In this document: piece by piece, positions 1 to 61,434 of the stretch
How the letters are laid out: every line of letters begins with the position of its first letter
Numbering within the stretch: position 1 is the stretch's first letter
Source: Parcubacteria group bacterium
GTDB taxonomy: Bacteria; Patescibacteriota; Minisyncoccia; Phycocordibacterales; JABMOB01
Length of the DNA stretch: 61,434 bases
NCBI GenBank assembly: GCA_013204345.1
Contig: JABMOB010000029.1
Span: 1 to 61,434 of the forward strand
Direction of reading: 5' to 3'
Translations under genes and position numbers: made by a program
The notes under the pieces: model-generated
Database searches by the model: none
What the model was told of the DNA's origin: nothing
The model's input: only the letters and a program-made list of their open reading frames with translations

Positions 1-237
1 CCGTTCAAACAAACAGAATTTGATCTTATGTACAATGAAGGAATTTCTCGAGAAGGCGAAATAATCGCTTTAGGAGAAAAAATGGGGATTATCAGCAAAT
101 CCGGCACATCATATAATTACGGGGAAGAAAAACTTGGCCGCGGATATGACAGTACGCGACAATTTTTGAAAGAAAATTCTAAAATTGCCGATAAAATTCT
201 AAAAGAAATTAGAGCAAATTTGAGTAAGGTCGCATAA
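1..237 (+). CDS. recA: RecA recombinase, C-terminal fragment (5' end lies outside the window)
   Basis: Frame 1 is open from base 1 (PFKQTEFDLMYNEGISREGEIIALGEKMGII...). This matches the conserved RecA C-terminal region. Confidence 0.85.
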   Translation, partial: PFKQTEFDLMYNEGISREGEIIALGEKMGIISKSGTSYNYGEEKLGRGYDSTRQFLKENSKIADKILKEIRANLSKVA

Positions 238-255
238 CCTTTTGCTCAATCACCT

Positions 256-278
256 ACTTGGGAGCTTAACTCCCAAGT
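256..278 (+). terminator. Hairpin after recA (ACTTGGGAG-cttaa-CTCCCAAGT)
   Basis: Perfect 9-bp stem 19 nt after the recA stop. The T-tract is weak. Confidence 0.4.
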
Positions 279-351
279 ATTTGTGGGATAGACTTTTTAC
301 AAGCTTTGGGCTAGACTATTTTTGTTTTAAAAGTTAACGAAAAATATTTCT

Positions 352-930
352 ATGAGCACAATCAGTTACAGCGAGGTGACACAAGGAAAAAATATTATTA
401 TAGACGGTCAGCCATACGAGGTTTTGACTTCACACGTGGCCAGAACACAACAAAGAAAGCCCACAAACCAAGTAAAGGCAAGGAACCTCATTTCAGGGAA
501 ACTTTCGGATCTTACATTTCGCGCAGCTGATAAAGTAGAGGAAGCGGAAATTGACACCAAAGAAATCAAATTTTTATATACAAACAAAGGAGAATACTGG
601 TTCTGTGAGTCAAACGACCCCGGGAAACGCTTCAAATTGGAAGAGTTGGTACTCGGGACACAAGTAAAATTTTTGAAAACAAACAGTGTTATTGAGGCTA
701 TTGTTTTTGATGAAAAAACAATCGGTATAAAAATGCCCATCAAAGTTGATCTAAAGGTTACTGAAGCGCACCCAGCCGTCAAAGGAGATACAGCAAAGGG
801 CGGTAATAAACAGGTTGTATTGGAAACCGGCGCGACGATAAGCGTGCCAATGTTTGTTAAAGAAGGCGACATCCTTCGCATAAACACTGAAACTGGCGAA
901 TATACTGACCGATTAGGTAGTAATTTTTAA
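352..930 (+). CDS. efp: Translation elongation factor P
   Basis: 192 aa. The N-terminal region (IIIDGQPYEVL...QQRKPTNQVKARNLISGK) and the length are typical of EF-P. Confidence 0.93.
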   Translation: MSTISYSEVTQGKNIIIDGQPYEVLTSHVARTQQRKPTNQVKARNLISGKLSDLTFRAADKVEEAEIDTKEIKFLYTNKGEYWFCESNDPGKRFKLEELVLGTQVKFLKTNSVIEAIVFDEKTIGIKMPIKVDLKVTEAHPAVKGDTAKGGNKQVVLETGATISVPMFVKEGDILRINTETGEYTDRLGSNF

Positions 931-1065
931 GGTAAACATACCAATATACTAATGTATGCGAATAATACGAATAACTACGAATGAGCACATTCTAACATTC
1001 GTTGCTATTCTTTAATTGGCACCCACCTGCGCGTACACGCGGGCAGGTATATTAGTATGTTTACC
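931..1065. repeat. Palindromic intergenic element, copy 1 (arms GGTAAACATACCAATATACT / GGTATATTAGTATGTTTACC)
   Basis: Terminal inverted repeats of about 20 bp fill the whole efp/rpsR convergent gap. The interior has ACGAATG/CATTCGT and GC-rich hairpins. A second copy is at 41373-41486. Confidence 0.65.
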
Positions 1066-1264
1066 TAGATACAAAAGGTAGTAAACCCATAAATCTAGCC
1101 CGCTTAACAGCCAAAGATAATTTCCGCTGATTTTTTGAAGTAACTCCTGTTTTCTTTTTAGATATTATTCTAGCGTGAGGATTAAGAAACTTCTTTAAAA
1201 TATCTACATCTTTGTAGTCTATGTGTTGTATATTATTTTGTGAGAAAAAGCATTGTTTTTTCAT
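1061..1264 (-). CDS. rpsR: 30S ribosomal protein S18
   Basis: 67 aa with IDYKDVDILKKFLNPHARIISKKKTGVTSKNQRKLSLAVKRARFMGLLPF. Lies in the rpsF-ssb-rpsR order. Confidence 0.92.
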   Translation of the reverse strand: MKKQCFFSQNNIQHIDYKDVDILKKFLNPHARIISKKKTGVTSKNQRKLSLAVKRARFMGLLPFVSR

Positions 1265-1305
1265 AATTTTTCTTAACGAGTGTAGCGAGTTTTAGAAAAT
1301 AATGA

Positions 1306-1441
1306 CCCTGTTAAATAACATTTGATGTTATATGGGACATAGTCCTCTGTTCTCTCTATACTCTGTGTGTTACATATTACTTATTATTAGTTTTTAATCA
1401 AATGTTAATTTTAAATTACTATTTAAAATTATTTAACGGGG
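1306..1441. repeat. Nested inverted-repeat element in the ssb-rpsR spacer
   Basis: CCCTGTTAAATAA (1306-1318) pairs with TTATTTAACGGGG (1429-1441). Inside it, AACATTTGAT pairs with ATCAAATGTT. The left flank resembles the 26182-26313 element. Confidence 0.45.
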
Positions 1442-1498
1442 TAAAGGTTTGGCGGTTGTATAATTTAATTGGCATAAAATTATACAAGCCAATTCGCT

Positions 1499-1951
1499 TT
1501 AGAACGGTATATCATCTGGATTAATTTCTTCTGAAGGATACTCTATCGCACCACCAGCATCTTTATCTTCTTTTGGGGCGGTATCTTTTGCGCCTTCTTC
1601 TTTGTTGAATGATTCCCCACCAGATGTCCTTGGACCAAACTGAATTCTGTCTGCCACAACCTCTGTTCTGTAATTCTTTTTACCATCCGGCCCTTCCCAA
1701 CTTCTAGTCTGCATCCTACCCTCCACCAAAGCTGAAGCCCCTTTTTTGAGATATTGAGCGGCAGTCTCTGCTTGTCTACCAAAAACTACTATATTGTGAT
1801 AATCCGCGCTTTCTTGTTTTGCACCATTTTTATCTTTCCAAACTCTGTTAGTAGCAAGAGAAAAAGTTGTGACATTTACACCAGATGGTAGAGCTTTGAG
1901 TTCTGGGTCTCTGGTTAGGTTACCTATAATGATAGCTTTGTTTAAATACAT
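1499..1951 (-). CDS. ssb: Single-stranded DNA-binding protein
   Basis: OB-fold N-terminus (MYLNKAIIIGNLTRDPELK...) and an acidic tail ending in DDIPF. Confidence 0.95.
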   Translation of the reverse strand: MYLNKAIIIGNLTRDPELKALPSGVNVTTFSLATNRVWKDKNGAKQESADYHNIVVFGRQAETAAQYLKKGASALVEGRMQTRSWEGPDGKKNYRTEVVADRIQFGPRTSGGESFNKEEGAKDTAPKEDKDAGGAIEYPSEEINPDDIPF

Positions 1952-1956
1952 ATTTT

Positions 1957-2481
1957 TTATATTACCAACGCCTCAATACTTTTATCTATTTCTTCCGCTG
2001 AAGCTGGAGTTTTGTTTGAAACAATCTCCGATTCCTCTTCAGAAATTTCAGAAACATCAACACCTCCCTCTTTTTTAACCCCAGATACTTTAGGGAAATA
2101 AAGCGTATTCTCTCTGGCTGTGTTAATAAGCAAAAATCGTAAAATGTTTGCGTGTGCCTCAAGATCTTTTTTTATACGAGCTAGGGTTGAGCCGTCTGTC
2201 TCAAATTTTACCCAACCAAAGTAAGCTTCTTGATATTTATATCTTTTGGTCTCGATAACTTTTGACATCTCATAAGCCAATACCCTTCTTTTCGGAAAAT
2301 CTTCAGAGATAAATTCTCCCTCATTTTTTTCAATAATATCCCTAATAAAAGCGACTTCCTCACCTAGGTTTTCTTCAGCCAAAGTTGGTAAAAGCAAATA
2401 ACCAACTTCATACACTTTTGAGGTATCTTTAGAATTTTCTGGTGTTTTTTCTACTTCTGTCATGTGGGGAAACATTATCAC
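1957..2481 (-). CDS. rpsF: 30S ribosomal protein S6 with N- and C-terminal extensions
   Basis: YEVGYLLLP...RRVLAYEM...ILRFLLI core, lying upstream of ssb and rpsR. The start codon is uncertain. Confidence 0.8.
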   Translation of the reverse strand: MIMFPHMTEVEKTPENSKDTSKVYEVGYLLLPTLAEENLGEEVAFIRDIIEKNEGEFISEDFPKRRVLAYEMSKVIETKRYKYQEAYFGWVKFETDGSTLARIKKDLEAHANILRFLLINTARENTLYFPKVSGVKKEGGVDVSEISEEESEIVSNKTPASAEEIDKSIEALVI

Positions 2482-2527
2482 ATAAGGTTTTATTGTGCAA
2501 CTATAGCCAAATTGGCAAGATAAAGGC

Positions 2528-3370
2528 CTATTTTAGGCCAAAAACTCTAATTATGTTTGATACGATGGTTTTTTTAACCTTTTCAATATTCTCTCCTTTT
2601 ATTTCCGCAATCTTTTTAACAACTTCACTGACATAAACAGGCTCATTCCGCTTACCTCTAAAAGGCACCGGCGACACATAAGGGCAGTCTGTTTCGGACA
2701 AAATCATATCTAAGGGAGTGTTTCTTATAACCTCGTCATAATCCTGTGTAAAAGTAATCACCCCCGTAAAAGACAGGGTGAATCCAAAATCCAAAAAAGA
2801 CTTCGCTTCTTCCCAATTGCCGGCAAAAAAATGAACGTCCCCTTTTATTTTTGCGTGAGTTTTTAAAATCTGAAGAGCTTCAGCATAAGCACTAGGCTCG
2901 GAAGAATTTTGAGAGTTGCGAATATGGAGCATCAACGGCTTCCCTACTTCATTGGCAAGTTCTATATGTTCTACAAAAACCTTCTTTTGTTTTTCACGAG
3001 AACCTTCGTCTAGATGATAATAATCCAAACCACACTCACCCAAACCCACAACTTTCGGATCTTTCAAAAGTTGTCTGTAAAAATCTTTATCGAATGCCTC
3101 TCCACGAGAAGTAAACTCCGCACCACCTTCACCTAATTCGTCTTTATCATGATACGATTTATTTGTATGGACTGGATGAGTTCCTACTATGGCATAAACA
3201 CCTTTCTCGTACGAATGAGCCAAATCTACAGCCTGTTTTGAAGTATCTTGTTGTGTACCAACATTTATAATCCAAGTGTTATTATCGAGCGCTCTCTTTA
3301 TAGTTTCGTCACGATCTTTATCAAAAGCAGCGAAGTTTACATGCGCATGAGCATCTATGAAATCTGGCAT
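2528..3370 (-). CDS. TatD-family metal-dependent hydrolase/DNase
   Basis: MPDFIDAHAHVNF... N-terminus, an internal GECGLDY motif and a length of 280 aa. Confidence 0.88.
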   Translation of the reverse strand: MPDFIDAHAHVNFAAFDKDRDETIKRALDNNTWIINVGTQQDTSKQAVDLAHSYEKGVYAIVGTHPVHTNKSYHDKDELGEGGAEFTSRGEAFDKDFYRQLLKDPKVVGLGECGLDYYHLDEGSREKQKKVFVEHIELANEVGKPLMLHIRNSQNSSEPSAYAEALQILKTHAKIKGDVHFFAGNWEEAKSFLDFGFTLSFTGVITFTQDYDEVIRNTPLDMILSETDCPYVSPVPFRGKRNEPVYVSEVVKKIAEIKGENIEKVKKTIVSNIIRVFGLK

Positions 3371-3427
3371 AAAGATAGTAGAAAGTTAAAAGTTATAAAG
3401 TTAAATGTATGGTGCGACAACAAAAAC

Positions 3428-4891
3428 TTAATCTTTGCGGGGAAAAAGGGATGAGGAAAACATTTTGTTTTCCTTTATTGCCTTAAGAATTTTATCAGCA
3501 GTCTCTGGTAAAATAAGGCCAACCATATGAGCAATTCTGGATAGACCAATAACAAGATTTTTTATTTCTTCTTGCCCACGTTTTTCATCCACCTTTACCA
3601 ATTTGAATGGTTCTGTTTTTTGAATAGATTCATCCAATCGCGATATCTCACTCCAAATAAAATCTGCAGCTTTTTGAATATCAAAATTATCTAAATGTTT
3701 TGTGAATTCTTCTGGAAAAGAACTTGTTGGAATTGGAGTTGGTGTAGGAAGATAGGTTTCAGCCATTTTCATAATTCTACTAGCTAAATTACCTAAACCG
3801 TTTGAAAGGTTTGCATTATATGCTTCTTTGAATTTTTCTTTGGTCATATCACCATCGTCAAAAGGAGATATCTCTCTGGTAAAATAATAACGCACAGCAT
3901 CAGCTCCGTATTCGTCAATCAAATCTATTGGATTAATTACATTACCGATAGATTTGGACATTTTGTGTCCTCCTGAAGTAATGAAGCCATGGATCAAAAG
4001 ATTTTTGGGTAAGGAAATCTTAGCCGACAAGAGCATTGCGGGCCAAATAGCAGCATGGAAACGTAAAATATCCTTGCCCAGAACGTGCAGATCCGCTGGC
4101 CAAAATTTCTCAAACAGAGCGTCTTCGCCCTCGCCAAATCCCAAAGCCGAAATATAGTTTACCAAAGCATCACACCAAACATAAATCACCTGCTCAGAGT
4201 CGCCAGGTACTGGAATACCATGTGGAACATTTTTTATAGGGCGAGAAAAACTAACATCATCAAGACCGCGTCCCAGCAAGGCCAGAACTTCATTCCTACG
4301 ACTGTCCGGAATGATATTTAGTTCTCCTTTTTCTATTTTTTCTTTTATGACCGAGGTGTATTTCGACAGTTTAAAAAAGTAGTTTTTTTCTTCGATTTTC
4401 TCCGGAACAGAAAGATGTATTGAACATTTCCCATCAATCAAATCTTTTTCCGTGTAAAAAGATTCACAACCACTACAATAAAGACCAGAGTATGTGCCCG
4501 GATATATATCCCCAGCTTCTGTAAGTTTTTTCCACAAAGCAATGGCTCCCGGCCAGTGCCGTTCTTTATCACTTGTTCTGATAAATTGGCTATAGGAAAT
4601 ATTGAGTCTGGAAAAAAGATTTTCAAAACCTTTAGAAATTTCATCCAAAAAAACTCCAACATCTTTGTTTTGTTCGAAAGCAGCTTTCACGACCTTACCT
4701 GTGTTTTCATCGGCACCGGTCAAAAAATAAACTTCTTCACCAATAACCTTATGGTATCTAGCCAAAATATCACAGACTGTCATGGTATAAGCATGACCAA
4801 GATGCAAATTTGCATTTGGATAAAAAATTGGAGAGGTTATATAAAAATTTTTAGAAGACTTTACGTCTTTTTTTCTCTTTAGACCAAACAT
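3428..4891 (-). CDS. metG: Methionyl-tRNA synthetase (short form, no C-terminal tRNA-binding domain)
   Basis: HIGH-type NLHLGHAY motif, a KMSKS motif and a CSGC...C zinc knuckle. Confidence 0.95.
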   Translation of the reverse strand: MFGLKRKKDVKSSKNFYITSPIFYPNANLHLGHAYTMTVCDILARYHKVIGEEVYFLTGADENTGKVVKAAFEQNKDVGVFLDEISKGFENLFSRLNISYSQFIRTSDKERHWPGAIALWKKLTEAGDIYPGTYSGLYCSGCESFYTEKDLIDGKCSIHLSVPEKIEEKNYFFKLSKYTSVIKEKIEKGELNIIPDSRRNEVLALLGRGLDDVSFSRPIKNVPHGIPVPGDSEQVIYVWCDALVNYISALGFGEGEDALFEKFWPADLHVLGKDILRFHAAIWPAMLLSAKISLPKNLLIHGFITSGGHKMSKSIGNVINPIDLIDEYGADAVRYYFTREISPFDDGDMTKEKFKEAYNANLSNGLGNLASRIMKMAETYLPTPTPIPTSSFPEEFTKHLDNFDIQKAADFIWSEISRLDESIQKTEPFKLVKVDEKRGQEEIKNLVIGLSRIAHMVGLILPETADKILKAIKENKMFSSSLFPRKD

Positions 4892-4906
4892 ATATTTGAA
4901 AATTGA

Positions 4907-5968
4907 TTAAGCGCGAGATGAAGCTTCTTCTTCTAGAACCTTGTCCCGCTGGACGTCATTGAAAAATTCCATAAGCACAGCGGCGACCGGCACAGAAAGC
5001 AATAGCCCCATAAAACCAGCGAGCTGGACTCCAGCGACAAGAGCAACGATAGATATTATAGGAGAAACACCAACCACCTTTTTTACCACAAGTGGATATA
5101 TGAGTTGATTTTCAAATTGCTGAATGATTACATAAAAACCAACTATCAAAAGTGCGGTAGTTATCCCCTCATTCAAAAAAGCAAGAGCGACAGCTGGTAC
5201 GGCGGCAAGGACTGGACCAAAAAGTGGGATGAGTTCAAAAACTCCAGCAAGAACTGCGAGAAGCAAAGCATGTTTTATACCAAAAAGAGCGAGGCCTAGA
5301 TAAACCAACACTGCGATAATAACAGCAAGAAGGAGTTGCCCTTGCATCCAAAGACCTATCTTCCTCTGAGAACGTTCCCATAAACTAGCTACATACTTTC
5401 GGTGTTTAAGAGGGCTAACTGTTTTTAGAAATACACCGATACCGTCCTCTTGTACTGAAAGATAAAATGAAATAACAATGATTAGGATGAATGACAAAAA
5501 TCCTCCAAAAACAAAGCTGATTGAGCTCCACAAACCTTCTGACAAACCAGAGACAACGCTATTTATATGACTTACGATCTCTTTGAGGGAGAAACTACTA
5601 CCTAGATTTGAAAGGAACGGTTGGGCAGATGAATTAGAAGAGTCTACAGAGCCTAAATATGCTGGAAGGCTGTTTAGAAACACTGATGTGTCTGACAGAA
5701 GCGGAACAACAAGAAAATAGAAGGTTCCCGCTACAAAAAAAGCTAGCATTAGATAAATAAATAGGACTGACGGCAAACGTGGTATTTTGTGATTTATAAA
5801 CCATCTTGTAATCGGTTCGATCGCAGTAGCCACTACAATAGATCCCAATAGCGCCAAAAGGAGATCTTTTAAGAAAAAGGCTACGAAAAACAATAGGACA
5901 ATCAGAACTGATTTTACTATCACGCTAGTGCTTATATTTATGTTTGTATGATGATGGTTATTATCCAT
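4907..5968 (-). CDS. AI-2E (PerM/YhhT) family transporter
   Basis: 353 aa polytopic membrane protein. The C-terminal FENQLIYPLVVKKVVGVSPI motif is typical of the family. Confidence 0.78.
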   Translation of the reverse strand: MDNNHHHTNINISTSVIVKSVLIVLLFFVAFFLKDLLLALLGSIVVATAIEPITRWFINHKIPRLPSVLFIYLMLAFFVAGTFYFLVVPLLSDTSVFLNSLPAYLGSVDSSNSSAQPFLSNLGSSFSLKEIVSHINSVVSGLSEGLWSSISFVFGGFLSFILIIVISFYLSVQEDGIGVFLKTVSPLKHRKYVASLWERSQRKIGLWMQGQLLLAVIIAVLVYLGLALFGIKHALLLAVLAGVFELIPLFGPVLAAVPAVALAFLNEGITTALLIVGFYVIIQQFENQLIYPLVVKKVVGVSPIISIVALVAGVQLAGFMGLLLSVPVAAVLMEFFNDVQRDKVLEEEASSRA

Positions 5969-6019
5969 TTTAATAGCTTAACGATACCACAACATAGTTA
6001 TTTTTGAAAGTTTGACCCA

Positions 6020-7288
6020 CTAAACCCCCAAAATCTGTTCGAACTCCCTACTCTCCTTGAATCGCCCGATCAAAGCTAAGTTTAGTTTTTTGTTTTGAAA
6101 AATATCTTTAGCCACTTTTTGAATATCTCTTGCTGTTACCTTTCTCAATTCTTTTGCCATCTCTTCCGGTGTTTTTATTTTCTGACGCAGTATTTCTTGA
6201 GCACCATAGAATTGAGCAATGTCATCAGAAGGTTCCAGAGTCAAAAACATATTACCAATAGAATACTCTTTCGCCTTTTTTAATTCTTCCTCGGAAACAA
6301 TCTCATTTTTAAGCTTTTTCAATTCATCAAGAATTGCCAAAATGACTTCTTTAACCCGAGTATTATCTACCCCGCTAGCAACACCAAACATACCATGATC
6401 AGTATATTGATCTCCAAAAGCTCTAACATAATAACAAACGCCCATTTGATTGCGAAGTTTATCAAAAAGACGAGAACTCATACCACCACCCAAAATCGTG
6501 GCGAGTAAATCTAAAGCGGGCGTTCTTTTGTCAAAAATATCGTAAGCACGAAAACCTAAAACCATATGTGTTTGATCGGTTTCCTTGAACTTTACCAAAA
6601 CTTTTGGCTTATTTTGTTTCTCAATAACTTTTTCCTTAGGATACTTGCGACCTGTCGAGATATTCTTGAAAGCTTCAGAAATTTCTTTCAATACTTTTTT
6701 CTCATTAAAATTCCCAGACACTACTACCGTCGTAGCTTTTGCCACATAATGCTTTTTTCGGTAATTTATAAAATCTTCTCGTTTTATTGCTTTAATATTC
6801 TTGTTGGGACCAAGAATACTCCATCCTGCTGGCTGATCACCGTAGACCAATTGCATAATCAAATCACGAATATGACGTTGGGGCATATCCTCATACATAT
6901 TTATTTCTTCCACTATAACTCCCTTTTCTTTCTCTATCTCCTTCGCTTCAAAAAGCGGATTGAGATACATATCCGAAAGAACATCTATAATTTTTGAAAC
7001 ATGCTTGGGGTGAACTTTTGCATAATAGCCAGTAAATTCTTGCGAGGTAAAAGCGTTGTGTTGTGAGCCAAGAGAGTCGAATTCCCTACTGATATCACTC
7101 GCGACAGGCCTACGAGCAGTCCCCTTAAAAACCATATGCTCCAAAAAATGAGATAAACCATTTATTTCTTTTGTCTCATATTTTGAGCCAGCTTCTACTA
7201 GTACAAAAACCGACACAGCAGGATTGTCTTTCATTGGGATAGTTATAACCCTCATTCCATTTTTCAAAACTTTTTTCTTGAATTTCAT
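6020..7288 (-). CDS. M16 (pitrilysin/insulinase) family zinc peptidase
   Basis: Inverted zinc motif HFLEHMVFKGT near the N-terminus. 422 aa. Confidence 0.87.
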   Translation of the reverse strand: MKFKKKVLKNGMRVITIPMKDNPAVSVFVLVEAGSKYETKEINGLSHFLEHMVFKGTARRPVASDISREFDSLGSQHNAFTSQEFTGYYAKVHPKHVSKIIDVLSDMYLNPLFEAKEIEKEKGVIVEEINMYEDMPQRHIRDLIMQLVYGDQPAGWSILGPNKNIKAIKREDFINYRKKHYVAKATTVVVSGNFNEKKVLKEISEAFKNISTGRKYPKEKVIEKQNKPKVLVKFKETDQTHMVLGFRAYDIFDKRTPALDLLATILGGGMSSRLFDKLRNQMGVCYYVRAFGDQYTDHGMFGVASGVDNTRVKEVILAILDELKKLKNEIVSEEELKKAKEYSIGNMFLTLEPSDDIAQFYGAQEILRQKIKTPEEMAKELRKVTARDIQKVAKDIFQNKKLNLALIGRFKESREFEQILGV

Positions 7289-7377
7289 AACGGCAGTTTA
7301 GCATAAAATGACGAAGAAAAAAGCCTACCACTTAGGAGGGTCCTCAGTAGATACCTAAGACCACCCTAGGTAAAATC

Positions 7378-8763
7378 TTAATTGAGTTTTAAAGATTCTA
7401 GAAGTTTTGAAATCTCTACCCTCTCTTGCTTGCCAGTATCCCTGTCGCGTAAAGTCACCGTACCATCTTCTAATGTATCGAAATCAATTGTTACGCAATA
7501 TGGTGTACCGATTTCATCTTGTCTACGATAACGTTTACCAATATTGCCGTTGTCATCAAACACAACTGCGCCCAGTTCTTTTTTGAGAGTAACAAAAACT
7601 TCGCGGGCTTTTTCTACAAGCTGAGGTTTATTTTTCAAAAGCGGAAATACGGCAACTTTTATTGGCGCCATATTTGGTGAAAAACGCAAAACGATCCTTT
7701 TTTCTCCGTTCATCTCATCTTCAGTATAAGCGTCGGCGAGAAGCATTAATATCATACGGTCAACACCCACTGAAGTTTCAATAACATGCGGAATATATCT
7801 TTCTTTTGTCTCTTCATCAAAAAAAGACAAATCAACACCTGAAAATTTCTGATGCTGGCTTAAATCGTAGTCGCCACGATAATGAACACCCTCCAATTCG
7901 TTCCAGCCGAATGGATATTCATATTGTATATCCCACGCATCTTTTGCGTAGAAAACTAAATTTTCGTGCTGTTTCCAACGCAATTTATTTTTATCAACCC
8001 CAAGCCGGTCATAAAACGCCATCCTTTCTTTTTTCCATTCCTCGTAAGCGACAGGTGCATCTTTTGGTGAAACAAAGTACTGCATCTCCATCTGTTCAAA
8101 CTCACGCTTGCGAAACAAAAACTGACGCGGACTTATTTCATTACGAAACGCTTTGCCGACTTGAGCCACGCCGAACGGAATGGAATAAAATCCGGAATCC
8201 AAAATATTTTTATAATTTATAAATATACCCTGAGCCGTTTCTCCACGTAGATATACTTGCTCATCCCCCTCCTCAAACATACCGAGCGTAGAAGTTGCCA
8301 AGAGACTTTTTGCGGTTACTTTTCCAAAATCTTTCTTGCCACAAACTGGGCAGTGTAGTTTGGTACGATTGTCGTCAAATATTTTATTGATTTGCAATTC
8401 GGACATTTTTTCATCAGCGACAACACCTATAATTTCCAGAAGATGATCGGCTCGTAGTTTTGTGTGACAATTATTACAGATAACAAGTGGATCAGAAAAA
8501 CCACTTACATGACCACTTGCTTCCCACACTTTTCCGGCCGTAAAAATACTGGAGTCAATCATAGCAATATTTTCATGGTCCATGTTCATAGACTTAGTCC
8601 ACTCACCAACGACATTGCGATGCAAATTTACCCCAAGAGGGCCCCAGTCATATGTACCAGCAAAACCTCCATAAATCTCAGACCCTTGAAAAACAAAACC
8701 GCGCCTTTTGCAAAGCGAAACGATTTTCTCCATTTTATCTGACAGTGTTTTTTCTTTTGCCAT
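7378..8763 (-). CDS. glyQS: Glycyl-tRNA synthetase (alpha2 dimeric type)
   Basis: RGFVFQGSEIYGG..., class II motifs and a C-terminal anticodon-binding domain. 461 aa. Confidence 0.95.
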   Translation of the reverse strand: MAKEKTLSDKMEKIVSLCKRRGFVFQGSEIYGGFAGTYDWGPLGVNLHRNVVGEWTKSMNMDHENIAMIDSSIFTAGKVWEASGHVSGFSDPLVICNNCHTKLRADHLLEIIGVVADEKMSELQINKIFDDNRTKLHCPVCGKKDFGKVTAKSLLATSTLGMFEEGDEQVYLRGETAQGIFINYKNILDSGFYSIPFGVAQVGKAFRNEISPRQFLFRKREFEQMEMQYFVSPKDAPVAYEEWKKERMAFYDRLGVDKNKLRWKQHENLVFYAKDAWDIQYEYPFGWNELEGVHYRGDYDLSQHQKFSGVDLSFFDEETKERYIPHVIETSVGVDRMILMLLADAYTEDEMNGEKRIVLRFSPNMAPIKVAVFPLLKNKPQLVEKAREVFVTLKKELGAVVFDDNGNIGKRYRRQDEIGTPYCVTIDFDTLEDGTVTLRDRDTGKQERVEISKLLESLKLN

Positions 8764-8777
8764 ATAATTTATTTTTA

Positions 8778-10724
8778 CTACTTTACAACTTTTTCGTCAC
8801 CAAATTTATAACTAGGATCAGTAGTGATTCTAGTATTAAGAGTTGGTTTATCTAACTTTAGCACACTTCCTGTAAACCGATCTTGGCCCACAAGACTGAT
8901 GTTATCAAGCAATGTAGGAGTACTACCTACCTGACTTAAGCTTGGTAAAAAAGAGACCTTAAAGTTAACTTCATTTGGAGAAGAACCAAACCCTGTACCA
9001 GCTTTTATTTCTCCGGCGGACCATGTCACGGTATTATTTGCAGGGTTAAATATTACTTTCTGACCAGTAGGACTGACTGCGTCGTCTACTAATTTTACAT
9101 AGGAAGGCAGAGTTCCAACTACTTCAACATTAGATACATCATTGAAAGAGTTTGTGATAGCCCATTTTACTGTATAAGTAGTCTCCTTATCAGCAGCAGG
9201 AGGCATAGAACCAGTGTTTGTAAAAGGGCCCACTGAATGGACTATTTGAGAATTTAGACGAATGTCAGACGCAATTTTGATTTGGCGAGAAAGAGTAGCC
9301 AGAACTTCATCTGGCAGATTAACATCCGAAAACTTTTTACCGATAACTTCAATATCGATATTGATACTACCGTTTCGAAGAGACGACATAAGACTTGATG
9401 AATTTTTGAACGAACCAAAATTAAATTTTAGTGAATTTGTTCCACCTGGACTGATCCTCCCCAATCCTGTTGTATTATTTTTATCCCAAGAAATAATATT
9501 ATTCAAAGAACGGAAAAAGCCTCCACCTATGGGAAAAACTAATGATCGGTCGAGTGCATTACCTGTCAACTTTGCTTCTACACGCACATTATTTACATCA
9601 ACAGATATATTGTTTGCTAGATTAATATTTCCTTGTATTACTTCACCAATATTTGAAATGTAATCACCGTTTGTGTTGCCATTTAGATCTAAAACTAAAC
9701 CGATAAATGGTTTTTTTATAGAAACTGATTCGGCTACTGTTATGAAATCTATGCCAATAAGTTTTTCATCCTGACTGCTCGCGGTACCGATATGAAACCT
9801 AAAAGTTTTTTCTTCTTCATTTTGTCCTTGTATTTTTCCTCTAATTGTTATTACTCTTTTTTCTTTTGGTTTCAAATCACCAACTTTCCATACATTGTTA
9901 TCAAAAAGAACTAATGGTGTAGCACTTTGGAAAACAAAACCGAAAGGATAATCTACCCTTACCAAAAGATTCTCTAAAATATTATTTGAGTTTGATGTAA
10001 TTGTGGCAGAAAACACAATATCCTGGTTAGCGTTTATTTCTTTTGGATAGTCTACTACCAAAACGATGGGAGAGGAGTTTATAGAAATTTGATATAACTT
10101 ATCTTTAGAAAAAACAGCGTTTGACCCTTTGGCCATATATTCCATTGTAATTTTTATATCTTTAATACTATCCTTCTCACCAAACAAAACAGCGCTGACT
10201 GTTTTACCAACACTCTTTCCAGCTAAAATTGTTCCGAGGTTTTGTTTATCCCTCAAAAGCTCTTCACCAATATTTTTCGGTGTTCTTGTGCCGGGGGGAT
10301 ACTCTATTAGTATGTCTGCATCTGTAAGATCAACACTATTATTGTTTTGAATTACAATATCTAAAACAAGCTCTTCACCAGCAGCTACTGAAATAAGACC
10401 GTTTACCGAAATATCAATGTTGTTTGAAGAAATACTATTGAAACCGGCAAAAAATAGATAGGTAGCGACAAGCACCGCGACAAAAAAGAAAACTACAGAA
10501 CTAGTTAGTAATTTATGAAAAAAAGTATTTTGCGACTTTTCTTCACCTCCCGACTCAAGGTTGGTCTGAAACTCCTGATCTACACCAGACCAGTTTGTAT
10601 TTACATCATACTCCGTCTCTGTAATTTTTGACCGTTTCCTATCTATTACAGATGGTTTCTCACGTGAATATAAATCTTCCTGAAGCTCGTCTATTGGACT
10701 TTTTTCATCATTATTATTCTGCAT
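8778..10724 (-). CDS. Hypothetical single-pass membrane protein with a large beta-rich extracytoplasmic region
   Basis: 648 aa ORF with one TM segment (SSVVFFFVAVLVATYLFFAGF), followed by repetitive Ig-like/beta-sandwich-looking sequence. No family was recognised. Confidence 0.6.
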   Translation of the reverse strand: MQNNNDEKSPIDELQEDLYSREKPSVIDRKRSKITETEYDVNTNWSGVDQEFQTNLESGGEEKSQNTFFHKLLTSSVVFFFVAVLVATYLFFAGFNSISSNNIDISVNGLISVAAGEELVLDIVIQNNNSVDLTDADILIEYPPGTRTPKNIGEELLRDKQNLGTILAGKSVGKTVSAVLFGEKDSIKDIKITMEYMAKGSNAVFSKDKLYQISINSSPIVLVVDYPKEINANQDIVFSATITSNSNNILENLLVRVDYPFGFVFQSATPLVLFDNNVWKVGDLKPKEKRVITIRGKIQGQNEEEKTFRFHIGTASSQDEKLIGIDFITVAESVSIKKPFIGLVLDLNGNTNGDYISNIGEVIQGNINLANNISVDVNNVRVEAKLTGNALDRSLVFPIGGGFFRSLNNIISWDKNNTTGLGRISPGGTNSLKFNFGSFKNSSSLMSSLRNGSINIDIEVIGKKFSDVNLPDEVLATLSRQIKIASDIRLNSQIVHSVGPFTNTGSMPPAADKETTYTVKWAITNSFNDVSNVEVVGTLPSYVKLVDDAVSPTGQKVIFNPANNTVTWSAGEIKAGTGFGSSPNEVNFKVSFLPSLSQVGSTPTLLDNISLVGQDRFTGSVLKLDKPTLNTRITTDPSYKFGDEKVVK

Positions 10725-10770
10725 ATGGTTTTAAATTATAACACAAGATGCCTATTTAAGAATTACTTTC

Positions 10771-10806
10771 GACTTTATGGACATTATAGACTTTACGGAC
10801 TATTTA
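10771..10806. repeat. Tandem 9-mer array (GACTTTATG-like, 4 units)
   Basis: Units are gactttatg, gacattata, gactttacg and gactattta. The array abuts the recO stop. The same 9-mer is tandemly repeated at 27417-27449. Confidence 0.8.
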
Positions 10807-11397
10807 AAGATGACTTTCTTTGATAGCGTTATTTATTTCTCGAAGTGCCTCTTCCTTATGCTTATCCATACTATAGAGCAACTCAGCGTTCCAGCTGGAA
10901 TTTTCTGTAAATTCTTTTAGATTTAAAAAATCCCCATGATAGCCAAGAGAATATAAAATCCTCAAAAGCACAATGCATTCAAAATTTTTTACATGTTTAT
11001 TTTCTATTTTTGATTCTTGTAGAAATTGAAAAGCCGAGGAAAGGATTATAAAAAGTTCTTCGTTTTTTTCTTCTCCCGCGACAAGCTTTTTCACTAAAGA
11101 CAAAATATTTGCACAGACTAAAAATTTCTCTTTGTCTGAACGAAGGGACTCGTATAAGTTATTTGTGGGTAAAACATTTGTTACTCTCCAAATATTCTTT
11201 CCTCGGACAAGAGAAAACCGTGAATAAGAAAAGTCTTGTAAACCGTAGCGTAACTTGGATGACACAGAGCGCACAGCTTGAGCATTTGCGCCAACAAGTC
11301 CAAGATTTTTGGTAAAAATATAGATATATTTATTAGCTTCACCTGTGGGTATACTGCCCAAAATAAAGCCGTCGGTTGTATAAATATGATGAGCCAT
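10804..11397 (-). CDS. recO: DNA repair protein RecO (divergent)
   Basis: 197 aa. N-terminal OB-like GFILGSIPTGEANKYIYIFTKNLGLV, then a helical region with LLRILYSLGY. Confidence 0.6.
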   Translation of the reverse strand: MAHHIYTTDGFILGSIPTGEANKYIYIFTKNLGLVGANAQAVRSVSSKLRYGLQDFSYSRFSLVRGKNIWRVTNVLPTNNLYESLRSDKEKFLVCANILSLVKKLVAGEEKNEELFIILSSAFQFLQESKIENKHVKNFECIVLLRILYSLGYHGDFLNLKEFTENSSWNAELLYSMDKHKEEALREINNAIKESHL

Positions 11398-11448
11398 GAA
11401 TTAGTAGTCTAAAGTCGAATGTCAAAAGTTAAAAGCTTAATTAAAAAA

Positions 11449-14400
11449 CTAATTACGAGAAATTTTAATTGAAAACTTCTCATTATTGACTTCTATCTCT
11501 TCACCGCCAAGAACCTCTTTATATTCAATTTTTTTGACTTGAGTTGTTTTCATAATTTCTTTTTTGTTTTCCTCCAAGAACTTTTTACCTTTTTCGCTAA
11601 CAGAAACTACTAGAGAAATATCGTCTTTAGGATTTAATTTTTCTTTTTTCCTCAACTCTTGAATAGACCTAATAAAATCACGGATACCTCCCTCTATCTT
11701 CAGTTCAGTGTTGATTTTTGTATCCAAAACAACCTCCTCTGCAAGTTTAATGTCGAAAAGAACTTCCTTTACATTAACCTCATCTAAAATAAGGCCGATT
11801 AAATCTTTTTTGCCTTTGATAATATCACCCTTAACTGTAAGTTTTTGAAGAGGTTGTCTGACTTTTATTTCCGCCTTGGCACGAGCTTCTAAACCAAGAC
11901 TTACAATCCTTCTCACCTCTTTCATATCAGTCCCCCCAAGTACGTCCTTGATTGACTGTGCGTCAACTTCCGGCCAATCTTCCAAATGAACACTCTCTTT
12001 ACCATTGATATCTTTCACTTTCTGGTATATTTCTTCAGCCATAAACGGCATAAACGGCGCGATAAGCCGAGAAAGTTCTCGCAGGACAAACCGAGTGGTC
12101 TGCAGAGCATTTCTCTTATCTTTCTCATCATCACCTTTAAAACGATCACGTGAACGACGAATATACCAAACGGACAAATCGTCAATAAAATCACCAATTG
12201 GCCTAGTAGCTCTGTCTATTTCATATTTTTCAAGTGATGATGTAATCTCATAGTTCAACTGATGAAGTCGTGTCAGAATCCAACGATCCAAGATATTTTC
12301 ACTTGCATTTTTATCTTGAATAATTTCTTTGTTATCACCATACATCTCATAAAAAGAAACAATATTTTGCAGACGCGAAATATTTTTCTTGTAAACTTCC
12401 TCCACTCCTTTTTCCGAGAAAAATAGATCCTCTGACTTCAAAAGTGACGATGAAAACAGATAATAACGCAAAGCGTCTACCCCATATTTATCGAACAAAA
12501 TCCAAGGATCCGGAAAATTACCTTTTGATTTCGACATTTTTTGACCATCTTCCGCCAAAACCGTACCAGTCGTTACAACATTTTCGAAAGGAATTTTGTC
12601 GAAAAGCAACGTAGAAATAACATGCGTATAATAGAACCACGTCCTTGTCTGGGCTATATATTCCACTACAAATTGTGCAGGGAAATTATTTTTAAACCAT
12701 TCTTCATTTTTAAAAGGGTAATGTTTTTGAGCAAAAGGCATTGAACCAGACTCAAACCAGCAATCAACTACTTCCGGTATGCGTTTCATCTCACCATTAC
12801 AACAAGAACACTTCCACTTTATCTCATCTATATATGGACGGTGAAAATCAAGTTTGTAGTTTTTATTGTGCGGAAATTGAGCAAAAGCAAGTTCTCTGAT
12901 TTCACCCTTTGTGAAATAACCTATATTTTTTTCTCCCGAGTTTATAATTTCTTTCTCTGACAAACCTTTGGAACCAGCAACAAGAAAGGCAAGTTCTGTA
13001 TCATGTCCGACAATTAAAATATTTTTACCGGAAACTTTAGAATCTGTTTCAAATAAAAATTCCGTTCCCCTGTTTTTCAACTCAGCAAGTGTCTCTCCTC
13101 CATCTGGTTTCTTCTCAAAACGATCAGAGAAAGAATACTTCTTAAAATACTCACTCCATGTTTTTCCTTGAAAAGAGCCTATATTAAACTCTCTAAGCCT
13201 CTCATCTGTAGCAACACTCTCCTTTGACAAACCTAGTTTTTCCCGAACAATTTCCGCTGTCTCTTTTGTGCGAACAAAATCTGACGATATTATGATATCT
13301 ATATTCTTATCTTTGAGCATTTCTACAGAAGAAACGACTTGTTCTCTACCTCTTTCGGTCAATCTATAGAGATCATTTACATGACAACTAACCTTGTCTA
13401 TCAGATTTTGCTCTGCTTCACCGTGACGCATCACAAAATAATGATTACCACGAGAAGTTTTCTTTTTTATATCCTCCAAACCACCGACAACTTCAACTTC
13501 CCCACATTTTTCACACTTCCAAATCGGTAGAGGTGAAGCCCAATAACGATTTCTAGAAATATTCCAATCGGGAGCCCCCTCCATACTCTTCTTAAAACGC
13601 CCTTCTTTCAAATGTTCTGGTATCCAATTTATTTTTTTGTTTAGATCAAGTAAGCGACTTTTAATATCTTGTATTTTTATAAACCAAGCTGGAATGGCAT
13701 AGTAATAAAGCGGGGTTTCGCATCTAAAACAGTGCGGATATGAGTGAACAATTTTTTCTTTCTTAAACAGAAGATCTTTGTGTGCTAAATTTTTGATTAT
13801 CAAGACATCGCCAGATTGATGATCCTCTTTCGGTTTGACCAACGCACCAGCAAAATCAACTACATCTCCTTTAAATTTTCCATCCAAACCAACATGATGA
13901 ATAAACGGAATATTTTTTTCCTTGGCAAGAATCATGTCGTCCTCACCATACCCAGGTGCCACATGAACAATACCAGTACCGTCAGCAGTAGTTACAAAAC
14001 CAGCACTATAAACTTTCCAGGCGTTTTCTTTATTTGGAAAATCTTTTGTGACGAAATAATCAAAAATGGGTTTGTAAGATTTACCTACCAATTTTTCCCC
14101 TTTTATTTTTTTGATTATTTTATAATCTTCGGAAATTACCGATAATCGTGACTCAGCAAGAATAAATTTTTCGTCACCAATAGCAATCTCCACATATTCA
14201 ATATCCGGATTAACCGCCAAAGCAAAATTTCCCGGCAATGTCCATGGTGTTGTCGTCCACGCCAAAAAATAAGTTTTCGCCTGTCCCGCGGAGTCTCGGT
14301 GAAGTGGGGGTTCATCTACTATTTCAAACTTCACATAAACAGAAATATCCGTAATATCTTTATAACTGTTATCCATCGCAATTTCAGAGTTTGCAATCGG

Positions 14401-14967
14401 CGTCTCGCACCTTGGACAATACGGCAAAACTTTCGTGCCCTCATAAATCAATCCTTTGTTATAAATTTCTTTGAGTGCCCACCATACAGACTCTATGAAG
14501 GAGTTGTCCATCGTCTTGTATGAGCCTTCAAAATCAACCCAACGTGCAATTCGCTCTACAGTTTTTTCCCAATCGTGAACATAATCCAAAACTTTGCTCC
14601 GCGCATGTTCGTTGAATTTTTCAACTCCTAATTTTTCAATTTCTTTCCGACCAGAAATTTTTAAATCTTTTTCAACAATATTTTCGATCGGCAAACCATG
14701 GCAATCCCAACCCCAACGACGGGCAACATGGAAACCGCGCATCGTTTTGTATCGAGGAATAAGATCTTTGATCACGCTTGCTAAAATATGACCGTAGTGA
14801 GGCAAACCAGTGGCAAAAGGAGGACCATCGTAAAACACATATTCACCTTCTGGTGATTTCTTTTGTAAAGATTTATGAAAAATCTTACTCTTGTTCCAAA
14901 ACTCAAGAATTTTCTCCTCTTTTTCGGCTATTGGACTTTTATTATTTTCAGGTTTTTTCTCGGCCAT
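11449..14967 (-). CDS. ileS: Isoleucyl-tRNA synthetase (type 2) with an internal histidine-phosphatase-like insertion
   Basis: PHYGHIL (HIGH), KMSKS, WTTTPWTLPGN in the editing domain and zinc-knuckle CxxC pairs. 1172 aa, including an insert of about 200 aa at residues about 507-705. Confidence 0.95.
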   Translation of the reverse strand: MAEKKPENNKSPIAEKEEKILEFWNKSKIFHKSLQKKSPEGEYVFYDGPPFATGLPHYGHILASVIKDLIPRYKTMRGFHVARRWGWDCHGLPIENIVEKDLKISGRKEIEKLGVEKFNEHARSKVLDYVHDWEKTVERIARWVDFEGSYKTMDNSFIESVWWALKEIYNKGLIYEGTKVLPYCPRCETPIANSEIAMDNSYKDITDISVYVKFEIVDEPPLHRDSAGQAKTYFLAWTTTPWTLPGNFALAVNPDIEYVEIAIGDEKFILAESRLSVISEDYKIIKKIKGEKLVGKSYKPIFDYFVTKDFPNKENAWKVYSAGFVTTADGTGIVHVAPGYGEDDMILAKEKNIPFIHHVGLDGKFKGDVVDFAGALVKPKEDHQSGDVLIIKNLAHKDLLFKKEKIVHSYPHCFRCETPLYYYAIPAWFIKIQDIKSRLLDLNKKINWIPEHLKEGRFKKSMEGAPDWNISRNRYWASPLPIWKCEKCGEVEVVGGLEDIKKKTSRGNHYFVMRHGEAEQNLIDKVSCHVNDLYRLTERGREQVVSSVEMLKDKNIDIIISSDFVRTKETAEIVREKLGLSKESVATDERLREFNIGSFQGKTWSEYFKKYSFSDRFEKKPDGGETLAELKNRGTEFLFETDSKVSGKNILIVGHDTELAFLVAGSKGLSEKEIINSGEKNIGYFTKGEIRELAFAQFPHNKNYKLDFHRPYIDEIKWKCSCCNGEMKRIPEVVDCWFESGSMPFAQKHYPFKNEEWFKNNFPAQFVVEYIAQTRTWFYYTHVISTLLFDKIPFENVVTTGTVLAEDGQKMSKSKGNFPDPWILFDKYGVDALRYYLFSSSLLKSEDLFFSEKGVEEVYKKNISRLQNIVSFYEMYGDNKEIIQDKNASENILDRWILTRLHQLNYEITSSLEKYEIDRATRPIGDFIDDLSVWYIRRSRDRFKGDDEKDKRNALQTTRFVLRELSRLIAPFMPFMAEEIYQKVKDINGKESVHLEDWPEVDAQSIKDVLGGTDMKEVRRIVSLGLEARAKAEIKVRQPLQKLTVKGDIIKGKKDLIGLILDEVNVKEVLFDIKLAEEVVLDTKINTELKIEGGIRDFIRSIQELRKKEKLNPKDDISLVVSVSEKGKKFLEENKKEIMKTTQVKKIEYKEVLGGEEIEVNNEKFSIKISRN

Positions 14968-15056
14968 ATATAAGAGATATAGCCAAAATCATAGCATACT
15001 GACTGCTATTCCCCAAAAGGACGCAGACAAAAATTACTATTTGTATATCTTTTATA

Positions 15057-15569
15057 CTAAGACTTTTTTACAGGTTTATATTGCTTTCCAATACTAAAAG
15101 CTTTGTCTGATATGACCAAAATCCATTGTTTATGAAGACGCCTACCAACAAGACCGTACCAACGCTCGATAAAATCTTTTATTTTAAGACGGAAACTTGG
15201 ACCATTCCAAGGATCATTTAAAATAATTTCATCATTTTTAAAACCAGTGACAATGGCGTAATGATCATCTTCATCTGAAGGCTCCCTATAATGGACGATT
15301 ATTGGCATACCCAAACCAATAAAGTGCCTGATTTCGTTTATAGAAGAGTTGTTATTTGCGTAACAGTAAAAACCTTCCTTTATGGCGGCGTTTATTAAAC
15401 CTCTGTGACCTGTACCATCTGTTGTTGTTTTAGCCTTTTTTGTCAGAAATTTTTCACTCTTCAGATGGCCGAAAAATGACATGGCCATTTGCAAAACAGC
15501 TGGACCACAGGTGTAATTAGTATCTTGTTCGTAAAAAGGGACCTTTAATTTCATATGCTTACTATTCAA
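15057..15569 (-). CDS. Peptidase C39-like (papain-fold) domain protein
   Basis: VPFYEQDTNYTCGPAVLQMA (catalytic Cys context) and DHYAIVTGF...NDPW (His context). 170 aa. Confidence 0.6.
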   Translation of the reverse strand: MNSKHMKLKVPFYEQDTNYTCGPAVLQMAMSFFGHLKSEKFLTKKAKTTTDGTGHRGLINAAIKEGFYCYANNNSSINEIRHFIGLGMPIIVHYREPSDEDDHYAIVTGFKNDEIILNDPWNGPSFRLKIKDFIERWYGLVGRRLHKQWILVISDKAFSIGKQYKPVKKS

Positions 15570-15571
15570 TA

Positions 15572-17290
15572 TTACATCTTCTCAGGCACTTTTATACCCA
15601 AAAGATATAACCCATTGCCCATTACCATAACAAACGCTTTCGTTAAAGCAATTCTGTAAGGAGAATCTACGTTTTCTTTATCAATAATTTTCGTTTTGGC
15701 ATAAAAACTATTGAAAGTCCCCGCTAATTCGGTAAGGTACGTCACAATACCACTCGGTAAATATTCTTTGCCAGCCATATCCACAACCTCTGGAAATCTA
15801 TATAGGATTTTTTCTAAATCCGACACGATTCCATTATTCTTTTTAACAGAAGCTTTCATTTTGTCTGTTTTGGCTTTTTGCAAAACAGAACTTGCCCTAG
15901 TATAAGCATACTGAAGATACGGCCCAGAATCTCCTTCAAATGAAATGGATTTCTCTGGGTCAAAAATAATATCTTTGCCCACAGATTGCCGTAAAATGGA
16001 ATATTTTATAGATGCCACGCCGACATCCTCTGCGATTTTTCCTTTTTCATTATCATTAAAATTTCTGCCCTTCATTTTTAGGAAAACCTCTTCCTCCATT
16101 TCGTATATAAGTGATTCTCCAGTAATCACATTTCCATCCCTAGAAGACATCTTGCCGGAAGTTAACTTCAGCATTCCGTGCGACAAATGCTTTGTTTTTT
16201 GGGCAATTTCCGGATAAGTTAGTTCCAAAGCTTTTAATACAACCTTGAAATAATCATTTTGTTCGTTGGCGGTTATAATAATCGCGTTATCAAAGTGAAA
16301 CTTCTTGTATTTTCTTATTGCATGAGCAATATCTTTTGCCTCGTAAGTGGGAATACCTTGTGAATTTACAAAAACTCTAGTATGCAGTTTTGGATCGTAT
16401 TTTTCTCCTTTAAAAACAATGGCGCCATCGCTTTCTTCAAAAACCCCTTTCGTGAGAAATTTTTTAACAATAACAAGCGCATCTTTTTCTACCTCACTTT
16501 CAAAAAAGTAATAATCAAATTTTGTACCAAGCTTTTTATAGAGTTCTTCAAAATGAGCTAGGCTTATATTTCTCGCCCACATATACAATCTTTCTAATTC
16601 CTCATCCTTACCTTCAAAAAGTTTTTTGTTTATCTCTTTTATTTCTGCCTGAGCATCTTTATTATCTTCGTATGCGCTGGCGCCATAAGCATAAGCCCTG
16701 CCTAGAAATTGAATCTGTTCACTTAAGCCAGATGCCGGCATTTCGCTTTTAAGTTTCGTAATCCCCCACAAAGCTTTTGCTATATGAAGTCCAACATCTC
16801 CCTGATATGTATTTCTCTTTAATTTTGCACCATTCCATTCCAAAACCCTTGAAAGCGATTCCCCGATAACGTTACCCATAAGATGCCCTATGTGAAGTGG
16901 TTTTAAAACATTAGTATTTGTGTATTCAATAATAGTCTTTTCACCTTTTAGATTTTTGTTTTTACCATAATCATCTTCTTTTTTTAATATTTCAGCTATA
17001 TTGTCAACAAAAAACTTTTTGGAAAGATAGAAATTTATAAATCCAGGCCCGGCAACTTCAATTTTTTCCACTTCCAGTGGAATTTTTTCTATATTTGCTA
17101 CAATTTTGTCTGCCAACTCTCGTGGCGCAATTTTTTGTTCCTTAGATAATCCCAAAGCCACATTGCAAGAATAATCCCCATGAGAAAGTTCTGTTGGGTG
17201 CTCAAAAACGATCTTTTCTGGAGAAATAGATAAATCCAGACTCTTCAAAGAGTCGTTTATTAGAGAAAATAGTGTTTGTTTGATGTCCAT
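15572..17290 (-). CDS. argS: Arginyl-tRNA synthetase
   Basis: HIGHLMGNVIG (HIGH), a KMSSRDGN variant and a C-terminal DALR-type domain. 572 aa. Confidence 0.95.
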   Translation of the reverse strand: MDIKQTLFSLINDSLKSLDLSISPEKIVFEHPTELSHGDYSCNVALGLSKEQKIAPRELADKIVANIEKIPLEVEKIEVAGPGFINFYLSKKFFVDNIAEILKKEDDYGKNKNLKGEKTIIEYTNTNVLKPLHIGHLMGNVIGESLSRVLEWNGAKLKRNTYQGDVGLHIAKALWGITKLKSEMPASGLSEQIQFLGRAYAYGASAYEDNKDAQAEIKEINKKLFEGKDEELERLYMWARNISLAHFEELYKKLGTKFDYYFFESEVEKDALVIVKKFLTKGVFEESDGAIVFKGEKYDPKLHTRVFVNSQGIPTYEAKDIAHAIRKYKKFHFDNAIIITANEQNDYFKVVLKALELTYPEIAQKTKHLSHGMLKLTSGKMSSRDGNVITGESLIYEMEEEVFLKMKGRNFNDNEKGKIAEDVGVASIKYSILRQSVGKDIIFDPEKSISFEGDSGPYLQYAYTRASSVLQKAKTDKMKASVKKNNGIVSDLEKILYRFPEVVDMAGKEYLPSGIVTYLTELAGTFNSFYAKTKIIDKENVDSPYRIALTKAFVMVMGNGLYLLGIKVPEKM

Positions 17291-17388
17291 ATGGTTGCGG
17301 TCAGTATATCAAAATTACAAAAAACCGCCCAGTAACAAATTTACATGTAGTTTTACAACTTTATAACTTTCTACTTTATAACATTAAA

Positions 17389-17814
17389 CTACTTCCCCGT
17401 GCTCCCAAACTGGCCTGTGCCACGAGCACTATCCGACAATTCTTCTACCTCCTCGATTTGAGCAATTTCAACTGGAAAAATCACGAGTTGCGCCACCTTA
17501 TCACCTTTTTCAAATGTGTATGGTTTATCGCTTAAGTTTACCAAATGCACATTGTATTCACCCCTAAAACCAGCATCAAAAACTCCTCCCATAGTATGTA
17601 ACCCCGCTTTTGAAATACTACCCTTGTCTTTAATGATTCCCGCATAACCATTTGGAAACTCTAAAGCAAAACCATTATAGAAACGATGATTTTCCCCAGG
17701 ATTTATCGTCACTTGTTCAAGAGAATACAAATCAAGACCAACGTCACCAGGGTGCGCATACCCCGGCATTTTCACATCCTTATTTAGTCTTTTTATTTTA
17801 AGAATAATCTTCAT
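17389..17814 (-). CDS. dut: dUTP diphosphatase (canonical trimeric dUTPase)
   Basis: Motifs GDVGLDL, GVFDAGFRGE, GDKVAQLV and ARGTGQFGSTG. The start was moved to the internal ATG (MKIILKIKRL) to remove the overlap with the upstream MFS gene. Confidence 0.9.
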   Translation of the reverse strand: MKIILKIKRLNKDVKMPGYAHPGDVGLDLYSLEQVTINPGENHRFYNGFALEFPNGYAGIIKDKGSISKAGLHTMGGVFDAGFRGEYNVHLVNLSDKPYTFEKGDKVAQLVIFPVEIAQIEEVEELSDSARGTGQFGSTGK

Positions 17815-17815
17815 G

Positions 17816-19072
17816 TTATTGATTAACGACACCAACGGTATGATCGTTATATTGTACTCTACGCAATATCCACAAACCAATAACCATAAGAAGTGCCATA
17901 ACAAGCATAGCGTAGCGGTAACTCAAAGCGCCAGAATTTTTTGTGAGTAAAAGAGTCAAGCTCCACGCAATAGGTCCTATAAATGTTGCAAATCTCTCAG
18001 CTAAAATATAGAAACTAAAAACCGTATTGATATTTTCTGGCGGAGCAAGATCTGCCACAAGAGCTCGCGACACAGTCCACACGGCGCCATGCCAAAGTCC
18101 TCCAATAATAAAAATTACCATAGCAAAATTGAAAGATGGAGCAAATGCAATAGCGGGTAAAATGATGACCCATCCACAAAGAATCCAAACGAGGGTTCGT
18201 TTATGACCAAATTTATCCGATATCCAACCAGAAATAAATGATCCTATAACAGAAGTGCTCAAGATGGCCATAATCATATAAGATTTTACAGTATCATTTA
18301 CACCAAAAACTTTTTCCAAGAAAATGGGGAAGTTATTTGAAAATGTCAAAAGACTATCGCTGAAAAAGAAATACGACCAAATAAAAGTACCTACCCCAAC
18401 TATTGAAAATACGGTTTTGGTTGTTATCCAAAGCTGTCTATACTCTTTTCGAAACGAAATATCAACAGACTGACGTATTGATTTTTCCTTAAACCAAATA
18501 AGCATCGGTAAAGCAAGAACGCCAAAAATAATCGTTGCTGGCAAAATAGTCTGCGCACGACCAGGTTCACCAAAAAGATAAAAAGTTCCGTTAGTAAAAG
18601 GTAGTATAAAAAGGAGGCCGAGAACTTGGCCGAGGACATTTACCCCCTGGCCAATACCTGAGATCCTACCACGGACATTTTCGGGTCCAAGTTCGGCGAT
18701 AAGAGGAGTGTAGTATAGGAAAGAAAATGAGTAAAAGAAAAAAGCAATAGTAAACAAACTAATTGCAAAAAACACGTGAGATGAGAAAAGAGTCATAACA
18801 ACACCAGTCAAACCAAAAAATATGAAGGATAAAATTGTTGTGATTCGCAAACCTCGCATACGATTTTTGACTTTATCGGATATTTGTCCAAAAACTGGTC
18901 CGACAAAAAGATACAGAAGTGAAGTAATAACCAAAGAAAGATTGAACCAAATATCATCCATCCCCCTATCCACGACTAACCACTGAGAAAAATAAAGAAT
19001 TGCCGTAATCATAATTACGGAATTCGCAAAATCATAAAGAGACCAAAGAAAAATATTTTTCTTATTTATCAT
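17816..19072 (-). CDS. MFS transporter (UMF1/Atg22-like)
   Basis: 418 aa with about 12 TM segments and an N-terminal WSLYDFANS motif. Confidence 0.78.
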   Translation of the reverse strand: MINKKNIFLWSLYDFANSVIMITAILYFSQWLVVDRGMDDIWFNLSLVITSLLYLFVGPVFGQISDKVKNRMRGLRITTILSFIFFGLTGVVMTLFSSHVFFAISLFTIAFFFYSFSFLYYTPLIAELGPENVRGRISGIGQGVNVLGQVLGLLFILPFTNGTFYLFGEPGRAQTILPATIIFGVLALPMLIWFKEKSIRQSVDISFRKEYRQLWITTKTVFSIVGVGTFIWSYFFFSDSLLTFSNNFPIFLEKVFGVNDTVKSYMIMAILSTSVIGSFISGWISDKFGHKRTLVWILCGWVIILPAIAFAPSFNFAMVIFIIGGLWHGAVWTVSRALVADLAPPENINTVFSFYILAERFATFIGPIAWSLTLLLTKNSGALSYRYAMLVMALLMVIGLWILRRVQYNDHTVGVVNQ

Positions 19073-20245
19073 CTATTTTCTAAGTATCTTATCAATCCTA
19101 TTGGCGAGTTTTATCATATCCTTCTCTTTCTTGCCCCTAGTAGTTTCTGCGGCGGTTCCAAGCCTAATACCAGACGGATCCATCGGCGAGCGAGTTTCGT
19201 TTGGAATAGTGTTTTTATTTACTATAATATCTGCTTTCTCAAGCCTATCACTAGCCTCCTTACCAGATATACCTTTTCCATCCATCCATGTATCCATCAA
19301 TATAAGATGTGTATTTGTACCACCGGAAATTATTTTCCAACCGAGTTTTTTTAGTTCTTTAGCTAAGGCATCGGCATTTTTCACCACCTGCTTGGCATAT
19401 TTTTTGAAAGCCGGCGATGATGCTTCTTTCAATGCCACAGCCGCAGCTGCAATTTGGTTCATATGGGGACCACCTTGAAGTCCTGGGAATACCGCTTTGT
19501 CTATTAGTTTACCCAAATCTCTCTCATCTTTTTTAGAAAAAATCATCGCTGAACGTGGACCACGAAGTGTTTTGTGCACAGTGGTTGTTACAATGTCAGC
19601 ATATTCAAATGGTGATGGATAAGCCCTGCCGGCGACCAGACCAGCAAAGTGAGACATATCCACCATTAGGTATGCTTTGACAGCGTCAGCAATTTCTCGA
19701 AACTTTTTGAAATCAACAATACGGGGATAAGCTGTAAATCCTGCAACAATAATGTTCGGTTTTTCTGTGACAGCTTTCTTTTTTATTTCATCGAAATCCA
19801 ACACCTCTGTTTCTTTATTCAAACCAAAAGGCACTTGTGTCCAAAACTTTCCGGTGGCAGAAACTTTGTGGCCGTGAGTAAGGTGACCGCCAGAAGAAAG
19901 CGACATACCCATCACTTTTCCACCTTGTGGCACCAGCGCAAGATAGACGGCCAAGTTTGCTGGCGAACCAGACAGTGGCTGGACATTTACATTCCACTTG
20001 TCAGTTTTGAGACCGAAAAGTTTCAAAGCTCTTTCTTTGCAAAGATTTTCTACCTTATCTACAACACTATTTCCACCATAGTATCTAGCTCCTGGATATC
20101 CTTCGGCATATTTATTTGTTAGCTCGGAACCAAGAGCTTTCAGCACATCAGCAGAAACAATATTTTCCGAAGCAATAAGATTTACAACTTTTTTCTGGCG
20201 AGCTTTTTCTTCTTTCAAGAGTTTCTCAATTTGTTTATCTTTCAT
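19073..20245 (-). CDS. glyA: Serine hydroxymethyltransferase
   Basis: LIASENIVS, YAEGYPGARYYGG and TTTVHKTLRGPR (PLP lysine). Confidence 0.95.
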   Translation of the reverse strand: MKDKQIEKLLKEEKARQKKVVNLIASENIVSADVLKALGSELTNKYAEGYPGARYYGGNSVVDKVENLCKERALKLFGLKTDKWNVNVQPLSGSPANLAVYLALVPQGGKVMGMSLSSGGHLTHGHKVSATGKFWTQVPFGLNKETEVLDFDEIKKKAVTEKPNIIVAGFTAYPRIVDFKKFREIADAVKAYLMVDMSHFAGLVAGRAYPSPFEYADIVTTTVHKTLRGPRSAMIFSKKDERDLGKLIDKAVFPGLQGGPHMNQIAAAAVALKEASSPAFKKYAKQVVKNADALAKELKKLGWKIISGGTNTHLILMDTWMDGKGISGKEASDRLEKADIIVNKNTIPNETRSPMDPSGIRLGTAAETTRGKKEKDMIKLANRIDKILRK

Positions 20246-20378
20246 AGTGTTTTTTTGGATTAATTATAGATTTTTAGTATATCACGACGGAACAGACGAA
20301 GTAATATTGACACACAGACCAAAAACAGACTGAAATTTAGAACGCCTTTTGTCCGACTTTCTTTAAGAATACAAAGTT

Positions 20379-20386
20379 TGTATAAT
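20379..20386 (+). promoter_or_regulatory. Extended -10 box (TGTATAAT) upstream of thyA
   Basis: TGnTATAAT match 33 nt upstream of the ATG at 20419. A TTGACA-like hexamer lies further upstream, near 20317. Confidence 0.4.
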
Positions 20387-20418
20387 TGGTAAACTATAAA
20401 TCTAACCAAAAAAATATT

Positions 20419-21351
20419 ATGTTTACAGACACAGTAAAAATGAAATCGGTTTCAGAAAGAACACCAGACAGCCAATATCAAAAACTACTTAGAGAGATAT
20501 TAGAAAAGGGAGTTCGTGTTATAAGTCAGCAAGGGGTAGACGCCCTAACTTTGATTGGCCCAACACCTCTTCATTTCAGATTGGATAACGGTGTACCACT
20601 TATCAATGAGCGTAATATGAACCCTAAAATTTCGGAAAATTTACCTGTCACAATCTGGCAACAAGCTATCGGAGAAATCTTGGCATTTGTAAACGGCGCA
20701 CGAACCCAAGCCGATCTGGAAAAATTTGGCTGTCATTGGTGGAAATATTGGGTTACAAAAGAAAAATGTACAAAACGAGGATTGGAAGAGGGTGACTTAG
20801 GCCTTGGATCATACGGTGCAGCATTTCACGACTTCCCGACTGCCGATGGTGGAGTTTTCAACCAGTTCAAACATATAGTGGAGCAGATAAAAGAAGAACC
20901 ACAGCTTCGTACACATTTTGTAACACCGTGGATTCCGCAATATATAGGCAGAGGAAAAGGTAAGCAACAAAAAGTAGTCGTTGCTCCTTGTCATGGCTGG
21001 GTACACGTCAGAATAATTGACGGCAAACTCACCCTACATATGATACAGCGTTCATGTGACGTTCCGGTTGGCCTTCCTCAAAATCTAATCCAGTATGCAG
21101 CTTTGGCAATGGCTCTGGCTCACGCAACAGACACAATCCCCTACGAATATGTACATAGTTTTTCAGATGCACATATTTATGTTGACCAAGTTCCTGCTGT
21201 AGAAACAATGCTTGCTAGAGAACCGCGCACGTTAGCAACAATGAAAATAAATACTGATAAAAAAGATTTATTTGATTTTCGTAGAGAAGATTTCGAACTT
21301 AGTGATTACAACCCCCATCCTGGTATAAAAGGTATTCCTGTAGCTATATAA
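20419..21351 (+). CDS. thyA: Thymidylate synthase (ThyA family, divergent N-terminal phosphate-binding region)
   Basis: APCHGW (catalytic Cys), QRSCDVPVGLPQN, DAHIY and a C-terminal NPHPGIKGIPVAI align with ThyA. ATG 20419 is preferred over TTG 20386. Confidence 0.85.
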   Translation: MFTDTVKMKSVSERTPDSQYQKLLREILEKGVRVISQQGVDALTLIGPTPLHFRLDNGVPLINERNMNPKISENLPVTIWQQAIGEILAFVNGARTQADLEKFGCHWWKYWVTKEKCTKRGLEEGDLGLGSYGAAFHDFPTADGGVFNQFKHIVEQIKEEPQLRTHFVTPWIPQYIGRGKGKQQKVVVAPCHGWVHVRIIDGKLTLHMIQRSCDVPVGLPQNLIQYAALAMALAHATDTIPYEYVHSFSDAHIYVDQVPAVETMLAREPRTLATMKINTDKKDLFDFRREDFELSDYNPHPGIKGIPVAI

Positions 21352-21375
21352 TGTGAACTCATCACACCAACCATC

Positions 21376-21870
21376 ATGTCTATATCAATTATTGTCGCAG
21401 CAGCGGAAAACAACGCTATAGGTAGAAAAAACGATTTGCCTTGGAAACTTGGTGCCGATTTAAAGCATTTTTCGCAAGTCACTTCCGGCAAAACAGTCCT
21501 CATGGGTTTGAATACCTATAAATCCATACTAAATATTTTAGGCAAGCCTTTGCCAAATAGAAAAAATGTTATTCTCACTTTTAAAAAAGATCCGACCATA
21601 GATCAAGAGCAATTTACTTCGTTTGATGACGTTCTTAAACTTGCGAAAAATGAGGATATATTTGTTATCGGCGGAGCAAGCGTATACAAACAAACACTGC
21701 CTCACGCTAAAACTTTATACCTTACACGTGTCCATACAAACATAGATGATGCGGATGCTTTCTTTCCTGAAATTCTAGAAAGTGAATGGACTTTAATTGA
21801 CAATGAGCCTCACAAAAAAGATGACAAAAATGAGTTTGACTATACTTTCCAAAAATATGAGCGAAAATAA
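21376..21870 (+). CDS. folA: Dihydrofolate reductase
   Basis: ISIIVAAAENNAIGRKNDLPWKL...DLKHFSQVTSGKTVLMG...FVIGGASVY. Confidence 0.9.
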   Translation: MSISIIVAAAENNAIGRKNDLPWKLGADLKHFSQVTSGKTVLMGLNTYKSILNILGKPLPNRKNVILTFKKDPTIDQEQFTSFDDVLKLAKNEDIFVIGGASVYKQTLPHAKTLYLTRVHTNIDDADAFFPEILESEWTLIDNEPHKKDDKNEFDYTFQKYERK

Positions 21871-22348
21871 AAAAGGAGACAACCCACATATAAATATGTC
21901 TTCCGTGCGTCGAGAGGACCAAAAAAAGGTTATGGAGGATATAAAAGAAGCTGGCCACTGCCCTTTTTGTATAGAAAATGTTGAGAAGTATCACAAGAAC
22001 CCCATTTTGAAAGAAGGAAAATATTGGTTACTTACCGACAATCAGTGGCCTTACGAAAAAATCAAACACCAACTGTTGGCGATATACAAAACTCACATTG
22101 AACATATTAAAGATATTGACCCAGAAGCAGGAAAAGAACTTTTTATAATGTTTGCCGAAGAGGCAAAAAAAAGAAATATACCGGGGGGTGGTATTGCAAT
22201 TCGATTTGGAAGCAACCCAAAACACGGCAATTATGGCAGTAGCGTACTCCACATTCACGCACATATGATAGAACCTGACTTAGAAAAACTTGAAGAAAAT
22301 GAAGCGTGGCGATTTAAATTTGGCCAACCCAAAAACTATAAAAAGTAA
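21857..22348 (+). CDS. HIT-family nucleotide hydrolase/transferase with an N-terminal CPFC motif (native-like composition)
   Basis: Histidine triad HIHAHMI and a CPFC motif. The ATG at 21857 overlaps the folA stop. Alternative starts lie downstream. Confidence 0.72.
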   Translation: MSENKKGDNPHINMSSVRREDQKKVMEDIKEAGHCPFCIENVEKYHKNPILKEGKYWLLTDNQWPYEKIKHQLLAIYKTHIEHIKDIDPEAGKELFIMFAEEAKKRNIPGGGIAIRFGSNPKHGNYGSSVLHIHAHMIEPDLEKLEENEAWRFKFGQPKNYKK

Positions 22349-22435
22349 TTCTTGACTAAAAAATCGAAGGATGTAATGTAGAGACATAAACGTTCTTTGA
22401 CTCTACGGCCTAAAAAACCAAAGGAAGGGATCTGC

Positions 22436-22807
22436 ATGGAAACAACCCAAATATCTCCATCCGATTTAATCCAGACAAACCCGAAATTTTTTGATCATTT
22501 GGAACCGAAAGCTTCTGACGCAGCGGCTATTCTTATTACCGAACTTTGTCAACAATGCCTCAATCGTTGGGTAAAAATCGAAGTTACTCTTTTTGAGGAA
22601 GAATGGCAAGGTAATAATGAATCTCACTATGAAAGAAGTGCGATGCAGATTTTGAGAGGATTTCAAAAAGCCGGACTCATCACGTTTGACGATGAATTCG
22701 AAACCTTTGGGATCACTCATAATTTTGTAACACGATATGAGAAGATAGATCCCAATAGGGAAAATGAAGGAGTCGATATCGGCCCAAGAGACAAAATCCT
22801 TGATTAA
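22436..22807 (+). CDS. Hypothetical protein
   Basis: ATG preceded by AAGGAAGGGA. 123 aa. No family was recognised. GC is higher than in the flanks. Confidence 0.5.
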   Translation: METTQISPSDLIQTNPKFFDHLEPKASDAAAILITELCQQCLNRWVKIEVTLFEEEWQGNNESHYERSAMQILRGFQKAGLITFDDEFETFGITHNFVTRYEKIDPNRENEGVDIGPRDKILD

Positions 22808-22839
22808 TCTACAAACACCCAGCAAGAAAGGACCCCTAA

Positions 22840-23439
22840 ATGCCGACCGATCTGATTATCCCTGGAATTACCGACACAAATACTCTCGTCTGCCTATCTC
22901 GAGCGAGGAAGTTCAAAGGCTACTGCAAGGCGGTAGTCGACGCCCTGGCTGGAAAGTGTCCGTTCTGCCAGATTGACAAAGACTACAACACCGTCATACA
23001 CGAAGACGAACTTTTCGCAACATGGCCGTGCAAGCCAGCCGAAGACAACACGGCGTTTCATTTTCTCATCGTCCCCAAACGACACATAACTGCCAACAGG
23101 GAGCTGACAGACACTGAAAAACTGCGCCTGTTTACTTTTATGGACTGGCTCGACGACAAGTTCAATATCACAAGTCAAGGTATCCTCTGTCGTGATGGAG
23201 ACGCGACTCTTTCCGCTGGAACGATACAGCACCTGCACTGGCACGTGATGGTTCCCAATGGAACCGGTCGCGTCGAATCACCGTTCTACAAAGGACATGA
23301 GGCAGATGTCGAGAGTCTCGCACGAGCAATCGTCTTCGAGAAGATACGTCAAGCAATTGAACGAGGTCTACCTGTCGGCGAAGCGTTCGAAGGCCTAACA
23401 CAAACAGAGAGAGATTTGGTCACTGGCCGCCTCAACTGA
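22840..23439 (+). CDS. HIT-family protein, second copy (GC-rich, probably acquired)
   Basis: Histidine triad HLHWHVMVP and a CPFCQ motif. 199 aa. Composition is clearly GC-richer than the neighbours. Confidence 0.78.
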   Translation: MPTDLIIPGITDTNTLVCLSRARKFKGYCKAVVDALAGKCPFCQIDKDYNTVIHEDELFATWPCKPAEDNTAFHFLIVPKRHITANRELTDTEKLRLFTFMDWLDDKFNITSQGILCRDGDATLSAGTIQHLHWHVMVPNGTGRVESPFYKGHEADVESLARAIVFEKIRQAIERGLPVGEAFEGLTQTERDLVTGRLN

Positions 23440-23467
23440 CCATTCTCACAACGAAAACATACACCCC

Positions 23468-23501
23468 AAATCGCCAACAACAGACAGTTGGCGATTTTTT
23501 C
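23468..23501 (+). terminator. Rho-independent terminator after the second HIT gene
   Basis: AAATCGCCAAC-loop-GTTGGCGATTT followed by a T-run. Confidence 0.8.
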
Positions 23502-23504
23502 TTG

Positions 23505-23541
23505 CCCGTCTAAATTTTTGCTCACAAAAAATTAGACGGGG
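23505..23541 (-). terminator. Hairpin terminator after the dCMP deaminase fusion gene
   Basis: CCCGTCTAAATTTTT-gctcac-AAAAAATTAGACGGG lies immediately 3' of the stop at 23542. Confidence 0.65.
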
Positions 23542-24414
23542 TTACCCTAAATCTACAAAAATTATCTCAACACTCTTGTCTTTTAAGATTCTTTCACCAT
23601 CCAAAACAGCGTAACCTTGTTTGTAATAGAGTTTTTTGACACCTGAAAAAGCAATCTGTTTGGCACATGGTGGGCAAGGAAATGTCGTGCAATACATAGA
23701 TGTTCCTTCAATAGAAATACCCTTTTTCGCTGCTTCAGCTACGACAGCTGCCTCGGCATGCAAGACCAAGGATAGATCAGACCTTATACCAGCGGTAAAA
23801 TTGATTCTGGGATCGCCTTCGTAATATGGCGTTTCCGACCCAGGAACGTATTCGTTGTGTTTGGAAATAATAATTTTATCCTCTTTAATAAGAACCGCAC
23901 CGATTTTTCGCCACCAATCAACCGACTTTTGCGATTCTTCCTCCGCCAATTGCATTATCTTTTTATCAAAATCTTCACGAGATATTTTCTGGTTTGGTGT
24001 AACTACCGTTTCGCCAGAGGTATTTTTCTTTTCCCATCTCAAAAATGTTGTGTCCCAAGTAACTTTTTTGTTTTGTAGATATTTGTTAAGGAATGTTTCC
24101 ACAACCTCATCCTTATTGGCCACAATCTCAACGTCTTCATCCGCAAGTTTTTCTAAATCTCCAGCGTTAGCTACGCTTATTTTATTAAAAATTTGCCAAG
24201 CGGAAACAAGCTTCAGCACCTCTTCCGGCGGAAGCATTCTTATGTCTTTTCCACGAGCCAAATTGTCAAACTGAGACAACAGTTCTTTTCCTAAGATTAA
24301 TAACTCACCATCTTTGTACTTCTCAAAAAAAATCCTGTAGCCCTCGTGGATAACAGGAACATAGGCGATTAACATTTTCCTACTTTTTGCCATCTTTTTT
24401 TGGTTTTTGGCCAC
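23542..24414 (-). CDS. dCMP (cytidine/deoxycytidylate) deaminase domain fused to an unrecognised N-terminal domain of about 150 aa
   Basis: The C-terminal half has HAEAAVV and PCPPCAKQI zinc motifs. The N-terminal half (LIAYVPVIHEGYRIFFEKY...) was not recognised. Confidence 0.8.
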   Translation of the reverse strand: MAKNQKKMAKSRKMLIAYVPVIHEGYRIFFEKYKDGELLILGKELLSQFDNLARGKDIRMLPPEEVLKLVSAWQIFNKISVANAGDLEKLADEDVEIVANKDEVVETFLNKYLQNKKVTWDTTFLRWEKKNTSGETVVTPNQKISREDFDKKIMQLAEEESQKSVDWWRKIGAVLIKEDKIIISKHNEYVPGSETPYYEGDPRINFTAGIRSDLSLVLHAEAAVVAEAAKKGISIEGTSMYCTTFPCPPCAKQIAFSGVKKLYYKQGYAVLDGERILKDKSVEIIFVDLG

Positions 24415-25036
24415 TTTTATCTTTTATTTCTTCAATGGTTCCCTCAACCGCCTCCATTATTCTGGGAACGAGTATTCTCTCGAAATTACCCGCCATACCT
24501 ATCTGAAGTCTACGTAGTTTTGCTGAAGTAGAAGTCTCCGCCTGGTATGCCAAAACTTTTACCTCACCACAATATTTTTTTAGATCTTTCAGTTCCTTTG
24601 ATGAATATGTGTCACTAACTGCGATCAATACATCAGGGCGCACAGCTCTTATAAGTGCCCAATGCTGATCTTTGGTGTTTTTAAGAAAAACCGCATCAAC
24701 AGATCTCAGGTGACAGAGCATTTCTAACCTTTCACTCTGCGGGACAACAGGCCGATCTGGTCCCTTACGAGCTTTAACCTTATCATCACTATCCACGCCC
24801 ACTATCATAAAATCCCCATGCCTTTTGGCTTCTTCCAGATACCTAGCATGACCAATATGCACCATATCCCAAGAACCTTGAGTCAAAACCATTTTAAGAC
24901 CCAATCCACGACAGTGTTTGACCAAATCTGCTATTTTTTTGAAATTGGTTACATACCTATGTTCAAAACTTGGCTCCAACCCCAAAATCCCTTTTTTGAC
25001 ACCAAGATTATTTATCGCTTCGCTTTTCTTTTTCAT
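24380..25036 (-). CDS. Cytidylyl/adenylyltransferase-family protein (TagD/RfaE-domain-II-like)
   Basis: GSWDMVHIGHARYLEEAK nucleotidyltransferase motif. Start taken at MKKKSEA. The 3' end overlaps the next gene by 35 nt. Confidence 0.72.
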   Translation of the reverse strand: MKKKSEAINNLGVKKGILGLEPSFEHRYVTNFKKIADLVKHCRGLGLKMVLTQGSWDMVHIGHARYLEEAKRHGDFMIVGVDSDDKVKARKGPDRPVVPQSERLEMLCHLRSVDAVFLKNTKDQHWALIRAVRPDVLIAVSDTYSSKELKDLKKYCGEVKVLAYQAETSTSAKLRRLQIGMAGNFERILVPRIMEAVEGTIEEIKDKSGQKPKKDGKK

Positions 25037-25067
25037 AATATAAGTCCTACTATTATAGAACGTTGCC

Positions 25068-25113
25068 CAAACAAAAACCACCCCTTCGACTAGCTCAGGA
25101 TGGTTTTTGTTTG
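25068..25113 (-). terminator. Strong hairpin/terminator directly after rplK
   Basis: CAAACAAAAACCA...TGGTTTTTGTTTG arms of 13 bp or more lie 5 nt after the rplK stop. Confidence 0.7.
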
Positions 25114-25117
25114 TAAA

Positions 25118-25540
25118 TTATTTAACTTCAACTCCCATAGAACGAGCACTGCCCTCTATAATCTTGGAAGCAGCCTCTACATCATGAGCATTTAGATCTA
25201 CCATTTTCTTTTCGGCGATTTCTCTTATCTGGGCTTTGGTAATTTTGCCGACTTTTTGAGCAACATTTTTACCAGAACCTTTGGGAACCCCAATAGCTTT
25301 TAATATAAGACTTGAAGCTGGTGGTGTTTTTAATACAAAAGTAAATGTTCTATCTTCAAATACAGAGATCTCAACGGGTACAGTGTCGCCCATCATTTTT
25401 GCGGTTGCATCATTAAAACGCTTTACGAATTCTCCGATGTTTACACCTGCCTGACCTAAGGCAGGACCAACAGGAGGTGCTGGATTGGCCTTACCGGCTG
25501 GAATAATTAACTTTAGTTTCTTTGTGATTTTTTTTGCCAT
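25118..25540 (-). CDS. rplK: 50S ribosomal protein L11
   Basis: [23 protein letters not shown]... 140 aa. Lies downstream of nusG. Confidence 0.95.
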
Positions 25541-25635
25541 AATATTGGTAGGCTCTAGGTTACTAGGCTTTAGGCTTTAGGTCAAGGTTTTCTTGTTTTC
25601 CTAATGTCTATCACCTAACGCCTATTGCCTTGTTT

Positions 25636-26181
25636 CTAAATTTTCTTAACTTGCAAGAAATCTAATTCTACTGGTGTTTCGCGACCGAACATTGCCACCA
25701 GAACCCTAACCTTACCGCGCTCTTGATCAACTTCACCAACCTTACCCTCCAAATCTTTGAACGGACCGTCTGTAATCTTCACAGCATCATCTGGTGAAAG
25801 ATCAATAATATGTTTTGCTGTATCTGAACTCATTCTCTTGAAAAGATCGTCAACTTCTTTTTTATCAATCGGTACAGGATAAACCCCAGAACCAACGAAA
25901 CCTGTGACTCTTGGTGTATTTCTTACTACATACCAAGAATCGTCAGTTACAAGCATATCTACCAAAATATAACCGGGGTATATTTTTTCTTCTTCCTCCA
26001 CACGTTTTCCTCCTTTGATTTTTATTTTCTTTTCGGTAGGAACGATTACATTGAAAATTTTATCTCCCATTCCGAGAGATTCTATGCGTTGCTTTAGATT
26101 ACGCATCACAGCATTTTCGTAACCAGCATATGTGTGGATGACGTACCAATTTCTACCCTCTTCTATTTTTTGTTTAGACAT
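25636..26181 (-). CDS. nusG: Transcription termination/antitermination factor NusG
   Basis: WYVIHTYAGYENAV NGN start, a KOW motif (GPFKDLEGKVGEVD) and secE-nusG-rplK synteny. Confidence 0.95.
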   Translation of the reverse strand: MSKQKIEEGRNWYVIHTYAGYENAVMRNLKQRIESLGMGDKIFNVIVPTEKKIKIKGGKRVEEEEKIYPGYILVDMLVTDDSWYVVRNTPRVTGFVGSGVYPVPIDKKEVDDLFKRMSSDTAKHIIDLSPDDAVKITDGPFKDLEGKVGEVDQERGKVRVLVAMFGRETPVELDFLQVKKI

Positions 26182-26223
26182 GAATGATATTTTTATGAGC
26201 GAAGCGAATTTAAAATATCTTCA

Positions 26224-26281
26224 CCCTGTTAAATCCCATTTTGGCGGGATCATTCGTTGTTACGAATGATATTTAACAGGG
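26224..26281. repeat. Nested palindrome in the secE-nusG spacer
   Basis: CCCTGTTAAAT pairs with ATTTAACAGGG on the outside, and ATCATTCGT-tgtt-ACGAATGAT forms the inner stem. The left flank GAGCGAAGCGAAT resembles 1277-1290. Confidence 0.6.
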
Positions 26282-26313
26282 TTTAATAAATTATATTCGC
26301 CATACTCATTAAT

Positions 26314-26493
26314 TTATAAAACAAATTTCTGTAAAATTTGCGAGAAAATGAAGTCAAAAAAACCAAGAAAAAATGATACGGCAATAGAAATAAGAATAAC
26401 AATAATAGTAAAAGCAATTGTTTGGCTACGTGTCGGCCAGCTAACATGTTTCAGCTCTCCTTTTGTATCTTTTACATAATCTACAATTTTCAT
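26314..26493 (-). CDS. secE: Preprotein translocase subunit SecE
   Basis: MKIVDYVKDTKGELKHVSWPTRSQT followed by one TM segment. Start taken at the internal ATG. Synteny with nusG supports the call. Confidence 0.8.
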   Translation of the reverse strand: MKIVDYVKDTKGELKHVSWPTRSQTIAFTIIVILISIAVSFFLGFFDFIFSQILQKFVL

Positions 26494-26649
26494 ATATTTT
26501 ATTGATTTTCCTATTAAAAAACCCCTCCGGGGGTCATCTATTGATAATACACCCACACAAGACAAAAGTCAACAATTGACAACATCCCACAGAAAACTAG
26601 AATCTAGCTAGATCTACTGAACATTAAATGATGAAATGGAGAAATAATC

Positions 26650-27387
26650 TTGGGAAAAGAAATTGAAAAACTACGCAAAGAACTGAGGCAATTGGCCCAA
26701 AAATTTAAGCTGGCGCAAAAGAGATTTTTTACACCCCAGGTTAAAATGCACTTGTTACCAGGGGCGATCAGACCAACCCGAGGGACTAAAGAAGCGAGCG
26801 GTTATGATCTTTCTATTTTGTCTATACGCAAGTTTGGAGAAATGGATCCGACAACCCCACACTTGAGAACGCTTGTGTTTGATTTTCAAAATCCGCCACA
26901 GGATTTGTTGGACAGGAAAAAAGTGGCAAAAGGTGCTGGGAAAGAATCTTCTTGGGTCTATCTACTTGATCCTGGAGAAGTTATCTTTGTGACATTCGGT
27001 ATAATATTGGAATCTCCAGAAAAACTTCATGTCATCGTAGCTTCACGAAGTGGTACACAACCGAAACATAAGATTGAAGTATGGAACTCTCCAAATTGGA
27101 TTGATCGCGATTTTCGAGGAGAATTTGGAGCTTGGCTTCGAAACGACAGTGAAAGTGTACTGAGAATCTCTATGGGAATGAGACTCGTCCAAATTATTTT
27201 CACATGGAGTCCAACCCCAGACTTTGTTGTAGTAGACGAAGTAGAAAATCTGTCTATTACTGAACGCGGAGCAAACGGGACAGGATCAACAGGTATTTTC
27301 CATGGTGAGCAAGGACGTCTTTTTTCTGATGATAAACCTTCGTCTCGCAAAACACGAAAAAAACATAAACCAAAACCCCGAGTCTAG
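26650..27387 (+). CDS. Divergent dUTPase-fold protein with an internal insertion and a basic C-terminal tail (GC-rich, probably acquired)
   Basis: dUTPase motifs ASGYDL, NWIDRDFRGEFG, GMRLVQIIF and ERGANGTGSTG. The TTG start follows a GGAG box. An alternative ATG is at 26746. Confidence 0.72.
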   Translation: MGKEIEKLRKELRQLAQKFKLAQKRFFTPQVKMHLLPGAIRPTRGTKEASGYDLSILSIRKFGEMDPTTPHLRTLVFDFQNPPQDLLDRKKVAKGAGKESSWVYLLDPGEVIFVTFGIILESPEKLHVIVASRSGTQPKHKIEVWNSPNWIDRDFRGEFGAWLRNDSESVLRISMGMRLVQIIFTWSPTPDFVVVDEVENLSITERGANGTGSTGIFHGEQGRLFSDDKPSSRKTRKKHKPKPRV

Positions 27388-27405
27388 TCGACACGGGGTT
27401 TTTCT
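27376..27405 (+). terminator. Rho-independent terminator of the dUTPase-like gene
   Basis: CCCCG-agtctagtcgaca-CGGGG followed by TTTTT. The hairpin spans the stop codon. Confidence 0.75.
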
Positions 27406-27416
27406 TGGAAATTTTA

Positions 27417-27449
27417 GACTTTATGGACTTTATGGACTTTATGGACTAC
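27417..27449. repeat. Tandem 9-mer array, GACTTTATG x3.7
   Basis: Three perfect units plus a partial unit. The array abuts the stop of the minus-strand SIMPL gene. Confidence 0.9.
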
Positions 27450-27450
27450 C

Positions 27451-28251
27451 CTACTTTATCTCGTAAGTAATAGATACATGTGAAGTAATCTTATTTTGAC
27501 CAGCTGGAACTTCTGGGGTTGGAGCATTAGTTACTGCACCACCTACTCCATACGCCATCTCTGATTTTGCAAAATAGACTGGCTGGTTTCCAGATTCTGA
27601 GAAATTGATTACTCGTCCAAGACTGACTCCAAGTTGACGAGAAAGTTCTACCGCTTTTGCTTTTGCGTCGTCAATCGCTTTACTTCTAGCTTCAGCTGTA
27701 AGAGCATCGGGATCGTCGATTACAAACTGCAAACCGCTTACGTTGGAAACATTCAATTTCCCTACTTCACCCAAAATCTTTCCTGAGTCCGCAACTTTTC
27801 TGACTTTTATAGAAACACCCTGACTAACTTCATAACCAGTGAGAATTTGAGTTCTTGGAGGACAACTGTATTGGTTGCACAAAAAACTAGTATATTCATA
27901 CTTTGGATAAACACTATAGTCGGTAGTTTTTATATCTTTTTCGTCAACATCCAAAGATTTAACTGCAGCGAGAGCTATATTCATTCTATTTGTCACCTTC
28001 TCCTGAGCCGAAGCAACAGTTTTGTCAGTTTCTATAACTGAAAAAGAGAATGTTGCAGTATCAGGCACAGCAAAGACATCACCTAAACCATTTACAGTAA
28101 TAACGTTTCTATTGATAACATCTTGGCCGATATAAGGTAGAGATTTAAAATCGGCGATTATTCGAACTACTAAAAATATTGCCAAAATGGCAAGGAAACC
28201 AGCAATAATTTTCAAAAACTTCTTCTTTTCTGGTGACATTTCATTGTTCAT
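27451..28251 (-). CDS. SIMPL (DUF541) domain periplasmic/surface protein
   Basis: N-terminal TM anchor. ITVNGLGDVFAVPDTATFSFSV...A...AKAKA... pattern and a C-terminal ITSHVSITYEI. Confidence 0.75.
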   Translation of the reverse strand: MNNEMSPEKKKFLKIIAGFLAILAIFLVVRIIADFKSLPYIGQDVINRNVITVNGLGDVFAVPDTATFSFSVIETDKTVASAQEKVTNRMNIALAAVKSLDVDEKDIKTTDYSVYPKYEYTSFLCNQYSCPPRTQILTGYEVSQGVSIKVRKVADSGKILGEVGKLNVSNVSGLQFVIDDPDALTAEARSKAIDDAKAKAVELSRQLGVSLGRVINFSESGNQPVYFAKSEMAYGVGGAVTNAPTPEVPAGQNKITSHVSITYEIK

Positions 28252-28283
28252 ATGTTTATATGATTATATTTATAATATTAGTA

Positions 28284-29147
28284 TTATAGCATTTTTATAG
28301 CCTTCAGTAAATTCTCAAAAAGTGAAGCTACTGTCATAGGGCCAACCCCCCCAGGAACCGGTGAAATAGCCGAAACGATGTTTTTGACCGCTTCAAAATC
28401 AACATCGCCGACAAATTTTTTACCGACTATTTCTTCATTAAATTTTTTCCCAGAAATAAGATTTATACCGACATCTACTACTGTCTGACCAAAAGAAACG
28501 TGCTCGGCAGAAATAAGACCCGGGCAACCTGCCGCAACGATAATAATATCTGCATCCTTAGTCTCTTTTATTAGGTCTTTCGTTTTTCTATGACAAACCG
28601 TTACTGTAGCATTGCGTGCAAGAAGAGTTAGAGCTATCGGCTTACCAACCAAAACAGATCTACCAATAACAGTTACCCGTTTCCCTTCTAAAGGAATACT
28701 GTAATAATCAAGTAGAGACAAAACGCCTTTTGCTGTTGCGGGCACAAAACCTGACGGATCATTTTCAAAAAGTTTTCTAACGTTCACGGGGGTCAAACCA
28801 TCAACATCCTTGTTCGGATCAATGTTGGAAATTAATTTCGAAGCATCCAGATGTGTTGGTAAAGGAAGTTGAACGATAATACCATTAGTACTTTTATCAC
28901 TGTTTAATTCTTCTATATTTTCTGCAATAACTTCTTCACCAATTGAATCATCGAATTTACACAACTCTACAGCCACACCAATCTTTTCACCAAAAATTTT
29001 CTTCTGATTCACATAAGCATTTGAGTCTGGATTATCTCCAACCTGAATAATCACAAGTTTTGGTTTTGAGGGTAATTTGGAAACAGCTTCCGCGAGTTCT
29101 CGCTGTATTTTGTCACGAATAATTTTTCCGTCTAAAATTTTTGCCAT
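28284..29147 (-). CDS. folD: Bifunctional methylene-THF dehydrogenase/methenyl-THF cyclohydrolase
   Basis: ILDGK..., IIVQLPLP, VTVIGRSVLVGKP and PVPGGVGPMT. Confidence 0.95.
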   Translation of the reverse strand: MAKILDGKIIRDKIQRELAEAVSKLPSKPKLVIIQVGDNPDSNAYVNQKKIFGEKIGVAVELCKFDDSIGEEVIAENIEELNSDKSTNGIIVQLPLPTHLDASKLISNIDPNKDVDGLTPVNVRKLFENDPSGFVPATAKGVLSLLDYYSIPLEGKRVTVIGRSVLVGKPIALTLLARNATVTVCHRKTKDLIKETKDADIIIVAAGCPGLISAEHVSFGQTVVDVGINLISGKKFNEEIVGKKFVGDVDFEAVKNIVSAISPVPGGVGPMTVASLFENLLKAIKML

Positions 29148-29773
29148 AATTTTTTGTGATGCAAAAACTCACTAATCATAATGGATAAAAATACCCAAAA
29201 AAGAGCAAGAAATGTTCCACCTAAGATGTCACTAAACCAGTGTGCGGATAAATATATTCTGCTAAAATCAGTCACAACAATTAGAGCCAGGCAGACTACA
29301 CCAAAAATAGTTTTACCAATAATCCCAGGAATTTTTTTATAAAGACAGTAAAAAATTAGAGAGAAAAAAGCTGTGGCAACTACAGCATGATTACTTGGAA
29401 AGCTCTTCCCAGTTTCAACGACGAGAATACTTACAGGTCGAGCAATACCAGCTATAGCTTTGATCAAAACCCCCGACAATAAAGCACCGCCTACACCGAT
29501 AATAAAAATAGAAACTGCGTGTAACTTTTTCTTCCAAGCAAATAAAAGAACGACGATTAGAGCCAGAACTGATAGATTTTCTGGACTCAAAATATTAGTA
29601 ACGGAAACAAATACTGAGGTTAATTCAAAACTTCTTAGATTTGGAATGCTATCATAAACAAACTTGTCTAATATAGTTATATTACCGTGACCTACAACCA
29701 TAATTGTCACAATCACAAAAAGTAATATCGACAAAACATCCAAAAGTAAAATACTGTTTTTATTATCAATCAT
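29132..29773 (-). CDS. PAP2-family lipid phosphatase
   Basis: KAIAGIARP, PSNH and SRIYLSAHWFSD signature motifs. Polytopic membrane protein. Confidence 0.82.
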   Translation of the reverse strand: MIDNKNSILLLDVLSILLFVIVTIMVVGHGNITILDKFVYDSIPNLRSFELTSVFVSVTNILSPENLSVLALIVVLLFAWKKKLHAVSIFIIGVGGALLSGVLIKAIAGIARPVSILVVETGKSFPSNHAVVATAFFSLIFYCLYKKIPGIIGKTIFGVVCLALIVVTDFSRIYLSAHWFSDILGGTFLALFWVFLSIMISEFLHHKKLWQKF

Positions 29774-29783
29774 TATGTATAGA

Positions 29784-30662
29784 TTACCTTAAACTTTTCC
29801 ACCGAGCAAAAATACCAGCAGGTAACAATCGTCCTGTTTTTGATTCTTCTATTGTGAGTTCACCTGTTTCTATTTCACCTTTTTTATCTTCAAACATTGC
29901 TTTCAAGTTATTACTATATGCGACAGGAGAATATCCTGATGCGTAACCATTTATTAGAAAAAATAACGGTTCCGTCGAGATAATTTTTTTACAAGATTCC
30001 AAGAGAGGCAAAAAATCTTCCTCAATCTTCCAGAGTTCTTTTTTGGCACCATGACCAAATGATGGTGGATCCATAATAATGCCGTCATACTTCTTTCCTC
30101 TCTTTATTTCACGCAAGACAAAAGTTCGTGCATCATCCAAAATCCATCGAATCGGTTTGTCAGATAGTCCGGATAGTTCTGCATTATCTCTTGCCCATGC
30201 CAAGGCGCTTTTTGACCCATCGACATGACAAACCTCAGCTCCGGCTTTTGCTGATGCTAAAGTAGCTCCACCTGTATAACCAAAAAGGTTAAGAACTGAA
30301 ATTTTCCTATTTGATTTAGAGATAGTATCACCTATCCATTGCCAATTTGGCACCTGCTCAGGAAAAATTCCTGTATGTTTGAAAGCTGATAAACCAACCC
30401 TTAGTTTTAAACCACCGAGTTCTATATTCCACTTCTCTGGAATATTATCTTTTTTATTCCATTTTGTTTTTTCTTTGGATGTCTCAAAAATAGCATCTGC
30501 CTTCTTCCAAATATCCACAGATAAATTTTTTCTCCACAAAGCCTGCGGATCGGGGCGAGCAACAACCACAGAGCCATATCGCTCCAATTTGTGACCATCA
30601 CCACTATCCAAAAGCTCGTAATTTTTGGAAGCTGTAGTTTTTAAAATGCTCAAATTTTGCAT
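29784..30662 (-). CDS. Class I SAM-dependent methyltransferase (RlmI/RlmK-like catalytic domain)
   Basis: VLNLFGYTGGATL (SAM motif I) and IIMDPPSFG (motif IV). Confidence 0.8.
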   Translation of the reverse strand: MQNLSILKTTASKNYELLDSGDGHKLERYGSVVVARPDPQALWRKNLSVDIWKKADAIFETSKEKTKWNKKDNIPEKWNIELGGLKLRVGLSAFKHTGIFPEQVPNWQWIGDTISKSNRKISVLNLFGYTGGATLASAKAGAEVCHVDGSKSALAWARDNAELSGLSDKPIRWILDDARTFVLREIKRGKKYDGIIMDPPSFGHGAKKELWKIEEDFLPLLESCKKIISTEPLFFLINGYASGYSPVAYSNNLKAMFEDKKGEIETGELTIEESKTGRLLPAGIFARWKSLR

Positions 30663-30702
30663 GACTTCAATACTATCGCAAATTGAACCTCTTCGCTATT
30701 AG

Positions 30703-31653
30703 TCATATATTCGAACAAGTCTTTTTGAGGTTATTTATATCAGCCTCTGTTACCTTTTGATTCGTTCCTTGATTCAGTTTATACATTATCGATAAAGGAT
30801 CATTGATGTGATCGAGTCCAAGAGCGTGACCTAGCTCGTGGGTTAAGACACTTGCAAGTTTTTCTCTGTCAGCAAATTGGTAAATATTTATTCTTTGACC
30901 GAGACTGTCCATCTCATAATTCCCTTCTTCAAACTCACGCCCAAGGACATCCCCCGTACCGTTATATTTTCTGATATCAAGGTTCAAATCCAAAGCAAGT
31001 TGGTTTAGAACCTTTGCTAAACTGTTGATGTCTAAAGCTTGATTATTCAAATCAATTCTTTGTGCATCCAAGCTATCCTGCTCAGCTGTCAGTTGTATAC
31101 TTCGACTTCGAAGAGCTTTGTACTCATTGGGAGGGGCACCACCACGTTTATTCCAATGTTCTACATCAACTTGATAGGATTTTAAATTCTGTTCAAACTG
31201 AACTACGGCTGAGTTATATGCTAAATTTTTTTGATCCCAATTCGCCTTTAGGGAAATGTACTTATTTTTTATAGCATCAAATGATGTGCGTTTATCTGTT
31301 ATGGTTAAATTAAGTTTTTTCAGAACATCCGTCTCACTCTGGCGATTGTCATAAATAAGATTTATTTTCAAAGACCCGTTTGGGGTGTAAAAAAAAAGTT
31401 TTTTACCAACAGCATTTTCCCAGTTGTCTCCAGAAGCAGATATAGCTGAAAGAAAATCTGTTTTTGATAATCCAAATCTTGCATCGAACGTACCAAGACT
31501 ATATTCAATAGGTAAACGACATGAAGAAAATATACCTTTCCAGTTAAAACCCTTACTCGCCAAAAATTTTTGTCCAAAAAAAAGTATACTGACGATAAGA
31601 ACGGTCGTTAGTATTATCTTAATAATATTTTTTATAATTGATTTCAAAAGCAT
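30703..31653 (-). CDS. Membrane-anchored matrixin-like (M10) zinc metalloprotease
   Basis: HELGHALGLDH zincin motif and an N-terminal TM anchor. The start was moved to MLLKSII because the upstream part of the ORF lies in a GC-rich structured region. Confidence 0.7.
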   Translation of the reverse strand: MLLKSIIKNIIKIILTTVLIVSILFFGQKFLASKGFNWKGIFSSCRLPIEYSLGTFDARFGLSKTDFLSAISASGDNWENAVGKKLFFYTPNGSLKINLIYDNRQSETDVLKKLNLTITDKRTSFDAIKNKYISLKANWDQKNLAYNSAVVQFEQNLKSYQVDVEHWNKRGGAPPNEYKALRSRSIQLTAEQDSLDAQRIDLNNQALDINSLAKVLNQLALDLNLDIRKYNGTGDVLGREFEEGNYEMDSLGQRINIYQFADREKLASVLTHELGHALGLDHINDPLSIMYKLNQGTNQKVTEADINNLKKTCSNI

Positions 31654-31842
31654 AAAAATGGACCGCCACACAAGATGACGGCCCGTGGGAAAAAGGAGGG
31701 GATGGCTACCCTCGACCCGAGGAGGCTTCTGCATTTCTTTTTTTCATGCACAAGGTAACTCCTCGGCATCTGCGGGTTTATTGCCCGCTGGTATGGGGTG
31801 TGTATTCCCCATACCTTAACCTAAATTATACACCTAAAACAA

Positions 31843-31879
31843 TAAAAAAGGCGCCTTCCACACAAGTGTGGTCGGCGCC
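31843..31879 (-). terminator. Rho-independent terminator after the micro-ORF
   Basis: GGCGCC..CCACAC-aa-GTGTGG..GGCGCC followed by a T-run on the minus strand. Confidence 0.75.
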
Positions 31880-31887
31880 GAGGGGGG

Positions 31888-32055
31888 TCATTCGGAAACA
31901 TGTCCAGAGGATCGTCGAAACGAGGATTTTACCCTCTTCCAGATCCACGCGGAGAACCATGCAAGGGCTACCACCGTAGCAAAACCCAGATTAATCTGAA
32001 TTCCACCATCGATGACAGAGAAACTAACGAAATATCTGGAAATGAACTCTATCAT
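31888..32055 (-). CDS. 55-aa hydrophobic micro-protein, translationally coupled (ATGA overlap) to the upstream lipoprotein gene
   Basis: Not in the ORF track because it is under 60 aa. MIEFISRYFVSFSVIDGGIQINLGFATVVALAWFSAWIWKRVK.... GGAGGTG lies 5 nt upstream of the ATG. Confidence 0.5.
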   Translation of the reverse strand: MIEFISRYFVSFSVIDGGIQINLGFATVVALAWFSAWIWKRVKSSFRRSSGHVSE

Positions 32056-32309
32056 TGTCCACCTCCACTAATCGCTCGCATCCCCTGAAAACCCGGGGTA
32101 CCTGTCGTTTTTAGTTCCAGACCTTCGGTGTATCCAGACCCTTCATACATAGGTCGACGAGGATCACCGACTTTGTTGTCTCCGATTGAGTCAGGGTAGA
32201 ACGCCTTGGAGCCAAGATGACTTGTAAGATCAATCTGGCAACCAACGAGTCCACCAAAACATAATGCAAAAAACAACACAACGCTCATTTTCCAAATCTT
32301 GCGTGTCAT
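32052..32309 (-). CDS. Small predicted lipoprotein (85 aa)
   Basis: MTRKIWKMSVVLFFALCFGGLVGC lipobox signal. AAGGAG lies 8 nt upstream of this ATG. The longer ORF start was rejected. Confidence 0.6.
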   Translation of the reverse strand: MTRKIWKMSVVLFFALCFGGLVGCQIDLTSHLGSKAFYPDSIGDNKVGDPRRPMYEGSGYTEGLELKTTGTPGFQGMRAISGGGQ

Positions 32310-32633
32310 AAGAGACTTCTCCTTTAGAATAGTGCCTCCGAGCACTCTCTTTTGGATGAAACGAGGAACATCCCCGCTTCTGAAGTCTCTCTTCTCCCAA
32401 AAACATCTTTCTCCACTTTCTCCTATATTAGGTAAAAGAACTATGCCTAGAGCCAACATTTGACCCTTTAAAGACATATAGTATCTTAGCATACTTTATA
32501 TTTTCTGTCAAATAAAAAATGTTTCTGCTATTTTGAGTTGGAAAATCAAAATTTTTTGATAAACACCAAACTTACAGTATACTTAAAGATAATAAAGGTC
32601 GACCAATCTTAAAAGCTTTTAAAAAAGAAAAAT

Positions 32634-32831
32634 ATGGATGAAAATAAAAAGGTTTGTAATTGCTCTCACCACAAAATTGTTCCAACGGCAATAATCCTCT
32701 TAGGATTATCTTTTCTATTGAGCAGTTTCAATGTTGCATTCTTCGTTTCTTACACAAATATTATCTGGCCTATTCTTGTCATTATCATAGGTGTAGTAAA
32801 ACTTGGAGGAAAAGGATGCAAGTGTTGCTAG
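32634..32831 (+). CDS. Small two-TM membrane protein with Cys/His-rich termini
   Basis: 65 aa with N-terminal CNCSHH, two hydrophobic spans and C-terminal GKGCKCC. A terminator follows. Confidence 0.5.
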   Translation: MDENKKVCNCSHHKIVPTAIILLGLSFLLSSFNVAFFVSYTNIIWPILVIIIGVVKLGGKGCKCC

Positions 32832-32857
32832 TTTGACCTAAAGAATATTCTTTACAC

Positions 32858-32896
32858 AAAAACACCTCAGAATAAATTCCGAGGTGTTTTTGTTTT
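32858..32896. terminator. Bidirectional terminator between convergent genes
   Basis: AAAAACACCTC-agaataaattcc-GAGGTGTTTTT, with A/T runs on both sides. Confidence 0.8.
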
Positions 32897-32914
32897 GAGA
32901 CTATATTTAAATAA

Positions 32915-33598
32915 TTACCATGGTATATGTTTATCTTGAAACCAAAATTGCCCTGTTTCTGGTTTAGAAATAGCCACCTTATATATTCCCTCTGCTGCTT
33001 CTTTTGGAGTCAGCTCCGCTTCCTCTCCACCCATTTCAGTTTTTACCCAACCTGGATGAACAGAGGACACGATAACACCAGCTTCATGCAACCTAGACGC
33101 AAGTGTTCTGGTATACATATTTAAAGCAGTCTTAGAAATTTTATAGGCGGGATAATGGTGAGGATAATGACTAGATAATTCTTTTTCTATGCCTGCCAAC
33201 TCAAGGGAGCCTGCTGTAGAAGAAATGTTTATAATATGACCATCTTTTTGTATAAGAGAAATAATACGTTCTGTAAAATCAATAGTTCCAAAAAGATTGA
33301 CCTCCAGAGTTCTTCTCAATTTTTCTACTATCACCCCTGTTTCTTCTTCATCAAAAAGAACCCCCGCATTATTTATCACAACATCAATTCTCTTTCCCAG
33401 GTCGTCAATATTTTTCGCACAATCTGCAATGCTTTGTGATTTTGATAAGTCCAAAGGAAAAACTGTGAGATTTTTATTTTCAATATCAACCTCACTAGAA
33501 AAAAAAGTGCCGATAACAAAATACCCTTCAGCCAAAAATTTTTCCGCAAGAGCCCTCCCTATTCCGCGACTTATACCTGTAATTAAAACTGTTTTCAT
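32915..33598 (-). CDS. Short-chain dehydrogenase/reductase (SDR)
   Basis: TGISRGIGRA cofactor motif, NNAG and a YxxxK site (YPAYKISK). Confidence 0.9.
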   Translation of the reverse strand: MKTVLITGISRGIGRALAEKFLAEGYFVIGTFFSSEVDIENKNLTVFPLDLSKSQSIADCAKNIDDLGKRIDVVINNAGVLFDEEETGVIVEKLRRTLEVNLFGTIDFTERIISLIQKDGHIINISSTAGSLELAGIEKELSSHYPHHYPAYKISKTALNMYTRTLASRLHEAGVIVSSVHPGWVKTEMGGEEAELTPKEAAEGIYKVAISKPETGQFWFQDKHIPW

Positions 33599-33637
33599 AT
33601 AATAAAATTATACTCGCAAAAAAAAGAATTACAAAAA

Positions 33638-33662
33638 ACCCCGCGTGATGTAGCGGGGCTAT
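33638..33662 (-). terminator. Rho-independent terminator after the DUF218 gene
   Basis: On the minus strand, CCCCGC-tacatcac-GCGGGG followed by TTTTTT. Confidence 0.75.
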
Positions 33663-34271
33663 GTTTTTGATCGAAGATAATCACAGGTTTCCTTAATCAG
33701 ATCTGGTATTGTAACCGGTAAAATATCCCCCTTCTCTGCATATTTTTTGAGTCGATCGATTTCTCCACATAAACGGTCAAGAACAAAAGGATTATCGTAT
33801 TGACTAAGGGGAAGGGTTGGGGAACTACCTTGGATTAATCTATCAGGATAATGCTTCCCCATCGTGGCAATAGCTCTACGAAGTAATATTGGTACAGCGA
33901 CAATAATAATTCTTTTGGTCGGATGCAACTCTATCTACAATTTTCATACCAAACTGAATATTCTCGAGGGTATTAGTTGCCGATGTCTCTAAAATCACAT
34001 CATTTACTGAAACAGTTTTTTTACAAATAATATCCTTGAGAAAATGTGCCTCAGAATTCCACTGCTCCGGAATATCTGTGAATTGACCACGACCACCGCT
34101 GACAACAATAAATAGAGCCCTCCGAGAATGATACAAAGCCGCTGCATGGATAGCAATTTGAGACAAATTACTACCGCAAAGTAAGATAGCCTCTGCTGGA
34201 ACAAGAAACGGCACAGAAACATCTTCCGTCAAAAAATCAACTAATATCCTTATCGCTTCCATTCTTTCCAT
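33659..34271 (-). pseudogene. DUF218/YdcF-family gene split by a frameshift
   Basis: ORFs 33876..34322 (...ATNTLENIQFGMKIVDRV) and 33659..33928 (PTKRIIIVAVPILLRRA...) are the consecutive halves of one DUF218 domain, in different frames. Confidence 0.65.
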
Positions 34272-34371
34272 ATAGATCTCCTTTTCTATTATCAATAATA
34301 GAAAAAAATGAAAAAAAAGCAATTCCTAAAATGTACACCCAGCAAGATACTACTTTAAAATAAAACCGTTT

Positions 34372-34863
34372 TTACAACTTTTTATCGAAGCCTTCTTCAG
34401 CGCGAGAAGCGATGTCTATAAAAATCTGTATTTCTTTGGAAGACAAAGTCCTTGGTTTCTTATCTTTTATACAAAATACGGCTATCGGCAAATTACTATC
34501 GCGATGAAACAAAGCCATTCCAGCATAAAATCTAATAAACGGTTCGCCGATAACAGAGGGGTTATCAGCAAAGCGGTCATCTTTCAGTGTATCTTCGATA
34601 ACAAACAAAACTTTTGTCAGCAAAGCATGACCACAAAAAGAGGTTGCCCTATCCCCTTCTTTATCTGACAATCCATGACTGGATTTATACCACTCCCGTT
34701 TTGAGTCTATGATTGAAATCGTGGCGATTGGCACCTGAAGCCTTTCTACAGCTTCTTTTATCAATAAATCAAAACGTCTTTCTGGTTTAGTGTCCAAAAT
34801 ACCGAGTTTTTGCAAAAGTTCTAATCTTTCTTGCTCATATTTTGGAATGGGAGCTTTTTTCAT
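34372..34863 (-). CDS. Stand-alone GAF domain protein
   Basis: ERLELLQKLGILDT...RFDLLIKEA...VPIATISIID...W.KS..G... is the typical N-terminal GAF-module pattern. Confidence 0.72.
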   Translation of the reverse strand: MKKAPIPKYEQERLELLQKLGILDTKPERRFDLLIKEAVERLQVPIATISIIDSKREWYKSSHGLSDKEGDRATSFCGHALLTKVLFVIEDTLKDDRFADNPSVIGEPFIRFYAGMALFHRDSNLPIAVFCIKDKKPRTLSSKEIQIFIDIASRAEEGFDKKL

Positions 34864-34942
34864 ACCTATAAATTATAACAATTTTACAATAAAAAAGCCC
34901 CGTGGGATGGGACTTTGGAGACAAAGAACATGGAAGGGTGAA

Positions 34943-35239
34943 CTATTTACGTTTTCTGGAAATCCATGGTCGGATTCGACCATGACTACCTTCTTGATTG
35001 AAAACTTTAAAAATCAACTTCAAAGAAGCTTTGCTCTTCTGAATACGGGCTACAAATGGATACGCACAGCGCCAAAGATTGCGATGTTCGCCGTCAGCAC
35101 ATAAAAGATTCTCGCAGTCTTCATTCGGATCAAGGTTTTTACCAATGACCTCGTTTGTGTGAGCGTTGAGAGGCTCAACATACCAATAACAGATGGCTTT
35201 TTTACGTTTTTTTGCCAATTTTCCGATTTTCTTCATCAT
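34943..35239 (-). CDS. Hypothetical basic Cys-containing protein
   Basis: 98 aa ORF with Lys/Arg-rich termini. No family was recognised. GC is higher than in the flanks. Confidence 0.4.
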   Translation of the reverse strand: MMKKIGKLAKKRKKAICYWYVEPLNAHTNEVIGKNLDPNEDCENLLCADGEHRNLWRCAYPFVARIQKSKASLKLIFKVFNQEGSHGRIRPWISRKRK

Positions 35240-35343
35240 CGTGGTAACCTCTTTTTCTGAAGATTAAGTGGTTTTTTATGAAAAGAATCACACTCCACAT
35301 ACTAGACTACACAAAAAATCAAAAAAGTCAACCTTAAGAGAGA

Positions 35344-35871
35344 TCAAATGTTGCAGATCCTTACTCTATTAGAAACAAAATATTTAACAAATTCAAATGC
35401 ACCGAAAAATACACTTGTGTAAAATAGATCACCAAAAAGAGAATTCCTGAAAAACGGCAAAGCCAAAGTGTAAGATTGTGTCAAACCCAACCATGAATGC
35501 ACATACATTCCACTAAATTGCCAGACTGCCCAGTTTGTAATAAGGAAAAATAAAACAGAAGAAGATAAAGCTATCCCAAAAATAGAAATTGCAGTTTTGT
35601 TCTTACGTAGATATAAACCAAGTAACGCGACCAAAATGAAACTTCCATAAACAGAAAGCATGATCGGCCACTGATAGAAACCTAGAAAAATATCCGCAAA
35701 TGCCATAATTGCAATAAAAATAACAACAGAGTATCGAAGACCCAGATACGCCGTCGCAAAAAGAGCAATAGCTGTCATCGGAGTAGTGTTCCATACATGA
35801 GGTAACAAACGAGAAGCTACACCCAAAACAATAAGAAAAGTTGCAATGATCAAAGAATTTTTTTGAGACAT
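35344..35871 (-). CDS. Small polytopic membrane protein, ECF-S-component/BtuM-like (putative cobalamin permease)
   Basis: 175 aa with about 5-6 TM segments. Last gene of the operon led by the cobalamin riboswitch. The function is inferred from context. Confidence 0.5.
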   Translation of the reverse strand: MSQKNSLIIATFLIVLGVASRLLPHVWNTTPMTAIALFATAYLGLRYSVVIFIAIMAFADIFLGFYQWPIMLSVYGSFILVALLGLYLRKNKTAISIFGIALSSSVLFFLITNWAVWQFSGMYVHSWLGLTQSYTLALPFFRNSLFGDLFYTSVFFGAFEFVKYFVSNRVRICNI

Positions 35872-35883
35872 GATTTTGTAAGT

Positions 35884-37872
35884 TTACAACATTAATAAAA
35901 TAAAACCTAAAACCACCAAGAGACTAAAACCTACGACTGTGGACATTTTTGAAAACAAAACAGAATCATTTTGACCTACTATCACAGAGGCTAATTGAGA
36001 ATTATTTTGAGTGGACGTTCCTGTAACATCACCAACATTCAATATTTCACCTACAGATGATAATTTTTCATTTTCCACTGGAAAATTATCATTAGCTTTT
36101 TTTTCTTTGTCCGCGTCGACCAAAACTGTTAATTCAATCGGCTTAGAAACTAAAGCGAGATCATCAGAAACAAGAACTGTTGACGTTGCCTCTAAAATTA
36201 GAGTCGTGGTGGATGTTTCCCCTACATTTAAAGCAACATCAGTAGTTATATCATTTACAACATCTACAGGTTTTGAAAAAGAAGAAAGAATCACAGACCA
36301 AGGTTTATTTAATGACGCCGGAATAGCATACACGGTCGCCCATAGTCTAGTGTTTATATCTTGTGAGAGTGCTTCCAATCCACCATCACTTTGTTGCGTG
36401 GAGTAAAGATAATCATAAGGATTATTATTGTTTTTTAACCAATTTGTACCAGATTCACCAAGAGAAGCGATAGCTTGAAGGGCCCAACTAGTGGAAAAAC
36501 TGGATCCGAAACCACCATTAGACTGTTGTCCTGTTGATAAATACGTTCGAGCATTGTCCAAAGCTTGATTTACGCCAGAAATAGATGGGGTCATAGATAA
36601 AGCTTGGATTGTGGCTGCGGTCATATCTATTCCCCCGACCCATGAACCATCAGAATTTTGTTTTGAAATAATATATGCCACTATTTTTTGGATAATAGGA
36701 TCGCCAGAAGAATAACCCGCTTTGATTAATGGGAAAATCGCAAACACATCATCATTCACAAGAGAAACATCACCAATCTGATTACCATCAAAAGAATTTA
36801 CAATTTTTTGAATATAATTTACAGAAGTTCCGCTGTAAGGATTTATTCCCAAAGCCATCAAAGCCATCGCATGACGTTCATAATCAGTAATATTTGCTGA
36901 AGTGTCTGATGCACATTTTAAATAATTTATAATTTTTTCTTTACCTGAGTTTTGGGACCCTAGAGCAAAGGCAATCGCAGCCCAATCTGTATACAAACTA
37001 TAACCAAAAGAGCCGTCTGACTTTTGATTATCTAAAAGAAACTGAAAAGCTTTGCTTGTATCAATATTGTTATGTGTAACTACATTATTATTTACAGTAC
37101 CTCCCCCGCTACCCGCAGAACTAGATGATGAAGTTACAATTTCGGTTGTTGTAGTCGCTGATTCTATTTCAGGTGATATAACCGGAGAAATAATTATTGA
37201 CGAACTATCCAAAAAACCAGACTTGGTTGCTTTAATGGAAAATGAATCTGTTGAAGTGGCTAATAAATCATAATTTCCATTTGTGTCCGTAGAAAATGAT
37301 GTTTCGTAAATATCTATACTACTTGATGCAGAAGAAAGCCACACACCATTCCAAAAAGAGTCAAAACCAAATTCCGAAACTGAAACGGTCGTTGTGCCGT
37401 TTACTTCCGGCGTTGTTGTTGAAACAGAAATTTTCAATGGCATTCTACCAAAATTTACAAGAAGTTCTTCGTCAGATGAAAGAGCATGTTTATTGAGAGA
37501 AGTTTCGCCATATTCTAGATTTGAAAACCAACCCCAATAAATATTATTAACATAATCATTAGAGACACCACCAATACTATCTACAAACTGATCATCTCCA
37601 TACAAAGACCATGTATTATCTACGCCGGATTGTTTAATAGCACAGTAAGCGTTTACTGTTGGAGTGGTTGAAGAAACAGCTTCACAAGCAGAGACTGTAA
37701 TAGTAGAGCTAAAAAGTGTTGCGGTAGAGCCCTCGATTTGAAGATGAATTGTTATTGAGTCTGTTGAAGTTGCTGTGGTTGTCGCGACATCAGCATAAGA
37801 AAAATGAAAGATGAATAAAAACAGTATCGACAGAAAAATTTTTGTGATTGTTAATATTTTTTTTGTTTTCAT
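35884..37872 (-). CDS. Surface-anchored protein with prenyltransferase/terpene-cyclase-like alpha-alpha toroid repeats
   Basis: Signal peptide. Repeated SDGSFG.../SDGSWVGG.../SNGGFGSS.../SDGGLEA... motifs. C-terminal TM anchor. Confidence 0.65.
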   Translation of the reverse strand: MKTKKILTITKIFLSILFLFIFHFSYADVATTTATSTDSITIHLQIEGSTATLFSSTITVSACEAVSSTTPTVNAYCAIKQSGVDNTWSLYGDDQFVDSIGGVSNDYVNNIYWGWFSNLEYGETSLNKHALSSDEELLVNFGRMPLKISVSTTTPEVNGTTTVSVSEFGFDSFWNGVWLSSASSSIDIYETSFSTDTNGNYDLLATSTDSFSIKATKSGFLDSSSIIISPVISPEIESATTTTEIVTSSSSSAGSGGGTVNNNVVTHNNIDTSKAFQFLLDNQKSDGSFGYSLYTDWAAIAFALGSQNSGKEKIINYLKCASDTSANITDYERHAMALMALGINPYSGTSVNYIQKIVNSFDGNQIGDVSLVNDDVFAIFPLIKAGYSSGDPIIQKIVAYIISKQNSDGSWVGGIDMTAATIQALSMTPSISGVNQALDNARTYLSTGQQSNGGFGSSFSTSWALQAIASLGESGTNWLKNNNNPYDYLYSTQQSDGGLEALSQDINTRLWATVYAIPASLNKPWSVILSSFSKPVDVVNDITTDVALNVGETSTTTLILEATSTVLVSDDLALVSKPIELTVLVDADKEKKANDNFPVENEKLSSVGEILNVGDVTGTSTQNNSQLASVIVGQNDSVLFSKMSTVVGFSLLVVLGFILLML

Positions 37873-37962
37873 AATAATTCGGTTAGTTAGTAGTTAGTAG
37901 TCCACAGTCTGTAGTTTGGATTTGAATTTCTACTGACTACTATCTACTAGCTACTGACTTTT

Positions 37963-38454
37963 TTATTTTTTTTCATATTTCCACCAGACACTATCGTCCG
38001 ACACGAGTTTGTGTTGCGACACTCCTACAGTGGAATATTTATTATTTATATAAAGTGTCCAATAAAAACCGTCGACATTTTTGATTCCATTTATTTCTTC
38101 AACAAAATAACCTAACCCAGAATAATTTTTTGCTTTGAAAGAAAAATCGTCTATTAGAGCGAGATTGTTCATTGCGTCGTAAACAGTATCCCCCGCTAAA
38201 ATATTTGCAGTATAAATTTTTTCTCCAATCAAAAAATCAATCTCTATTAAATTTTCCGCTATTGATTCTGAGACGGTTTTGATTTTCTTTGAAGTTGTAG
38301 CTGTTTGAGATGAAAGAAAAATATCATTTTGATATTTTTCTTCAGAAACAGTTAATTTAAATTTTTGTGTAAAACTTTTATAACTAAATCCCCAAACAAA
38401 GAGAACGATAAGCAAAATCCCAAAAATTGTAAAAAAAATTCTTTTTCTATTCAT
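37963..38454 (-). CDS. DUF4430 (transcobalamin beta-domain-like) secreted protein
   Basis: N-terminal anchor. C-terminal GFYWTLYINNKYSTVGVSQHKLVSDDSVWWKY is typical of DUF4430. Confidence 0.68.
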   Translation of the reverse strand: MNRKRIFFTIFGILLIVLFVWGFSYKSFTQKFKLTVSEEKYQNDIFLSSQTATTSKKIKTVSESIAENLIEIDFLIGEKIYTANILAGDTVYDAMNNLALIDDFSFKAKNYSGLGYFVEEINGIKNVDGFYWTLYINNKYSTVGVSQHKLVSDDSVWWKYEKK

Positions 38455-38477
38455 AAATATTTATAAATTACACATAA

Positions 38478-38685
38478 ATAAAAAACTCCGCCAAGCAGAG
38501 TGATTTCTCTTATGAAATAGGTATAAACCTATCTCCTGCTCGGGATTAAATTACTTGACGACCGGACTTGTTCCAAAAATATATTGGACATTACCGTTGC
38601 GGCACAGTGGAGGAATTGAACCTCACTTCCAGACCATCGAAAATCGATGGACTCGAGGGTAAACTCGACAAGTAACAATGCAACC
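38478..38685 (-). promoter_or_regulatory. Cobalamin (B12) riboswitch with an intrinsic terminator
   Basis: On the minus strand, GGAAGTGAGGTTCAATTCCTCCACTGTGCCGCAACGGTAA forms the core. A B12-box-like GAGCAGGAGATAGG follows, then CTCTGC-ttg-GCGGAG plus a T-run. Confidence 0.65.
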
Positions 38686-39060
38686 ATTGTATAACCAGCG
38701 TTTTATATTTGCAAGTTTAGAAAAAACAAAGCCTTTGTCATAATAATTTCAAAATAATTCAGATACTTTTAATCAATTTTTGTTTTTTAATGTAAATATT
38801 TTTTATTAACAAACCTTTATATTGAAAAATGACAAGAATTTTAGAAAAAGTAGCTTCTCACCAAAACAACCTACCCCAAAGACAATTTCGCAATCTTAGT
38901 CTTTGTTATTTAGTCTAAAAATAAGTAAAAAGCGGGTGGAAAAATTGACAGGGTCTTGGTCTTGAGTCAGAACTAAAAAAATGTCTTGTTTTTACTTTAA
39001 ACCCGCAACTCAAACTGGTATACTAATTCCAAAATCAATTAACTAATTAACGCATCACAA

Positions 39061-41373
39061 ATGACACCAAAAAAAATCACTTCGGGAACAGGAACATTAG
39101 TAAAGAACATTCAAAAAAGAGACGGGAGCGTCGCGCCTTTTAATATGGAAAAAATCGTAGATGTTATCCATAAGGCAATGACTGCATCAAGCGAAGGATC
39201 TCGAGAAGAAGCAAGTGTCGTTGCAAATAAAGTGTATGCGGATGTGTTACGTATAACAAAAAAGTATAAAAATTTCATTCCAACAGTTGAAGGTATCCAA
39301 GACACAGTAGAAAAGGAACTTATTCTAAGTGAATATGTAAAAACATCAAAAAATTTTATTCTTTATAGAGATAGAAGAGCTAAAATACGAGCAAAGGGGT
39401 TGAGCGTCCCACCAAAAGTTAGAAAGCTTGCTGAGGATAGTAAAAAATATTTTAGAAATCCTTTGGGAGAATTTATTTACTACAGAAGTTATTCGCGTTG
39501 GATAGATGAGGAACAGCGACGAGAAACTTATATCGAAACGGTAGACAGATATGTGGCCTTCATGAAAGAAAATTTGGGTAGTAAACTCAAAGAGTCTGAG
39601 TACAAAGAAATTCGAGAAGGTATTTTGAATCAAGAAGCAATGCCTTCGATGAGACTTCTACAATTTTCTGGTACAGCAGCAAGAAAAACAAGTGTGTGTG
39701 CTTACAACTGTTCATACATCGCCCCAGAAACTTTTCAGGATCTAGCAGAAATTATGTATGTATCAATGTGTGGTACTGGAGCAGGATGGTCTGTAGAAAG
39801 TCAAAACGTACAGAAATTTCCACAAATCGCACTTCAGAAAAATGAGAAATTACCAAACCACGTAATAGATGATAGCAAAGAGGGTTGGTCCGATGCTTTT
39901 ATTTTCGGAATGAAAACTTGGGCGTTAGGAAAAGATGTTGAATTCGATTTTTCACAACTTCGCCCGGCAGGCGCACGACTAAAAACTATGGGGGGTAAAG
40001 CTTCTGGTCCAGATCCTTTAAAGCGATTACTCAGTTTTACTCGTGAAAAAATGCTCACACGTCAAGGTAAACGATTACGCAACATAGATGTCCACGACAT
40101 TATTTGTATGATTGGCGACTGTGTCGTTGCTGGAGGCGTCAGACGAAGCGCAATGATTTCTCTATCAGACCTTGATGATCCGGAAATACGAGATGCAAAA
40201 AAGGGAGCTTTTTACGTGAATGAGCCACAAAGAATGCTGTCAAACAACTCAGCTGTATACCTACAAAAGCCCTCAAACACTGAGTTTATGGAAGAATGGG
40301 TTGCTCTTATGAAATCTGGCTCTGGAGAAAGAGGTATTTTCAATCGAGGATCATTAGCAAAAACATTACCAGAAAGAAGAATCGAAGTCCTAAAAGAGTA
40401 TAAAGGGTATTTTGATGCTAGTGGCAATAACATCATAGGTTCAATCGGGACAAATCCTTGTGGAGAAATCATTCTACAATCAAAACAATTTTGTAACTTA
40501 TCAGAAATTGTGGCGCGAACAGAAGATACAGAAAAAACATTGCTGAGAAAAATGAAACTCGCGACAATATTAGGAACATACCAATCAAGTCTTACAAACT
40601 TTCCCTACTTATCAAAAGAATGGAAAGAACACTGCGACAAAGAAAGACTTCTCGGAGTTTCTATAACCGGACAGTGGGACTGTAAAACAGTAAGGGACGA
40701 AAAAATTTTAAACAAACTCAGAAAAGAAGCGATCAAGGTCAATCAAATTTATGCAAAAAAAATAGGAATCAATCCGTCAACCTGCATTACATGTGTAAAA
40801 CCATCTGGAACACTTTCCCAAACAGTTGACTGCTCTTCTGGTATGCACCCACGACACTCACCTTTCTATATTCGGCGAGTCAGAATTTCAGCCACAGATA
40901 GTTTATTCAAAATGTTGAAAGATCAAGGGGTTCCATATTTCCCTGAAGTGGGACAAACGAAAGAGGGAGCAACTACTTTTGTTTTGGAATTTCCAATAAA
41001 ATCACCAAAAGGATCGATTTATAAAAATGATATCACGGCGATCGATCAACTAGAGCATTGGAAACTTGTAAAAATAAATTACACTGAGCACAACCCATCC
41101 GTAACAGTGTCTGTTGGAGATGATGAATGGATCGAAGTTGCAAACTGGGTTTATAAAAATTGGGATATTGTTGGAGGTCTATCGTTTTTACCTCGCGATA
41201 ACCATGTTTACCAATTAGCGCCCTACGAAGAAATTGATGAGAAGAAATATTTGGAACTTTCAGACAGACTAAAGCATCTAGACTATTCAAAAATTATTAC
41301 CTACGAAAAAACCGACGAATTGGATGTCAAAAAAGAACTCGCTTGTATGTCAGGAGTCTGTGAAATAGCCTAG
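39061..41373 (+). CDS. nrdJ: Adenosylcobalamin-dependent (class II) ribonucleotide reductase with an N-terminal ATP-cone
   Basis: ATP-cone (VKNIQKRDGSVAPFNMEKIV), TNPCGEI, CNLSEI and a C-terminal Cys pair (CMSGVCEIA). Confidence 0.87.
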   Translation: MTPKKITSGTGTLVKNIQKRDGSVAPFNMEKIVDVIHKAMTASSEGSREEASVVANKVYADVLRITKKYKNFIPTVEGIQDTVEKELILSEYVKTSKNFILYRDRRAKIRAKGLSVPPKVRKLAEDSKKYFRNPLGEFIYYRSYSRWIDEEQRRETYIETVDRYVAFMKENLGSKLKESEYKEIREGILNQEAMPSMRLLQFSGTAARKTSVCAYNCSYIAPETFQDLAEIMYVSMCGTGAGWSVESQNVQKFPQIALQKNEKLPNHVIDDSKEGWSDAFIFGMKTWALGKDVEFDFSQLRPAGARLKTMGGKASGPDPLKRLLSFTREKMLTRQGKRLRNIDVHDIICMIGDCVVAGGVRRSAMISLSDLDDPEIRDAKKGAFYVNEPQRMLSNNSAVYLQKPSNTEFMEEWVALMKSGSGERGIFNRGSLAKTLPERRIEVLKEYKGYFDASGNNIIGSIGTNPCGEIILQSKQFCNLSEIVARTEDTEKTLLRKMKLATILGTYQSSLTNFPYLSKEWKEHCDKERLLGVSITGQWDCKTVRDEKILNKLRKEAIKVNQIYAKKIGINPSTCITCVKPSGTLSQTVDCSSGMHPRHSPFYIRRVRISATDSLFKMLKDQGVPYFPEVGQTKEGATTFVLEFPIKSPKGSIYKNDITAIDQLEHWKLVKINYTEHNPSVTVSVGDDEWIEVANWVYKNWDIVGGLSFLPRDNHVYQLAPYEEIDEKKYLELSDRLKHLDYSKIITYEKTDELDVKKELACMSGVCEIA

Positions 41374-41486
41374 GTCAACATACCAATATACAAATAATAC
41401 TAATCTACAAATGATTACGGATGTGTGGCGCTAAACGTTAGCAGTCATTCGTATAATTCGTAACATTAGTATATTAGTATGTTTAC
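41373..41486. repeat. Palindromic intergenic element, copy 2
   Basis: Arms GGTCAACATACCAATATAC / GTATATTAGTATGTTTAC fill the nrdJ/dehydrogenase convergent gap. The right arm supplies the TAA stop, as in copy 1. Confidence 0.65.
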
Positions 41487-42451
41487 ACTTTATTCGATGG
41501 AATTTTACCATCAAAGAAATCGATAACATTTTGAGCAGCAAGTCTTGCCATTTCATTTCTAGCACTTTCTCTAGCTGAAGCAATGTGAGGCGTAAGGATT
41601 GTATTAGAAAGCTTAACTAAACCAGGTACAAGCTTTGGTTCAAATTCATAAACATCGAGGCCTGCGCCCGCAATAACACCCTCCTGCAGAGCCTTCACTA
41701 AGGCTTTCTCATCAACAACCGGCCCACGGGAAGTATTTATGAGAAAGGCGGTCTTTTTCATCATTTTCAACCGTGAAGCATCCATAAGGTGGTGAGTGGA
41801 ATCCAAAAGTGGAACATGAAGACTCACAACATCAGCTTCTCTCAAAACCTCCTCAACCATAGGAATGAAACGTGCTCCATAATTCTCTTCAAGGGATTCA
41901 TTACGTTTAATATCACAGTATATAATATTCATACCAAAACCCTTACTTGCAATAATAGCTACCTTCTCGCCAATTCTACCAGCACCGATCAAACCTAAAG
42001 TTTTGCTAGTTAGATCAGATCCGATAAAAATATTCGGAGACCACCCCTTATATCTACCTTTTTTTGTAAAACTATCTGCCTCAACCATTCTGGTAGTAAG
42101 ACCCAACATAAGAGCTATGGCGTGTTCGGCAACACAGATACTATAATTACCAGGTGTGTTTGTTACAGTGATCCCCCGCTTTTTTGCTTCTTCCAAATCA
42201 ATATTGTCAAAGCCGACAGCATAGTTAGCAAAAATTTTAGCTGTAGGTACCGCATCAAAAACTTTTGCATCAATACAGTCAGTAAGTAAGGTTACTACAG
42301 CGTCGTACGGTTTCTTTTTTAGATATTTGATAATCTGTTTTTGAGTAGGAGCAGAGTCACCGGGATAAATATCCACTTCATATCCCTTGGCCTTAAGCAT
42401 ATCTATCCCCAGATCTGGAATTTTTCTTGTAACAAAAACTTTTTTATTCAT
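41483..42451 (-). CDS. D-isomer-specific 2-hydroxyacid dehydrogenase (glyoxylate/hydroxypyruvate reductase-like)
   Basis: GLIGAGRIG NAD motif, NTSRGPVVDE and TPHIASA. Confidence 0.9.
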   Translation of the reverse strand: MNKKVFVTRKIPDLGIDMLKAKGYEVDIYPGDSAPTQKQIIKYLKKKPYDAVVTLLTDCIDAKVFDAVPTAKIFANYAVGFDNIDLEEAKKRGITVTNTPGNYSICVAEHAIALMLGLTTRMVEADSFTKKGRYKGWSPNIFIGSDLTSKTLGLIGAGRIGEKVAIIASKGFGMNIIYCDIKRNESLEENYGARFIPMVEEVLREADVVSLHVPLLDSTHHLMDASRLKMMKKTAFLINTSRGPVVDEKALVKALQEGVIAGAGLDVYEFEPKLVPGLVKLSNTILTPHIASARESARNEMARLAAQNVIDFFDGKIPSNKV

Positions 42452-42461
42452 TTTGATTGTT

Positions 42462-43973
42462 TTAAGCTATTAAACTTTTACCGCCCATTTCATTTGGTTT
42501 ATTAATTTCAAACAATTGAAATATTGTTGGTGTGACATCCGCTAAACCGCCACCACTTCGAAGTGCCGCACCTTCTTCTGTTAAAATAGCGGGGACTGGA
42601 TTTATACTATGAGCTGTATGCTTACTTCCACTCGCTTCATCAATTGTTATCTCAGCATTTCCATGATCAGCTGTTATAAAAGCAATCCCTTTTCTTTCCA
42701 ACAAAACGGAAACTATCTTTTCTAAACTTCGATCGATCATCTCAATACCTTTTATAATAGCGGGCTCGTTACCTGTGTGCCCAACCATATCAGCATTCGC
42801 AAAATTTATAAAAATAAAATCAACACCCGCTTCAATCTCTTCAATAGCTTTTTCTGTAATTTCCTTCGCTCGCATTTCTGGTGCTTCATCGTGAGTTTTG
42901 ATATCTTTTCTGGACGACACCATAATATCTGTCTCTCCAGAATAGGCTTGTCCACGACCACCATTCAAAAAGTATGTGGCATGGGCATATTTCTCTGTTT
43001 CAGCAATACGCGCTTGTTTCAGGCCATTTTCCGATATAATTTTGCCTAGAGTAACTTCCACATTTAGAGGAGGAAAAGCTACATCACAAGGAAGAGACTT
43101 CTCATACTCCGTCATGGTAACAAAATAAATATTGCTTTTCCCGGCCCTTTCAGCAATTTTTCTAGAAAGCATACGGGCACGATCTGGTCTAAAATTGAAG
43201 AAGAAGAGGCCGTCATTTTCTTTTATGGCACATCCTTGCCCCGCTTCATCAACACAAACAATTGGCTCCAGAAGTTCATCTCCTTGGTTTTTTTCATACA
43301 ATTGTTCTATTAAAAGTGACGGGTCTTTGAGATGGCAAATGTTTCCTTGACATGCAAAAAGTGCGTCCTCAACTTTCTGTGTTCTATTCCAGTTGTTATC
43401 CCTATCCATCGCATAATATCTTCCAGAGATTGTAGCGATAAAACCAATCCCAAGTTTTGTTATAAAACTTTGTAATTCTTTTATATATACAGATGCGCTT
43501 TGTGGTAGAGTGTCCCTACCATCAGTAAACACATGGATCGCCACCTTTTTTATATTTTCCTTTTTGGCAAGTTTCAAAAAAGCATACAAATGATCCATAT
43601 GACTATGAACTCCTCCTGGGCCAATCAATCCTTCTACATGAATGACTGAATTATTTTTTTTAACATGATCAAAGAGTCTTTTGAAAGCAGGGTTTTTATC
43701 AAATTCACCGTTTTTTATAGCATCATTGATTCTCACCAAATCATTTGGGATAACACTACCAGCACCAATCGTCCTATGACCAATCTCACTGTTTCCCATC
43801 TGACCTACCGGCAAACCGACGGCTTCCCCACTTGCGTCAAGAAGTGTATGTGGATATTTATTCCACAAAGAATCGAAGAACGGTTTGTGTGCTTTTGCGA
43901 TAGCGTTATTTTTTGTCTCCTCTCTATAACCCCAACCATCAAGCACGATTAAAACTACTTGTTTATTACCCAT
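42462..43973 (-). CDS. gpmI: 2,3-bisphosphoglycerate-independent phosphoglycerate mutase
   Basis: LIVLDGWGY, GNSEIGH and ITADHGNAE motifs. 503 aa. Confidence 0.95.
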   Translation of the reverse strand: MGNKQVVLIVLDGWGYREETKNNAIAKAHKPFFDSLWNKYPHTLLDASGEAVGLPVGQMGNSEIGHRTIGAGSVIPNDLVRINDAIKNGEFDKNPAFKRLFDHVKKNNSVIHVEGLIGPGGVHSHMDHLYAFLKLAKKENIKKVAIHVFTDGRDTLPQSASVYIKELQSFITKLGIGFIATISGRYYAMDRDNNWNRTQKVEDALFACQGNICHLKDPSLLIEQLYEKNQGDELLEPIVCVDEAGQGCAIKENDGLFFFNFRPDRARMLSRKIAERAGKSNIYFVTMTEYEKSLPCDVAFPPLNVEVTLGKIISENGLKQARIAETEKYAHATYFLNGGRGQAYSGETDIMVSSRKDIKTHDEAPEMRAKEITEKAIEEIEAGVDFIFINFANADMVGHTGNEPAIIKGIEMIDRSLEKIVSVLLERKGIAFITADHGNAEITIDEASGSKHTAHSINPVPAILTEEGAALRSGGGLADVTPTIFQLFEINKPNEMGGKSLIA

Positions 43974-43981
43974 ATGTATTT

Positions 43982-45112
43982 TTATAAGTTTTGCAAATTA
44001 TCCACACCAACTGCCTCTCTAATATTTTTAAAACCGTCTCGTTTTAACAGCTCAGCCAAACTCTGATTAATTTCTCCAATAACTTGAGGGCCTTCAAATA
44101 TCATACCAGTAATCATCTGGACAAGCGATGCACCGAGTCTGATTTTTTTATAAGCATCTTCTGCAGAGAAAACCCCCCCAGAACCTACCAAAACAAGCTT
44201 CTTAGACATTTTTTTATAAATATACGCCAACATTTTATCTGACATGTCTTGAACTACTTTTCCACTCATACCACCAACATTTGGGATGTTTTTATCAAAA
44301 ACCCTCGAATTATCTCGACTTTTGGTCAAATTTGTACAGATAATACCGTGAATTCTGTGCTTATAAATAACGCTCAAAATGGAATCTAAATCTATTTGAT
44401 TTAAATCTGGTGAAAGTTTAACGAAAACCGCCTTTTTGGTAGGTATTCCATCGAGAACATTAAAAAGACGATCTAAATTACTTGGGGAAATAAAAGGTTG
44501 ACCTCCTTCTAGATTAGGACAACTAATATTTATAGTAATGTAATTTGCCACAGATTCCATTACCTTGAAAGATTTTGCGAAATCCTCAACAGCATTTTCT
44601 ATCAAAAGATTTTTTTGGCAATTTGTCATAGCAACACTCACCCCAACAGGAATAGAAGGTTTTTTATCTTTTATTCTATCCGCGATCGCCTCACACCCAT
44701 CATTTTTCAAACCATAGTAAACCATTAAACTTTGTGACTTCGGGAGACGCCAGAGTCTAGGTTTTGGGTTTCCTGAACATTTATCTCCAGTCACAGAACC
44801 AACCTCAACAAAACCAAATCCGACGGATGGTAAAATATCTACCAACTCTGCGTTTTTATCAAAACCCGCGGATAAACCAACCGGATTCTCAAATGTCATA
44901 CCTAAAATTTCCTGCCTAAGAGAATCGTCTTTATAATTAAACAATCCACTGGTTATTTTCTGGCCAAAATGATAATGCCCAAGAAATTTCCCAAAGTCTG
45001 TCATACGATCATGGATTAATTCTGGATCACTAAGAAAAAAAATGGGTTTCAAAAGATAAGAATATATCCCATGAATAATTTTACTGCGATAATGTGTAAC
45101 GGTTTTGTTCAT
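43982..45112 (-). CDS. pyrD: Dihydroorotate dehydrogenase (quinone), class 2
   Basis: N-terminal membrane-association extension, NPVGLSAGFDKN and GGMSG motifs. 376 aa. Confidence 0.88.
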   Translation of the reverse strand: MNKTVTHYRSKIIHGIYSYLLKPIFFLSDPELIHDRMTDFGKFLGHYHFGQKITSGLFNYKDDSLRQEILGMTFENPVGLSAGFDKNAELVDILPSVGFGFVEVGSVTGDKCSGNPKPRLWRLPKSQSLMVYYGLKNDGCEAIADRIKDKKPSIPVGVSVAMTNCQKNLLIENAVEDFAKSFKVMESVANYITINISCPNLEGGQPFISPSNLDRLFNVLDGIPTKKAVFVKLSPDLNQIDLDSILSVIYKHRIHGIICTNLTKSRDNSRVFDKNIPNVGGMSGKVVQDMSDKMLAYIYKKMSKKLVLVGSGGVFSAEDAYKKIRLGASLVQMITGMIFEGPQVIGEINQSLAELLKRDGFKNIREAVGVDNLQNL

Positions 45113-45118
45113 TGTTTT

Positions 45119-45439
45119 TTAAATTTGCATTAAAATAACACTAAGTACCCCCAGACCAATTCCCAACTTGTTTATCAAAGATAAATCCTCGTGAAAAAAC
45201 AAAAACCCAACAAAAATAACAGCGACTAGATTTAGAATTGTAAAAATTGATATTGCTTTTGACAAATAATCATACTTCAGAGAAAAAGCCCAAATAATTG
45301 TCCCGACGGTATAGAGTCCAACCCCAAACCATAACCAGATCGGCTTTGATTGTATATGAGAAAATTTGAAAAAAACATCAGCAATTGTTTCAAAAATAAC
45401 AGCCGAAAAAATTAGAAGTAAAAATAAAAGTTTATCCAT
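45119..45439 (-). CDS. SMR/EamA-like four-helix small membrane transporter
   Basis: 106 aa with four TM helices and a conserved early Glu context (FETIADVFFK). Confidence 0.6.
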   Translation of the reverse strand: MDKLLFLLLIFSAVIFETIADVFFKFSHIQSKPIWLWFGVGLYTVGTIIWAFSLKYDYLSKAISIFTILNLVAVIFVGFLFFHEDLSLINKLGIGLGVLSVILMQI

Positions 45440-45463
45440 ACCGCCAATTATACCAATTTAGGC

Positions 45464-48154
45464 TTAATTTTGTACCTTAGAGAAAGAAGGATTAAAGGCA
45501 AATGACTTCTTTTTAAACCATTCGATCAAAACAATCTCAACTATACTTATCGCCACAATAGTAACCCAATCCATCAAAAGAAGAGGTTGGGTAGAAAGCA
45601 AAATCTGAAGCGGACGTAAATAAGGACTAGCGATAATCAAAATAAATCCTATTAAAACTGCACCTACGAGAATTTTATTAGAAAAAATATCCTTCCTAAA
45701 CATAGGGCGTTTGAAGGAACGGACGCTAAAAGCAAATACCAATGAATCAAAACACATCAAGGTAAACACAATCGTTCTGGTTTTATCCAAATCTCCAGTA
45801 ATTTTCCAAAAAACAAAAAACAACAAAAATGCCGCTAGACCTGAAATAAAGAAAATTGAGGCCAACCATTTCTTCATAGGTTTATTAAGAATCGGCTCAT
45901 CTGGACTACGTGGTTTTTCATCCATAACACCAACGGTCTCTTGTTCGGTTGTAAGGGCGATATCAGGAAGACCATCTTCGACAAGATTAATCCAGAGAAT
46001 CTGAGCGGTCAACAAAGGTAACGGCAATCCAAATATCATAGCCGCTAAGAAAATGAAGAGTTCGGAAAAATCATCTGCGATAAGATAAACAAACACCTTT
46101 CGAATATTTTGGAATATAATGCGTCCCTGCTCGACAGCTTTTATCACCGTGCTAAAACTATCTTCAAGAAGTACAATATCCGCAACTTCTTTTGCCACAT
46201 CTGTTCCAGAACCCACAACCACACCAACATCAGCAACCTTTAGAGCTGGCGCATCATTAACACCGTCCCCAAGCATGGCCACCACCTCTCCTTGATTTTG
46301 TAATGCGTTTACAATACGAAGTTTATGACTAGGAGAAACACGAGCATAAATAGAAATGGTTCCAACTTTTTCTTCTAATTGTTTATCTGAAAGAGCTTCA
46401 AGATCTTTCCCCTCCAAAATCTTATCCGAAGTAGCAGGAATACCAACCTCTAAAGCGATCGACCGAGCTGTCAATTTATGATCACCTGTAATAAGAATCG
46501 TACGAATACCTGCTCTTTTAGTAAGAGCGATCGAACTCTTGGCGTCTACACGAAGTGGGTCTTTCAAAGCAATATAACCAACGAGAGTAAGATTTTGTAC
46601 AAGAGAATCTATAGAATCTTTTATCTCCTCATCCTTAGAAAATTCTCTAAAAGAACAGCCGACTACACGCAAACCATTTTGAGTAAGTGAATCTAATTTT
46701 TGTAAAAGTTTTGTATGAACATCCGAATCAAGTTTATCTTTTTTACCAGAAACATAAAAATTTATTGATTTTTCAGCCAAAACCTCTGGGGCACCGAGAA
46801 CATACAAAATTTTTCCACCATCAGGTTTTGCATGAAGAGATGCCGAATATTTTAAATCCGAATTAAAACTCAAATTATCTATGACTGGATATTCTTCTTC
46901 CAATTTTTTCTTGGAAAGACCGGCATGGGCTCCGGCAACCAGTAATGCACGTCCCGTAGGGTTACCCCTAACAACCCAATCATGAAATTCATCATTTGGG
47001 TTTTCAATAAAAGCATCGTTTACAAGAACACCGGCCTTGAGGGCAATAATATGGGCCTCCAAACCATTTGTGGATTTTATATCAACTATCGGATCTTTAT
47101 TATTACTCAACAATTCCTGCGTACCTGTAAGAATATGACTAACTTGCATTTTTCCCTCCGTGAGTGTTCCTGTTTTGTCCGTACAAATAACAGTAACACT
47201 ACCTAGGGTTTCATTTGCTATTAATTTTCTTACGAGACCTTTGTGTTTCAATATTCGACGCATACCAAGAGCAAGGATGACTGTAACCGCCGGCAGAAGA
47301 CCCGCGGGAGTTACTGATACAGCCAAAGCAAGTGATACAACAAATATATCTGCGAACGACTGGCCATTTATATACCCCCCAATAATAATAATCCCCACCA
47401 AACCTAAAATAAAAATACCAACTGTTCTAGAAAGCGCTGACATTTTTTCCTGAAGAGGAGTCTTTCTTTCCTTAGTTTCTCTAAGTAAAGAAACAATATC
47501 TCCAACAGCCGTTCTTGACCCCGTCTCCACAACAATAACCTTAGCCGTACCTTCTTCAACAATACTTCCCATGAAAACCATATTAAATCTATCAGACAAT
47601 TGGGTATTTTCAGGTACTTCACCAGTAAGTTTGGCTATCGCCACCCACTCACCGGTCAAATTTGATTCATCTACTTTTAATCCTTTGGCTTCTATAAGTC
47701 TGGCGTCAGCAGGAACTTTATTTCCAGCATGAAGAAAAACAATATCCCCAGGAACAAGTTCCGTACTATCAATTTCCTTTAAATTATCCCCCCGCAGCAC
47801 TTGGGCCGGAATCTTTACCATACTTCGAAGAGTTTGGAGTGAATCATTGGCCTTATTTTCCTGATAAAAACCAACTATTGTGTTTATAAAAAGTACTACA
47901 ATAATAAATATCGCGTCCGAGTAGTGGCCTAGATATAAAGAAACCACACCAGCAACAAAAAAAATTAAAACTAGTGGATTATTAAACTGAGAGAGAAAAA
48001 GTAGAAATTTTGAATACGACCGTTCTTTCGGTAAAATATTTTGCCCGTATTGTTTTAATTTATTTTTAACCTCTGTGTCTGATAAACCCTTTTCTCTGGT
48101 TTCCAATTCATTAAATATCTTCTCCAACGTAAATGCGTGCCATGTATGATTCAT
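45464..48154 (-). CDS. P-type cation-transporting ATPase (P2, Ca/Mg-type)
   Basis: DKTGTLT, TGES-like TGEW, MLGDGVNDAPAL and 10-TM topology. ATG 48154 is preferred over GTG 48193. Confidence 0.9.
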   Translation of the reverse strand: MNHTWHAFTLEKIFNELETREKGLSDTEVKNKLKQYGQNILPKERSYSKFLLFLSQFNNPLVLIFFVAGVVSLYLGHYSDAIFIIVVLFINTIVGFYQENKANDSLQTLRSMVKIPAQVLRGDNLKEIDSTELVPGDIVFLHAGNKVPADARLIEAKGLKVDESNLTGEWVAIAKLTGEVPENTQLSDRFNMVFMGSIVEEGTAKVIVVETGSRTAVGDIVSLLRETKERKTPLQEKMSALSRTVGIFILGLVGIIIIGGYINGQSFADIFVVSLALAVSVTPAGLLPAVTVILALGMRRILKHKGLVRKLIANETLGSVTVICTDKTGTLTEGKMQVSHILTGTQELLSNNKDPIVDIKSTNGLEAHIIALKAGVLVNDAFIENPNDEFHDWVVRGNPTGRALLVAGAHAGLSKKKLEEEYPVIDNLSFNSDLKYSASLHAKPDGGKILYVLGAPEVLAEKSINFYVSGKKDKLDSDVHTKLLQKLDSLTQNGLRVVGCSFREFSKDEEIKDSIDSLVQNLTLVGYIALKDPLRVDAKSSIALTKRAGIRTILITGDHKLTARSIALEVGIPATSDKILEGKDLEALSDKQLEEKVGTISIYARVSPSHKLRIVNALQNQGEVVAMLGDGVNDAPALKVADVGVVVGSGTDVAKEVADIVLLEDSFSTVIKAVEQGRIIFQNIRKVFVYLIADDFSELFIFLAAMIFGLPLPLLTAQILWINLVEDGLPDIALTTEQETVGVMDEKPRSPDEPILNKPMKKWLASIFFISGLAAFLLFFVFWKITGDLDKTRTIVFTLMCFDSLVFAFSVRSFKRPMFRKDIFSNKILVGAVLIGFILIIASPYLRPLQILLSTQPLLLMDWVTIVAISIVEIVLIEWFKKKSFAFNPSFSKVQN

Positions 48155-48216
48155 AGCATGTATTATAGCCGAATAACGCTTCACAACAAACACTCGTAAA
48201 GCTAACTAAGATAAAA

Positions 48217-48762
48217 CTAGTTTCTTAAAATCTTACTTAGTTTCCATCGAGATCTAATAACAGGCAAAACATATCTATCAAGCCCGTAATATCCTGCTAT
48301 CCGCCATGCAAGCAAGAGACCTAAAGCCAAAATGAGTAAAATAGGGTTAGTACTGACCGTTCCAGCCAAAAGATAATTTAGATTCATAAAGAGACCGAAA
48401 AAGGCCGCTACGCTCGTAAGTATTCCAAGTATAAGAGCGATACCCACAATAAGTTCCCCGTATGCCACAAAAACAGACCAACCATTCGCATGAGGTAGAA
48501 CTACGTTTTGTAAAAAATAAGCATACCAACCTTGGACATCAGGGTGCGCCCCGCCGGTTTTTGCAAGCGCTCCTTGAATAAAACCTGTTAGTGCCCCACC
48601 AGCATTCTCACCTGTCCAAACGGGATTGATCACTTTTACCCATCCAGCATTGAGCCATTCCCATCCAACGTACAATCTTACGATAAACCAAAACCACGAA
48701 AAATTTGTGTTTGAAAAAAGAAACTTATATATCGCTGATTGCTCCGTGTTAATTTGAGTCAT
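48217..48762 (-). CDS. DoxX-family membrane protein
   Basis: 181 aa with four TM segments. RLYVGWEWLNAGWVK start is typical of DoxX/DoxD-like proteins. Confidence 0.75.
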   Translation of the reverse strand: MTQINTEQSAIYKFLFSNTNFSWFWFIVRLYVGWEWLNAGWVKVINPVWTGENAGGALTGFIQGALAKTGGAHPDVQGWYAYFLQNVVLPHANGWSVFVAYGELIVGIALILGILTSVAAFFGLFMNLNYLLAGTVSTNPILLILALGLLLAWRIAGYYGLDRYVLPVIRSRWKLSKILRN

Positions 48763-48869
48763 AATTATTATAAATTAGATATTAATGTTTATATTATCTA
48801 ATATTTTAGACAAATTGAACAGATGCAAATTAAAATCTGCTTTTATCAACATCTCTAAAGAAACTAGGG

Positions 48870-49820
48870 CTACACACTACACCCTCCACCGCCTTGTCGC
48901 TCCACTGGTTCCGTCATTTGGGCGACAATTCTAGCGTATCCTTGCGCACTTGAATAATTCGCCCCAAGAATTTCTTGTGGATTTACATCTTTCCATTCAA
49001 TACCTCTTTTTGCTTGATATTTTGCAATCGTCATATAGGTATCCGGGAACCAATAAGAATTTACAAACAAAGCAGTTTTCCACATTTCCTGTTCATTTAC
49101 ACCCTGTGAAGCCATAAGTTCCAACAAACCAAGCATAGCCATACCATGGTTACAATCTGGAAAATGTGTAGAGTTTCCACAACAAGGACGATAGATTCCC
49201 TTAGACACTTTATCTACCAAAGCTTGCTGTTCGGGAGTTAGGTCAAAAAACTTATGACGACTATAATGGTTCATTGCATTTACTCGTCCCAGACTCGGTG
49301 AAAAATTTTGAGCAATCGTCCAACCACCGGTAGAAGCAAAATTTTGCGCCCCGCCGTATTTTGGATCGACCATCTCTCCGGAATCTAAGATCGGATTACT
49401 ACTCGCCAGTCCAAGCGCCCAAAACAGATTGAGTAAAAATGGAGCATTACCTTGATTAATAACAAGTCTCTTGGTTGTTTTGCCCAATAATAATTCTGTA
49501 TATTCATCTGTAAATACCCCCGGGGGATATATAGACCGAAGCTTTTCAGCATCAATTACTCCAGTCTGAACAAGTTTAGAGCCTAAATCACCCCAAATTA
49601 CAGGGAGCTCCACTCCCTGAGAAGAAACAACTTCATCTTTGAAAGAATATGCCGGTAGAGAAGATTTTTCGCCGACAAGAGATGAGTTTATATTACTTTT
49701 ATCACCTCTATAATAGCTAATATAAATCACAAACAAAAAACTGAGAATGATTATAAAAACAGACAGTTTTTTAAAATCATTTGGTGGTATTTCGTTATTT
49801 TCATTTTCGTATTTGTCCAT
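48870..49820 (-). CDS. Membrane-anchored extracytoplasmic protein with a CCG...DCNHG cysteine motif and a C-terminal GGGGC
   Basis: 316 aa with an N-terminal TM anchor. Motif YRPCCGNSTHFPDCNHGMA. No family was confidently recognised. Confidence 0.5.
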   Translation of the reverse strand: MDKYENENNEIPPNDFKKLSVFIIILSFLFVIYISYYRGDKSNINSSLVGEKSSLPAYSFKDEVVSSQGVELPVIWGDLGSKLVQTGVIDAEKLRSIYPPGVFTDEYTELLLGKTTKRLVINQGNAPFLLNLFWALGLASSNPILDSGEMVDPKYGGAQNFASTGGWTIAQNFSPSLGRVNAMNHYSRHKFFDLTPEQQALVDKVSKGIYRPCCGNSTHFPDCNHGMAMLGLLELMASQGVNEQEMWKTALFVNSYWFPDTYMTIAKYQAKRGIEWKDVNPQEILGANYSSAQGYARIVAQMTEPVERQGGGGCSV

Positions 49821-49824
49821 AATT

Positions 49825-50307
49825 TTATTCTTTGCAACAATCGGCTAATTTAGAAACTAAATCCTCCAGACGATCCTCTGGACCGACATCTTTTACCACA
49901 TTTTTGACATCAACTAGTTTCAACTTGAGCGCCCAAAAAATTGAATATGTTTGATATGCTTTTTTGAACATTCGCAGAGCGTCATCCTTTCTGTCCTCAG
50001 ATTGAAGTTTATTGCCCACTTCTACAAGACGCATAGTGGCAGACAATAAATGCTTAGAGGCACACCAACTCTCACCTTCATGTGTTGGCATAAGTTCGAT
50101 AAGAAGTTTTTTGCGTATATTTCTAATCTCCACGGAAGTATCTAGATAATCATTTTTACCCGTTTTCATTGCTGTAAAAAAGAAATGCTCTTCAAGCGAA
50201 ATTAGATTCATAACCGCCAAACTTAAATCTTCGACGACAGACAAATCCACCCCACCTTCTTTCCGAGCGGTTTCAATTTTTGCCATAAATTCTTCGAATG
50301 TTTTCAT
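49825..50307 (-). CDS. Hypothetical helical protein ending in CCKE
   Basis: 160 aa ORF, tightly packed between neighbours (gaps of 5 and 17 nt). No family was recognised. Confidence 0.5.
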   Translation of the reverse strand: MKTFEEFMAKIETARKEGGVDLSVVEDLSLAVMNLISLEEHFFFTAMKTGKNDYLDTSVEIRNIRKKLLIELMPTHEGESWCASKHLLSATMRLVEVGNKLQSEDRKDDALRMFKKAYQTYSIFWALKLKLVDVKNVVKDVGPEDRLEDLVSKLADCCKE

Positions 50308-50323
50308 TATATTTTTTATGAAG

Positions 50324-51103
50324 TTAGATGAATAAAACCAAAATACCGAGAATAATCATTACGATACCAGCATACAAGTGAACGTTTTTCATACTTGTAT
50401 TCTTCCATTCTTTAACTCTATCGATTAATACGGGGTTAGCCGCGATCCATAAAGTCACCACAAGCGGTAGAACAAGAATCACATTGTAAAACAAGATGTA
50501 GCCGAAACCTTTAAAGTAAGTCGCATGATCATGAAGAAGGCCGATAACCATGAGATATGGACCACCCATACATGGGAATTGGCAAAGACCGACGAGAAGC
50601 CCGAGTGCAAAAGCAGCAGGAACTGAAACTGTGTTTATGAGCTTGCCAATTGATCGATGGGCAAAATTTGGAATTTTGAGCTTGAGCGGAAACTTTGGGA
50701 AAAATACACCAATAAGGTTGAGTAATCCAAAAATTATAAGTAACGCTGCCCCAAATTTTCCCATAAAATGCGGGACGTTAAATATATGAATTACTTTTAG
50801 AAGGCCTATGCCAATAGTAAAGTAGGCAGCAAAGATACCTGCAATATAGAACCCACCGATCTGCAAGATCTTCTTTCTAGTCATTTGTAATCCAAACAGA
50901 AATGCAATCGTAATAAGTAGAATTGAAAACGAGCATGGATGAACGCTGTCCAAAATAGCTGAGAAAACAACTAACGGGAAAAGCCATACGCCCCCGCCAC
51001 TTATATCCCAAAGAAAGGTCGAGAAACCAGAACTATATTTTAGAGTCACAACAACAATTAGAGCGACAATTACCACCCCAATGCTTATGATTAATTTTTT
51101 CAT
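50324..51103 (-). CDS. CcdA/DsbD-like transmembrane thiol-disulfide electron transfer protein
   Basis: 259 aa with about 6-8 TM segments. Cys residues lie within TM segments (SVHPCSFS, CQFPCMGGP). Confidence 0.62.
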   Translation of the reverse strand: MKKLIISIGVVIVALIVVVTLKYSSGFSTFLWDISGGGVWLFPLVVFSAILDSVHPCSFSILLITIAFLFGLQMTRKKILQIGGFYIAGIFAAYFTIGIGLLKVIHIFNVPHFMGKFGAALLIIFGLLNLIGVFFPKFPLKLKIPNFAHRSIGKLINTVSVPAAFALGLLVGLCQFPCMGGPYLMVIGLLHDHATYFKGFGYILFYNVILVLPLVVTLWIAANPVLIDRVKEWKNTSMKNVHLYAGIVMIILGILVLFI

Positions 51104-51107
51104 ATAG

Positions 51108-51617
51108 TTATGGAGTTACAACAGCTTTTATCTCAAATTTAAGCATGCCCCCTTGTGCATCAGTGACCATAACAAAACGATTAATCGAACCGACCCCAGC
51201 TGGACCGTGAGCATTCGGATCATAAACAACTCGCACTATTCCACTCTCTCCAGCTTTTATTATTTCGTTAGTTGTTGTTCTACCCATTCCTGACATTCCG
51301 AACGGACCTTTGGTTGAACCATCAGACAAAACAAGTAGAGCGTCAGTACACATACATGATGTTTCAATACCGCGGATAGCGATGTCTGTGCTTGTAGAAT
51401 TAGTAATAGTAAAATCTTTCGTTACGTCGCCATTTTTCATAGAAATAGCACCGAAATCATAGAAAGTAACAGGAGCAGAAAGAACACTTTCTTTATTTGT
51501 CGAAAATACACCCTGAACAGAAGCACTTGTACTACCACCTTTTTCATACCCCCAAAACATAAGCCCGATAATAACGAGACAAACAAGAACGATAAGAATA
51601 ATTATTTTTGGTTTCAT
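51108..51617 (-). CDS. DUF1573 domain protein
   Basis: YDFGAISMKNGDVTKDFTITNSTSTDIAIRGIETSCMCT matches the DUF1573 beta-sandwich signature. N-terminal anchor. Confidence 0.62.
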   Translation of the reverse strand: MKPKIIILIVLVCLVIIGLMFWGYEKGGSTSASVQGVFSTNKESVLSAPVTFYDFGAISMKNGDVTKDFTITNSTSTDIAIRGIETSCMCTDALLVLSDGSTKGPFGMSGMGRTTTNEIIKAGESGIVRVVYDPNAHGPAGVGSINRFVMVTDAQGGMLKFEIKAVVTP

Positions 51618-51686
51618 TATTTATTAGATTAAAAGCGATTAAAAAACAGACGTGAGAAAAAAGCTTCCCACACCTCAGAGCGTAAG

Positions 51687-52076
51687 TTAGTTTGCTGGAC
51701 TATTTTCAAATAGAGATAACCATGCGATTATTTGTGGGCTATAAAAAGTGTCTTTGTTCGTAAGTAAATATAATTTATCAAGTCTATTTGTTTCTATTCG
51801 GCGAGTAAGACTAAAAATATAACCTACGAAAAGAAATAGTAAAAATAAAATCAATAATGAAACAGTAGAAACTGTAACGACTGAAAAGAAACTATTGTAG
51901 GACGCGATATGATGAATCACCATACCTAAAGAGAGGGGTGGACAGTTGGAAGAATCACCCAGAGATAAAAAACAATTGCCGTCGTGATTGATATAAGCGA
52001 AACCAAAAAGGCTTACAGTAAGAATAACTGTAACCAATACCAGGGTGAAAATTTTTGTTTGATTACCTAAAATCAT
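51687..52076 (-). CDS. Hypothetical membrane protein, start overlapping the ATPase stop by 4 nt
   Basis: 129 aa with two or three TM segments. Coupled to the upstream copper ATPase gene. Confidence 0.5.
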   Translation of the reverse strand: MILGNQTKIFTLVLVTVILTVSLFGFAYINHDGNCFLSLGDSSNCPPLSLGMVIHHIASYNSFFSVVTVSTVSLLILFLLFLFVGYIFSLTRRIETNRLDKLYLLTNKDTFYSPQIIAWLSLFENSPAN

Positions 52077-54403
52077 ATTTTCTTTCTCCTCATTAATACT
52101 GCGTTGAAAGAAACGATAACTGTACTTGCTGACATAAAGATCGCAGCGACTGCCGGTTGTAAGAATATACCATATACCGCTAGAACTCCAGCCGCAAGAG
52201 GGATGGCTACGATATTATAACCAGCAGCCCACCAAAGATTTTGGACCATTTTTGAGTAAGTTAGTTTTGACAGATGAATTATTTTAGCAATATCTCGTGG
52301 ATCACTCTTCACTAAAACAATGCCTGCAGATTCTATAGCTACATTGGTCCCCGCCCCGATAGCGATACCTAGATCAGCTTGAGTAAGCGCAGGAGCATCG
52401 TTTATCCCATCGCCAACCATAGCAACTTTTAGATTTTGACTTTGTAACTCAATGACTTTTTTAACCTTATCTTCAGGTAAAACTCTGGCAAAATATTGAT
52501 CTAAGCCCAACTCCTCCGCAACTTGTTTAGCAGTTTTTTCACTATCACCGGTAATCATAGCAACACGAATACCACTTTTCTTGAGCCGGTCGATGGCTTC
52601 TTTTGATTCTGGTCTCACGGCATCAGCAACAACGATTTTTCCGATAATTTGTCCATCCCTCTCAACAACAATATCATCGCCACCTTTTGTACCGACAAAT
52701 ATATGTTTACCGAGGACATTCCCTTCTGCTCCCTTTCCAGCAACACGCTTGAAACCACTTACTTCATTAATAGACAAAGATTTGTTTTTTGCTTCTTCGA
52801 CAATAGCCTTGGCAATTGGATGCTCTGAATTTGTGTTTACCGAGGCCGCAAAAGAAAGTGCTTCATCCGAACTAGATGAGATTACTTTAAATTTTGCTTC
52901 TGTTAACGTACCTGTTTTATCAAACAAAACAACATCTATATCTTTGGCGGATTCCAAAGCCAATTTTTGTCTAACAAGTAAACCGTTCTTAGCTCCCATG
53001 GTTGTAGAAATTGAAGAGACCAAAGGAATAGCCAAACCCAAAGCGTGAGGACAGGCGATGACCAAAACTGCGACCAATCGTTCAATTGAAGTAGATACTC
53101 CGGCCCCAAGAGAAAGCCAAGTAACAACAGTAATTCCTCCTGATCCTACTGCGATAAAAGTCAACCATAATGCCGCTCTATCGGAAAGGACTTGCATGCG
53201 CGATTTTGAAGCTTGTGCATCGGCAACCAGTCTCATAATACCCGAGAGAAAAGTTTTTTCGCCAACTTTAGTGATTTTAATTTTTAGACTGCCGTCACCG
53301 TTTGTTGACCCGGCAATGACTTCATCATCAACTGTTTTTTCTACAGGTTTAGATTCTCCAGTAATTATTGATTCATCTAGTTCTGATTTTCCATCGACAA
53401 TTTTACCGTCAGCAGGCACCTTACCCCCAGGACGAACTAAAACAATATCGCCCTCCTTCAACTCACTAACAGAAACGGTTTCTGTTTCTTGACTATCGCC
53501 CTTAATACGTTCGGCAACATCCGGTAAAAGTTTTGCCAACTCCTTCAAAGCTCCTTGCGCCCCTTGAACAGCGCGCATTTCTATCCAGTGCCCCAGAAGC
53601 ATTACAGCAATCAAAGACGATAGCTCCCACCATAAAGTATTAGTCCCCCCGATTATTGTTTCGTAAACACTATAAGTGTAAGCCGTGGTGATAGCCAGAG
53701 CGATAAGAGTCATCATCCCCGGCAAACGAGCTTTTATTTCTCGATAAGCACTTGAAAGAAAAATGAAACCACAATAAAAGAAAATGATACTTCCTAAAAC
53801 AAATGAAATATACGGCGTGAAAGCAAACTCTGGTGCTTTCCAACTAAAAAATATTCTAGGTAAGTCTGAATAAATAAGTATAGGAATAGTCAAAACGAGA
53901 GTAATCCAGAATTTCCTGATAAAACTATTGGTGCGATGTCCAGCGTGTTTGTTGTGTCCAGCGTGATCATGCTCATGATGAGAATCTCCAGGATCAGTGG
54001 GAACCAGACTCATCCCACACTCCGGACACATGCCTGGTTTTTCTTGTCTAATCTCTGGATGCATTGGGCAAGTGTACATTTGATGGCCTTGCTCATGATT
54101 TATATTTTCCACTTTTGACTTTCCACTTTTGACTTTTATTAGTGACATCCCACATTCGGGACACATACCCGGCTTGTCATTTTTAATTTCCGGATGCATC
54201 GGACAGGTATATACCATTTGTATATGAGAATCTGGCTGTTCCATATTTTCAATAGCATATTTTGTTATATCCAAATTGCAACTATGGTGTTCTCTGCACC
54301 AAAGTTCACATTTTTCGGCTTGTTCTTTGAGGTTGTAATGTAGACCACACTCAGAACATTTATAGTAGCCTCCGTTTGATTTTATATGATCGCAACAATT
54401 CAT
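52073..54403 (-). CDS. Copper-translocating P1B-type ATPase (CPH motif, CopB-like) with an extended metal-binding N-terminus
   Basis: DKTGTLT, a CPH transmembrane motif (IACPHALGLA), GDGINDAPAL, two YTCPMHPEI...PGMCPECGM modules and a His-rich stretch. Confidence 0.9.
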   Translation of the reverse strand: MNCCDHIKSNGGYYKCSECGLHYNLKEQAEKCELWCREHHSCNLDITKYAIENMEQPDSHIQMVYTCPMHPEIKNDKPGMCPECGMSLIKVKSGKSKVENINHEQGHQMYTCPMHPEIRQEKPGMCPECGMSLVPTDPGDSHHEHDHAGHNKHAGHRTNSFIRKFWITLVLTIPILIYSDLPRIFFSWKAPEFAFTPYISFVLGSIIFFYCGFIFLSSAYREIKARLPGMMTLIALAITTAYTYSVYETIIGGTNTLWWELSSLIAVMLLGHWIEMRAVQGAQGALKELAKLLPDVAERIKGDSQETETVSVSELKEGDIVLVRPGGKVPADGKIVDGKSELDESIITGESKPVEKTVDDEVIAGSTNGDGSLKIKITKVGEKTFLSGIMRLVADAQASKSRMQVLSDRAALWLTFIAVGSGGITVVTWLSLGAGVSTSIERLVAVLVIACPHALGLAIPLVSSISTTMGAKNGLLVRQKLALESAKDIDVVLFDKTGTLTEAKFKVISSSSDEALSFAASVNTNSEHPIAKAIVEEAKNKSLSINEVSGFKRVAGKGAEGNVLGKHIFVGTKGGDDIVVERDGQIIGKIVVADAVRPESKEAIDRLKKSGIRVAMITGDSEKTAKQVAEELGLDQYFARVLPEDKVKKVIELQSQNLKVAMVGDGINDAPALTQADLGIAIGAGTNVAIESAGIVLVKSDPRDIAKIIHLSKLTYSKMVQNLWWAAGYNIVAIPLAAGVLAVYGIFLQPAVAAIFMSASTVIVSFNAVLMRRKKI

Positions 54404-54451
54404 TTTATTATTTTTATTAGTATATTAAATTACAAAAAAAGATTTACATCA

Positions 54452-54730
54452 TTAACGAATACCGTTTTTACCAGAAACTTTATAAACCGACAAAATTTCT
54501 TTTATCGCTTTAGACCTACCTCCCCCTTTCATCTGCTTCACCACACAAGTTTGCAAATGATGTTCCAAAATTACACCCTCAAGACTCAGAAGTGCCTCCC
54601 TCACCGCTTGAGACTGGTTGATAACATCAATACAATACTTTTCATTTTCAATCATTTTCTCCAAACCATTAATTTGCCCTGCTATTATATGAAGTCTGTG
54701 TGTAGCTTTATTTTTGTTATCATTTTTCAT
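54452..54730 (-). CDS. csoR: Copper-sensing transcriptional repressor CsoR
   Basis: RLHIIAGQINGLEKMIENEKYCIDVINQSQAV..LEHHLQTCV carries the Cys/His/Cys signature. Start taken at MKNDNK. Confidence 0.85.
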   Translation of the reverse strand: MKNDNKNKATHRLHIIAGQINGLEKMIENEKYCIDVINQSQAVREALLSLEGVILEHHLQTCVVKQMKGGGRSKAIKEILSVYKVSGKNGIR

Positions 54731-54739
54731 AACTCCATG

Positions 54740-54756
54740 ATACCCCCCGGGGGTAT
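54740..54756. promoter_or_regulatory. Putative CsoR operator (ATACCCCCCGGGGGTAT)
   Basis: 17-bp GC-centred palindrome 10 nt upstream of csoR. It lies between a TTGACT (-35) and a TATCAT (-10) on the minus strand and resembles known TACCC...GGGTA CsoR boxes. Confidence 0.65.
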
Positions 54757-54867
54757 ATAAGTCAAATGGCAACTATTGCCTTGACAAACTTAGACCAAAT
54801 GGGTATTTTAGAAAAAGAAGTTCCGAAAAAACCAATAAACAGCCACAAAAGTGGCAGGAAGGGTATC

Positions 54868-55473
54868 ATGGCCAGAAAAAGAGCGTTTGTATCAGTGACA
54901 GATAAGAGAAACCTCGGGCAACTCAAACGTTTGACCGATGTTGGTTGGGAAATTGTCTCTACTGGAGGTACAGCGAAAAAACTGAACGAGCTCGGAATAC
55001 CTTGTACATCAGTTGAAGACGTTACAGGGTTTCCCGAAATTCTCGACGGACGTGTCAAATCTATGCACCCTCTCATTACCGGCGCGATGCTTGGTGACAC
55101 AACTAATCCTGTTCACATCAAACAAATGGCAGAACACGACATTGAGCCGTTTCATTTGGTGATCGTCAATCTTTACGATTTCAACGGGAAACCGGGAATC
55201 GAAAATATCGATATTGGCGGGCCCACGGCCCTTCGATCAGCAGCCAAAAATGGTGAAAATGTTCTTGTAGTAATAGATCCATCCGACTACGATATGGTGA
55301 TTGACCAAATTTTGAACTCTGGTAATGTTACTCAGACCATAAGGGAACATTTAGTTTGGAGTGTATTCGAACATACGGCAGCTTACGACACAGCAATAGC
55401 GTCCTGGATGAATAGAAAGATAGAGGAAAGAGAAAGTATTTTCGCTCAAACTCCGACAGCTCAAGGCCACTGA
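54868..55473 (+). CDS. PurH N-terminal (IMP cyclohydrolase, MGS-like) domain only
   Basis: AFVSVTDK...VSTGGTAKKL...VTGFPEILDGRVKSMHP...VNLY.F...NIDIGGPTALRSAAKN matches the PurH IMPCH domain. No AICAR transformylase half is present. AGGAAGG RBS. Confidence 0.8.
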   Translation: MARKRAFVSVTDKRNLGQLKRLTDVGWEIVSTGGTAKKLNELGIPCTSVEDVTGFPEILDGRVKSMHPLITGAMLGDTTNPVHIKQMAEHDIEPFHLVIVNLYDFNGKPGIENIDIGGPTALRSAAKNGENVLVVIDPSDYDMVIDQILNSGNVTQTIREHLVWSVFEHTAAYDTAIASWMNRKIEERESIFAQTPTAQGH

Positions 55474-55512
55474 TTAATGCGTATTGAGCCTTCGTCATAG
55501 AAAATCACAAAC

Positions 55513-55538
55513 ACCGCTCTACCCAAGGGCGGTTTTTC
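55513..55538 (+). terminator. Terminator after the PurH-N gene
   Basis: ACCGC-loop-GCGGT followed by TTTTT. Confidence 0.6.
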
Positions 55539-55541
55539 TTA

Positions 55542-55577
55542 TAAAAAACAGCCCAAGAGTATAAACCTCTCGGGCTG
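55542..55577 (-). terminator. Terminator after the minus-strand orphan ORF
   Basis: CAGCCCAAGAG-tataaac-CTCTCGGGCTG with a T-run on the minus strand. Confidence 0.7.
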
Positions 55578-55601
55578 GTGTGAACCAAATCGTGACTGAC
55601 T

Positions 55602-55925
55602 TCAGATACCACCACGAAGCTTGTGAGCTTCTTTTTGGGGCTTGTTTGAACGCCCACTTGAAGCAGCGCCAACGAGTACATTGTTACCACCCAAGGTAAG
55701 CGTCAGCTCCTCGGCAGCTTTCTCGACGGGAACTCGAACAATCTCACTCCCGTCGTGAAAATCAAGAACTGGGAACTTCGGTGTCGCATAGCCTGGATCT
55801 TCATAAACCACAGGGCTTGAGACTTCGCAGTAGTACGGAACACCGATCTGAATCCTTGAAGCGAAACTGTGCGTTGTGTATCCATCACCATGAAAACGAT
55901 AACCCTCTTCGTGAGTGAATGTCAC
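55602..55925 (-). CDS. Hypothetical protein (island). The frame stays open to about 56126 with no start codon
   Basis: GC-rich ORF with a GTG start at 55925. A further 67 upstream codons are open with no ATG, GTG or TTG. No family was recognised. Confidence 0.45.
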   Translation of the reverse strand: MTFTHEEGYRFHGDGYTTHSFASRIQIGVPYYCEVSSPVVYEDPGYATPKFPVLDFHDGSEIVRVPVEKAAEELTLTLGGNNVLVGAASSGRSNKPQKEAHKLRGGI

Positions 55926-56309
55926 CCTGCACCAACCTTTTTCCTTTGCTTGTTTGATGGCACGATCCTGAACAACCCTTGCCTGCGCAATGGTGAGGGT
56001 GATTTCATCAGTATCGATATGCCGATCGAAACCCTCATCCTTGAAAAGAATTCTCCTTTGGGCCAGAACCGATTTGCCATCGTTCGCGATAGAAACCAGA
56101 GTGATTTCTTTCGAAAAACGATGGGGTAAAAATTCTAGTAACCAAGAGGCTTTTACTCTTGTGCAGTTGGCCGGGACGACCCCAATTCATAGAGGGTTAT
56201 TTTTTGGGTTATACTGACGTGAACGCCAAGGAATTTGTCTTGGCGATCAAAGAGCTGAAATCACTGATGTATAACGACGCTATCAGTTGAAAATAATTAA
56301 ATATGAAAT

Positions 56310-57083
56310 ATGGAAAATTTGCCATTCGAAATAGATAACAATGATTACGTAAAGCTTCCACGAAGCATCAAGACCGCCCTTGTGGACGGCTATTTGAGTT
56401 TTGAGGAATACTCGGTCCTCGTCTGGCTATGGATCACTGCCAACCCACGAATGGGAAAAGCTCATGTCAGCTACGCAGGACTTTCCAAGGACTTCAAAGA
56501 AAAGTATTCCAAGAATCACATCAATCGGCTGATGCTGAACCTGAAGCGTAAGAAGTGGGTATGGTTTGCCGTACAGCAAGGTCGCAGAAGTTCGTTCCAT
56601 GTTGATATCGCCAGTTATCCCTTATCTAATGGCGGTTTTGTAGACCTTGAAACTCGTAGCAAACAGAAGTCTGGCAGAAGTGAGGATGATACTAATGAGC
56701 CTTTACCAGCAGAAGCACCGACAGAAGTCAGTGACGTTCGGCAGAAGTTGGAAAGTGACAAAAACGCTTTAGTAGATAGGTTTTCTTTCGGTTCGGAAAG
56801 CTCGCTCGGCAGAAGTTCCAAGAACGACAACGAGAAAGAAAATAAAAACAACCGATCGAATCGTGGTCGACCCGTAAGCGAATTCACTCCCAAGTCTTAC
56901 GAGGAACAGAAATGTTGGGAGATCGCCAAAGAGCTGGGAGAAAAGGATATGACTTTTATTTTATCAGCTCTCAAGAAATACGGACTGGCAAGAATTGAGG
57001 AAGCTTATCGGTCCGTCATGGATCAACCAAACGAGAAAATTCGGCACAAAGGTGCGTATTTCAATAAATTATTAACCCTTTAA
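56310..57083 (+). CDS. Winged-helix, replication-initiator/DnaD-like protein (island)
   Basis: N-terminal wHTH-like region (YVKLPRSI...LSFEEYSVLVWLW), a low-complexity linker and a C-terminal helical domain ending in GAYFNKLL. Confidence 0.45.
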   Translation: MENLPFEIDNNDYVKLPRSIKTALVDGYLSFEEYSVLVWLWITANPRMGKAHVSYAGLSKDFKEKYSKNHINRLMLNLKRKKWVWFAVQQGRRSSFHVDIASYPLSNGGFVDLETRSKQKSGRSEDDTNEPLPAEAPTEVSDVRQKLESDKNALVDRFSFGSESSLGRSSKNDNEKENKNNRSNRGRPVSEFTPKSYEEQKCWEIAKELGEKDMTFILSALKKYGLARIEEAYRSVMDQPNEKIRHKGAYFNKLLTL

Positions 57084-57104
57084 AAGATACTAAATGATAC
57101 CCAA

Positions 57105-57539
57105 ATGGCAAAAAATGTAGACATAAAAAATGAAAAGTACCAGAATGCAATCCGCTTAAAATACGGCGATTTTACTTATTCAGAGATTGCCCAACTGCTA
57201 AAGGTCTCTCACGTTACTGTAAAGAGATGGTTTCGGTCAGACGGTTTACTTAAGGATGAGTACGAACGATACGAAAAAGAAAGAAATAAAGTTCGCGATA
57301 AAGAGACTGATACCGTCCTAATGAAACACGCCGAGACCGCATCCAAAATGTTGGTTAGTCTTATGGGTGCTAAAAGCGATGCTATGAAATTCCGAGCGGC
57401 CAAAACCATTCTTGATTTTGTCCGAGGTCCGGCTGGAGGCAGAGACGATGATCTCAATGATGAAGAATACAAAAGAAGTAGCCGACAAATTAGCGAGATT
57501 TTAGAGAAATACAAGAATAAAAAGACTGTGGGCAACTAA
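57105..57539 (+). CDS. HTH DNA-binding protein (terminase-small-subunit-like, or a candidate recombination directionality factor)
   Basis: YSEIAQLLKVSHVTVKRW helix-turn-helix motif followed by a charged helical tail. Lies directly upstream of the recombinase. Confidence 0.5.
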   Translation: MAKNVDIKNEKYQNAIRLKYGDFTYSEIAQLLKVSHVTVKRWFRSDGLLKDEYERYEKERNKVRDKETDTVLMKHAETASKMLVSLMGAKSDAMKFRAAKTILDFVRGPAGGRDDDLNDEEYKRSSRQISEILEKYKNKKTVGN

Positions 57540-57624
57540 CGCTTAGCTTGTTGCCAAAAATAGCGTATGTTGTGCTTGCAAGCTAAGCCTAAAATTATCA
57601 GCCAATAATTAAAATGAAAATAAT

Positions 57625-59349
57625 ATGGAACATGCATTAATTTACTGCCGAGTCTCAACCGAGGAACAGGCCGAGGACGGCCACCACTCCCTTGCGACCC
57701 AGCTCAAGCTCTGCAAACGAGCAATCGAGGAAAGTAACAAATTCAAACTGATAGATGACGGTGTTTTTGAAGACCCCGGACGATCAGCCACCAATATGAA
57801 TCGGCCGGGTCTGCAAGACATGCTACTTAAAATCCAAGACGACAAAACAATCAGAGCTGTCTTTATTCAAGACACTGACCGATTAGCCAGAAATGCTCTT
57901 GATCACATGCAGATCAAGGCGATTATGAAAAAGCACGATGTCGAGCTTTTCTCTGTCTCCCAGCCGGGCATTACCGACAGCCCCGAGGGAAACTTTATGG
58001 ACTTGGTTATTGCCGGTGTGAACCAACTCCAATCACAAATCACTTCCAGAAAGACCTTGAAAAGTCTTGAGCTAAAATTCTGGGAGGGTTGGTGGCCGAC
58101 CGGTGTGGCTGTTGGATATTTAAATGCTGGCGAACCAGACGATGAGAAAAAGAGAATTATTATTGTAGATGAAGAACGGGCACCACTTATTCAAGAAGCA
58201 TTCAAAATGTATGTGACCGGAGATTACTCAGTCTTTGAAGTTCGCGATGCTTTATACAAAAAGGGATTCAGAACTCACGCCGATAAACGACTGGCTCACA
58301 GCAAGATGATCGAGATACTAAAAAATCCTTTTTATTACGGCGAGATGAGGTGGCGAGGATTGATTAATACCGGAAAACACAAACCGCTTATTGATAAAGA
58401 TTTGTGGGAGCGAGTCCAGCTGGTTATGGCCAAACATAACCGCTATGCTTGCCGACGGCAAAAGTTTAACTTTATTCTGCGAGGTCTGACTTTTTGTGCC
58501 AACTGCGGACAAAGATACACGGCTGAACATCATCCTAAGAAAAACAAATCTTATTATCACTGCAACCGGTCTGGCGATCAGATTAAATGCCAAGATAAGT
58601 ATGTAGAGGTTTGGGACATAGAACAGCAGGTTGCCAACTTATTCAAGTACATAGAATTCACTCCCAATTTTACCGACAGACTGGTGACCAAAATTGAAAA
58701 GATTTATAGCAGTCGCAAGGAAGTGATTAATAAAGACAAACGAGGCTTGAATACTCAAAAGATGATGTTTGAAAAGAAACGGGATACAGCCGAGGAAAAA
58801 CTATTTGCCGGACTTATCACGGATGATGATTTCACTAGAATAAAAGTGAAAATCAAAGAACAGCTCGAACTATTGCAAGACGAACTGTATGTCCAAGATA
58901 AAAAACTCAATATGAGAATCGATGAACTGCAAGATATGCTCTTATTCGTCCGCAACGCTTACGAAGCCTATACCAAATCACCGGATGAAATGAAACGATT
59001 GTTCCTTGGCCTTTACTGGGAGAGATTCGAGGTGGCTGACAAAAAAATCCAAACCGTAATACCATCACCGATCATTAGAGGACTGATGCAAGCCGAGGAC
59101 ATGGTCTTTACCAAGAAATACAAAGAGATCACCGGTCCGAGGATAATAACCGACTTGGCTGTAGAATTTACCCCATTCATAGCGGGCAAATCAAAATCTA
59201 AGATTGCCCCTAAAACGCAAAAATCCCGACAAATTGCCGAGATTCCTGCAATGATATCCAATCAACCGAACTCGGTTATATTAGATACCGTCTGGGGTGA
59301 CCACTGGGAATCGAACCCAGATTTTTGCTTCCACAAAGCAAAGTCCTAA
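57625..59349 (+). CDS. Large serine recombinase (integrase)
   Basis: ALIYCRVSTEEQ catalytic serine motif, a resolvase core, a recombinase domain, a zinc ribbon (CANCGQRY...YYHCNR) and a coiled coil. The last 57 nt overlap tRNA-His. Confidence 0.9.
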   Translation: MEHALIYCRVSTEEQAEDGHHSLATQLKLCKRAIEESNKFKLIDDGVFEDPGRSATNMNRPGLQDMLLKIQDDKTIRAVFIQDTDRLARNALDHMQIKAIMKKHDVELFSVSQPGITDSPEGNFMDLVIAGVNQLQSQITSRKTLKSLELKFWEGWWPTGVAVGYLNAGEPDDEKKRIIIVDEERAPLIQEAFKMYVTGDYSVFEVRDALYKKGFRTHADKRLAHSKMIEILKNPFYYGEMRWRGLINTGKHKPLIDKDLWERVQLVMAKHNRYACRRQKFNFILRGLTFCANCGQRYTAEHHPKKNKSYYHCNRSGDQIKCQDKYVEVWDIEQQVANLFKYIEFTPNFTDRLVTKIEKIYSSRKEVINKDKRGLNTQKMMFEKKRDTAEEKLFAGLITDDDFTRIKVKIKEQLELLQDELYVQDKKLNMRIDELQDMLLFVRNAYEAYTKSPDEMKRLFLGLYWERFEVADKKIQTVIPSPIIRGLMQAEDMVFTKKYKEITGPRIITDLAVEFTPFIAGKSKSKIAPKTQKSRQIAEIPAMISNQPNSVILDTVWGDHWESNPDFCFHKAKS

Positions 59350-59368
59350 CCGTTGAACGATGGCCACC
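59293..59368 (-). tRNA. tRNA-His (GTG anticodon) with encoded G-1 and CCA
   Basis: Cloverleaf built by hand. G-1 plus GTGGCCA/TGGTCAC acceptor stem, GTTC/GGAC D stem, TTGCT-TTGTGGA-AGCAA anticodon arm and CTGGG-TTCGATT-CCCAG T arm. Confidence 0.9.
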
Positions 59369-59369
59369 A

Positions 59370-59873
59370 TTATTTGCATTGTTCCTTGTGTTTAATTAGG
59401 AATTTATGCTTCTCTAGACTATCATAATGAACCAATGAATGGCAATTGTGGCAAAGCCATGTTAAATTTTTTAAATTATTATTTCTGTGATTTTCATCGA
59501 TATGGTGAGTGACAAGCACCCTTGTATCTTTTTCCCCACAATAACTACAAACCTGCGGAACATTATGCCGTTTTAGTATACTCTGGTAAGAATTTTTACC
59601 ATCTTTGAAAGAAGCGTGTTTAGACCCAATAAACTCGGCATTTCTCCATTTAGTTTGACAAGATTTGTTACAAAAAAAATTTCCACTCTTGGAATGACTC
59701 AGTTGGGTAAATGTTTTCATTAATTCCTTACCGCAGATAAAACAAAACACTTTTTGTCTGACACGAGTTCCTAAGTTTTTACAATTTATAGAACAATATA
59801 TACCCCAACCTCTTCTTACATGAGACGGCCTTGGATAAAATTTTGTATTACAAACCTTACAATACGATGTCAT
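59370..59873 (-). CDS. HNH endonuclease with N-terminal zinc-ribbon repeats
   Basis: HHIDENHRNNNLKNLTWLCHNCHSLVH HNH motif and repeated CxxC...YCSINC modules. Confidence 0.8.
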   Translation of the reverse strand: MTSYCKVCNTKFYPRPSHVRRGWGIYCSINCKNLGTRVRQKVFCFICGKELMKTFTQLSHSKSGNFFCNKSCQTKWRNAEFIGSKHASFKDGKNSYQSILKRHNVPQVCSYCGEKDTRVLVTHHIDENHRNNNLKNLTWLCHNCHSLVHYDSLEKHKFLIKHKEQCK

Positions 59874-60367
59874 ATCTTTTGTCTTTTTAATAATACTTTT
59901 AATTCTTTTTTGTAATTATGAACTAAAAAATGACAATTCCTACAGAGCCATGTTAGATTCTGCATATTGTTATTTTTTCTATTCTTGTCAATATGATGCA
60001 CACAAAGTATTCTTGTATCGTTTTTTCCGCACGAAACACAAATTTGTTTTGAATTTGTCCTTTTAAAAAGATTTTTATACGACGACATACCACCGGCCCA
60101 GTTAGGGTGTTTGTCTGCTCTTTGTTGTTCTCCTAGCCATAAATTACTGCAATTTATGCTGCAAAAATATTTTTTATTCTTCGATCTTTTTAAATCTTTC
60201 AGTGATTTGTAAACAACTTTCTTACAAACAAAGCATGTGACATTCTTTCCTTTTCTTCTACCTTGTTCTGAACAATTTATTGAGCAATAATGTTTTAAGC
60301 TCAGTTTCAACTGAGATTTTTTTCTCCTAAATTTCTTACCACAAATATTACAAACAACATTTTTCAT
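59870..60367 (-). CDS. HNH endonuclease with N-terminal zinc-ribbon repeats (tandem paralog)
   Basis: HHIDKNRKNNNMQNLTWLCRNCHFLVH motif. Same architecture as 59370..59873, with a 4-nt overlap. ATG 60367 is preferred over TTG 60409. Confidence 0.8.
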   Translation of the reverse strand: MKNVVCNICGKKFRRKKSQLKLSLKHYCSINCSEQGRRKGKNVTCFVCKKVVYKSLKDLKRSKNKKYFCSINCSNLWLGEQQRADKHPNWAGGMSSYKNLFKRTNSKQICVSCGKNDTRILCVHHIDKNRKNNNMQNLTWLCRNCHFLVHNYKKELKVLLKRQKI

Positions 60368-60423
60368 ATGTTTATTATATAAAACATATTTAGAAATGTA
60401 AACACTCAATTCTGTGGCTATAA

Positions 60424-60978
60424 TTATTTGTAACTAGGTGCTTTCTCCTCAACATTAGATTTATAGCTACTTAGTCTAGCAAGAGCATAAAGCAAACTAG
60501 ACAAACGGTTGAGGTACGCCATTGTATCTGGACTTAATTTTACCTTTCCTTCCTCAACCACCACAACCGCTCTGCGCTCTGCTCTACGAGAAATCGTGCG
60601 AGCGATATCAAATAAAGCCCCACACTCTGTACTACCGGAAATGAAAAAGGTTTTTATAGGTGGAAGTTCACGCTCTATACCATCAACAATTGTTTCTACC
60701 TCCACAACTTTCTCTCTCTCAATTTTTTTCGACGCACCGGCCATTTCTGCTTGAATTATAAAAAGATTCTCTTGCATTGTGTTTACAATGTCTGAGAAAA
60801 ATAATCCACTCGCTGTTTTTAATTTCTCTTTTCGCGAACTGAACTTACAAAGTCCTAGAAAAGAATTTGTTTCATCAAGAGAACCAAGCGCTTCGGCGAC
60901 AGACGAGCTTTTTGATATCCTCTGGTCGCAACCAAAAGTTTTAGTTGTTCCTCCATCCCCTTTTCTTGTATAGAGCAT
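60424..60978 (-). CDS. PduO-type ATP:cob(I)alamin adenosyltransferase
   Basis: MLYTRKGDGGTT N-terminus, ...RR.ER... and AYLNRLSSLLYALAR helices typical of the PduO/MMAB family. Confidence 0.88.
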   Translation of the reverse strand: MLYTRKGDGGTTKTFGCDQRISKSSSVAEALGSLDETNSFLGLCKFSSRKEKLKTASGLFFSDIVNTMQENLFIIQAEMAGASKKIEREKVVEVETIVDGIERELPPIKTFFISGSTECGALFDIARTISRRAERRAVVVVEEGKVKLSPDTMAYLNRLSSLLYALARLSSYKSNVEEKAPSYK

Positions 60979-61434
60979 AATAAAATATAGCTATCAACTA
61001 TAAATACTATCACAAATTGTGCCCGGGAGAGGACTCGAAACTTACAGTTTCAGTATCCTAATTGGCCCCTCACCCAGCTAACAATATTTTCTTCTAACAA
61101 TAAACGTTATTGATTCAATCTTTTCATGACTGGGTGAGGGGCTCAATCAGGCTTCAAGTCCTCTCCGTAAATGCCCCCGGCATTTACTCCGCGCCTAAAA
61201 ATTCCCTAACGGTAATTAATGTGTCTGTATTGTACCAAACTCGCACCTATTTCCAAAACAAAGTGAGGTAATGACTTCGCACGCTCCGCGTGCGTGGTGG
61301 CTTGAAACTGCCTCGTACGCTCCGATCGCGCTGTGACGCACCTCGACCGCACTCGCGGACTCATGCGGGCAAAAACCAAAAATTTTCCTTACCTTTCATA
61401 TTTTCCTCGGCGGGGGTGTGGGGGGAGCCGACAA

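What the first reader, a model, noticed from the sequence alone, without database searches (positions are those of the whole stretch)
12853..13449. Histidine-phosphatase-like domain inserted in frame inside isoleucyl-tRNA synthetase
In type 2 IleRS, the zinc-knuckle segment (...PIWKCEKCGEVEVVGGLEDIK) is normally followed within a couple of dozen residues by D.HRPYID. Here about 200 residues (about 507-705) intervene. They read like a branch-1 histidine phosphatase of the dPGM/CobC/SixA superfamily. The recognisable elements are YFVMRHGEAEQN (RHG catalytic motif), SSDFVRTKETAEIV, ERLREFNIGSFQGKTW and ILIVGHDTE (second His). The ORF is continuous at 1172 aa and the flanking IleRS motifs are intact. 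A catalytic-looking phosphatase nested in an aaRS catalytic core is not something I recognise as described. It could link aminoacylation to a phosphorylated metabolite or nucleotide.
Basis: partly seen in the sequence, partly recalled or inferred. Interest (0 to 1): 0.7.

Follow-up and report, generated by a model that had tools for sequence, protein, structure and literature searches.

The report
Active-looking phosphatase nested inside isoleucyl-tRNA synthetase
An essential protein-synthesis enzyme (isoleucyl-tRNA synthetase) of a tiny candidate-phyla-radiation (CPR) bacterium carries a complete, apparently active phosphatase spliced into its catalytic core; this design is shared by a whole bacterial lineage and I found no description of it.

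Summary
ORF 11449-14967 (-) is an intact type 2 isoleucyl-tRNA synthetase (IleRS). It carries a 193-residue insertion (residues 506-698, window 12874-13452) that is a complete branch-1 histidine phosphatase (HP; Pfam His_Phos_1, E 1e-28). The insert sits at the tip of the second zinc knuckle of the Rossmann fold.

It is not a misassembly. 119 of the 120 closest IleRS clusters and 55 GTDB species genomes of Paceibacteria/Parcubacteria carry it at the same site. Overall identity in the insert is only about 40%, yet the catalytic Arg-His, Arg and His are invariant (119/119) and the Glu is kept in 118/119.

In Candidatus Staskawiczbacteria the same phosphatase is a separate 189-aa gene wedged between argS and ileS. 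This is the operon seen in the window.

The same domain family is inserted at the homologous loop of valyl-tRNA synthetase (ValRS). It also occurs as tandem arrays of 2-4 copies, fused to ArgRS, and fused to TsaC.

The substrate is unknown. The domain is not a phosphoglycerate mutase, CobC, SixA or PspA by curated cut-offs, and the window encodes its own iPGM. My best guess, held with low confidence, is removal of a phosphorylated by-product (PPi or AMP) of adenylate-forming tRNA enzymes. I found no description of this architecture, but the literature tool failed for most queries.

The parts
11449..14967 (-). ileS: 1172-aa type 2 isoleucyl-tRNA synthetase carrying the insertion
   Evidence: ORF. 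TIGR00392 scores 895.9 bits against a cut-off of 621.4. The AF2 model matches IleRS2 8c8v with target-normalised TM-score 0.83, and 1ile with 0.92.
13453..14967 (-). IleRS N-terminal part (residues 1-505): first half of the Rossmann fold, CP1 editing domain, ISRNRYW motif and first half of zinc knuckle 2
   Evidence: Aligns to 8c8u residues 5-479.
14788..14799 (-). HIGH signature (HYGH, residues 57-60)
   Evidence: H57, G59 and H60 are invariant in 116 homologues.
13504..13515 (-). First half of zinc knuckle 2 (CEKC, C485/C488), just upstream of the insert
   Evidence: Its partner CSCC lies just downstream of the insert.
12874..13452 (-). Inserted histidine phosphatase domain (residues 506-698, 193 aa). 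It is equivalent end-to-end to a free-standing 189-aa protein.
   Evidence: It is a pure insertion relative to 8c8u and P0085. It aligns from N- to C-terminus with the standalone proteins P0001-P0017. AF2 gives pLDDT 95 and pTM 0.91.
12949..13437 (-). Pfam His_Phos_1 (PF00300) match, residues 511-673
   Evidence: E 1.4e-28.
13420..13428 (-). RHG motif (R514, nucleophile H515, G516)
   Evidence: R and H are present in 119/119 insert-bearing homologues. The motif aligns to R9/H10 of PhoE.
13270..13272 (-). R566, second phosphate-binding arginine
   Evidence: 119/119. Aligns to R59 of PhoE.
13189..13191 (-). E593, predicted general acid
   Evidence: 118/119, with one Asp. Aligns to E83 of PhoE.
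13003..13005 (-). H655, second catalytic histidine
   Evidence: 119/119. Aligns to H151 of PhoE.
12799..12810 (-). Second half of zinc knuckle 2 (CSCC, residues 720-723), downstream of the insert
11452..12873 (-). IleRS C-terminal part (residues 699-1172): rest of the Rossmann fold, KMSKS, anticodon-binding domain and the C-terminal domain typical of type 2 IleRS
   Evidence: Aligns to 8c8u residues 479-902 and beyond. Pfam Anticodon_1 and DUF5915 match.
12526..12540 (-). KMSKS signature (residues 810-814)
15572..17290 (-). argS, upstream operon neighbour. In Staskawiczbacteria the free-standing phosphatase gene lies between argS and ileS.
   Evidence: ORF. Synteny.
10804..11397 (-). recO, conserved downstream neighbour of ileS in both the insert-bearing and the separate-gene loci

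Best explanation
Shown. The window encodes a two-enzyme protein. A fully equipped type 2 IleRS carries a complete PhoE/CobC-like branch-1 histidine phosphatase (HP). The HP is nested at the tip of the second zinc knuckle of the Rossmann fold, between the ISRNRYW...PIW strand and the D.HRPYID / DCWFESG segment.

This is an old, vertically inherited trait of IleRS in the Paceibacteria/Parcubacteria branch of the candidate phyla radiation. It has interconverted at least once with a free-standing gene in the slot between argS and ileS, and it has been lost secondarily at least once.

The phosphatase catalytic residues are under strong purifying selection while the rest of the domain drifts. The domain is therefore almost certainly an active phosphoryl-transfer enzyme that works through a phospho-histidine intermediate on H515.

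Inferred. The same domain family is repeatedly linked physically to enzymes that consume ATP to give AMP + PPi while acting on tRNA: IleRS, ValRS, ArgRS and TsaC. It is also sometimes multiplied in tandem inside them. I therefore think its activity is functionally tied to these reactions.

The single most likely role is hydrolysis of a small phosphorylated by-product generated at the adenylation site. Pyrophosphate is the first candidate and 5'-AMP the second. Removing it would pull amino-acid activation forward and relieve product inhibition in organisms with minimal metabolism.

My confidence in the core description (real, conserved, catalytically competent, bifunctional) is about 0.9. Functional coupling to the synthetase is about 0.6-0.65. 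The specific by-product-removal mechanism is about 0.25-0.3.
For: Identity of host and insert.

Autonomous, confident fold, with confident linkers in the full-length model (pTM 0.85). Foldseek probability is 1.0 to small-molecule histidine phosphatases (GpgP, PspA, PhoE, HFP, CobC).

Conservation: R514, H515, R566, E625, R633 and H655 are 119/119, E593 is 118/119 and N521 is 114/119. Mean identity is 40% in the insert against 62% in the IleRS core.

Distribution: 119 of the 120 best IleRS clusters carry PF00300. 55 of 80 GTDB loci have the domain in frame inside ileS, across Nealson-, Wolfe-, Taylor-, Nomura-, Kaiser-, Zambryski-, Campbell-, Lloydbacteria and others, including complete genomes. 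719 clusters at 50% identity match the profile at E<=1e-30, and 100 of the top 149 are IleRS with the domain at the same site.

Separate-gene form: the 189-aa proteins align end-to-end with the insert. They lie between argS and an insert-less ileS, and the start overlaps the argS stop. In many insert-bearing loci argS directly abuts ileS.

Secondary loss: P0085 is sister to the window protein in 98% of bootstraps and lacks the insert.

Other hosts:
- ValRS with the domain at the homologous loop, in 27 of the 120 closest ValRS, with catalytic residues kept.
- An ArgRS-HP fusion and a Sua5/YrdC(TsaC)-HP fusion.
- Tandem arrays of 2-4 domains, nearly all keeping RHG and the second His.

Not a glycolytic mutase: the window has its own iPGM, and the insert is far below the curated cut-offs for dPGM.

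Only the generic phosphate-binding core is conserved and the cap region is variable. This fits a substrate recognised mainly through its phosphate.
Against: No activity has been measured, and the substrate is pure inference.

I know of no branch-1 histidine phosphatase shown to be a pyrophosphatase (from memory; not checked).

A diffusible by-product would not require covalent linkage.

The ArgRS and TsaC fusions are single examples. The ArgRS fusion could follow trivially from overlapping genes.

The insert can be lost. P0085 lacks it, and ValRS relatives 90% identical in the flanks lack it. It is therefore not indispensable.

I could not obtain model coordinates, so the distance and orientation of H515 relative to the ATP or tRNA site are unknown.

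I could not test whether these genomes lack a conventional pyrophosphatase. A tblastn with E. coli Ppa on 0.95 Mb of held sequence found nothing, but that is too little sequence to be informative.
Confidence: 0.4

Rival explanations
1. The domain is a housekeeping small-molecule phosphatase that is merely co-expressed. It would be a general PhoE-like enzyme needed somewhere in the cell's reduced metabolism. It landed in a permissive surface loop of an abundant essential enzyme next to its original gene, and it stays there because the fusion is harmless and guarantees expression. It has no mechanistic link to aminoacylation.
For: The closest structural and sequence relatives are metabolite phosphatases with no nucleic-acid role. 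The free-standing form works without covalent linkage. The loop is a general insertion hot spot: other inserts occur there in ValRS (P0170, P0195, P0193), and GNAT co-occurs in P0359. Histidine phosphatase termini lie close together, which suits domain insertion (secondary-structure order).
Against: Linkage to translation enzymes recurs: the same site in two paralogous synthetases, operon position between two synthetase genes, ArgRS and TsaC fusions, and tandem arrays. This is more than one neutral accident would predict. The domain is also dispensable in some close relatives, which is odd for a core metabolic enzyme.
Confidence: 0.27
2. The domain dephosphorylates a macromolecule at the synthetase. 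It would remove a 2'/3'-phosphate or pyrophosphate from the tRNA CCA end (healing of damaged or toxin-modified tRNA). Alternatively it would remove a phosphate placed on the synthetase itself by a HipA-like toxin kinase. Substrate recognition would be supplied by the host enzyme.
For: The hosts IleRS, ValRS and ArgRS all bind the tRNA acceptor end. Only the phosphate-binding core of the domain is conserved, as expected if the host presents the substrate. Known precedents, from memory and not checked here: phosphatase activity of the HD domain of E. coli CCA-adding enzyme; toxic RelA/SpoT homologues that pyrophosphorylate the tRNA 3' end; HipA/HipT phosphorylation of GltX/TrpS; protein-directed family members such as SixA, Sts and PGAM5.
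Against: The inserted domains are not basic (mean net charge -0.3 in IleRS and -2.5 in ValRS). TsaC does not handle the acceptor end. There is no similarity to any PADLOC defence model. The nearest relatives are metabolite phosphatases. No geometry is available.
Confidence: 0.18
3. The domain is a ligand-sensing or structural module. It would bind, or be transiently phosphorylated by, a phosphorylated metabolite, and would modulate synthetase activity allosterically. Alternatively it would simply serve as a structural spacer.
For: The full-length model places the domain and its linkers with high confidence, suggesting a fixed docking. Many histidine phosphatase family members are regulatory (general knowledge).
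Against: Invariance of the nucleophile His, both Arg, the second His and the acid Glu over hundreds of divergent sequences argues for catalysis rather than binding alone. The free-standing and tandem forms do not fit a fixed structural role.
Confidence: 0.1
4. The feature is an assembly chimera, or a selfish in-frame mobile insertion (intein-like) with no function for the host.
For: Presence in ValRS is patchy among near-identical relatives. One protein combines a transposase-like domain with the phosphatase (P0359).
Against: The same junctions occur in more than 100 independent assemblies, including complete genomes. There is no compositional break. No intein or endonuclease domain is present. 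The catalytic residues are under selection. In IleRS the insert is inherited vertically with the host gene.
Confidence: 0.02

Closest known systems
PhoE/YhfR broad-specificity phosphatase of Geobacillus stearothermophilus (PDB 1h2e/1ebb) and relatives (GpgP Rv2419c, PspA, CobC, HFP)
   Same: Same fold and same catalytic set (RHG, second Arg, Glu, second His). Similar size, about 190-210 aa. These are the best sequence and structure matches.
   Different: Those are free-standing metabolic enzymes. Identity is only 22-27%. The insert scores far below every curated NCBIfam cut-off (CobC 75.7 vs 162.9; PspA 51 vs 350; SixA 35 vs 74.5; dPGM 36.7 vs 81.7). No substrate can therefore be transferred by homology.
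CP1 editing domain of class Ia synthetases (IleRS, ValRS, LeuRS)
   Same: It is also a hydrolytic domain nested inside the Rossmann fold of the same enzymes, giving a second active site on one polypeptide.
   Different: CP1 is universal, sits at a different insertion point, has an unrelated fold and hydrolyses misacylated tRNA. The phosphatase is lineage-restricted, lies in the second zinc knuckle, and its substrate is unknown.
IleRS with an N-acetyltransferase domain (NCBIfam NF040702, ileS_w_GNAT)
   Same: It is another IleRS variant that carries an extra enzymatic domain and is recognised by NCBI curators. At least one protein (P0359) combines the phosphatase and a GNAT domain in a synthetase.
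   Different: The window protein matches that model only over its ordinary IleRS part (342 bits against a cut-off of 1999). No curated model exists for the phosphatase-bearing form.
Bifunctional RNase H / CobC-like acid phosphatase of mycobacteria (Rv2228c; NCBIfam NF005567)
   Same: A branch-1 histidine phosphatase is fused to a nucleic-acid enzyme. The phosphatase part gives a weak match (E 4e-18).
   Different: That is an end-to-end fusion, not a nested insertion. The partner is different. The score is far below cut-off (66 vs 326).

Membership tests
Type 2 (eukaryote-like) isoleucyl-tRNA synthetase, class Ia | Whole-protein score above the curated ileS cut-off | tested here: met
   TIGR00392 scores 895.9 bits against 621.4.
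Type 2 (eukaryote-like) isoleucyl-tRNA synthetase, class Ia | HIGH and KMSKS signatures and the CP1 editing motifs | tested here: met
   HYGH at 57-60, KMSKS at 810-814, WTTTPWTLP at 237-245 and GTGIVHVAPGYGEDD at 330-344. These motifs are conserved in 116 homologues.
Type 2 (eukaryote-like) isoleucyl-tRNA synthetase, class Ia | Type 2 architecture and fold (C-terminal domain; closer to IleRS2 than to IleRS1) | tested here: met
   Sequence E-value is 1e-221 to IleRS2 8c8u, against 1e-89 to type 1 1ffy. Target-normalised TM-score is 0.83-0.92 to type 2 structures. Pfam DUF5915 matches.
Type 2 (eukaryote-like) isoleucyl-tRNA synthetase, class Ia | Isoleucylation of tRNA-Ile | not testable with these tools
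   Needs an enzyme assay.
Histidine phosphatase superfamily, branch 1 (Pfam PF00300) | Profile match above the gathering score | tested here: met
   100-105 bits against 21.7.
Histidine phosphatase superfamily, branch 1 (Pfam PF00300) | Catalytic core: RHG nucleophile His, two Arg, second His, acid Glu | tested here: met
   R514/H515, R566, E593 and H655 align to PhoE R9/H10, R59, E83 and H151. They are invariant or nearly so in 119 homologues.
Histidine phosphatase superfamily, branch 1 (Pfam PF00300) | Alpha/beta phosphoglycerate-mutase-like fold | tested here: met
   AF2 pLDDT 95. Foldseek probability 1.0 and TM about 0.7 to many family members.
Histidine phosphatase superfamily, branch 1 (Pfam PF00300) | Phosphatase or mutase activity through a phospho-histidine intermediate | not testable with these tools
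   Needs an enzyme assay with an H515A control.
Cofactor-dependent phosphoglycerate mutase (dPGM) | Score above the curated dPGM cut-offs | tested here: not met
   TIGR01258 scores 36.7 against 81.7, and dPGM_arch 71.7 against 225. The insert is only 193 aa. The window also has its own iPGM.
Alpha-ribazole phosphatase CobC | Score above the curated cut-off | tested here: not met
   TIGR03162 scores 75.7 against 162.9.
Phosphohistidine phosphatase SixA / phosphoserine phosphatase PspA | Score above the curated cut-offs | tested here: not met
   SixA scores 35.1 against 74.5; PspA scores 51.3 against 350.
Known anti-phage defence proteins (PADLOC) | Any profile match | tested here: not met
   No hit at E<=0.01 for the insert or for the free-standing homologue.

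The most novel reading that the evidence does not exclude
Class Ia synthetases of candidate-phyla-radiation bacteria have acquired a third active site, after synthesis and editing. This would be a histidine phosphatase placed next to the adenylation site that acts in cis on the reaction itself. It would either hydrolyse pyrophosphate or AMP to drive amino-acid activation, or strip a blocking phosphate or pyrophosphate from the tRNA 3' end or from the synthetase. The solution would have been reached repeatedly (IleRS, ValRS, ArgRS, TsaC; single or tandem copies; fused or as an operon partner).
Probability: 0.35. Interest if true: 0.85.

Novelty: new variant of a known kind. Interest (0 to 1): 0.7.

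Why it matters
Aminoacyl-tRNA synthetases are among the best-studied enzymes. Extra domains on them have repeatedly revealed new biology, such as editing, signalling and antibiotic resistance.

Here a whole, apparently active phosphatase sits inside the catalytic domain of an essential synthetase throughout a large, poorly understood bacterial radiation. Parallel cases exist in ValRS, ArgRS and TsaC.

If the phosphatase acts on the aminoacylation reaction or on tRNA, it would be a new way of coupling translation to phosphate chemistry in organisms with minimal genomes.

If it does not, it is still a clean natural example of two things. One is a gene moving between an operon slot and an internal loop of its neighbour. 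The other is a highly permissive insertion site in class Ia synthetases, which would be useful for protein engineering.

The question is directly testable with one recombinant protein and one point mutant.

Tried and rejected
- **Misassembly or chimera.** Rejected. The same junctions occur in 119 protein clusters and 55 species genomes.
- **Glycolytic dPGM, CobC, SixA, PspA.** Rejected as family assignments by curated cut-offs. An iPGM is present in the window.
- **Intein or mobile element.** No such domain is present.
- **Defence system.** No PADLOC hit.
- **GTDB scan with the mixed alignment A1.** Repeated with the standalone alignment A2.
- **Direction of the gene-to-insert change.** The NJ tree of IleRS cores puts one standalone-type group inside the insert-bearing clade. 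Monophyly of insert-bearers excluding that group appears in only 12% of bootstraps, and the root is unstable. The phosphatase-domain tree has no support at all. The direction, and whether ValRS captured the domain independently, are therefore unresolved. Mean identities are IleRS inserts vs standalone 0.36, and IleRS vs ValRS inserts 0.28.
- **First bootstrap script.** Timed out.
- **Geometry of the two active sites.** Not obtainable, because model coordinates are not exposed.
- **Standalone phosphatase next to valS.** None found next to valS in an insert-less ValRS relative.
- **Literature.** One search returned 0 papers ('isoleucyl-tRNA synthetase' + 'histidine phosphatase'). One returned nothing relevant. 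PMC5370408 does not mention the feature. Eight further searches and one paper fetch by DOI failed with time-outs.
Full report
**What is in the window**

The minus-strand ORF 11449-14967 encodes 1172 residues without interruption. It is an isoleucyl-tRNA synthetase (IleRS). TIGR00392 scores 895.9 bits against a cut-off of 621.4, and Pfam finds tRNA-synt_1, Anticodon_1 and the DUF5915 C-terminal domain typical of type 2 IleRS. The HIGH (HYGH 57-60) and KMSKS (810-814) signatures, the threonine-rich and GTG...D editing motifs, and both zinc knuckles are present.

Residues 511-673 match Pfam His_Phos_1 at E 1.4e-28. The excised segment gives 105 bits against a gathering score of 21.7.

Against the solved type 2 IleRS of Priestia megaterium (8c8u), query residues 8-505 align to chain residues 5-479 and query residues 699-1138 align to chain residues 479-902. 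Residues 506-698 (window 12874-13452) are therefore a pure 193-residue insertion that replaces nothing. The insertion lies between the two cysteine pairs of the second zinc knuckle, C485/C488 and C720/C722/C723. From memory, the structural literature on IleRS/ValRS calls this element CP3; I could not check the name. GC content shows no break.

**Is the inserted domain a real, competent phosphatase?**

Aligned to PhoE (1h2e), it keeps R514/H515 (R9/H10), R566 (R59), E593 (E83) and H655 (H151). AlphaFold2 predicts it as an autonomous alpha/beta domain with pLDDT 95 and pTM 0.91. In the full-length model (pLDDT 91.3, pTM 0.85) the domain and both linkers score 88-97. The rest of the model superposes on type 2 IleRS structures, with target-normalised TM-scores of 0.83 to 8c8v and 0.92 to 1ile.

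Foldseek places the domain among small-molecule histidine phosphatases: GpgP Rv2419c, PspA, PhoE, the riboflavin-pathway HFP and CobC. TM is about 0.7 and identity 22-27%, with no single best family. Every curated NCBIfam model is missed by a wide margin: CobC 75.7 against 162.9, PspA 51 against 350, SixA 35 against 74.5, and dPGM 36.7 against 81.7. The window also encodes a cofactor-independent phosphoglycerate mutase at 42462-43973, so the insert is not needed as the glycolytic mutase.

**It is a lineage-wide trait, not an artefact**

Of the 120 best database clusters for the full protein, 119 carry PF00300 together with the IleRS domains. They are 1124-1292 aa long and 54-79% identical. Their names include Candidatus Nomura-, Taylor-, Zambryski-, Vogelbacteria, Paceibacterota and the 2015 GW2011 Parcubacteria genomes.

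In an alignment of these proteins, R514, H515, S562, R566, E625, R633, H655 and G540 are present in 119/119. E593 is present in 118/119 and N521 in 114/119. Mean identity to the window protein is 40% in the insert and 62% in the IleRS core. This pattern of a drifting domain with a frozen catalytic core is the signature of selection for catalysis.

A profile search of 1.84 billion representative proteins found 719 clusters at E<=1e-30. Among the best 149, 100 are IleRS or IleRS fragments with the domain at the same host position, and 44 are free-standing proteins.

**The same phosphatase exists as a separate gene in the same operon**

The closest free-standing homologues (about 40% identity, 189-192 aa) align with the insert from their second or third residue to their last (…HKGEIRELN against …TKGEIRELAF). 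Their genes lie between argS and an insert-less 969-970-aa ileS, followed by recO. The phosphatase start codon overlaps the argS stop. The window has the same order: argS 15572-17290, ileS, recO 10804-11397.

A scan of one genome per GTDB species returned 80 loci, which I classified by tblastn and ORF tracing:
- 20 loci, mostly Candidatus Staskawiczbacteria, have argS | phosphatase | ileS.
- 55 loci, spread across many Paceibacteria candidate phyla and including two complete chromosomes, have the domain in frame inside ileS. In many of them argS directly abuts ileS.
- One locus has the phosphatase domain lying between the two halves of an ileS that is broken by stop codons (L071).
- Four loci are unrelated phosphatases from other phyla.

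Mean identity between IleRS inserts and the Staskawicz genes (0.36) equals that among IleRS inserts (0.38). They are one subfamily that has switched between 'neighbour gene' and 'internal domain' at least once.

P0085, a 965-aa IleRS without the insert and without an upstream phosphatase, is sister to the window protein in 98% of NJ bootstraps. The insert can therefore be lost cleanly. The direction of the original event (insertion or fission) is not resolved by my trees.

**The phenomenon is wider than IleRS**

Locus L076 encodes a valyl-tRNA synthetase (ValRS; NF004349, E 4.5e-264) with a His_Phos_1 domain at the homologous loop. The domain lies between ISRQIWYGHRIPVWY and DTLDTWFSSG. Of the 120 closest ValRS clusters, 27 carry it. 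The rest have a 41-68-residue loop, including one cluster 90% identical in the flanks. In one case (P0234) the domain again sits between two cysteine pairs. The catalytic residues are kept in the ValRS inserts.

Further architectures are:
- IleRS and ValRS with two, three or four tandem phosphatase domains. Nearly all copies keep RHG and the second histidine.
- An ArgRS with the domain fused to its C-terminus (P0413).
- A Sua5/YrdC (TsaC) protein fused to it, on a real contig (P0332, L088).

The same ValRS loop also hosts other, unidentified inserts (P0170, P0195, P0193). One synthetase combines the phosphatase with a GNAT domain.

**How it most likely works**

Shown: the protein joins an intact synthetase to a domain with every hallmark of an active histidine phosphatase. 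Selection maintains that catalytic machinery.

Inferred: the recurrent physical linkage points to a functional tie with enzymes that spend ATP to AMP + PPi while working on tRNA. The linkage includes the same loop in two paralogous synthetases, an operon slot between two synthetase genes, fusions to ArgRS and TsaC, and tandem amplification.

Only the generic phosphate-binding core is conserved. This suggests a substrate recognised chiefly by its phosphate. What all hosts have in common is the release of pyrophosphate and AMP. My best single guess, at about 25-30%, is local hydrolysis of such a by-product. PPi is the first candidate.

The rivals are:
- A housekeeping metabolite phosphatase that is merely co-expressed (about 27%).
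- Dephosphorylation of the tRNA 3' end or of the synthetase itself (about 18%). Against this, the inserts have neutral net charge and there is no PADLOC match.
- A sensor or structural role (about 10%).

**Comparison with what is known, and novelty**

The domain works like PhoE/CobC-type phosphatases, but it fails the curated membership tests of every characterised subfamily. The host is an ordinary member of type 2 IleRS.

Nested hydrolytic domains in class Ia synthetases are known (the CP1 editing domain). NCBI curates an IleRS variant with an acetyltransferase domain (NF040702). No curated model covers the phosphatase-bearing form, and public records call these proteins only 'class I tRNA ligase family protein' or 'isoleucine--tRNA ligase'.

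A full-text search for 'isoleucyl-tRNA synthetase' with 'histidine phosphatase' found no paper. All eight later literature searches and one attempt to fetch a paper by DOI timed out. The absence of a prior description is therefore likely but not established.

I rate it a new variant of a known kind, namely a synthetase with an added catalytic domain. It is of fairly high interest because it is widespread, strongly conserved, recurrent in several translation enzymes, and directly testable.

Noticed in passing
L076:4669-7350 (and proteins P0146, P0148-P0151, P0234 and others): Valyl-tRNA synthetases of Patescibacteria carry a His_Phos_1 domain at the loop homologous to the IleRS site. It is present in 27 of the 120 closest ValRS clusters and absent from a relative 90% identical in the flanks (P0147).
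   Followed up: yes
Proteins P0266, P0369, P0283, P0294, P0308, P0310, P0398: IleRS/ValRS proteins with two to four tandem histidine phosphatase domains in the insert. Nearly every copy keeps RHG and the second histidine.
   Followed up: partly
P0413; P0332 = L088:977-2140: The same phosphatase family is fused to the C-terminus of an arginyl-tRNA synthetase (P0413). It is also fused to a Sua5/YrdC (TsaC, t6A pathway) protein (P0332).
   Followed up: partly
P0359: A truncated class I synthetase that also matches an IS200-like Y1 transposase domain (residues 340-461), His_Phos_1 (680-854) and a GNAT acetyltransferase (935-1063). It may relate to NCBIfam 'ileS_w_GNAT'.
   Followed up: no
P0170, P0195, P0193, P0180, P0215: Other ValRS variants carry extra inserts. 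P0170 and P0195 have an insert of about 120 aa with no Pfam match in the same loop. P0193 has one of about 80 aa. P0180 has an ASCH domain at a second site (residues 502-587, own Pfam scan); P0215 carries the same ASCH family in the precomputed Pfam list, position not checked. The catalytic domain of class Ia synthetases in these bacteria appears to be an insertion hot spot.
   Followed up: partly
window 15057-15569 (-): A 170-aa peptidase C39-like ORF (PF03412, E 1.4e-16) occupies the slot between argS and ileS. In Staskawiczbacteria that slot holds the free-standing phosphatase gene.
   Followed up: partly
window 42462-43973 (-): Cofactor-independent phosphoglycerate mutase (iPGM_N, E 1.7e-71). 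The organism therefore does not need the insert as a glycolytic mutase.
   Followed up: yes
window 3428-17290 (-): A cluster of synthetase genes lies on one strand: MetRS-like (3428-4891), class II ProRS-like (7378-8763), IleRS and ArgRS. A 648-aa DUF11 surface-type protein and recO are interspersed.
   Followed up: partly
window 57625-59367: A large serine recombinase ORF (57625-59349, +) overlaps at its end the only tRNA gene in the window (tRNA-His, 59293-59367, -). This may be the edge of an integrated element.
   Followed up: no
window 39061-41373 (+); 45464-48193 (-); 52073-54403 (-); 35884-37872 (-): Four other large ORFs: a ribonucleotide reductase with an ATP-cone and weak matches to the B12-dependent type; two P-type ATPases, one with heavy-metal-binding domains; and a 662-aa protein with weak prenyltransferase/squalene-cyclase-like repeats.
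   Followed up: no
L071:4300-8300: In this GTDB representative the insert-bearing ileS is broken into several short ORFs by stop codons. This could be a pseudogene, a poor assembly or another genetic code.
   Followed up: no
L008, L009, L014, L017, L020-L022, L024, L026 versus L010-L013, L018, L019, L023, L025: Genomes with the free-standing phosphatase carry one of two clearly different IleRS lineages (each clade has 100% bootstrap; about 35% vs about 50% identity to the window protein). The phosphatase sits downstream of argS in both. In six loci 0.9-2.1 kb of other sequence separates it from ileS.
   Followed up: partly
L089:1320-5001: About 3.7 kb without any called gene lies directly upstream of the insert-less valS of P0147.
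   Followed up: no

Follow-up and report, generated by a model that had tools for sequence, protein, structure and literature searches.

Gene content and composition around the tRNA-His gene

The window (the whole analysed stretch of 61,434 nucleotides from a Parcubacteria group bacterium) contains a single tRNA according to ARAGORN, a tRNA-His(GTG) on the minus strand at 59293–59367, which scores 56.6 bits against the Rfam tRNA model; by our reading the intact gene spans 59293–59368, with G-1 gene-encoded at 59368 and CCA encoded at 59293–59295. On the plus strand, a large serine recombinase (LSR) of 574 amino acids (57625–59349) ends within the antisense of this tRNA. The first-pass annotation had reported this arrangement, and ARAGORN, Rfam and Pfam confirm it; the overlap of 57 nt comprises 18 sense codons (WGDHWESNPDFCFHKAKS) and a stop, not the 19 tRNA-derived residues first counted.

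The recombinase, hereafter the integrase, has the N-terminal resolvase catalytic domain with its nucleophilic serine (PF00239, 4e-25, residues 4–151), a Recombinase domain (PF07508, 3e-16) and a zinc ribbon (Zn_ribbon_recom, PF13408, 7e-10) with an embedded coiled coil, and matches PHROG 95 ‘integrase’ (3e-80). Within its motif YCRVSTEEQ, residues R9, S11, E14 and Q15 are invariant across 21 aligned sequences, and the AlphaFold2 model of a homologue, P0117, places long helices (345–392 and 398–441) between the ribbon strands. Scores against the NCBIfam Ccr equivalogs (CcrB 117.9 bits, CcrC 93.9 bits) fall far below the cut-off of 900, so it is not a Ccr; an SSV-type (tyrosine) integrase was also rejected, as only serine-recombinase domains are present. 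The closest phage relatives share at most 29% identity with the integrase.

The remaining entries in the original gene list were likewise all found: a PurH N-terminal domain, a minus-strand orphan ORF, a 257-aa ORF and a 144-aa helix-turn-helix (HTH) ORF. The label ‘wHTH Rep/DnaD-like’ given to the 257-aa protein (56310–57083, plus strand) failed every sequence and fold test. All 159 homologues are labelled hypothetical, searches of Pfam, PHROG and NCBIfam returned no match even at E = 5, and the AlphaFold2 model (mean pLDDT 56, residues 84–184 disordered) gave, as a low-confidence Foldseek query, no PDB match below E = 3; no recognisable Rep, DnaD or primase initiator emerged for this protein from these searches. 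Directly upstream of the integrase, the HTH protein (57105–57539, plus strand) matches Sigma70_r4_2 (7e-07) and HTH_23 in Pfam and, over its full length, PHROG 2538 ‘terminase small subunit’ (1e-10), but Pfam Terminase_5 only at E = 0.04, leaving generic HTH domains. Its gene accompanies the integrase in canonical elements and is swapped in L007, L017 and L008; a role as regulator or as recombination directionality factor (RDF) is conceivable from its position only. No virion structural, packaging or lysis gene lies in 54800–59300, the best viral LSR in IMG/VR is at most 31% identical to the integrase, and the 22-mer of the element's junction arm described below is absent from IMG/VR. The earlier view that this is not a prophage is thus upheld, and the recommended search of viral collections with the recombinase yielded no close relative in IMG/VR.

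A GC-richer island had been claimed from about 54800, and the segment 54800–59292 does reach 43.2% GC against 37.4% elsewhere in the window, ranking 2 among 570 equal-sized sliding windows. The left edge is soft because the CsoR-CopA region (52073–54772) already stands at 39.7%, and GC declines only past the tRNA 5' end (~59400), not exactly at the CCA end as had been proposed. Across related loci, element cores keep 40–46% GC irrespective of host flank GC (33–55%); the higher GC of the window element, judged by composition, is a reflection of foreign origin.

The right junction and the integrase C-terminus

Our comparison set comprises approximately 170 related loci from genomes and metagenomes. 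A search with the integrase returned 784 homologues, mostly from Patescibacteria; among the best 120 of these, ~92 carry tRNA-antisense tails (xRESNP, RDLNP) or stop right after ‘WG’, and ~11–14 have conserved native tails. The integrase ends inside an antisense tRNA in 52/73 complete genome loci of the LSR clade (41 His, 5 Asn, 2 Leu, 1 Arg, 1 Lys and 2 Glu), compared with 1/77 viral LSR loci from IMG/VR used as a control.

At the right junction of the window copy (attR, 59274–59298, plus strand), a P arm GGTTATATTAGATACCGTC (59274–59292) is followed by a core TGGGGT (59293–59298), the antisense of CCA, C73, C72 and A71 of the tRNA. The same order, ...GGTTATATTAGATACCGT(C/T), TGGGGT and then host-specific tRNA-His sequence, recurs in 19 genome loci whose integrases are 84–99% identical to that of the window. 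In several lineages of Patescibacteria, integrases 93–99% identical to it adjoin tRNA-His alleles that differ, with identity ending at TGGGGT, and 70/90 metagenome loci containing the P-arm 22-mer adjoin tRNA-His at offset 0. The suggestion that the crossover lies at or inside the tRNA 3' region is therefore borne out, and narrowed to its extreme 3' end, by 19 genome and 70 metagenome insertions. Comparisons of attL with attR in L024 and L134 put the exchange in GGGT/GGT, and we infer that the attR crossover lies within GGT, with GG or GT as the central dinucleotide; on this reading tRNA-His is the B' half of the attachment site. Homologues not joined to a tRNA align to the integrase just up to residue 558. 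As read from these alignments, residues 1–558 are element-encoded, and the last 16 (DHWESNPDFCFHKAKS) and the stop are derived from the antisense of the host tRNA.

Integrase copies not joined to a tRNA continue into conserved native tails of 25–45 residues, which in non-tRNA metagenome loci are of type A (GAVVEDVRTVFERRNDATIYIP...) or type B (GQALSGLITVLEDKEYMVTLREKMNNIKKV...). One such integrase, in L090, is 98.9% identical to that of the window across residues 1–558. The closest native-tail pairs differ by 10 synonymous and 3 non-synonymous codons in one case, and by 11 and 2 in a second; the tails are conserved between integrases just ~40% identical, reach well past the ~25 bp expected of a P' arm, and include a 20-residue helix predicted by AlphaFold2 (pLDDT 76–81). 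In integrated relatives, a tail-coding piece lies at attL, 4–11 kb upstream (L024, L028, L031, L034, L046, L134, L052 at tRNA-Asn and L056 at tRNA-Leu), with the integrase body at attR, such that the gene is split by tRNA integration (e.g. L024, L028, L034, L052, L056, L134). Sequence common to attL and attR is TGGGGT (His), TGGCTCC (Asn) or TGGTGCCC (Leu); reconstructed attL, attR, attP and attB sites of relatives have common cores of 6–9 nt and inverted-repeat arms, P and P' forming an imperfect inverted repeat. An unoccupied attB is present in L030, and L097 corresponds to the attR-left part of L134 joined to the attL-right part of L134 through an 8-nt overlap. A search for a circular contig or a direct junction of P with the canonical left end found none, and window-type elements whose left flank extends for 10 kb (L002, L004, L005, L007, L009, L011, L012, L015, L017, L018) showed neither tail nor attL. 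Separately, L030 and L090 carry attP with attB or attL in cis, 1.4–1.9 kb apart, which a simple model leaves unexplained, and the recurrent TATAATAAAATCAAC boundary of window-type elements is unlike a P' arm.

Native tails away from tRNAs, together with tail-coding pieces at attL in integrated relatives, place attP inside the integrase gene and indicate that integration exchanges the C-terminal tail, in agreement with the earlier proposal that integration remodels the integrase C-terminus. Under this model, the LSR would recombine attP with an attB that combines the final bases of tRNA-His with the 3' flank of this gene. Within the gene, the codons for ...SVILDTV would act as the P arm, the W-G codons (TGG GGT) as the core, and the first codons of the native C-terminal tail (25–45 residues) as the P' arm. 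Strand exchange in GGT (tRNA positions 73–71) would place antisense tRNA directly after the integrase body, whose new tail would be arbitrary and 3–40 residues long; C73 and CCA of the tRNA would then come from the element, and the piece coding for the native tail would be left behind at the far, left-hand junction. On excision, the integrase gene would regain its full length.

The left side of the window copy

Homology detected by blastn to the canonical elements L001, L004, L005 and L019 begins at 56171, and alignment with canonical copies places a break there in a DUF5659 gene, of which a 3' remnant of ~39 codons and a stop remains (56171–56290, plus strand); the intact gene in L005 matches PF18903. 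The canonical left end, P' arm and native tail were found nowhere in the window, where tblastn and profile HMMs also detected no tail-like coding piece (all E-values >1). This stop in homology, combined with the absence of any attL or tail remnant from the window, suggests that the copy is left-truncated and unable to excise: it is probably immobilised, and would have lost its left end recently. Its attR and its integrase, HTH and 257-aa genes are all intact. A search for an empty site or circular junction in the window's own population found none, the two Logan samples having the same arrangement.

The 4.5-kb block had been taken for one minimal element, a view that does not hold: homology to the family is confined to 56171–59298, both attL and the left part of canonical elements are missing, and 54800–56170 has no counterpart in any related element. 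Within this latter stretch, a GC-rich (47%) segment at 55474–56170 holds, on the minus strand, a 187-codon open frame whose first 80 codons lack ATG, GTG or TTG, and is flanked by inverted repeats (55547–55573 and 56142–56168). No homologue was found among 5.8 billion proteins or in 176 loci, and no Rfam family matched; its RNA fold z is lower for the minus strand (−5.2) than for the plus strand (−2.0). The segment may have been inserted as the element lost its left part. To its left, a stand-alone PurH N-terminal (MGS / IMP cyclohydrolase) domain (54868–55473, plus strand, 44% GC) matches MGS (1e-18) and the first 62 positions of AICARFT_IMPCHas in Pfam, positions 5–200 of 510 of NCBIfam purH (below cut-off) and PHROG 30501 (5e-42), with a single weak relative among related loci, in L055. 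On these comparisons the domain is inside the compositional island and outside the conserved element; the left 1.4 kb, consisting of the PurH domain and the homologue-free segment, is unique to the source genome.

Alternative readings and related systems

We hold it probable, from sequence comparison, that the window contains one left-truncated copy of a family of mobile integrative elements that is common in Patescibacteria (CPR) and integrates by tail swapping. The strongest competitor to a functional exchange is that the integrase–tRNA overlap is incidental, the integrase effectively ending at ‘WG’ and both native and tRNA-derived tails being dispensable spacer. The tRNA-derived tails are indeed mutually unrelated and range from 3 to ~40 residues, and since the elements have clearly spread, a tail-less integrase would have to permit at least excision; yet the excess of synonymous changes in native tails, their conservation across integrases ~40% identical, their extension beyond the P' arm and their predicted helix all argue against a spacer, and we regard this reading as possible though doubtful. 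It is unlikely that 54800–59298 is a complete, still mobile variant carrying the PurH domain and 55474–56170 as cargo, with a diverged attL somewhere in the intergenic stretch 54773–54867. Such a variant would account for the rise in GC at ~54800 and for the intact integrase, HTH and 257-aa ORFs. In L036, L133 and L150, genes for CsoR/CopA or P-type ATPases occupy the same flank of tRNA-His, consistent with csoR-copA as the host neighbour of an empty site, and an ATGGGT (54798–54803) resembles that at the attL of L028. However, TGGGT arises by chance about once per kb, and in our reading the sequence after ATGGGT lacks a correctly spaced P' motif (TTATAAC / GTAAGAAC). In addition, comparison with four canonical copies shows the DUF5659 gene to be truncated at 56171, and no tail-like piece was detected in the window.

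The resemblance to a minimal integrative plasmid or phage satellite, replicating through the 257-aa ‘Rep’ and packaged through a TerS-like HTH protein, fits a small module free of structural genes and the full-length PHROG 2538 match. We consider it improbable, as the 257-aa protein has no detectable Rep, DnaD or primase similarity in sequence or fold, the TerS match reduces to a generic HTH, no replication module could be recognised, no relative was found in 2.9 million viral contigs, and related elements carry defence cargo. There is very little to commend a classic tRNA island with a long common core, in which the element would bring its own tRNA-His 3' half and a displaced tRNA fragment would mark the left end. 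As in tyrosine-type islands, integration leaves the tRNA intact and the integrase adjoins its 3' end, but the enzyme is a serine recombinase, and near-identical integrases sit beside clearly different tRNA-His sequences, with identity ceasing after TGGGGT. No tRNA fragment exists elsewhere in the window either: the direct repeat that the first-pass annotation had failed to find on the left is missing from the window as a whole, as expected for a serine integrase with a common core of just 6–9 nt.

Taken as a tail-swapping serine integrase, the window protein shares its Resolvase, Recombinase and zinc-ribbon architecture, with long coiled coil, with the LSRs of phiC31, Bxb1, A118/LI, TP901-1 and SPbeta (SprA). 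The att sites reconstructed in relatives of the window copy resemble those of phage and ICE LSRs in being short, in having a very small common core and in the imperfect symmetry of their arms, and in both cases the integrase gene adjoins attP; the window family differs in targeting the 3' end of a tRNA gene and in having attP inside the integrase coding sequence. The SSV1-type integrases of Sulfolobus fuselloviruses also have attP within the integrase ORF, and integration into a tRNA gene splits that gene so that its pieces flank the element. These archaeal viral enzymes belong to the tyrosine recombinases and lose a large portion of the protein when the gene is split, whereas the serine recombinase of the window family loses just its last 25–45 residues and keeps all its catalytic and DNA-binding domains; the family works like SSV1 in having attP in the integrase ORF, without belonging to the SSV family. 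A large survey of LSRs nowhere mentions tRNA (bioRxiv 10.1101/2021.11.05.467528). Mycobacteriophages BPs, Brujita and Charlie likewise have their attP in the 3'-terminal part of a protein-coding gene, with an attB that overlaps a tRNA gene; the encoded protein receives a new C-terminus on integration and thereby altered properties, the integrase has a C-terminal tag, and no dedicated RDF is evident (PMC9262239). There the repressor is remodelled by a tyrosine integrase with a 35 bp core, whereas here it is the serine integrase itself, with a core of 6–9 bp; an integration-dependent immunity cassette was rejected for our family because its attP falls within the integrase gene and not within that of a repressor. 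That the native tail serves as a degradation tag is only hinted at by a few distant tails that end in -AA; in window-type elements the final residues are ...LLLAKK, ...EYTAL or ...VEFV.

SCCmec elements (CcrA/CcrB/CcrC) are likewise integrative, LSR-driven and devoid of phage genes. Their insertion point is the 3' end of rlmH/orfX, a conserved housekeeping gene that is preserved; the window element differs in targeting an RNA gene and in having a single recombinase gene. Tyrosine-integrase tRNA islands share the location at a tRNA 3' end, the adjoining integrase and a hot-spot site that gathers defence cargo and decayed remnants, but the window family lacks their long direct repeat, uses another enzyme family and mechanism, and replaces only 4–6 nt of the tRNA with element DNA.

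Across the related loci, the tRNA-His site is such a hot spot, with decayed remnants and with defence genes as cargo (e.g. restriction-modification systems, ATPases and Fic). As comparison with these ~170 loci shows, the overlap of tRNA-His and integrase is not a one-off.

A serine integrase that ends within tRNA-His

The window contains a single tRNA gene, tRNA-His(GTG), which ARAGORN places on the minus strand at 59293-59367 and which scores 56.6 bits with the Rfam tRNA model; as read from the sequence, the gene encodes both G-1 (59368) and CCA (59293-59295). Running into it on the plus strand is an ORF of 574 aa (57625-59349) with Resolvase, Recombinase and Zn_ribbon_recom domains, a predicted architecture that has the defining features of a large serine recombinase (LSR). 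The first-pass annotation had described such an ORF ending antisense to tRNA-His at the edge of a GC-rich island, and domain searches, ARAGORN and the GC ranking all confirm this with small corrections. The overlap is indeed 57 nt, and consists of 18 sense codons (WGDHWESNPDFCFHKAKS) plus a stop rather than 19 residues, with the stop codon positioned in the D-loop region of the tRNA. GC content is 43.2% in 54800-59292 versus 37.4% elsewhere, ranking second of 570 sliding windows of equal size; the left edge of this island is soft, CsoR-CopA already having 39.7% GC, and the drop in composition previously placed at the CCA end occurs only beyond the tRNA 5' end. As had been noted for the left side, no direct repeat of the tRNA, or of any part of it, rises above chance in the whole window (blastn-short and repeat search).

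This arrangement is common among related recombinases. Among 5.8 billion proteins, 784 LSR homologues were found, mostly from Patescibacteria, whose C-termini share ...VILDTVWG before diverging into the kind of peptide that antisense tRNA encodes (xRESNP and RDLNP, for example, from the T-loop). Approximately 92 of the best 120 homologues have tRNA-antisense tails or a stop directly behind 'WG', and about 11-14 have other tails, conserved among themselves. In one-genome-per-species contigs, the integrase ends inside an antisense tRNA at 52 of the 73 loci with a complete integrase 3' end (41 His, 5 Asn, 2 Leu(TAA), 1 Arg, 1 Lys and 2 Glu), versus 1 of 77 control LSR loci from IMG/VR (24-31% identical), likewise at tRNA-His. 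That the tails of close homologues derive from different tRNAs was considered and rejected, as they represent different tRNA-His alleles. Members of the clade are absent from IMG/VR, and the clade looks like a set of non-viral integrative islands.

Characterised phage integrases share at most 29% identity with the window LSR. The targets of serine integrases are considered to be protein-coding or intergenic sites rather than tRNA genes (PMC9262239); a survey of LSR targets by Durrant never mentions tRNA (bioRxiv 10.1101/2021.11.05.467528), and in a 2026 LSR review the term appears nowhere but among the references, where the citation is unrelated. An earlier description of tRNA-targeting serine integrases may exist outside the literature covered here.

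Comparison of integrated copies delimits the right end of the element. At 19 genome loci conservation extends through ...GGTTATATTAGATACCGT(C/T)TGGGGT, beyond which the host's own tRNA-His allele follows. A metagenome scan using this 22-mer as query recovered 90 loci, 70 of which adjoin tRNA-His with CCA exactly at TGG. Since conserved DNA ends at TGGGGT in both sets, the right end of the element lies within this motif, which is the antisense of CCA, C73, C72 and A71. With the end placed here, the last 16 residues of the window integrase are encoded by host DNA. The element core has a GC content of 40-46% regardless of the host flank (33-55%), and it is because the core keeps its own composition that it appears as a GC-rich island in a host of 37% GC.

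An attachment site inside the integrase gene

At about 16 of the 20 metagenome loci lacking a tRNA junction the coding sequence goes on past 'WG'. Two native tails are found: type A (GAVVEDVRTVFERRNDATIYIP...), present in L090, L107, L127, L137 and L156 and also in the homologous protein P0006 and in L030, and type B (GQALSGLITVLEDKEYMVTLREKMNNIKKVAKFYNYDLLLAKK), present in L097, L129, L144 and L153. The L090 integrase is 98.9% identical to that of the window over residues 1-558, and the type B tail is homologous to the C-termini of integrases, about 42% identical, that do not adjoin tRNAs (L049, L051, L065). The closest tail pairs differ by 10 synonymous versus 3 other codon differences, and by 11 versus 2. 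In a tail-bearing homologue, AlphaFold2 predicts a helix of 20 residues (pLDDT 76-81).

Integrated relatives have the piece that encodes the tail 4-11 kb upstream of the integrase, at the far left of the element and in frame behind TGG/GGT (L024, L028, L031, L034, L046, L134, L052 at tRNA-Asn and L056 at tRNA-Leu). The only sequence common to attL and attR is TGGGGT (His), TGGCTCC (Asn) or TGGTGCCC (Leu). The P and P' arms are imperfect inverted repeats of each other, with GTTATA...TATAAC lying some 20 nt to each side of this core. L097 corresponds to the left part of the L134 attR joined to the right part of the L134 attL with an 8-nt overlap, which is an attP relationship. An unoccupied attB in L030 reads AAAAATAACGC, then TGGGTGCC, then the tRNA, and its B arm recurs at the attL of L090. 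Comparing the junctions of L024 and L134 puts the exchange within GGGT/GGT, that is, at tRNA positions 73-71. Together, the tail pieces at attL, the relation of L097 to L134 and the junction comparison place attP inside the integrase gene, and consequently the C-terminus of the enzyme differs with the integration state of the element. Integration replaces the last 25-45 integrase codons by antisense tRNA, and the element supplies C73 of the tRNA and, in window-type elements, CCA too. The central proposal of the first-pass annotation, that crossover occurs in the tRNA 3' end and remodels the integrase C-terminus, is thus supported and generalises to a large clade.

SSV1-type partitioned integrases work similarly but are tyrosine recombinases. 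Integration-dependent immunity involves an attP within a repressor gene and an attB that overlaps a tRNA, and integration removes a C-terminal tag (PMC9262239). The system described here is functionally like both and a member of neither family.

Two loci carry an attP-form integrase junction on the same contig as a second site in direct orientation, 1.4-1.9 kb away: an unoccupied tRNA-His attB in L030 (~7930-9481) and an attL-like site in L090 (2870-4810). This in-cis arrangement, with its common B arm AAAAATAACGC, is unexplained by simple integration and excision.

The window copy and its left flank

Homology between the window and canonical elements (L001, L004, L005, L019) starts at 56171, within the DUF5659 gene. 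To the right of this point lie the DUF5659 3' remnant, a 257-aa gene, a 144-aa HTH gene and the integrase, and the genes here are intact, with 90-100% protein identity to copies elsewhere; the canonical left boundary TATAATAAAATCAACAA, the 193-aa gene found upstream in canonical elements and the DUF5659 5' half are all absent from the window. Searches of the window for a native tail or P' remnant, by tblastn with nine tails and with two profile HMMs in six frames, gave E-values that were all above 1. The break in homology at 56171, combined with the lack of attL, tail and P' remnant, indicates a probable left-truncated copy, which is unlikely to excise. A metagenome scan for a circular junction of the P arm with the canonical left end found none, no contig has a terminal repeat, and the search for an empty site in the window's species found only element-carrying contigs. 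A second sample from this population shows the window arrangement as well.

Two attL candidates were rejected. ATGGGT at 54798-54803 has no P' motif at the right spacing and is a motif expected by chance; the TATAAT boundary has flanks without the expected tRNA-end bases and no P' symmetry, and is more likely a module boundary beside variable defence cargo.

The window copy is probably a decayed example and not an active minimal element; the earlier suggestion of a minimal 4.5-kb Rep-bearing element is unsupported, as homology extends from 56171 only and no Rep-like match was found. Left-side decay is common, with L133, L134 and L150 keeping only the last 40-120 integrase codons on tRNA-His. 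This pattern would follow if the tRNA 3' end stays intact only with the P arm in place: as C73 and CCA come from the element, loss of its right end is not possible. For annotation, this pattern accounts for integrase fragments persisting at tRNA-His genes.

The 257-aa protein, previously called Rep/DnaD-like, has no match in Pfam, PHROG or NCBIfam and no Foldseek match in the PDB; it belongs to a closed family of 159 members, all 'hypothetical', and its AlphaFold2 model has a mean pLDDT of 56 with a middle predicted to be disordered. In the 144-aa HTH protein the domains are generic (Sigma70_r4/HTH_23); it matches, over its full length, a PHROG labelled small terminase, and could be a regulator or directionality factor. 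Related elements carry restriction-modification, ATPase and Fic/Bro-N genes between this module and their left ends; the defence-type cargo of L002, L005, L011 and L090 includes type I and III restriction-modification, SNF2 helicase, N6/N4 methylase, AAA ATPase and Fic/Bro-N/RhuM-like genes, and L005, L009 and L018 share a small zinc-ribbon gene at about 89% identity.

To the left of the breakpoint lie a stand-alone PurH-N gene (IMP-cyclohydrolase/MGS domain; 54868-55473, 44% GC) and an orphan segment (55474-56170, 47% GC), both absent from related elements save for one weak PurH-N relative in L055. PurH-N, here in a CPR-type genome, lacks the AICAR transformylase half and shares about 45% identity with bacterial PurH N-terminal domains; gene callers give 235 aa from 54766, and homology begins at the ATG at 54868. 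A phage link for this gene was rejected, the matches in phage records being ordinary bacterial purH fragments of 44-47% identity. The orphan segment contains a frame of 187 codons with no canonical start in its first 80, and has no homologue among 5.8 billion proteins or 176 loci and no Rfam family. It is bracketed by inverted repeats (55547-55573 and 56142-56168; 22 of 27 positions match), of which the right-hand one stops 3 nt short of the 56171 breakpoint, and its predicted RNA fold has z = -5.2 on the minus strand versus -2.0 on the plus strand (20 shuffles); it could be a non-autonomous insertion or a structured RNA. In L083 and L085 (Logan SRR28106091) the assembly breaks inside this segment, at window positions ~55983-55994 with contig ends within ~12 nt, which may reflect population heterogeneity or a unitig artefact.

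Further left is csoR-copA, and in L036, L133 and L150 this pair or other P-type ATPase genes are likewise found on that side of tRNA-His. A perfect palindrome, ATACCCCCCGGGGGTATA, is located at 54740-54757 between csoR and the next gene, and the near-identical TATACCCCCTAGGGGTATA precedes csoR-copA in L036 (~5005-5023); both presumably resemble the CsoR operator, going by known CsoR sites. These observations fit csoR-copA being a host neighbour of the site, with the left island boundary near 54.8 kb, and it is equally possible that csoR-copA is recurrent cargo. A 66-nt direct repeat in copA (54011-54076 and 54146-54211, 77% identity) represents two tandem HMBD motifs and is ordinary.

On the other flank, directly 5' of tRNA-His, two tandem paralogous zinc-finger/HNH endonuclease genes (59370-60409, minus strand; 167 and 179 aa) have homologues (42-54% identical) in the same tRNA-His-adjacent position in L005, L011, L032 and L034, and may represent either a conserved neighbour or a homing-type element in its own right. 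Past the cobalamin adenosyltransferase gene, a GC-rich stretch at ~61020-61200 (minus strand) has nested 10-bp helices (GGAGAGGACT/AGTCCTCTCC and CCCCTCACCC/GGGTGAGGGG) and may be an unrecognised structured RNA; its Rfam matches are sub-threshold only (Antizyme_FSE, 29.8 bits, threshold 40), and L002 has a tRNA-Leu there.

Tail exchange as a possible switch

We tentatively raise the idea, which we consider rather improbable at present, that tail exchange is a built-in switch, in which a conserved helix under purifying selection in the free integrase is removed by integration into the tRNA. The C-terminal helix would, in the free form, tune integrase activity, partner binding or stability, and the integrated state would hold a different enzyme, for example one that is stabilised, or excision-competent but not re-integrating. 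If true, integration-dependent immunity would have a counterpart among serine recombinases, directionality would be partly self-encoded through the position of attP, and the clade would offer natural LSRs having a near-universal tRNA 3' end as attB, a possible genetic tool for CPR bacteria.

To our knowledge, the mobile elements described from CPR lineages are few, and genetic tools for these bacteria are almost lacking. Here, a clade with hundreds of members targets tRNA 3' ends, chiefly that of tRNA-His and also those of Asn, Leu, Arg, Lys and Glu. Integrases 93-99% identical to that of the window occur in MAGs labelled Yonath-, Magasanik-, Falkow-, Komeili- and Nomurabacteria, and are direct evidence of recent gene flow between CPR lineages.
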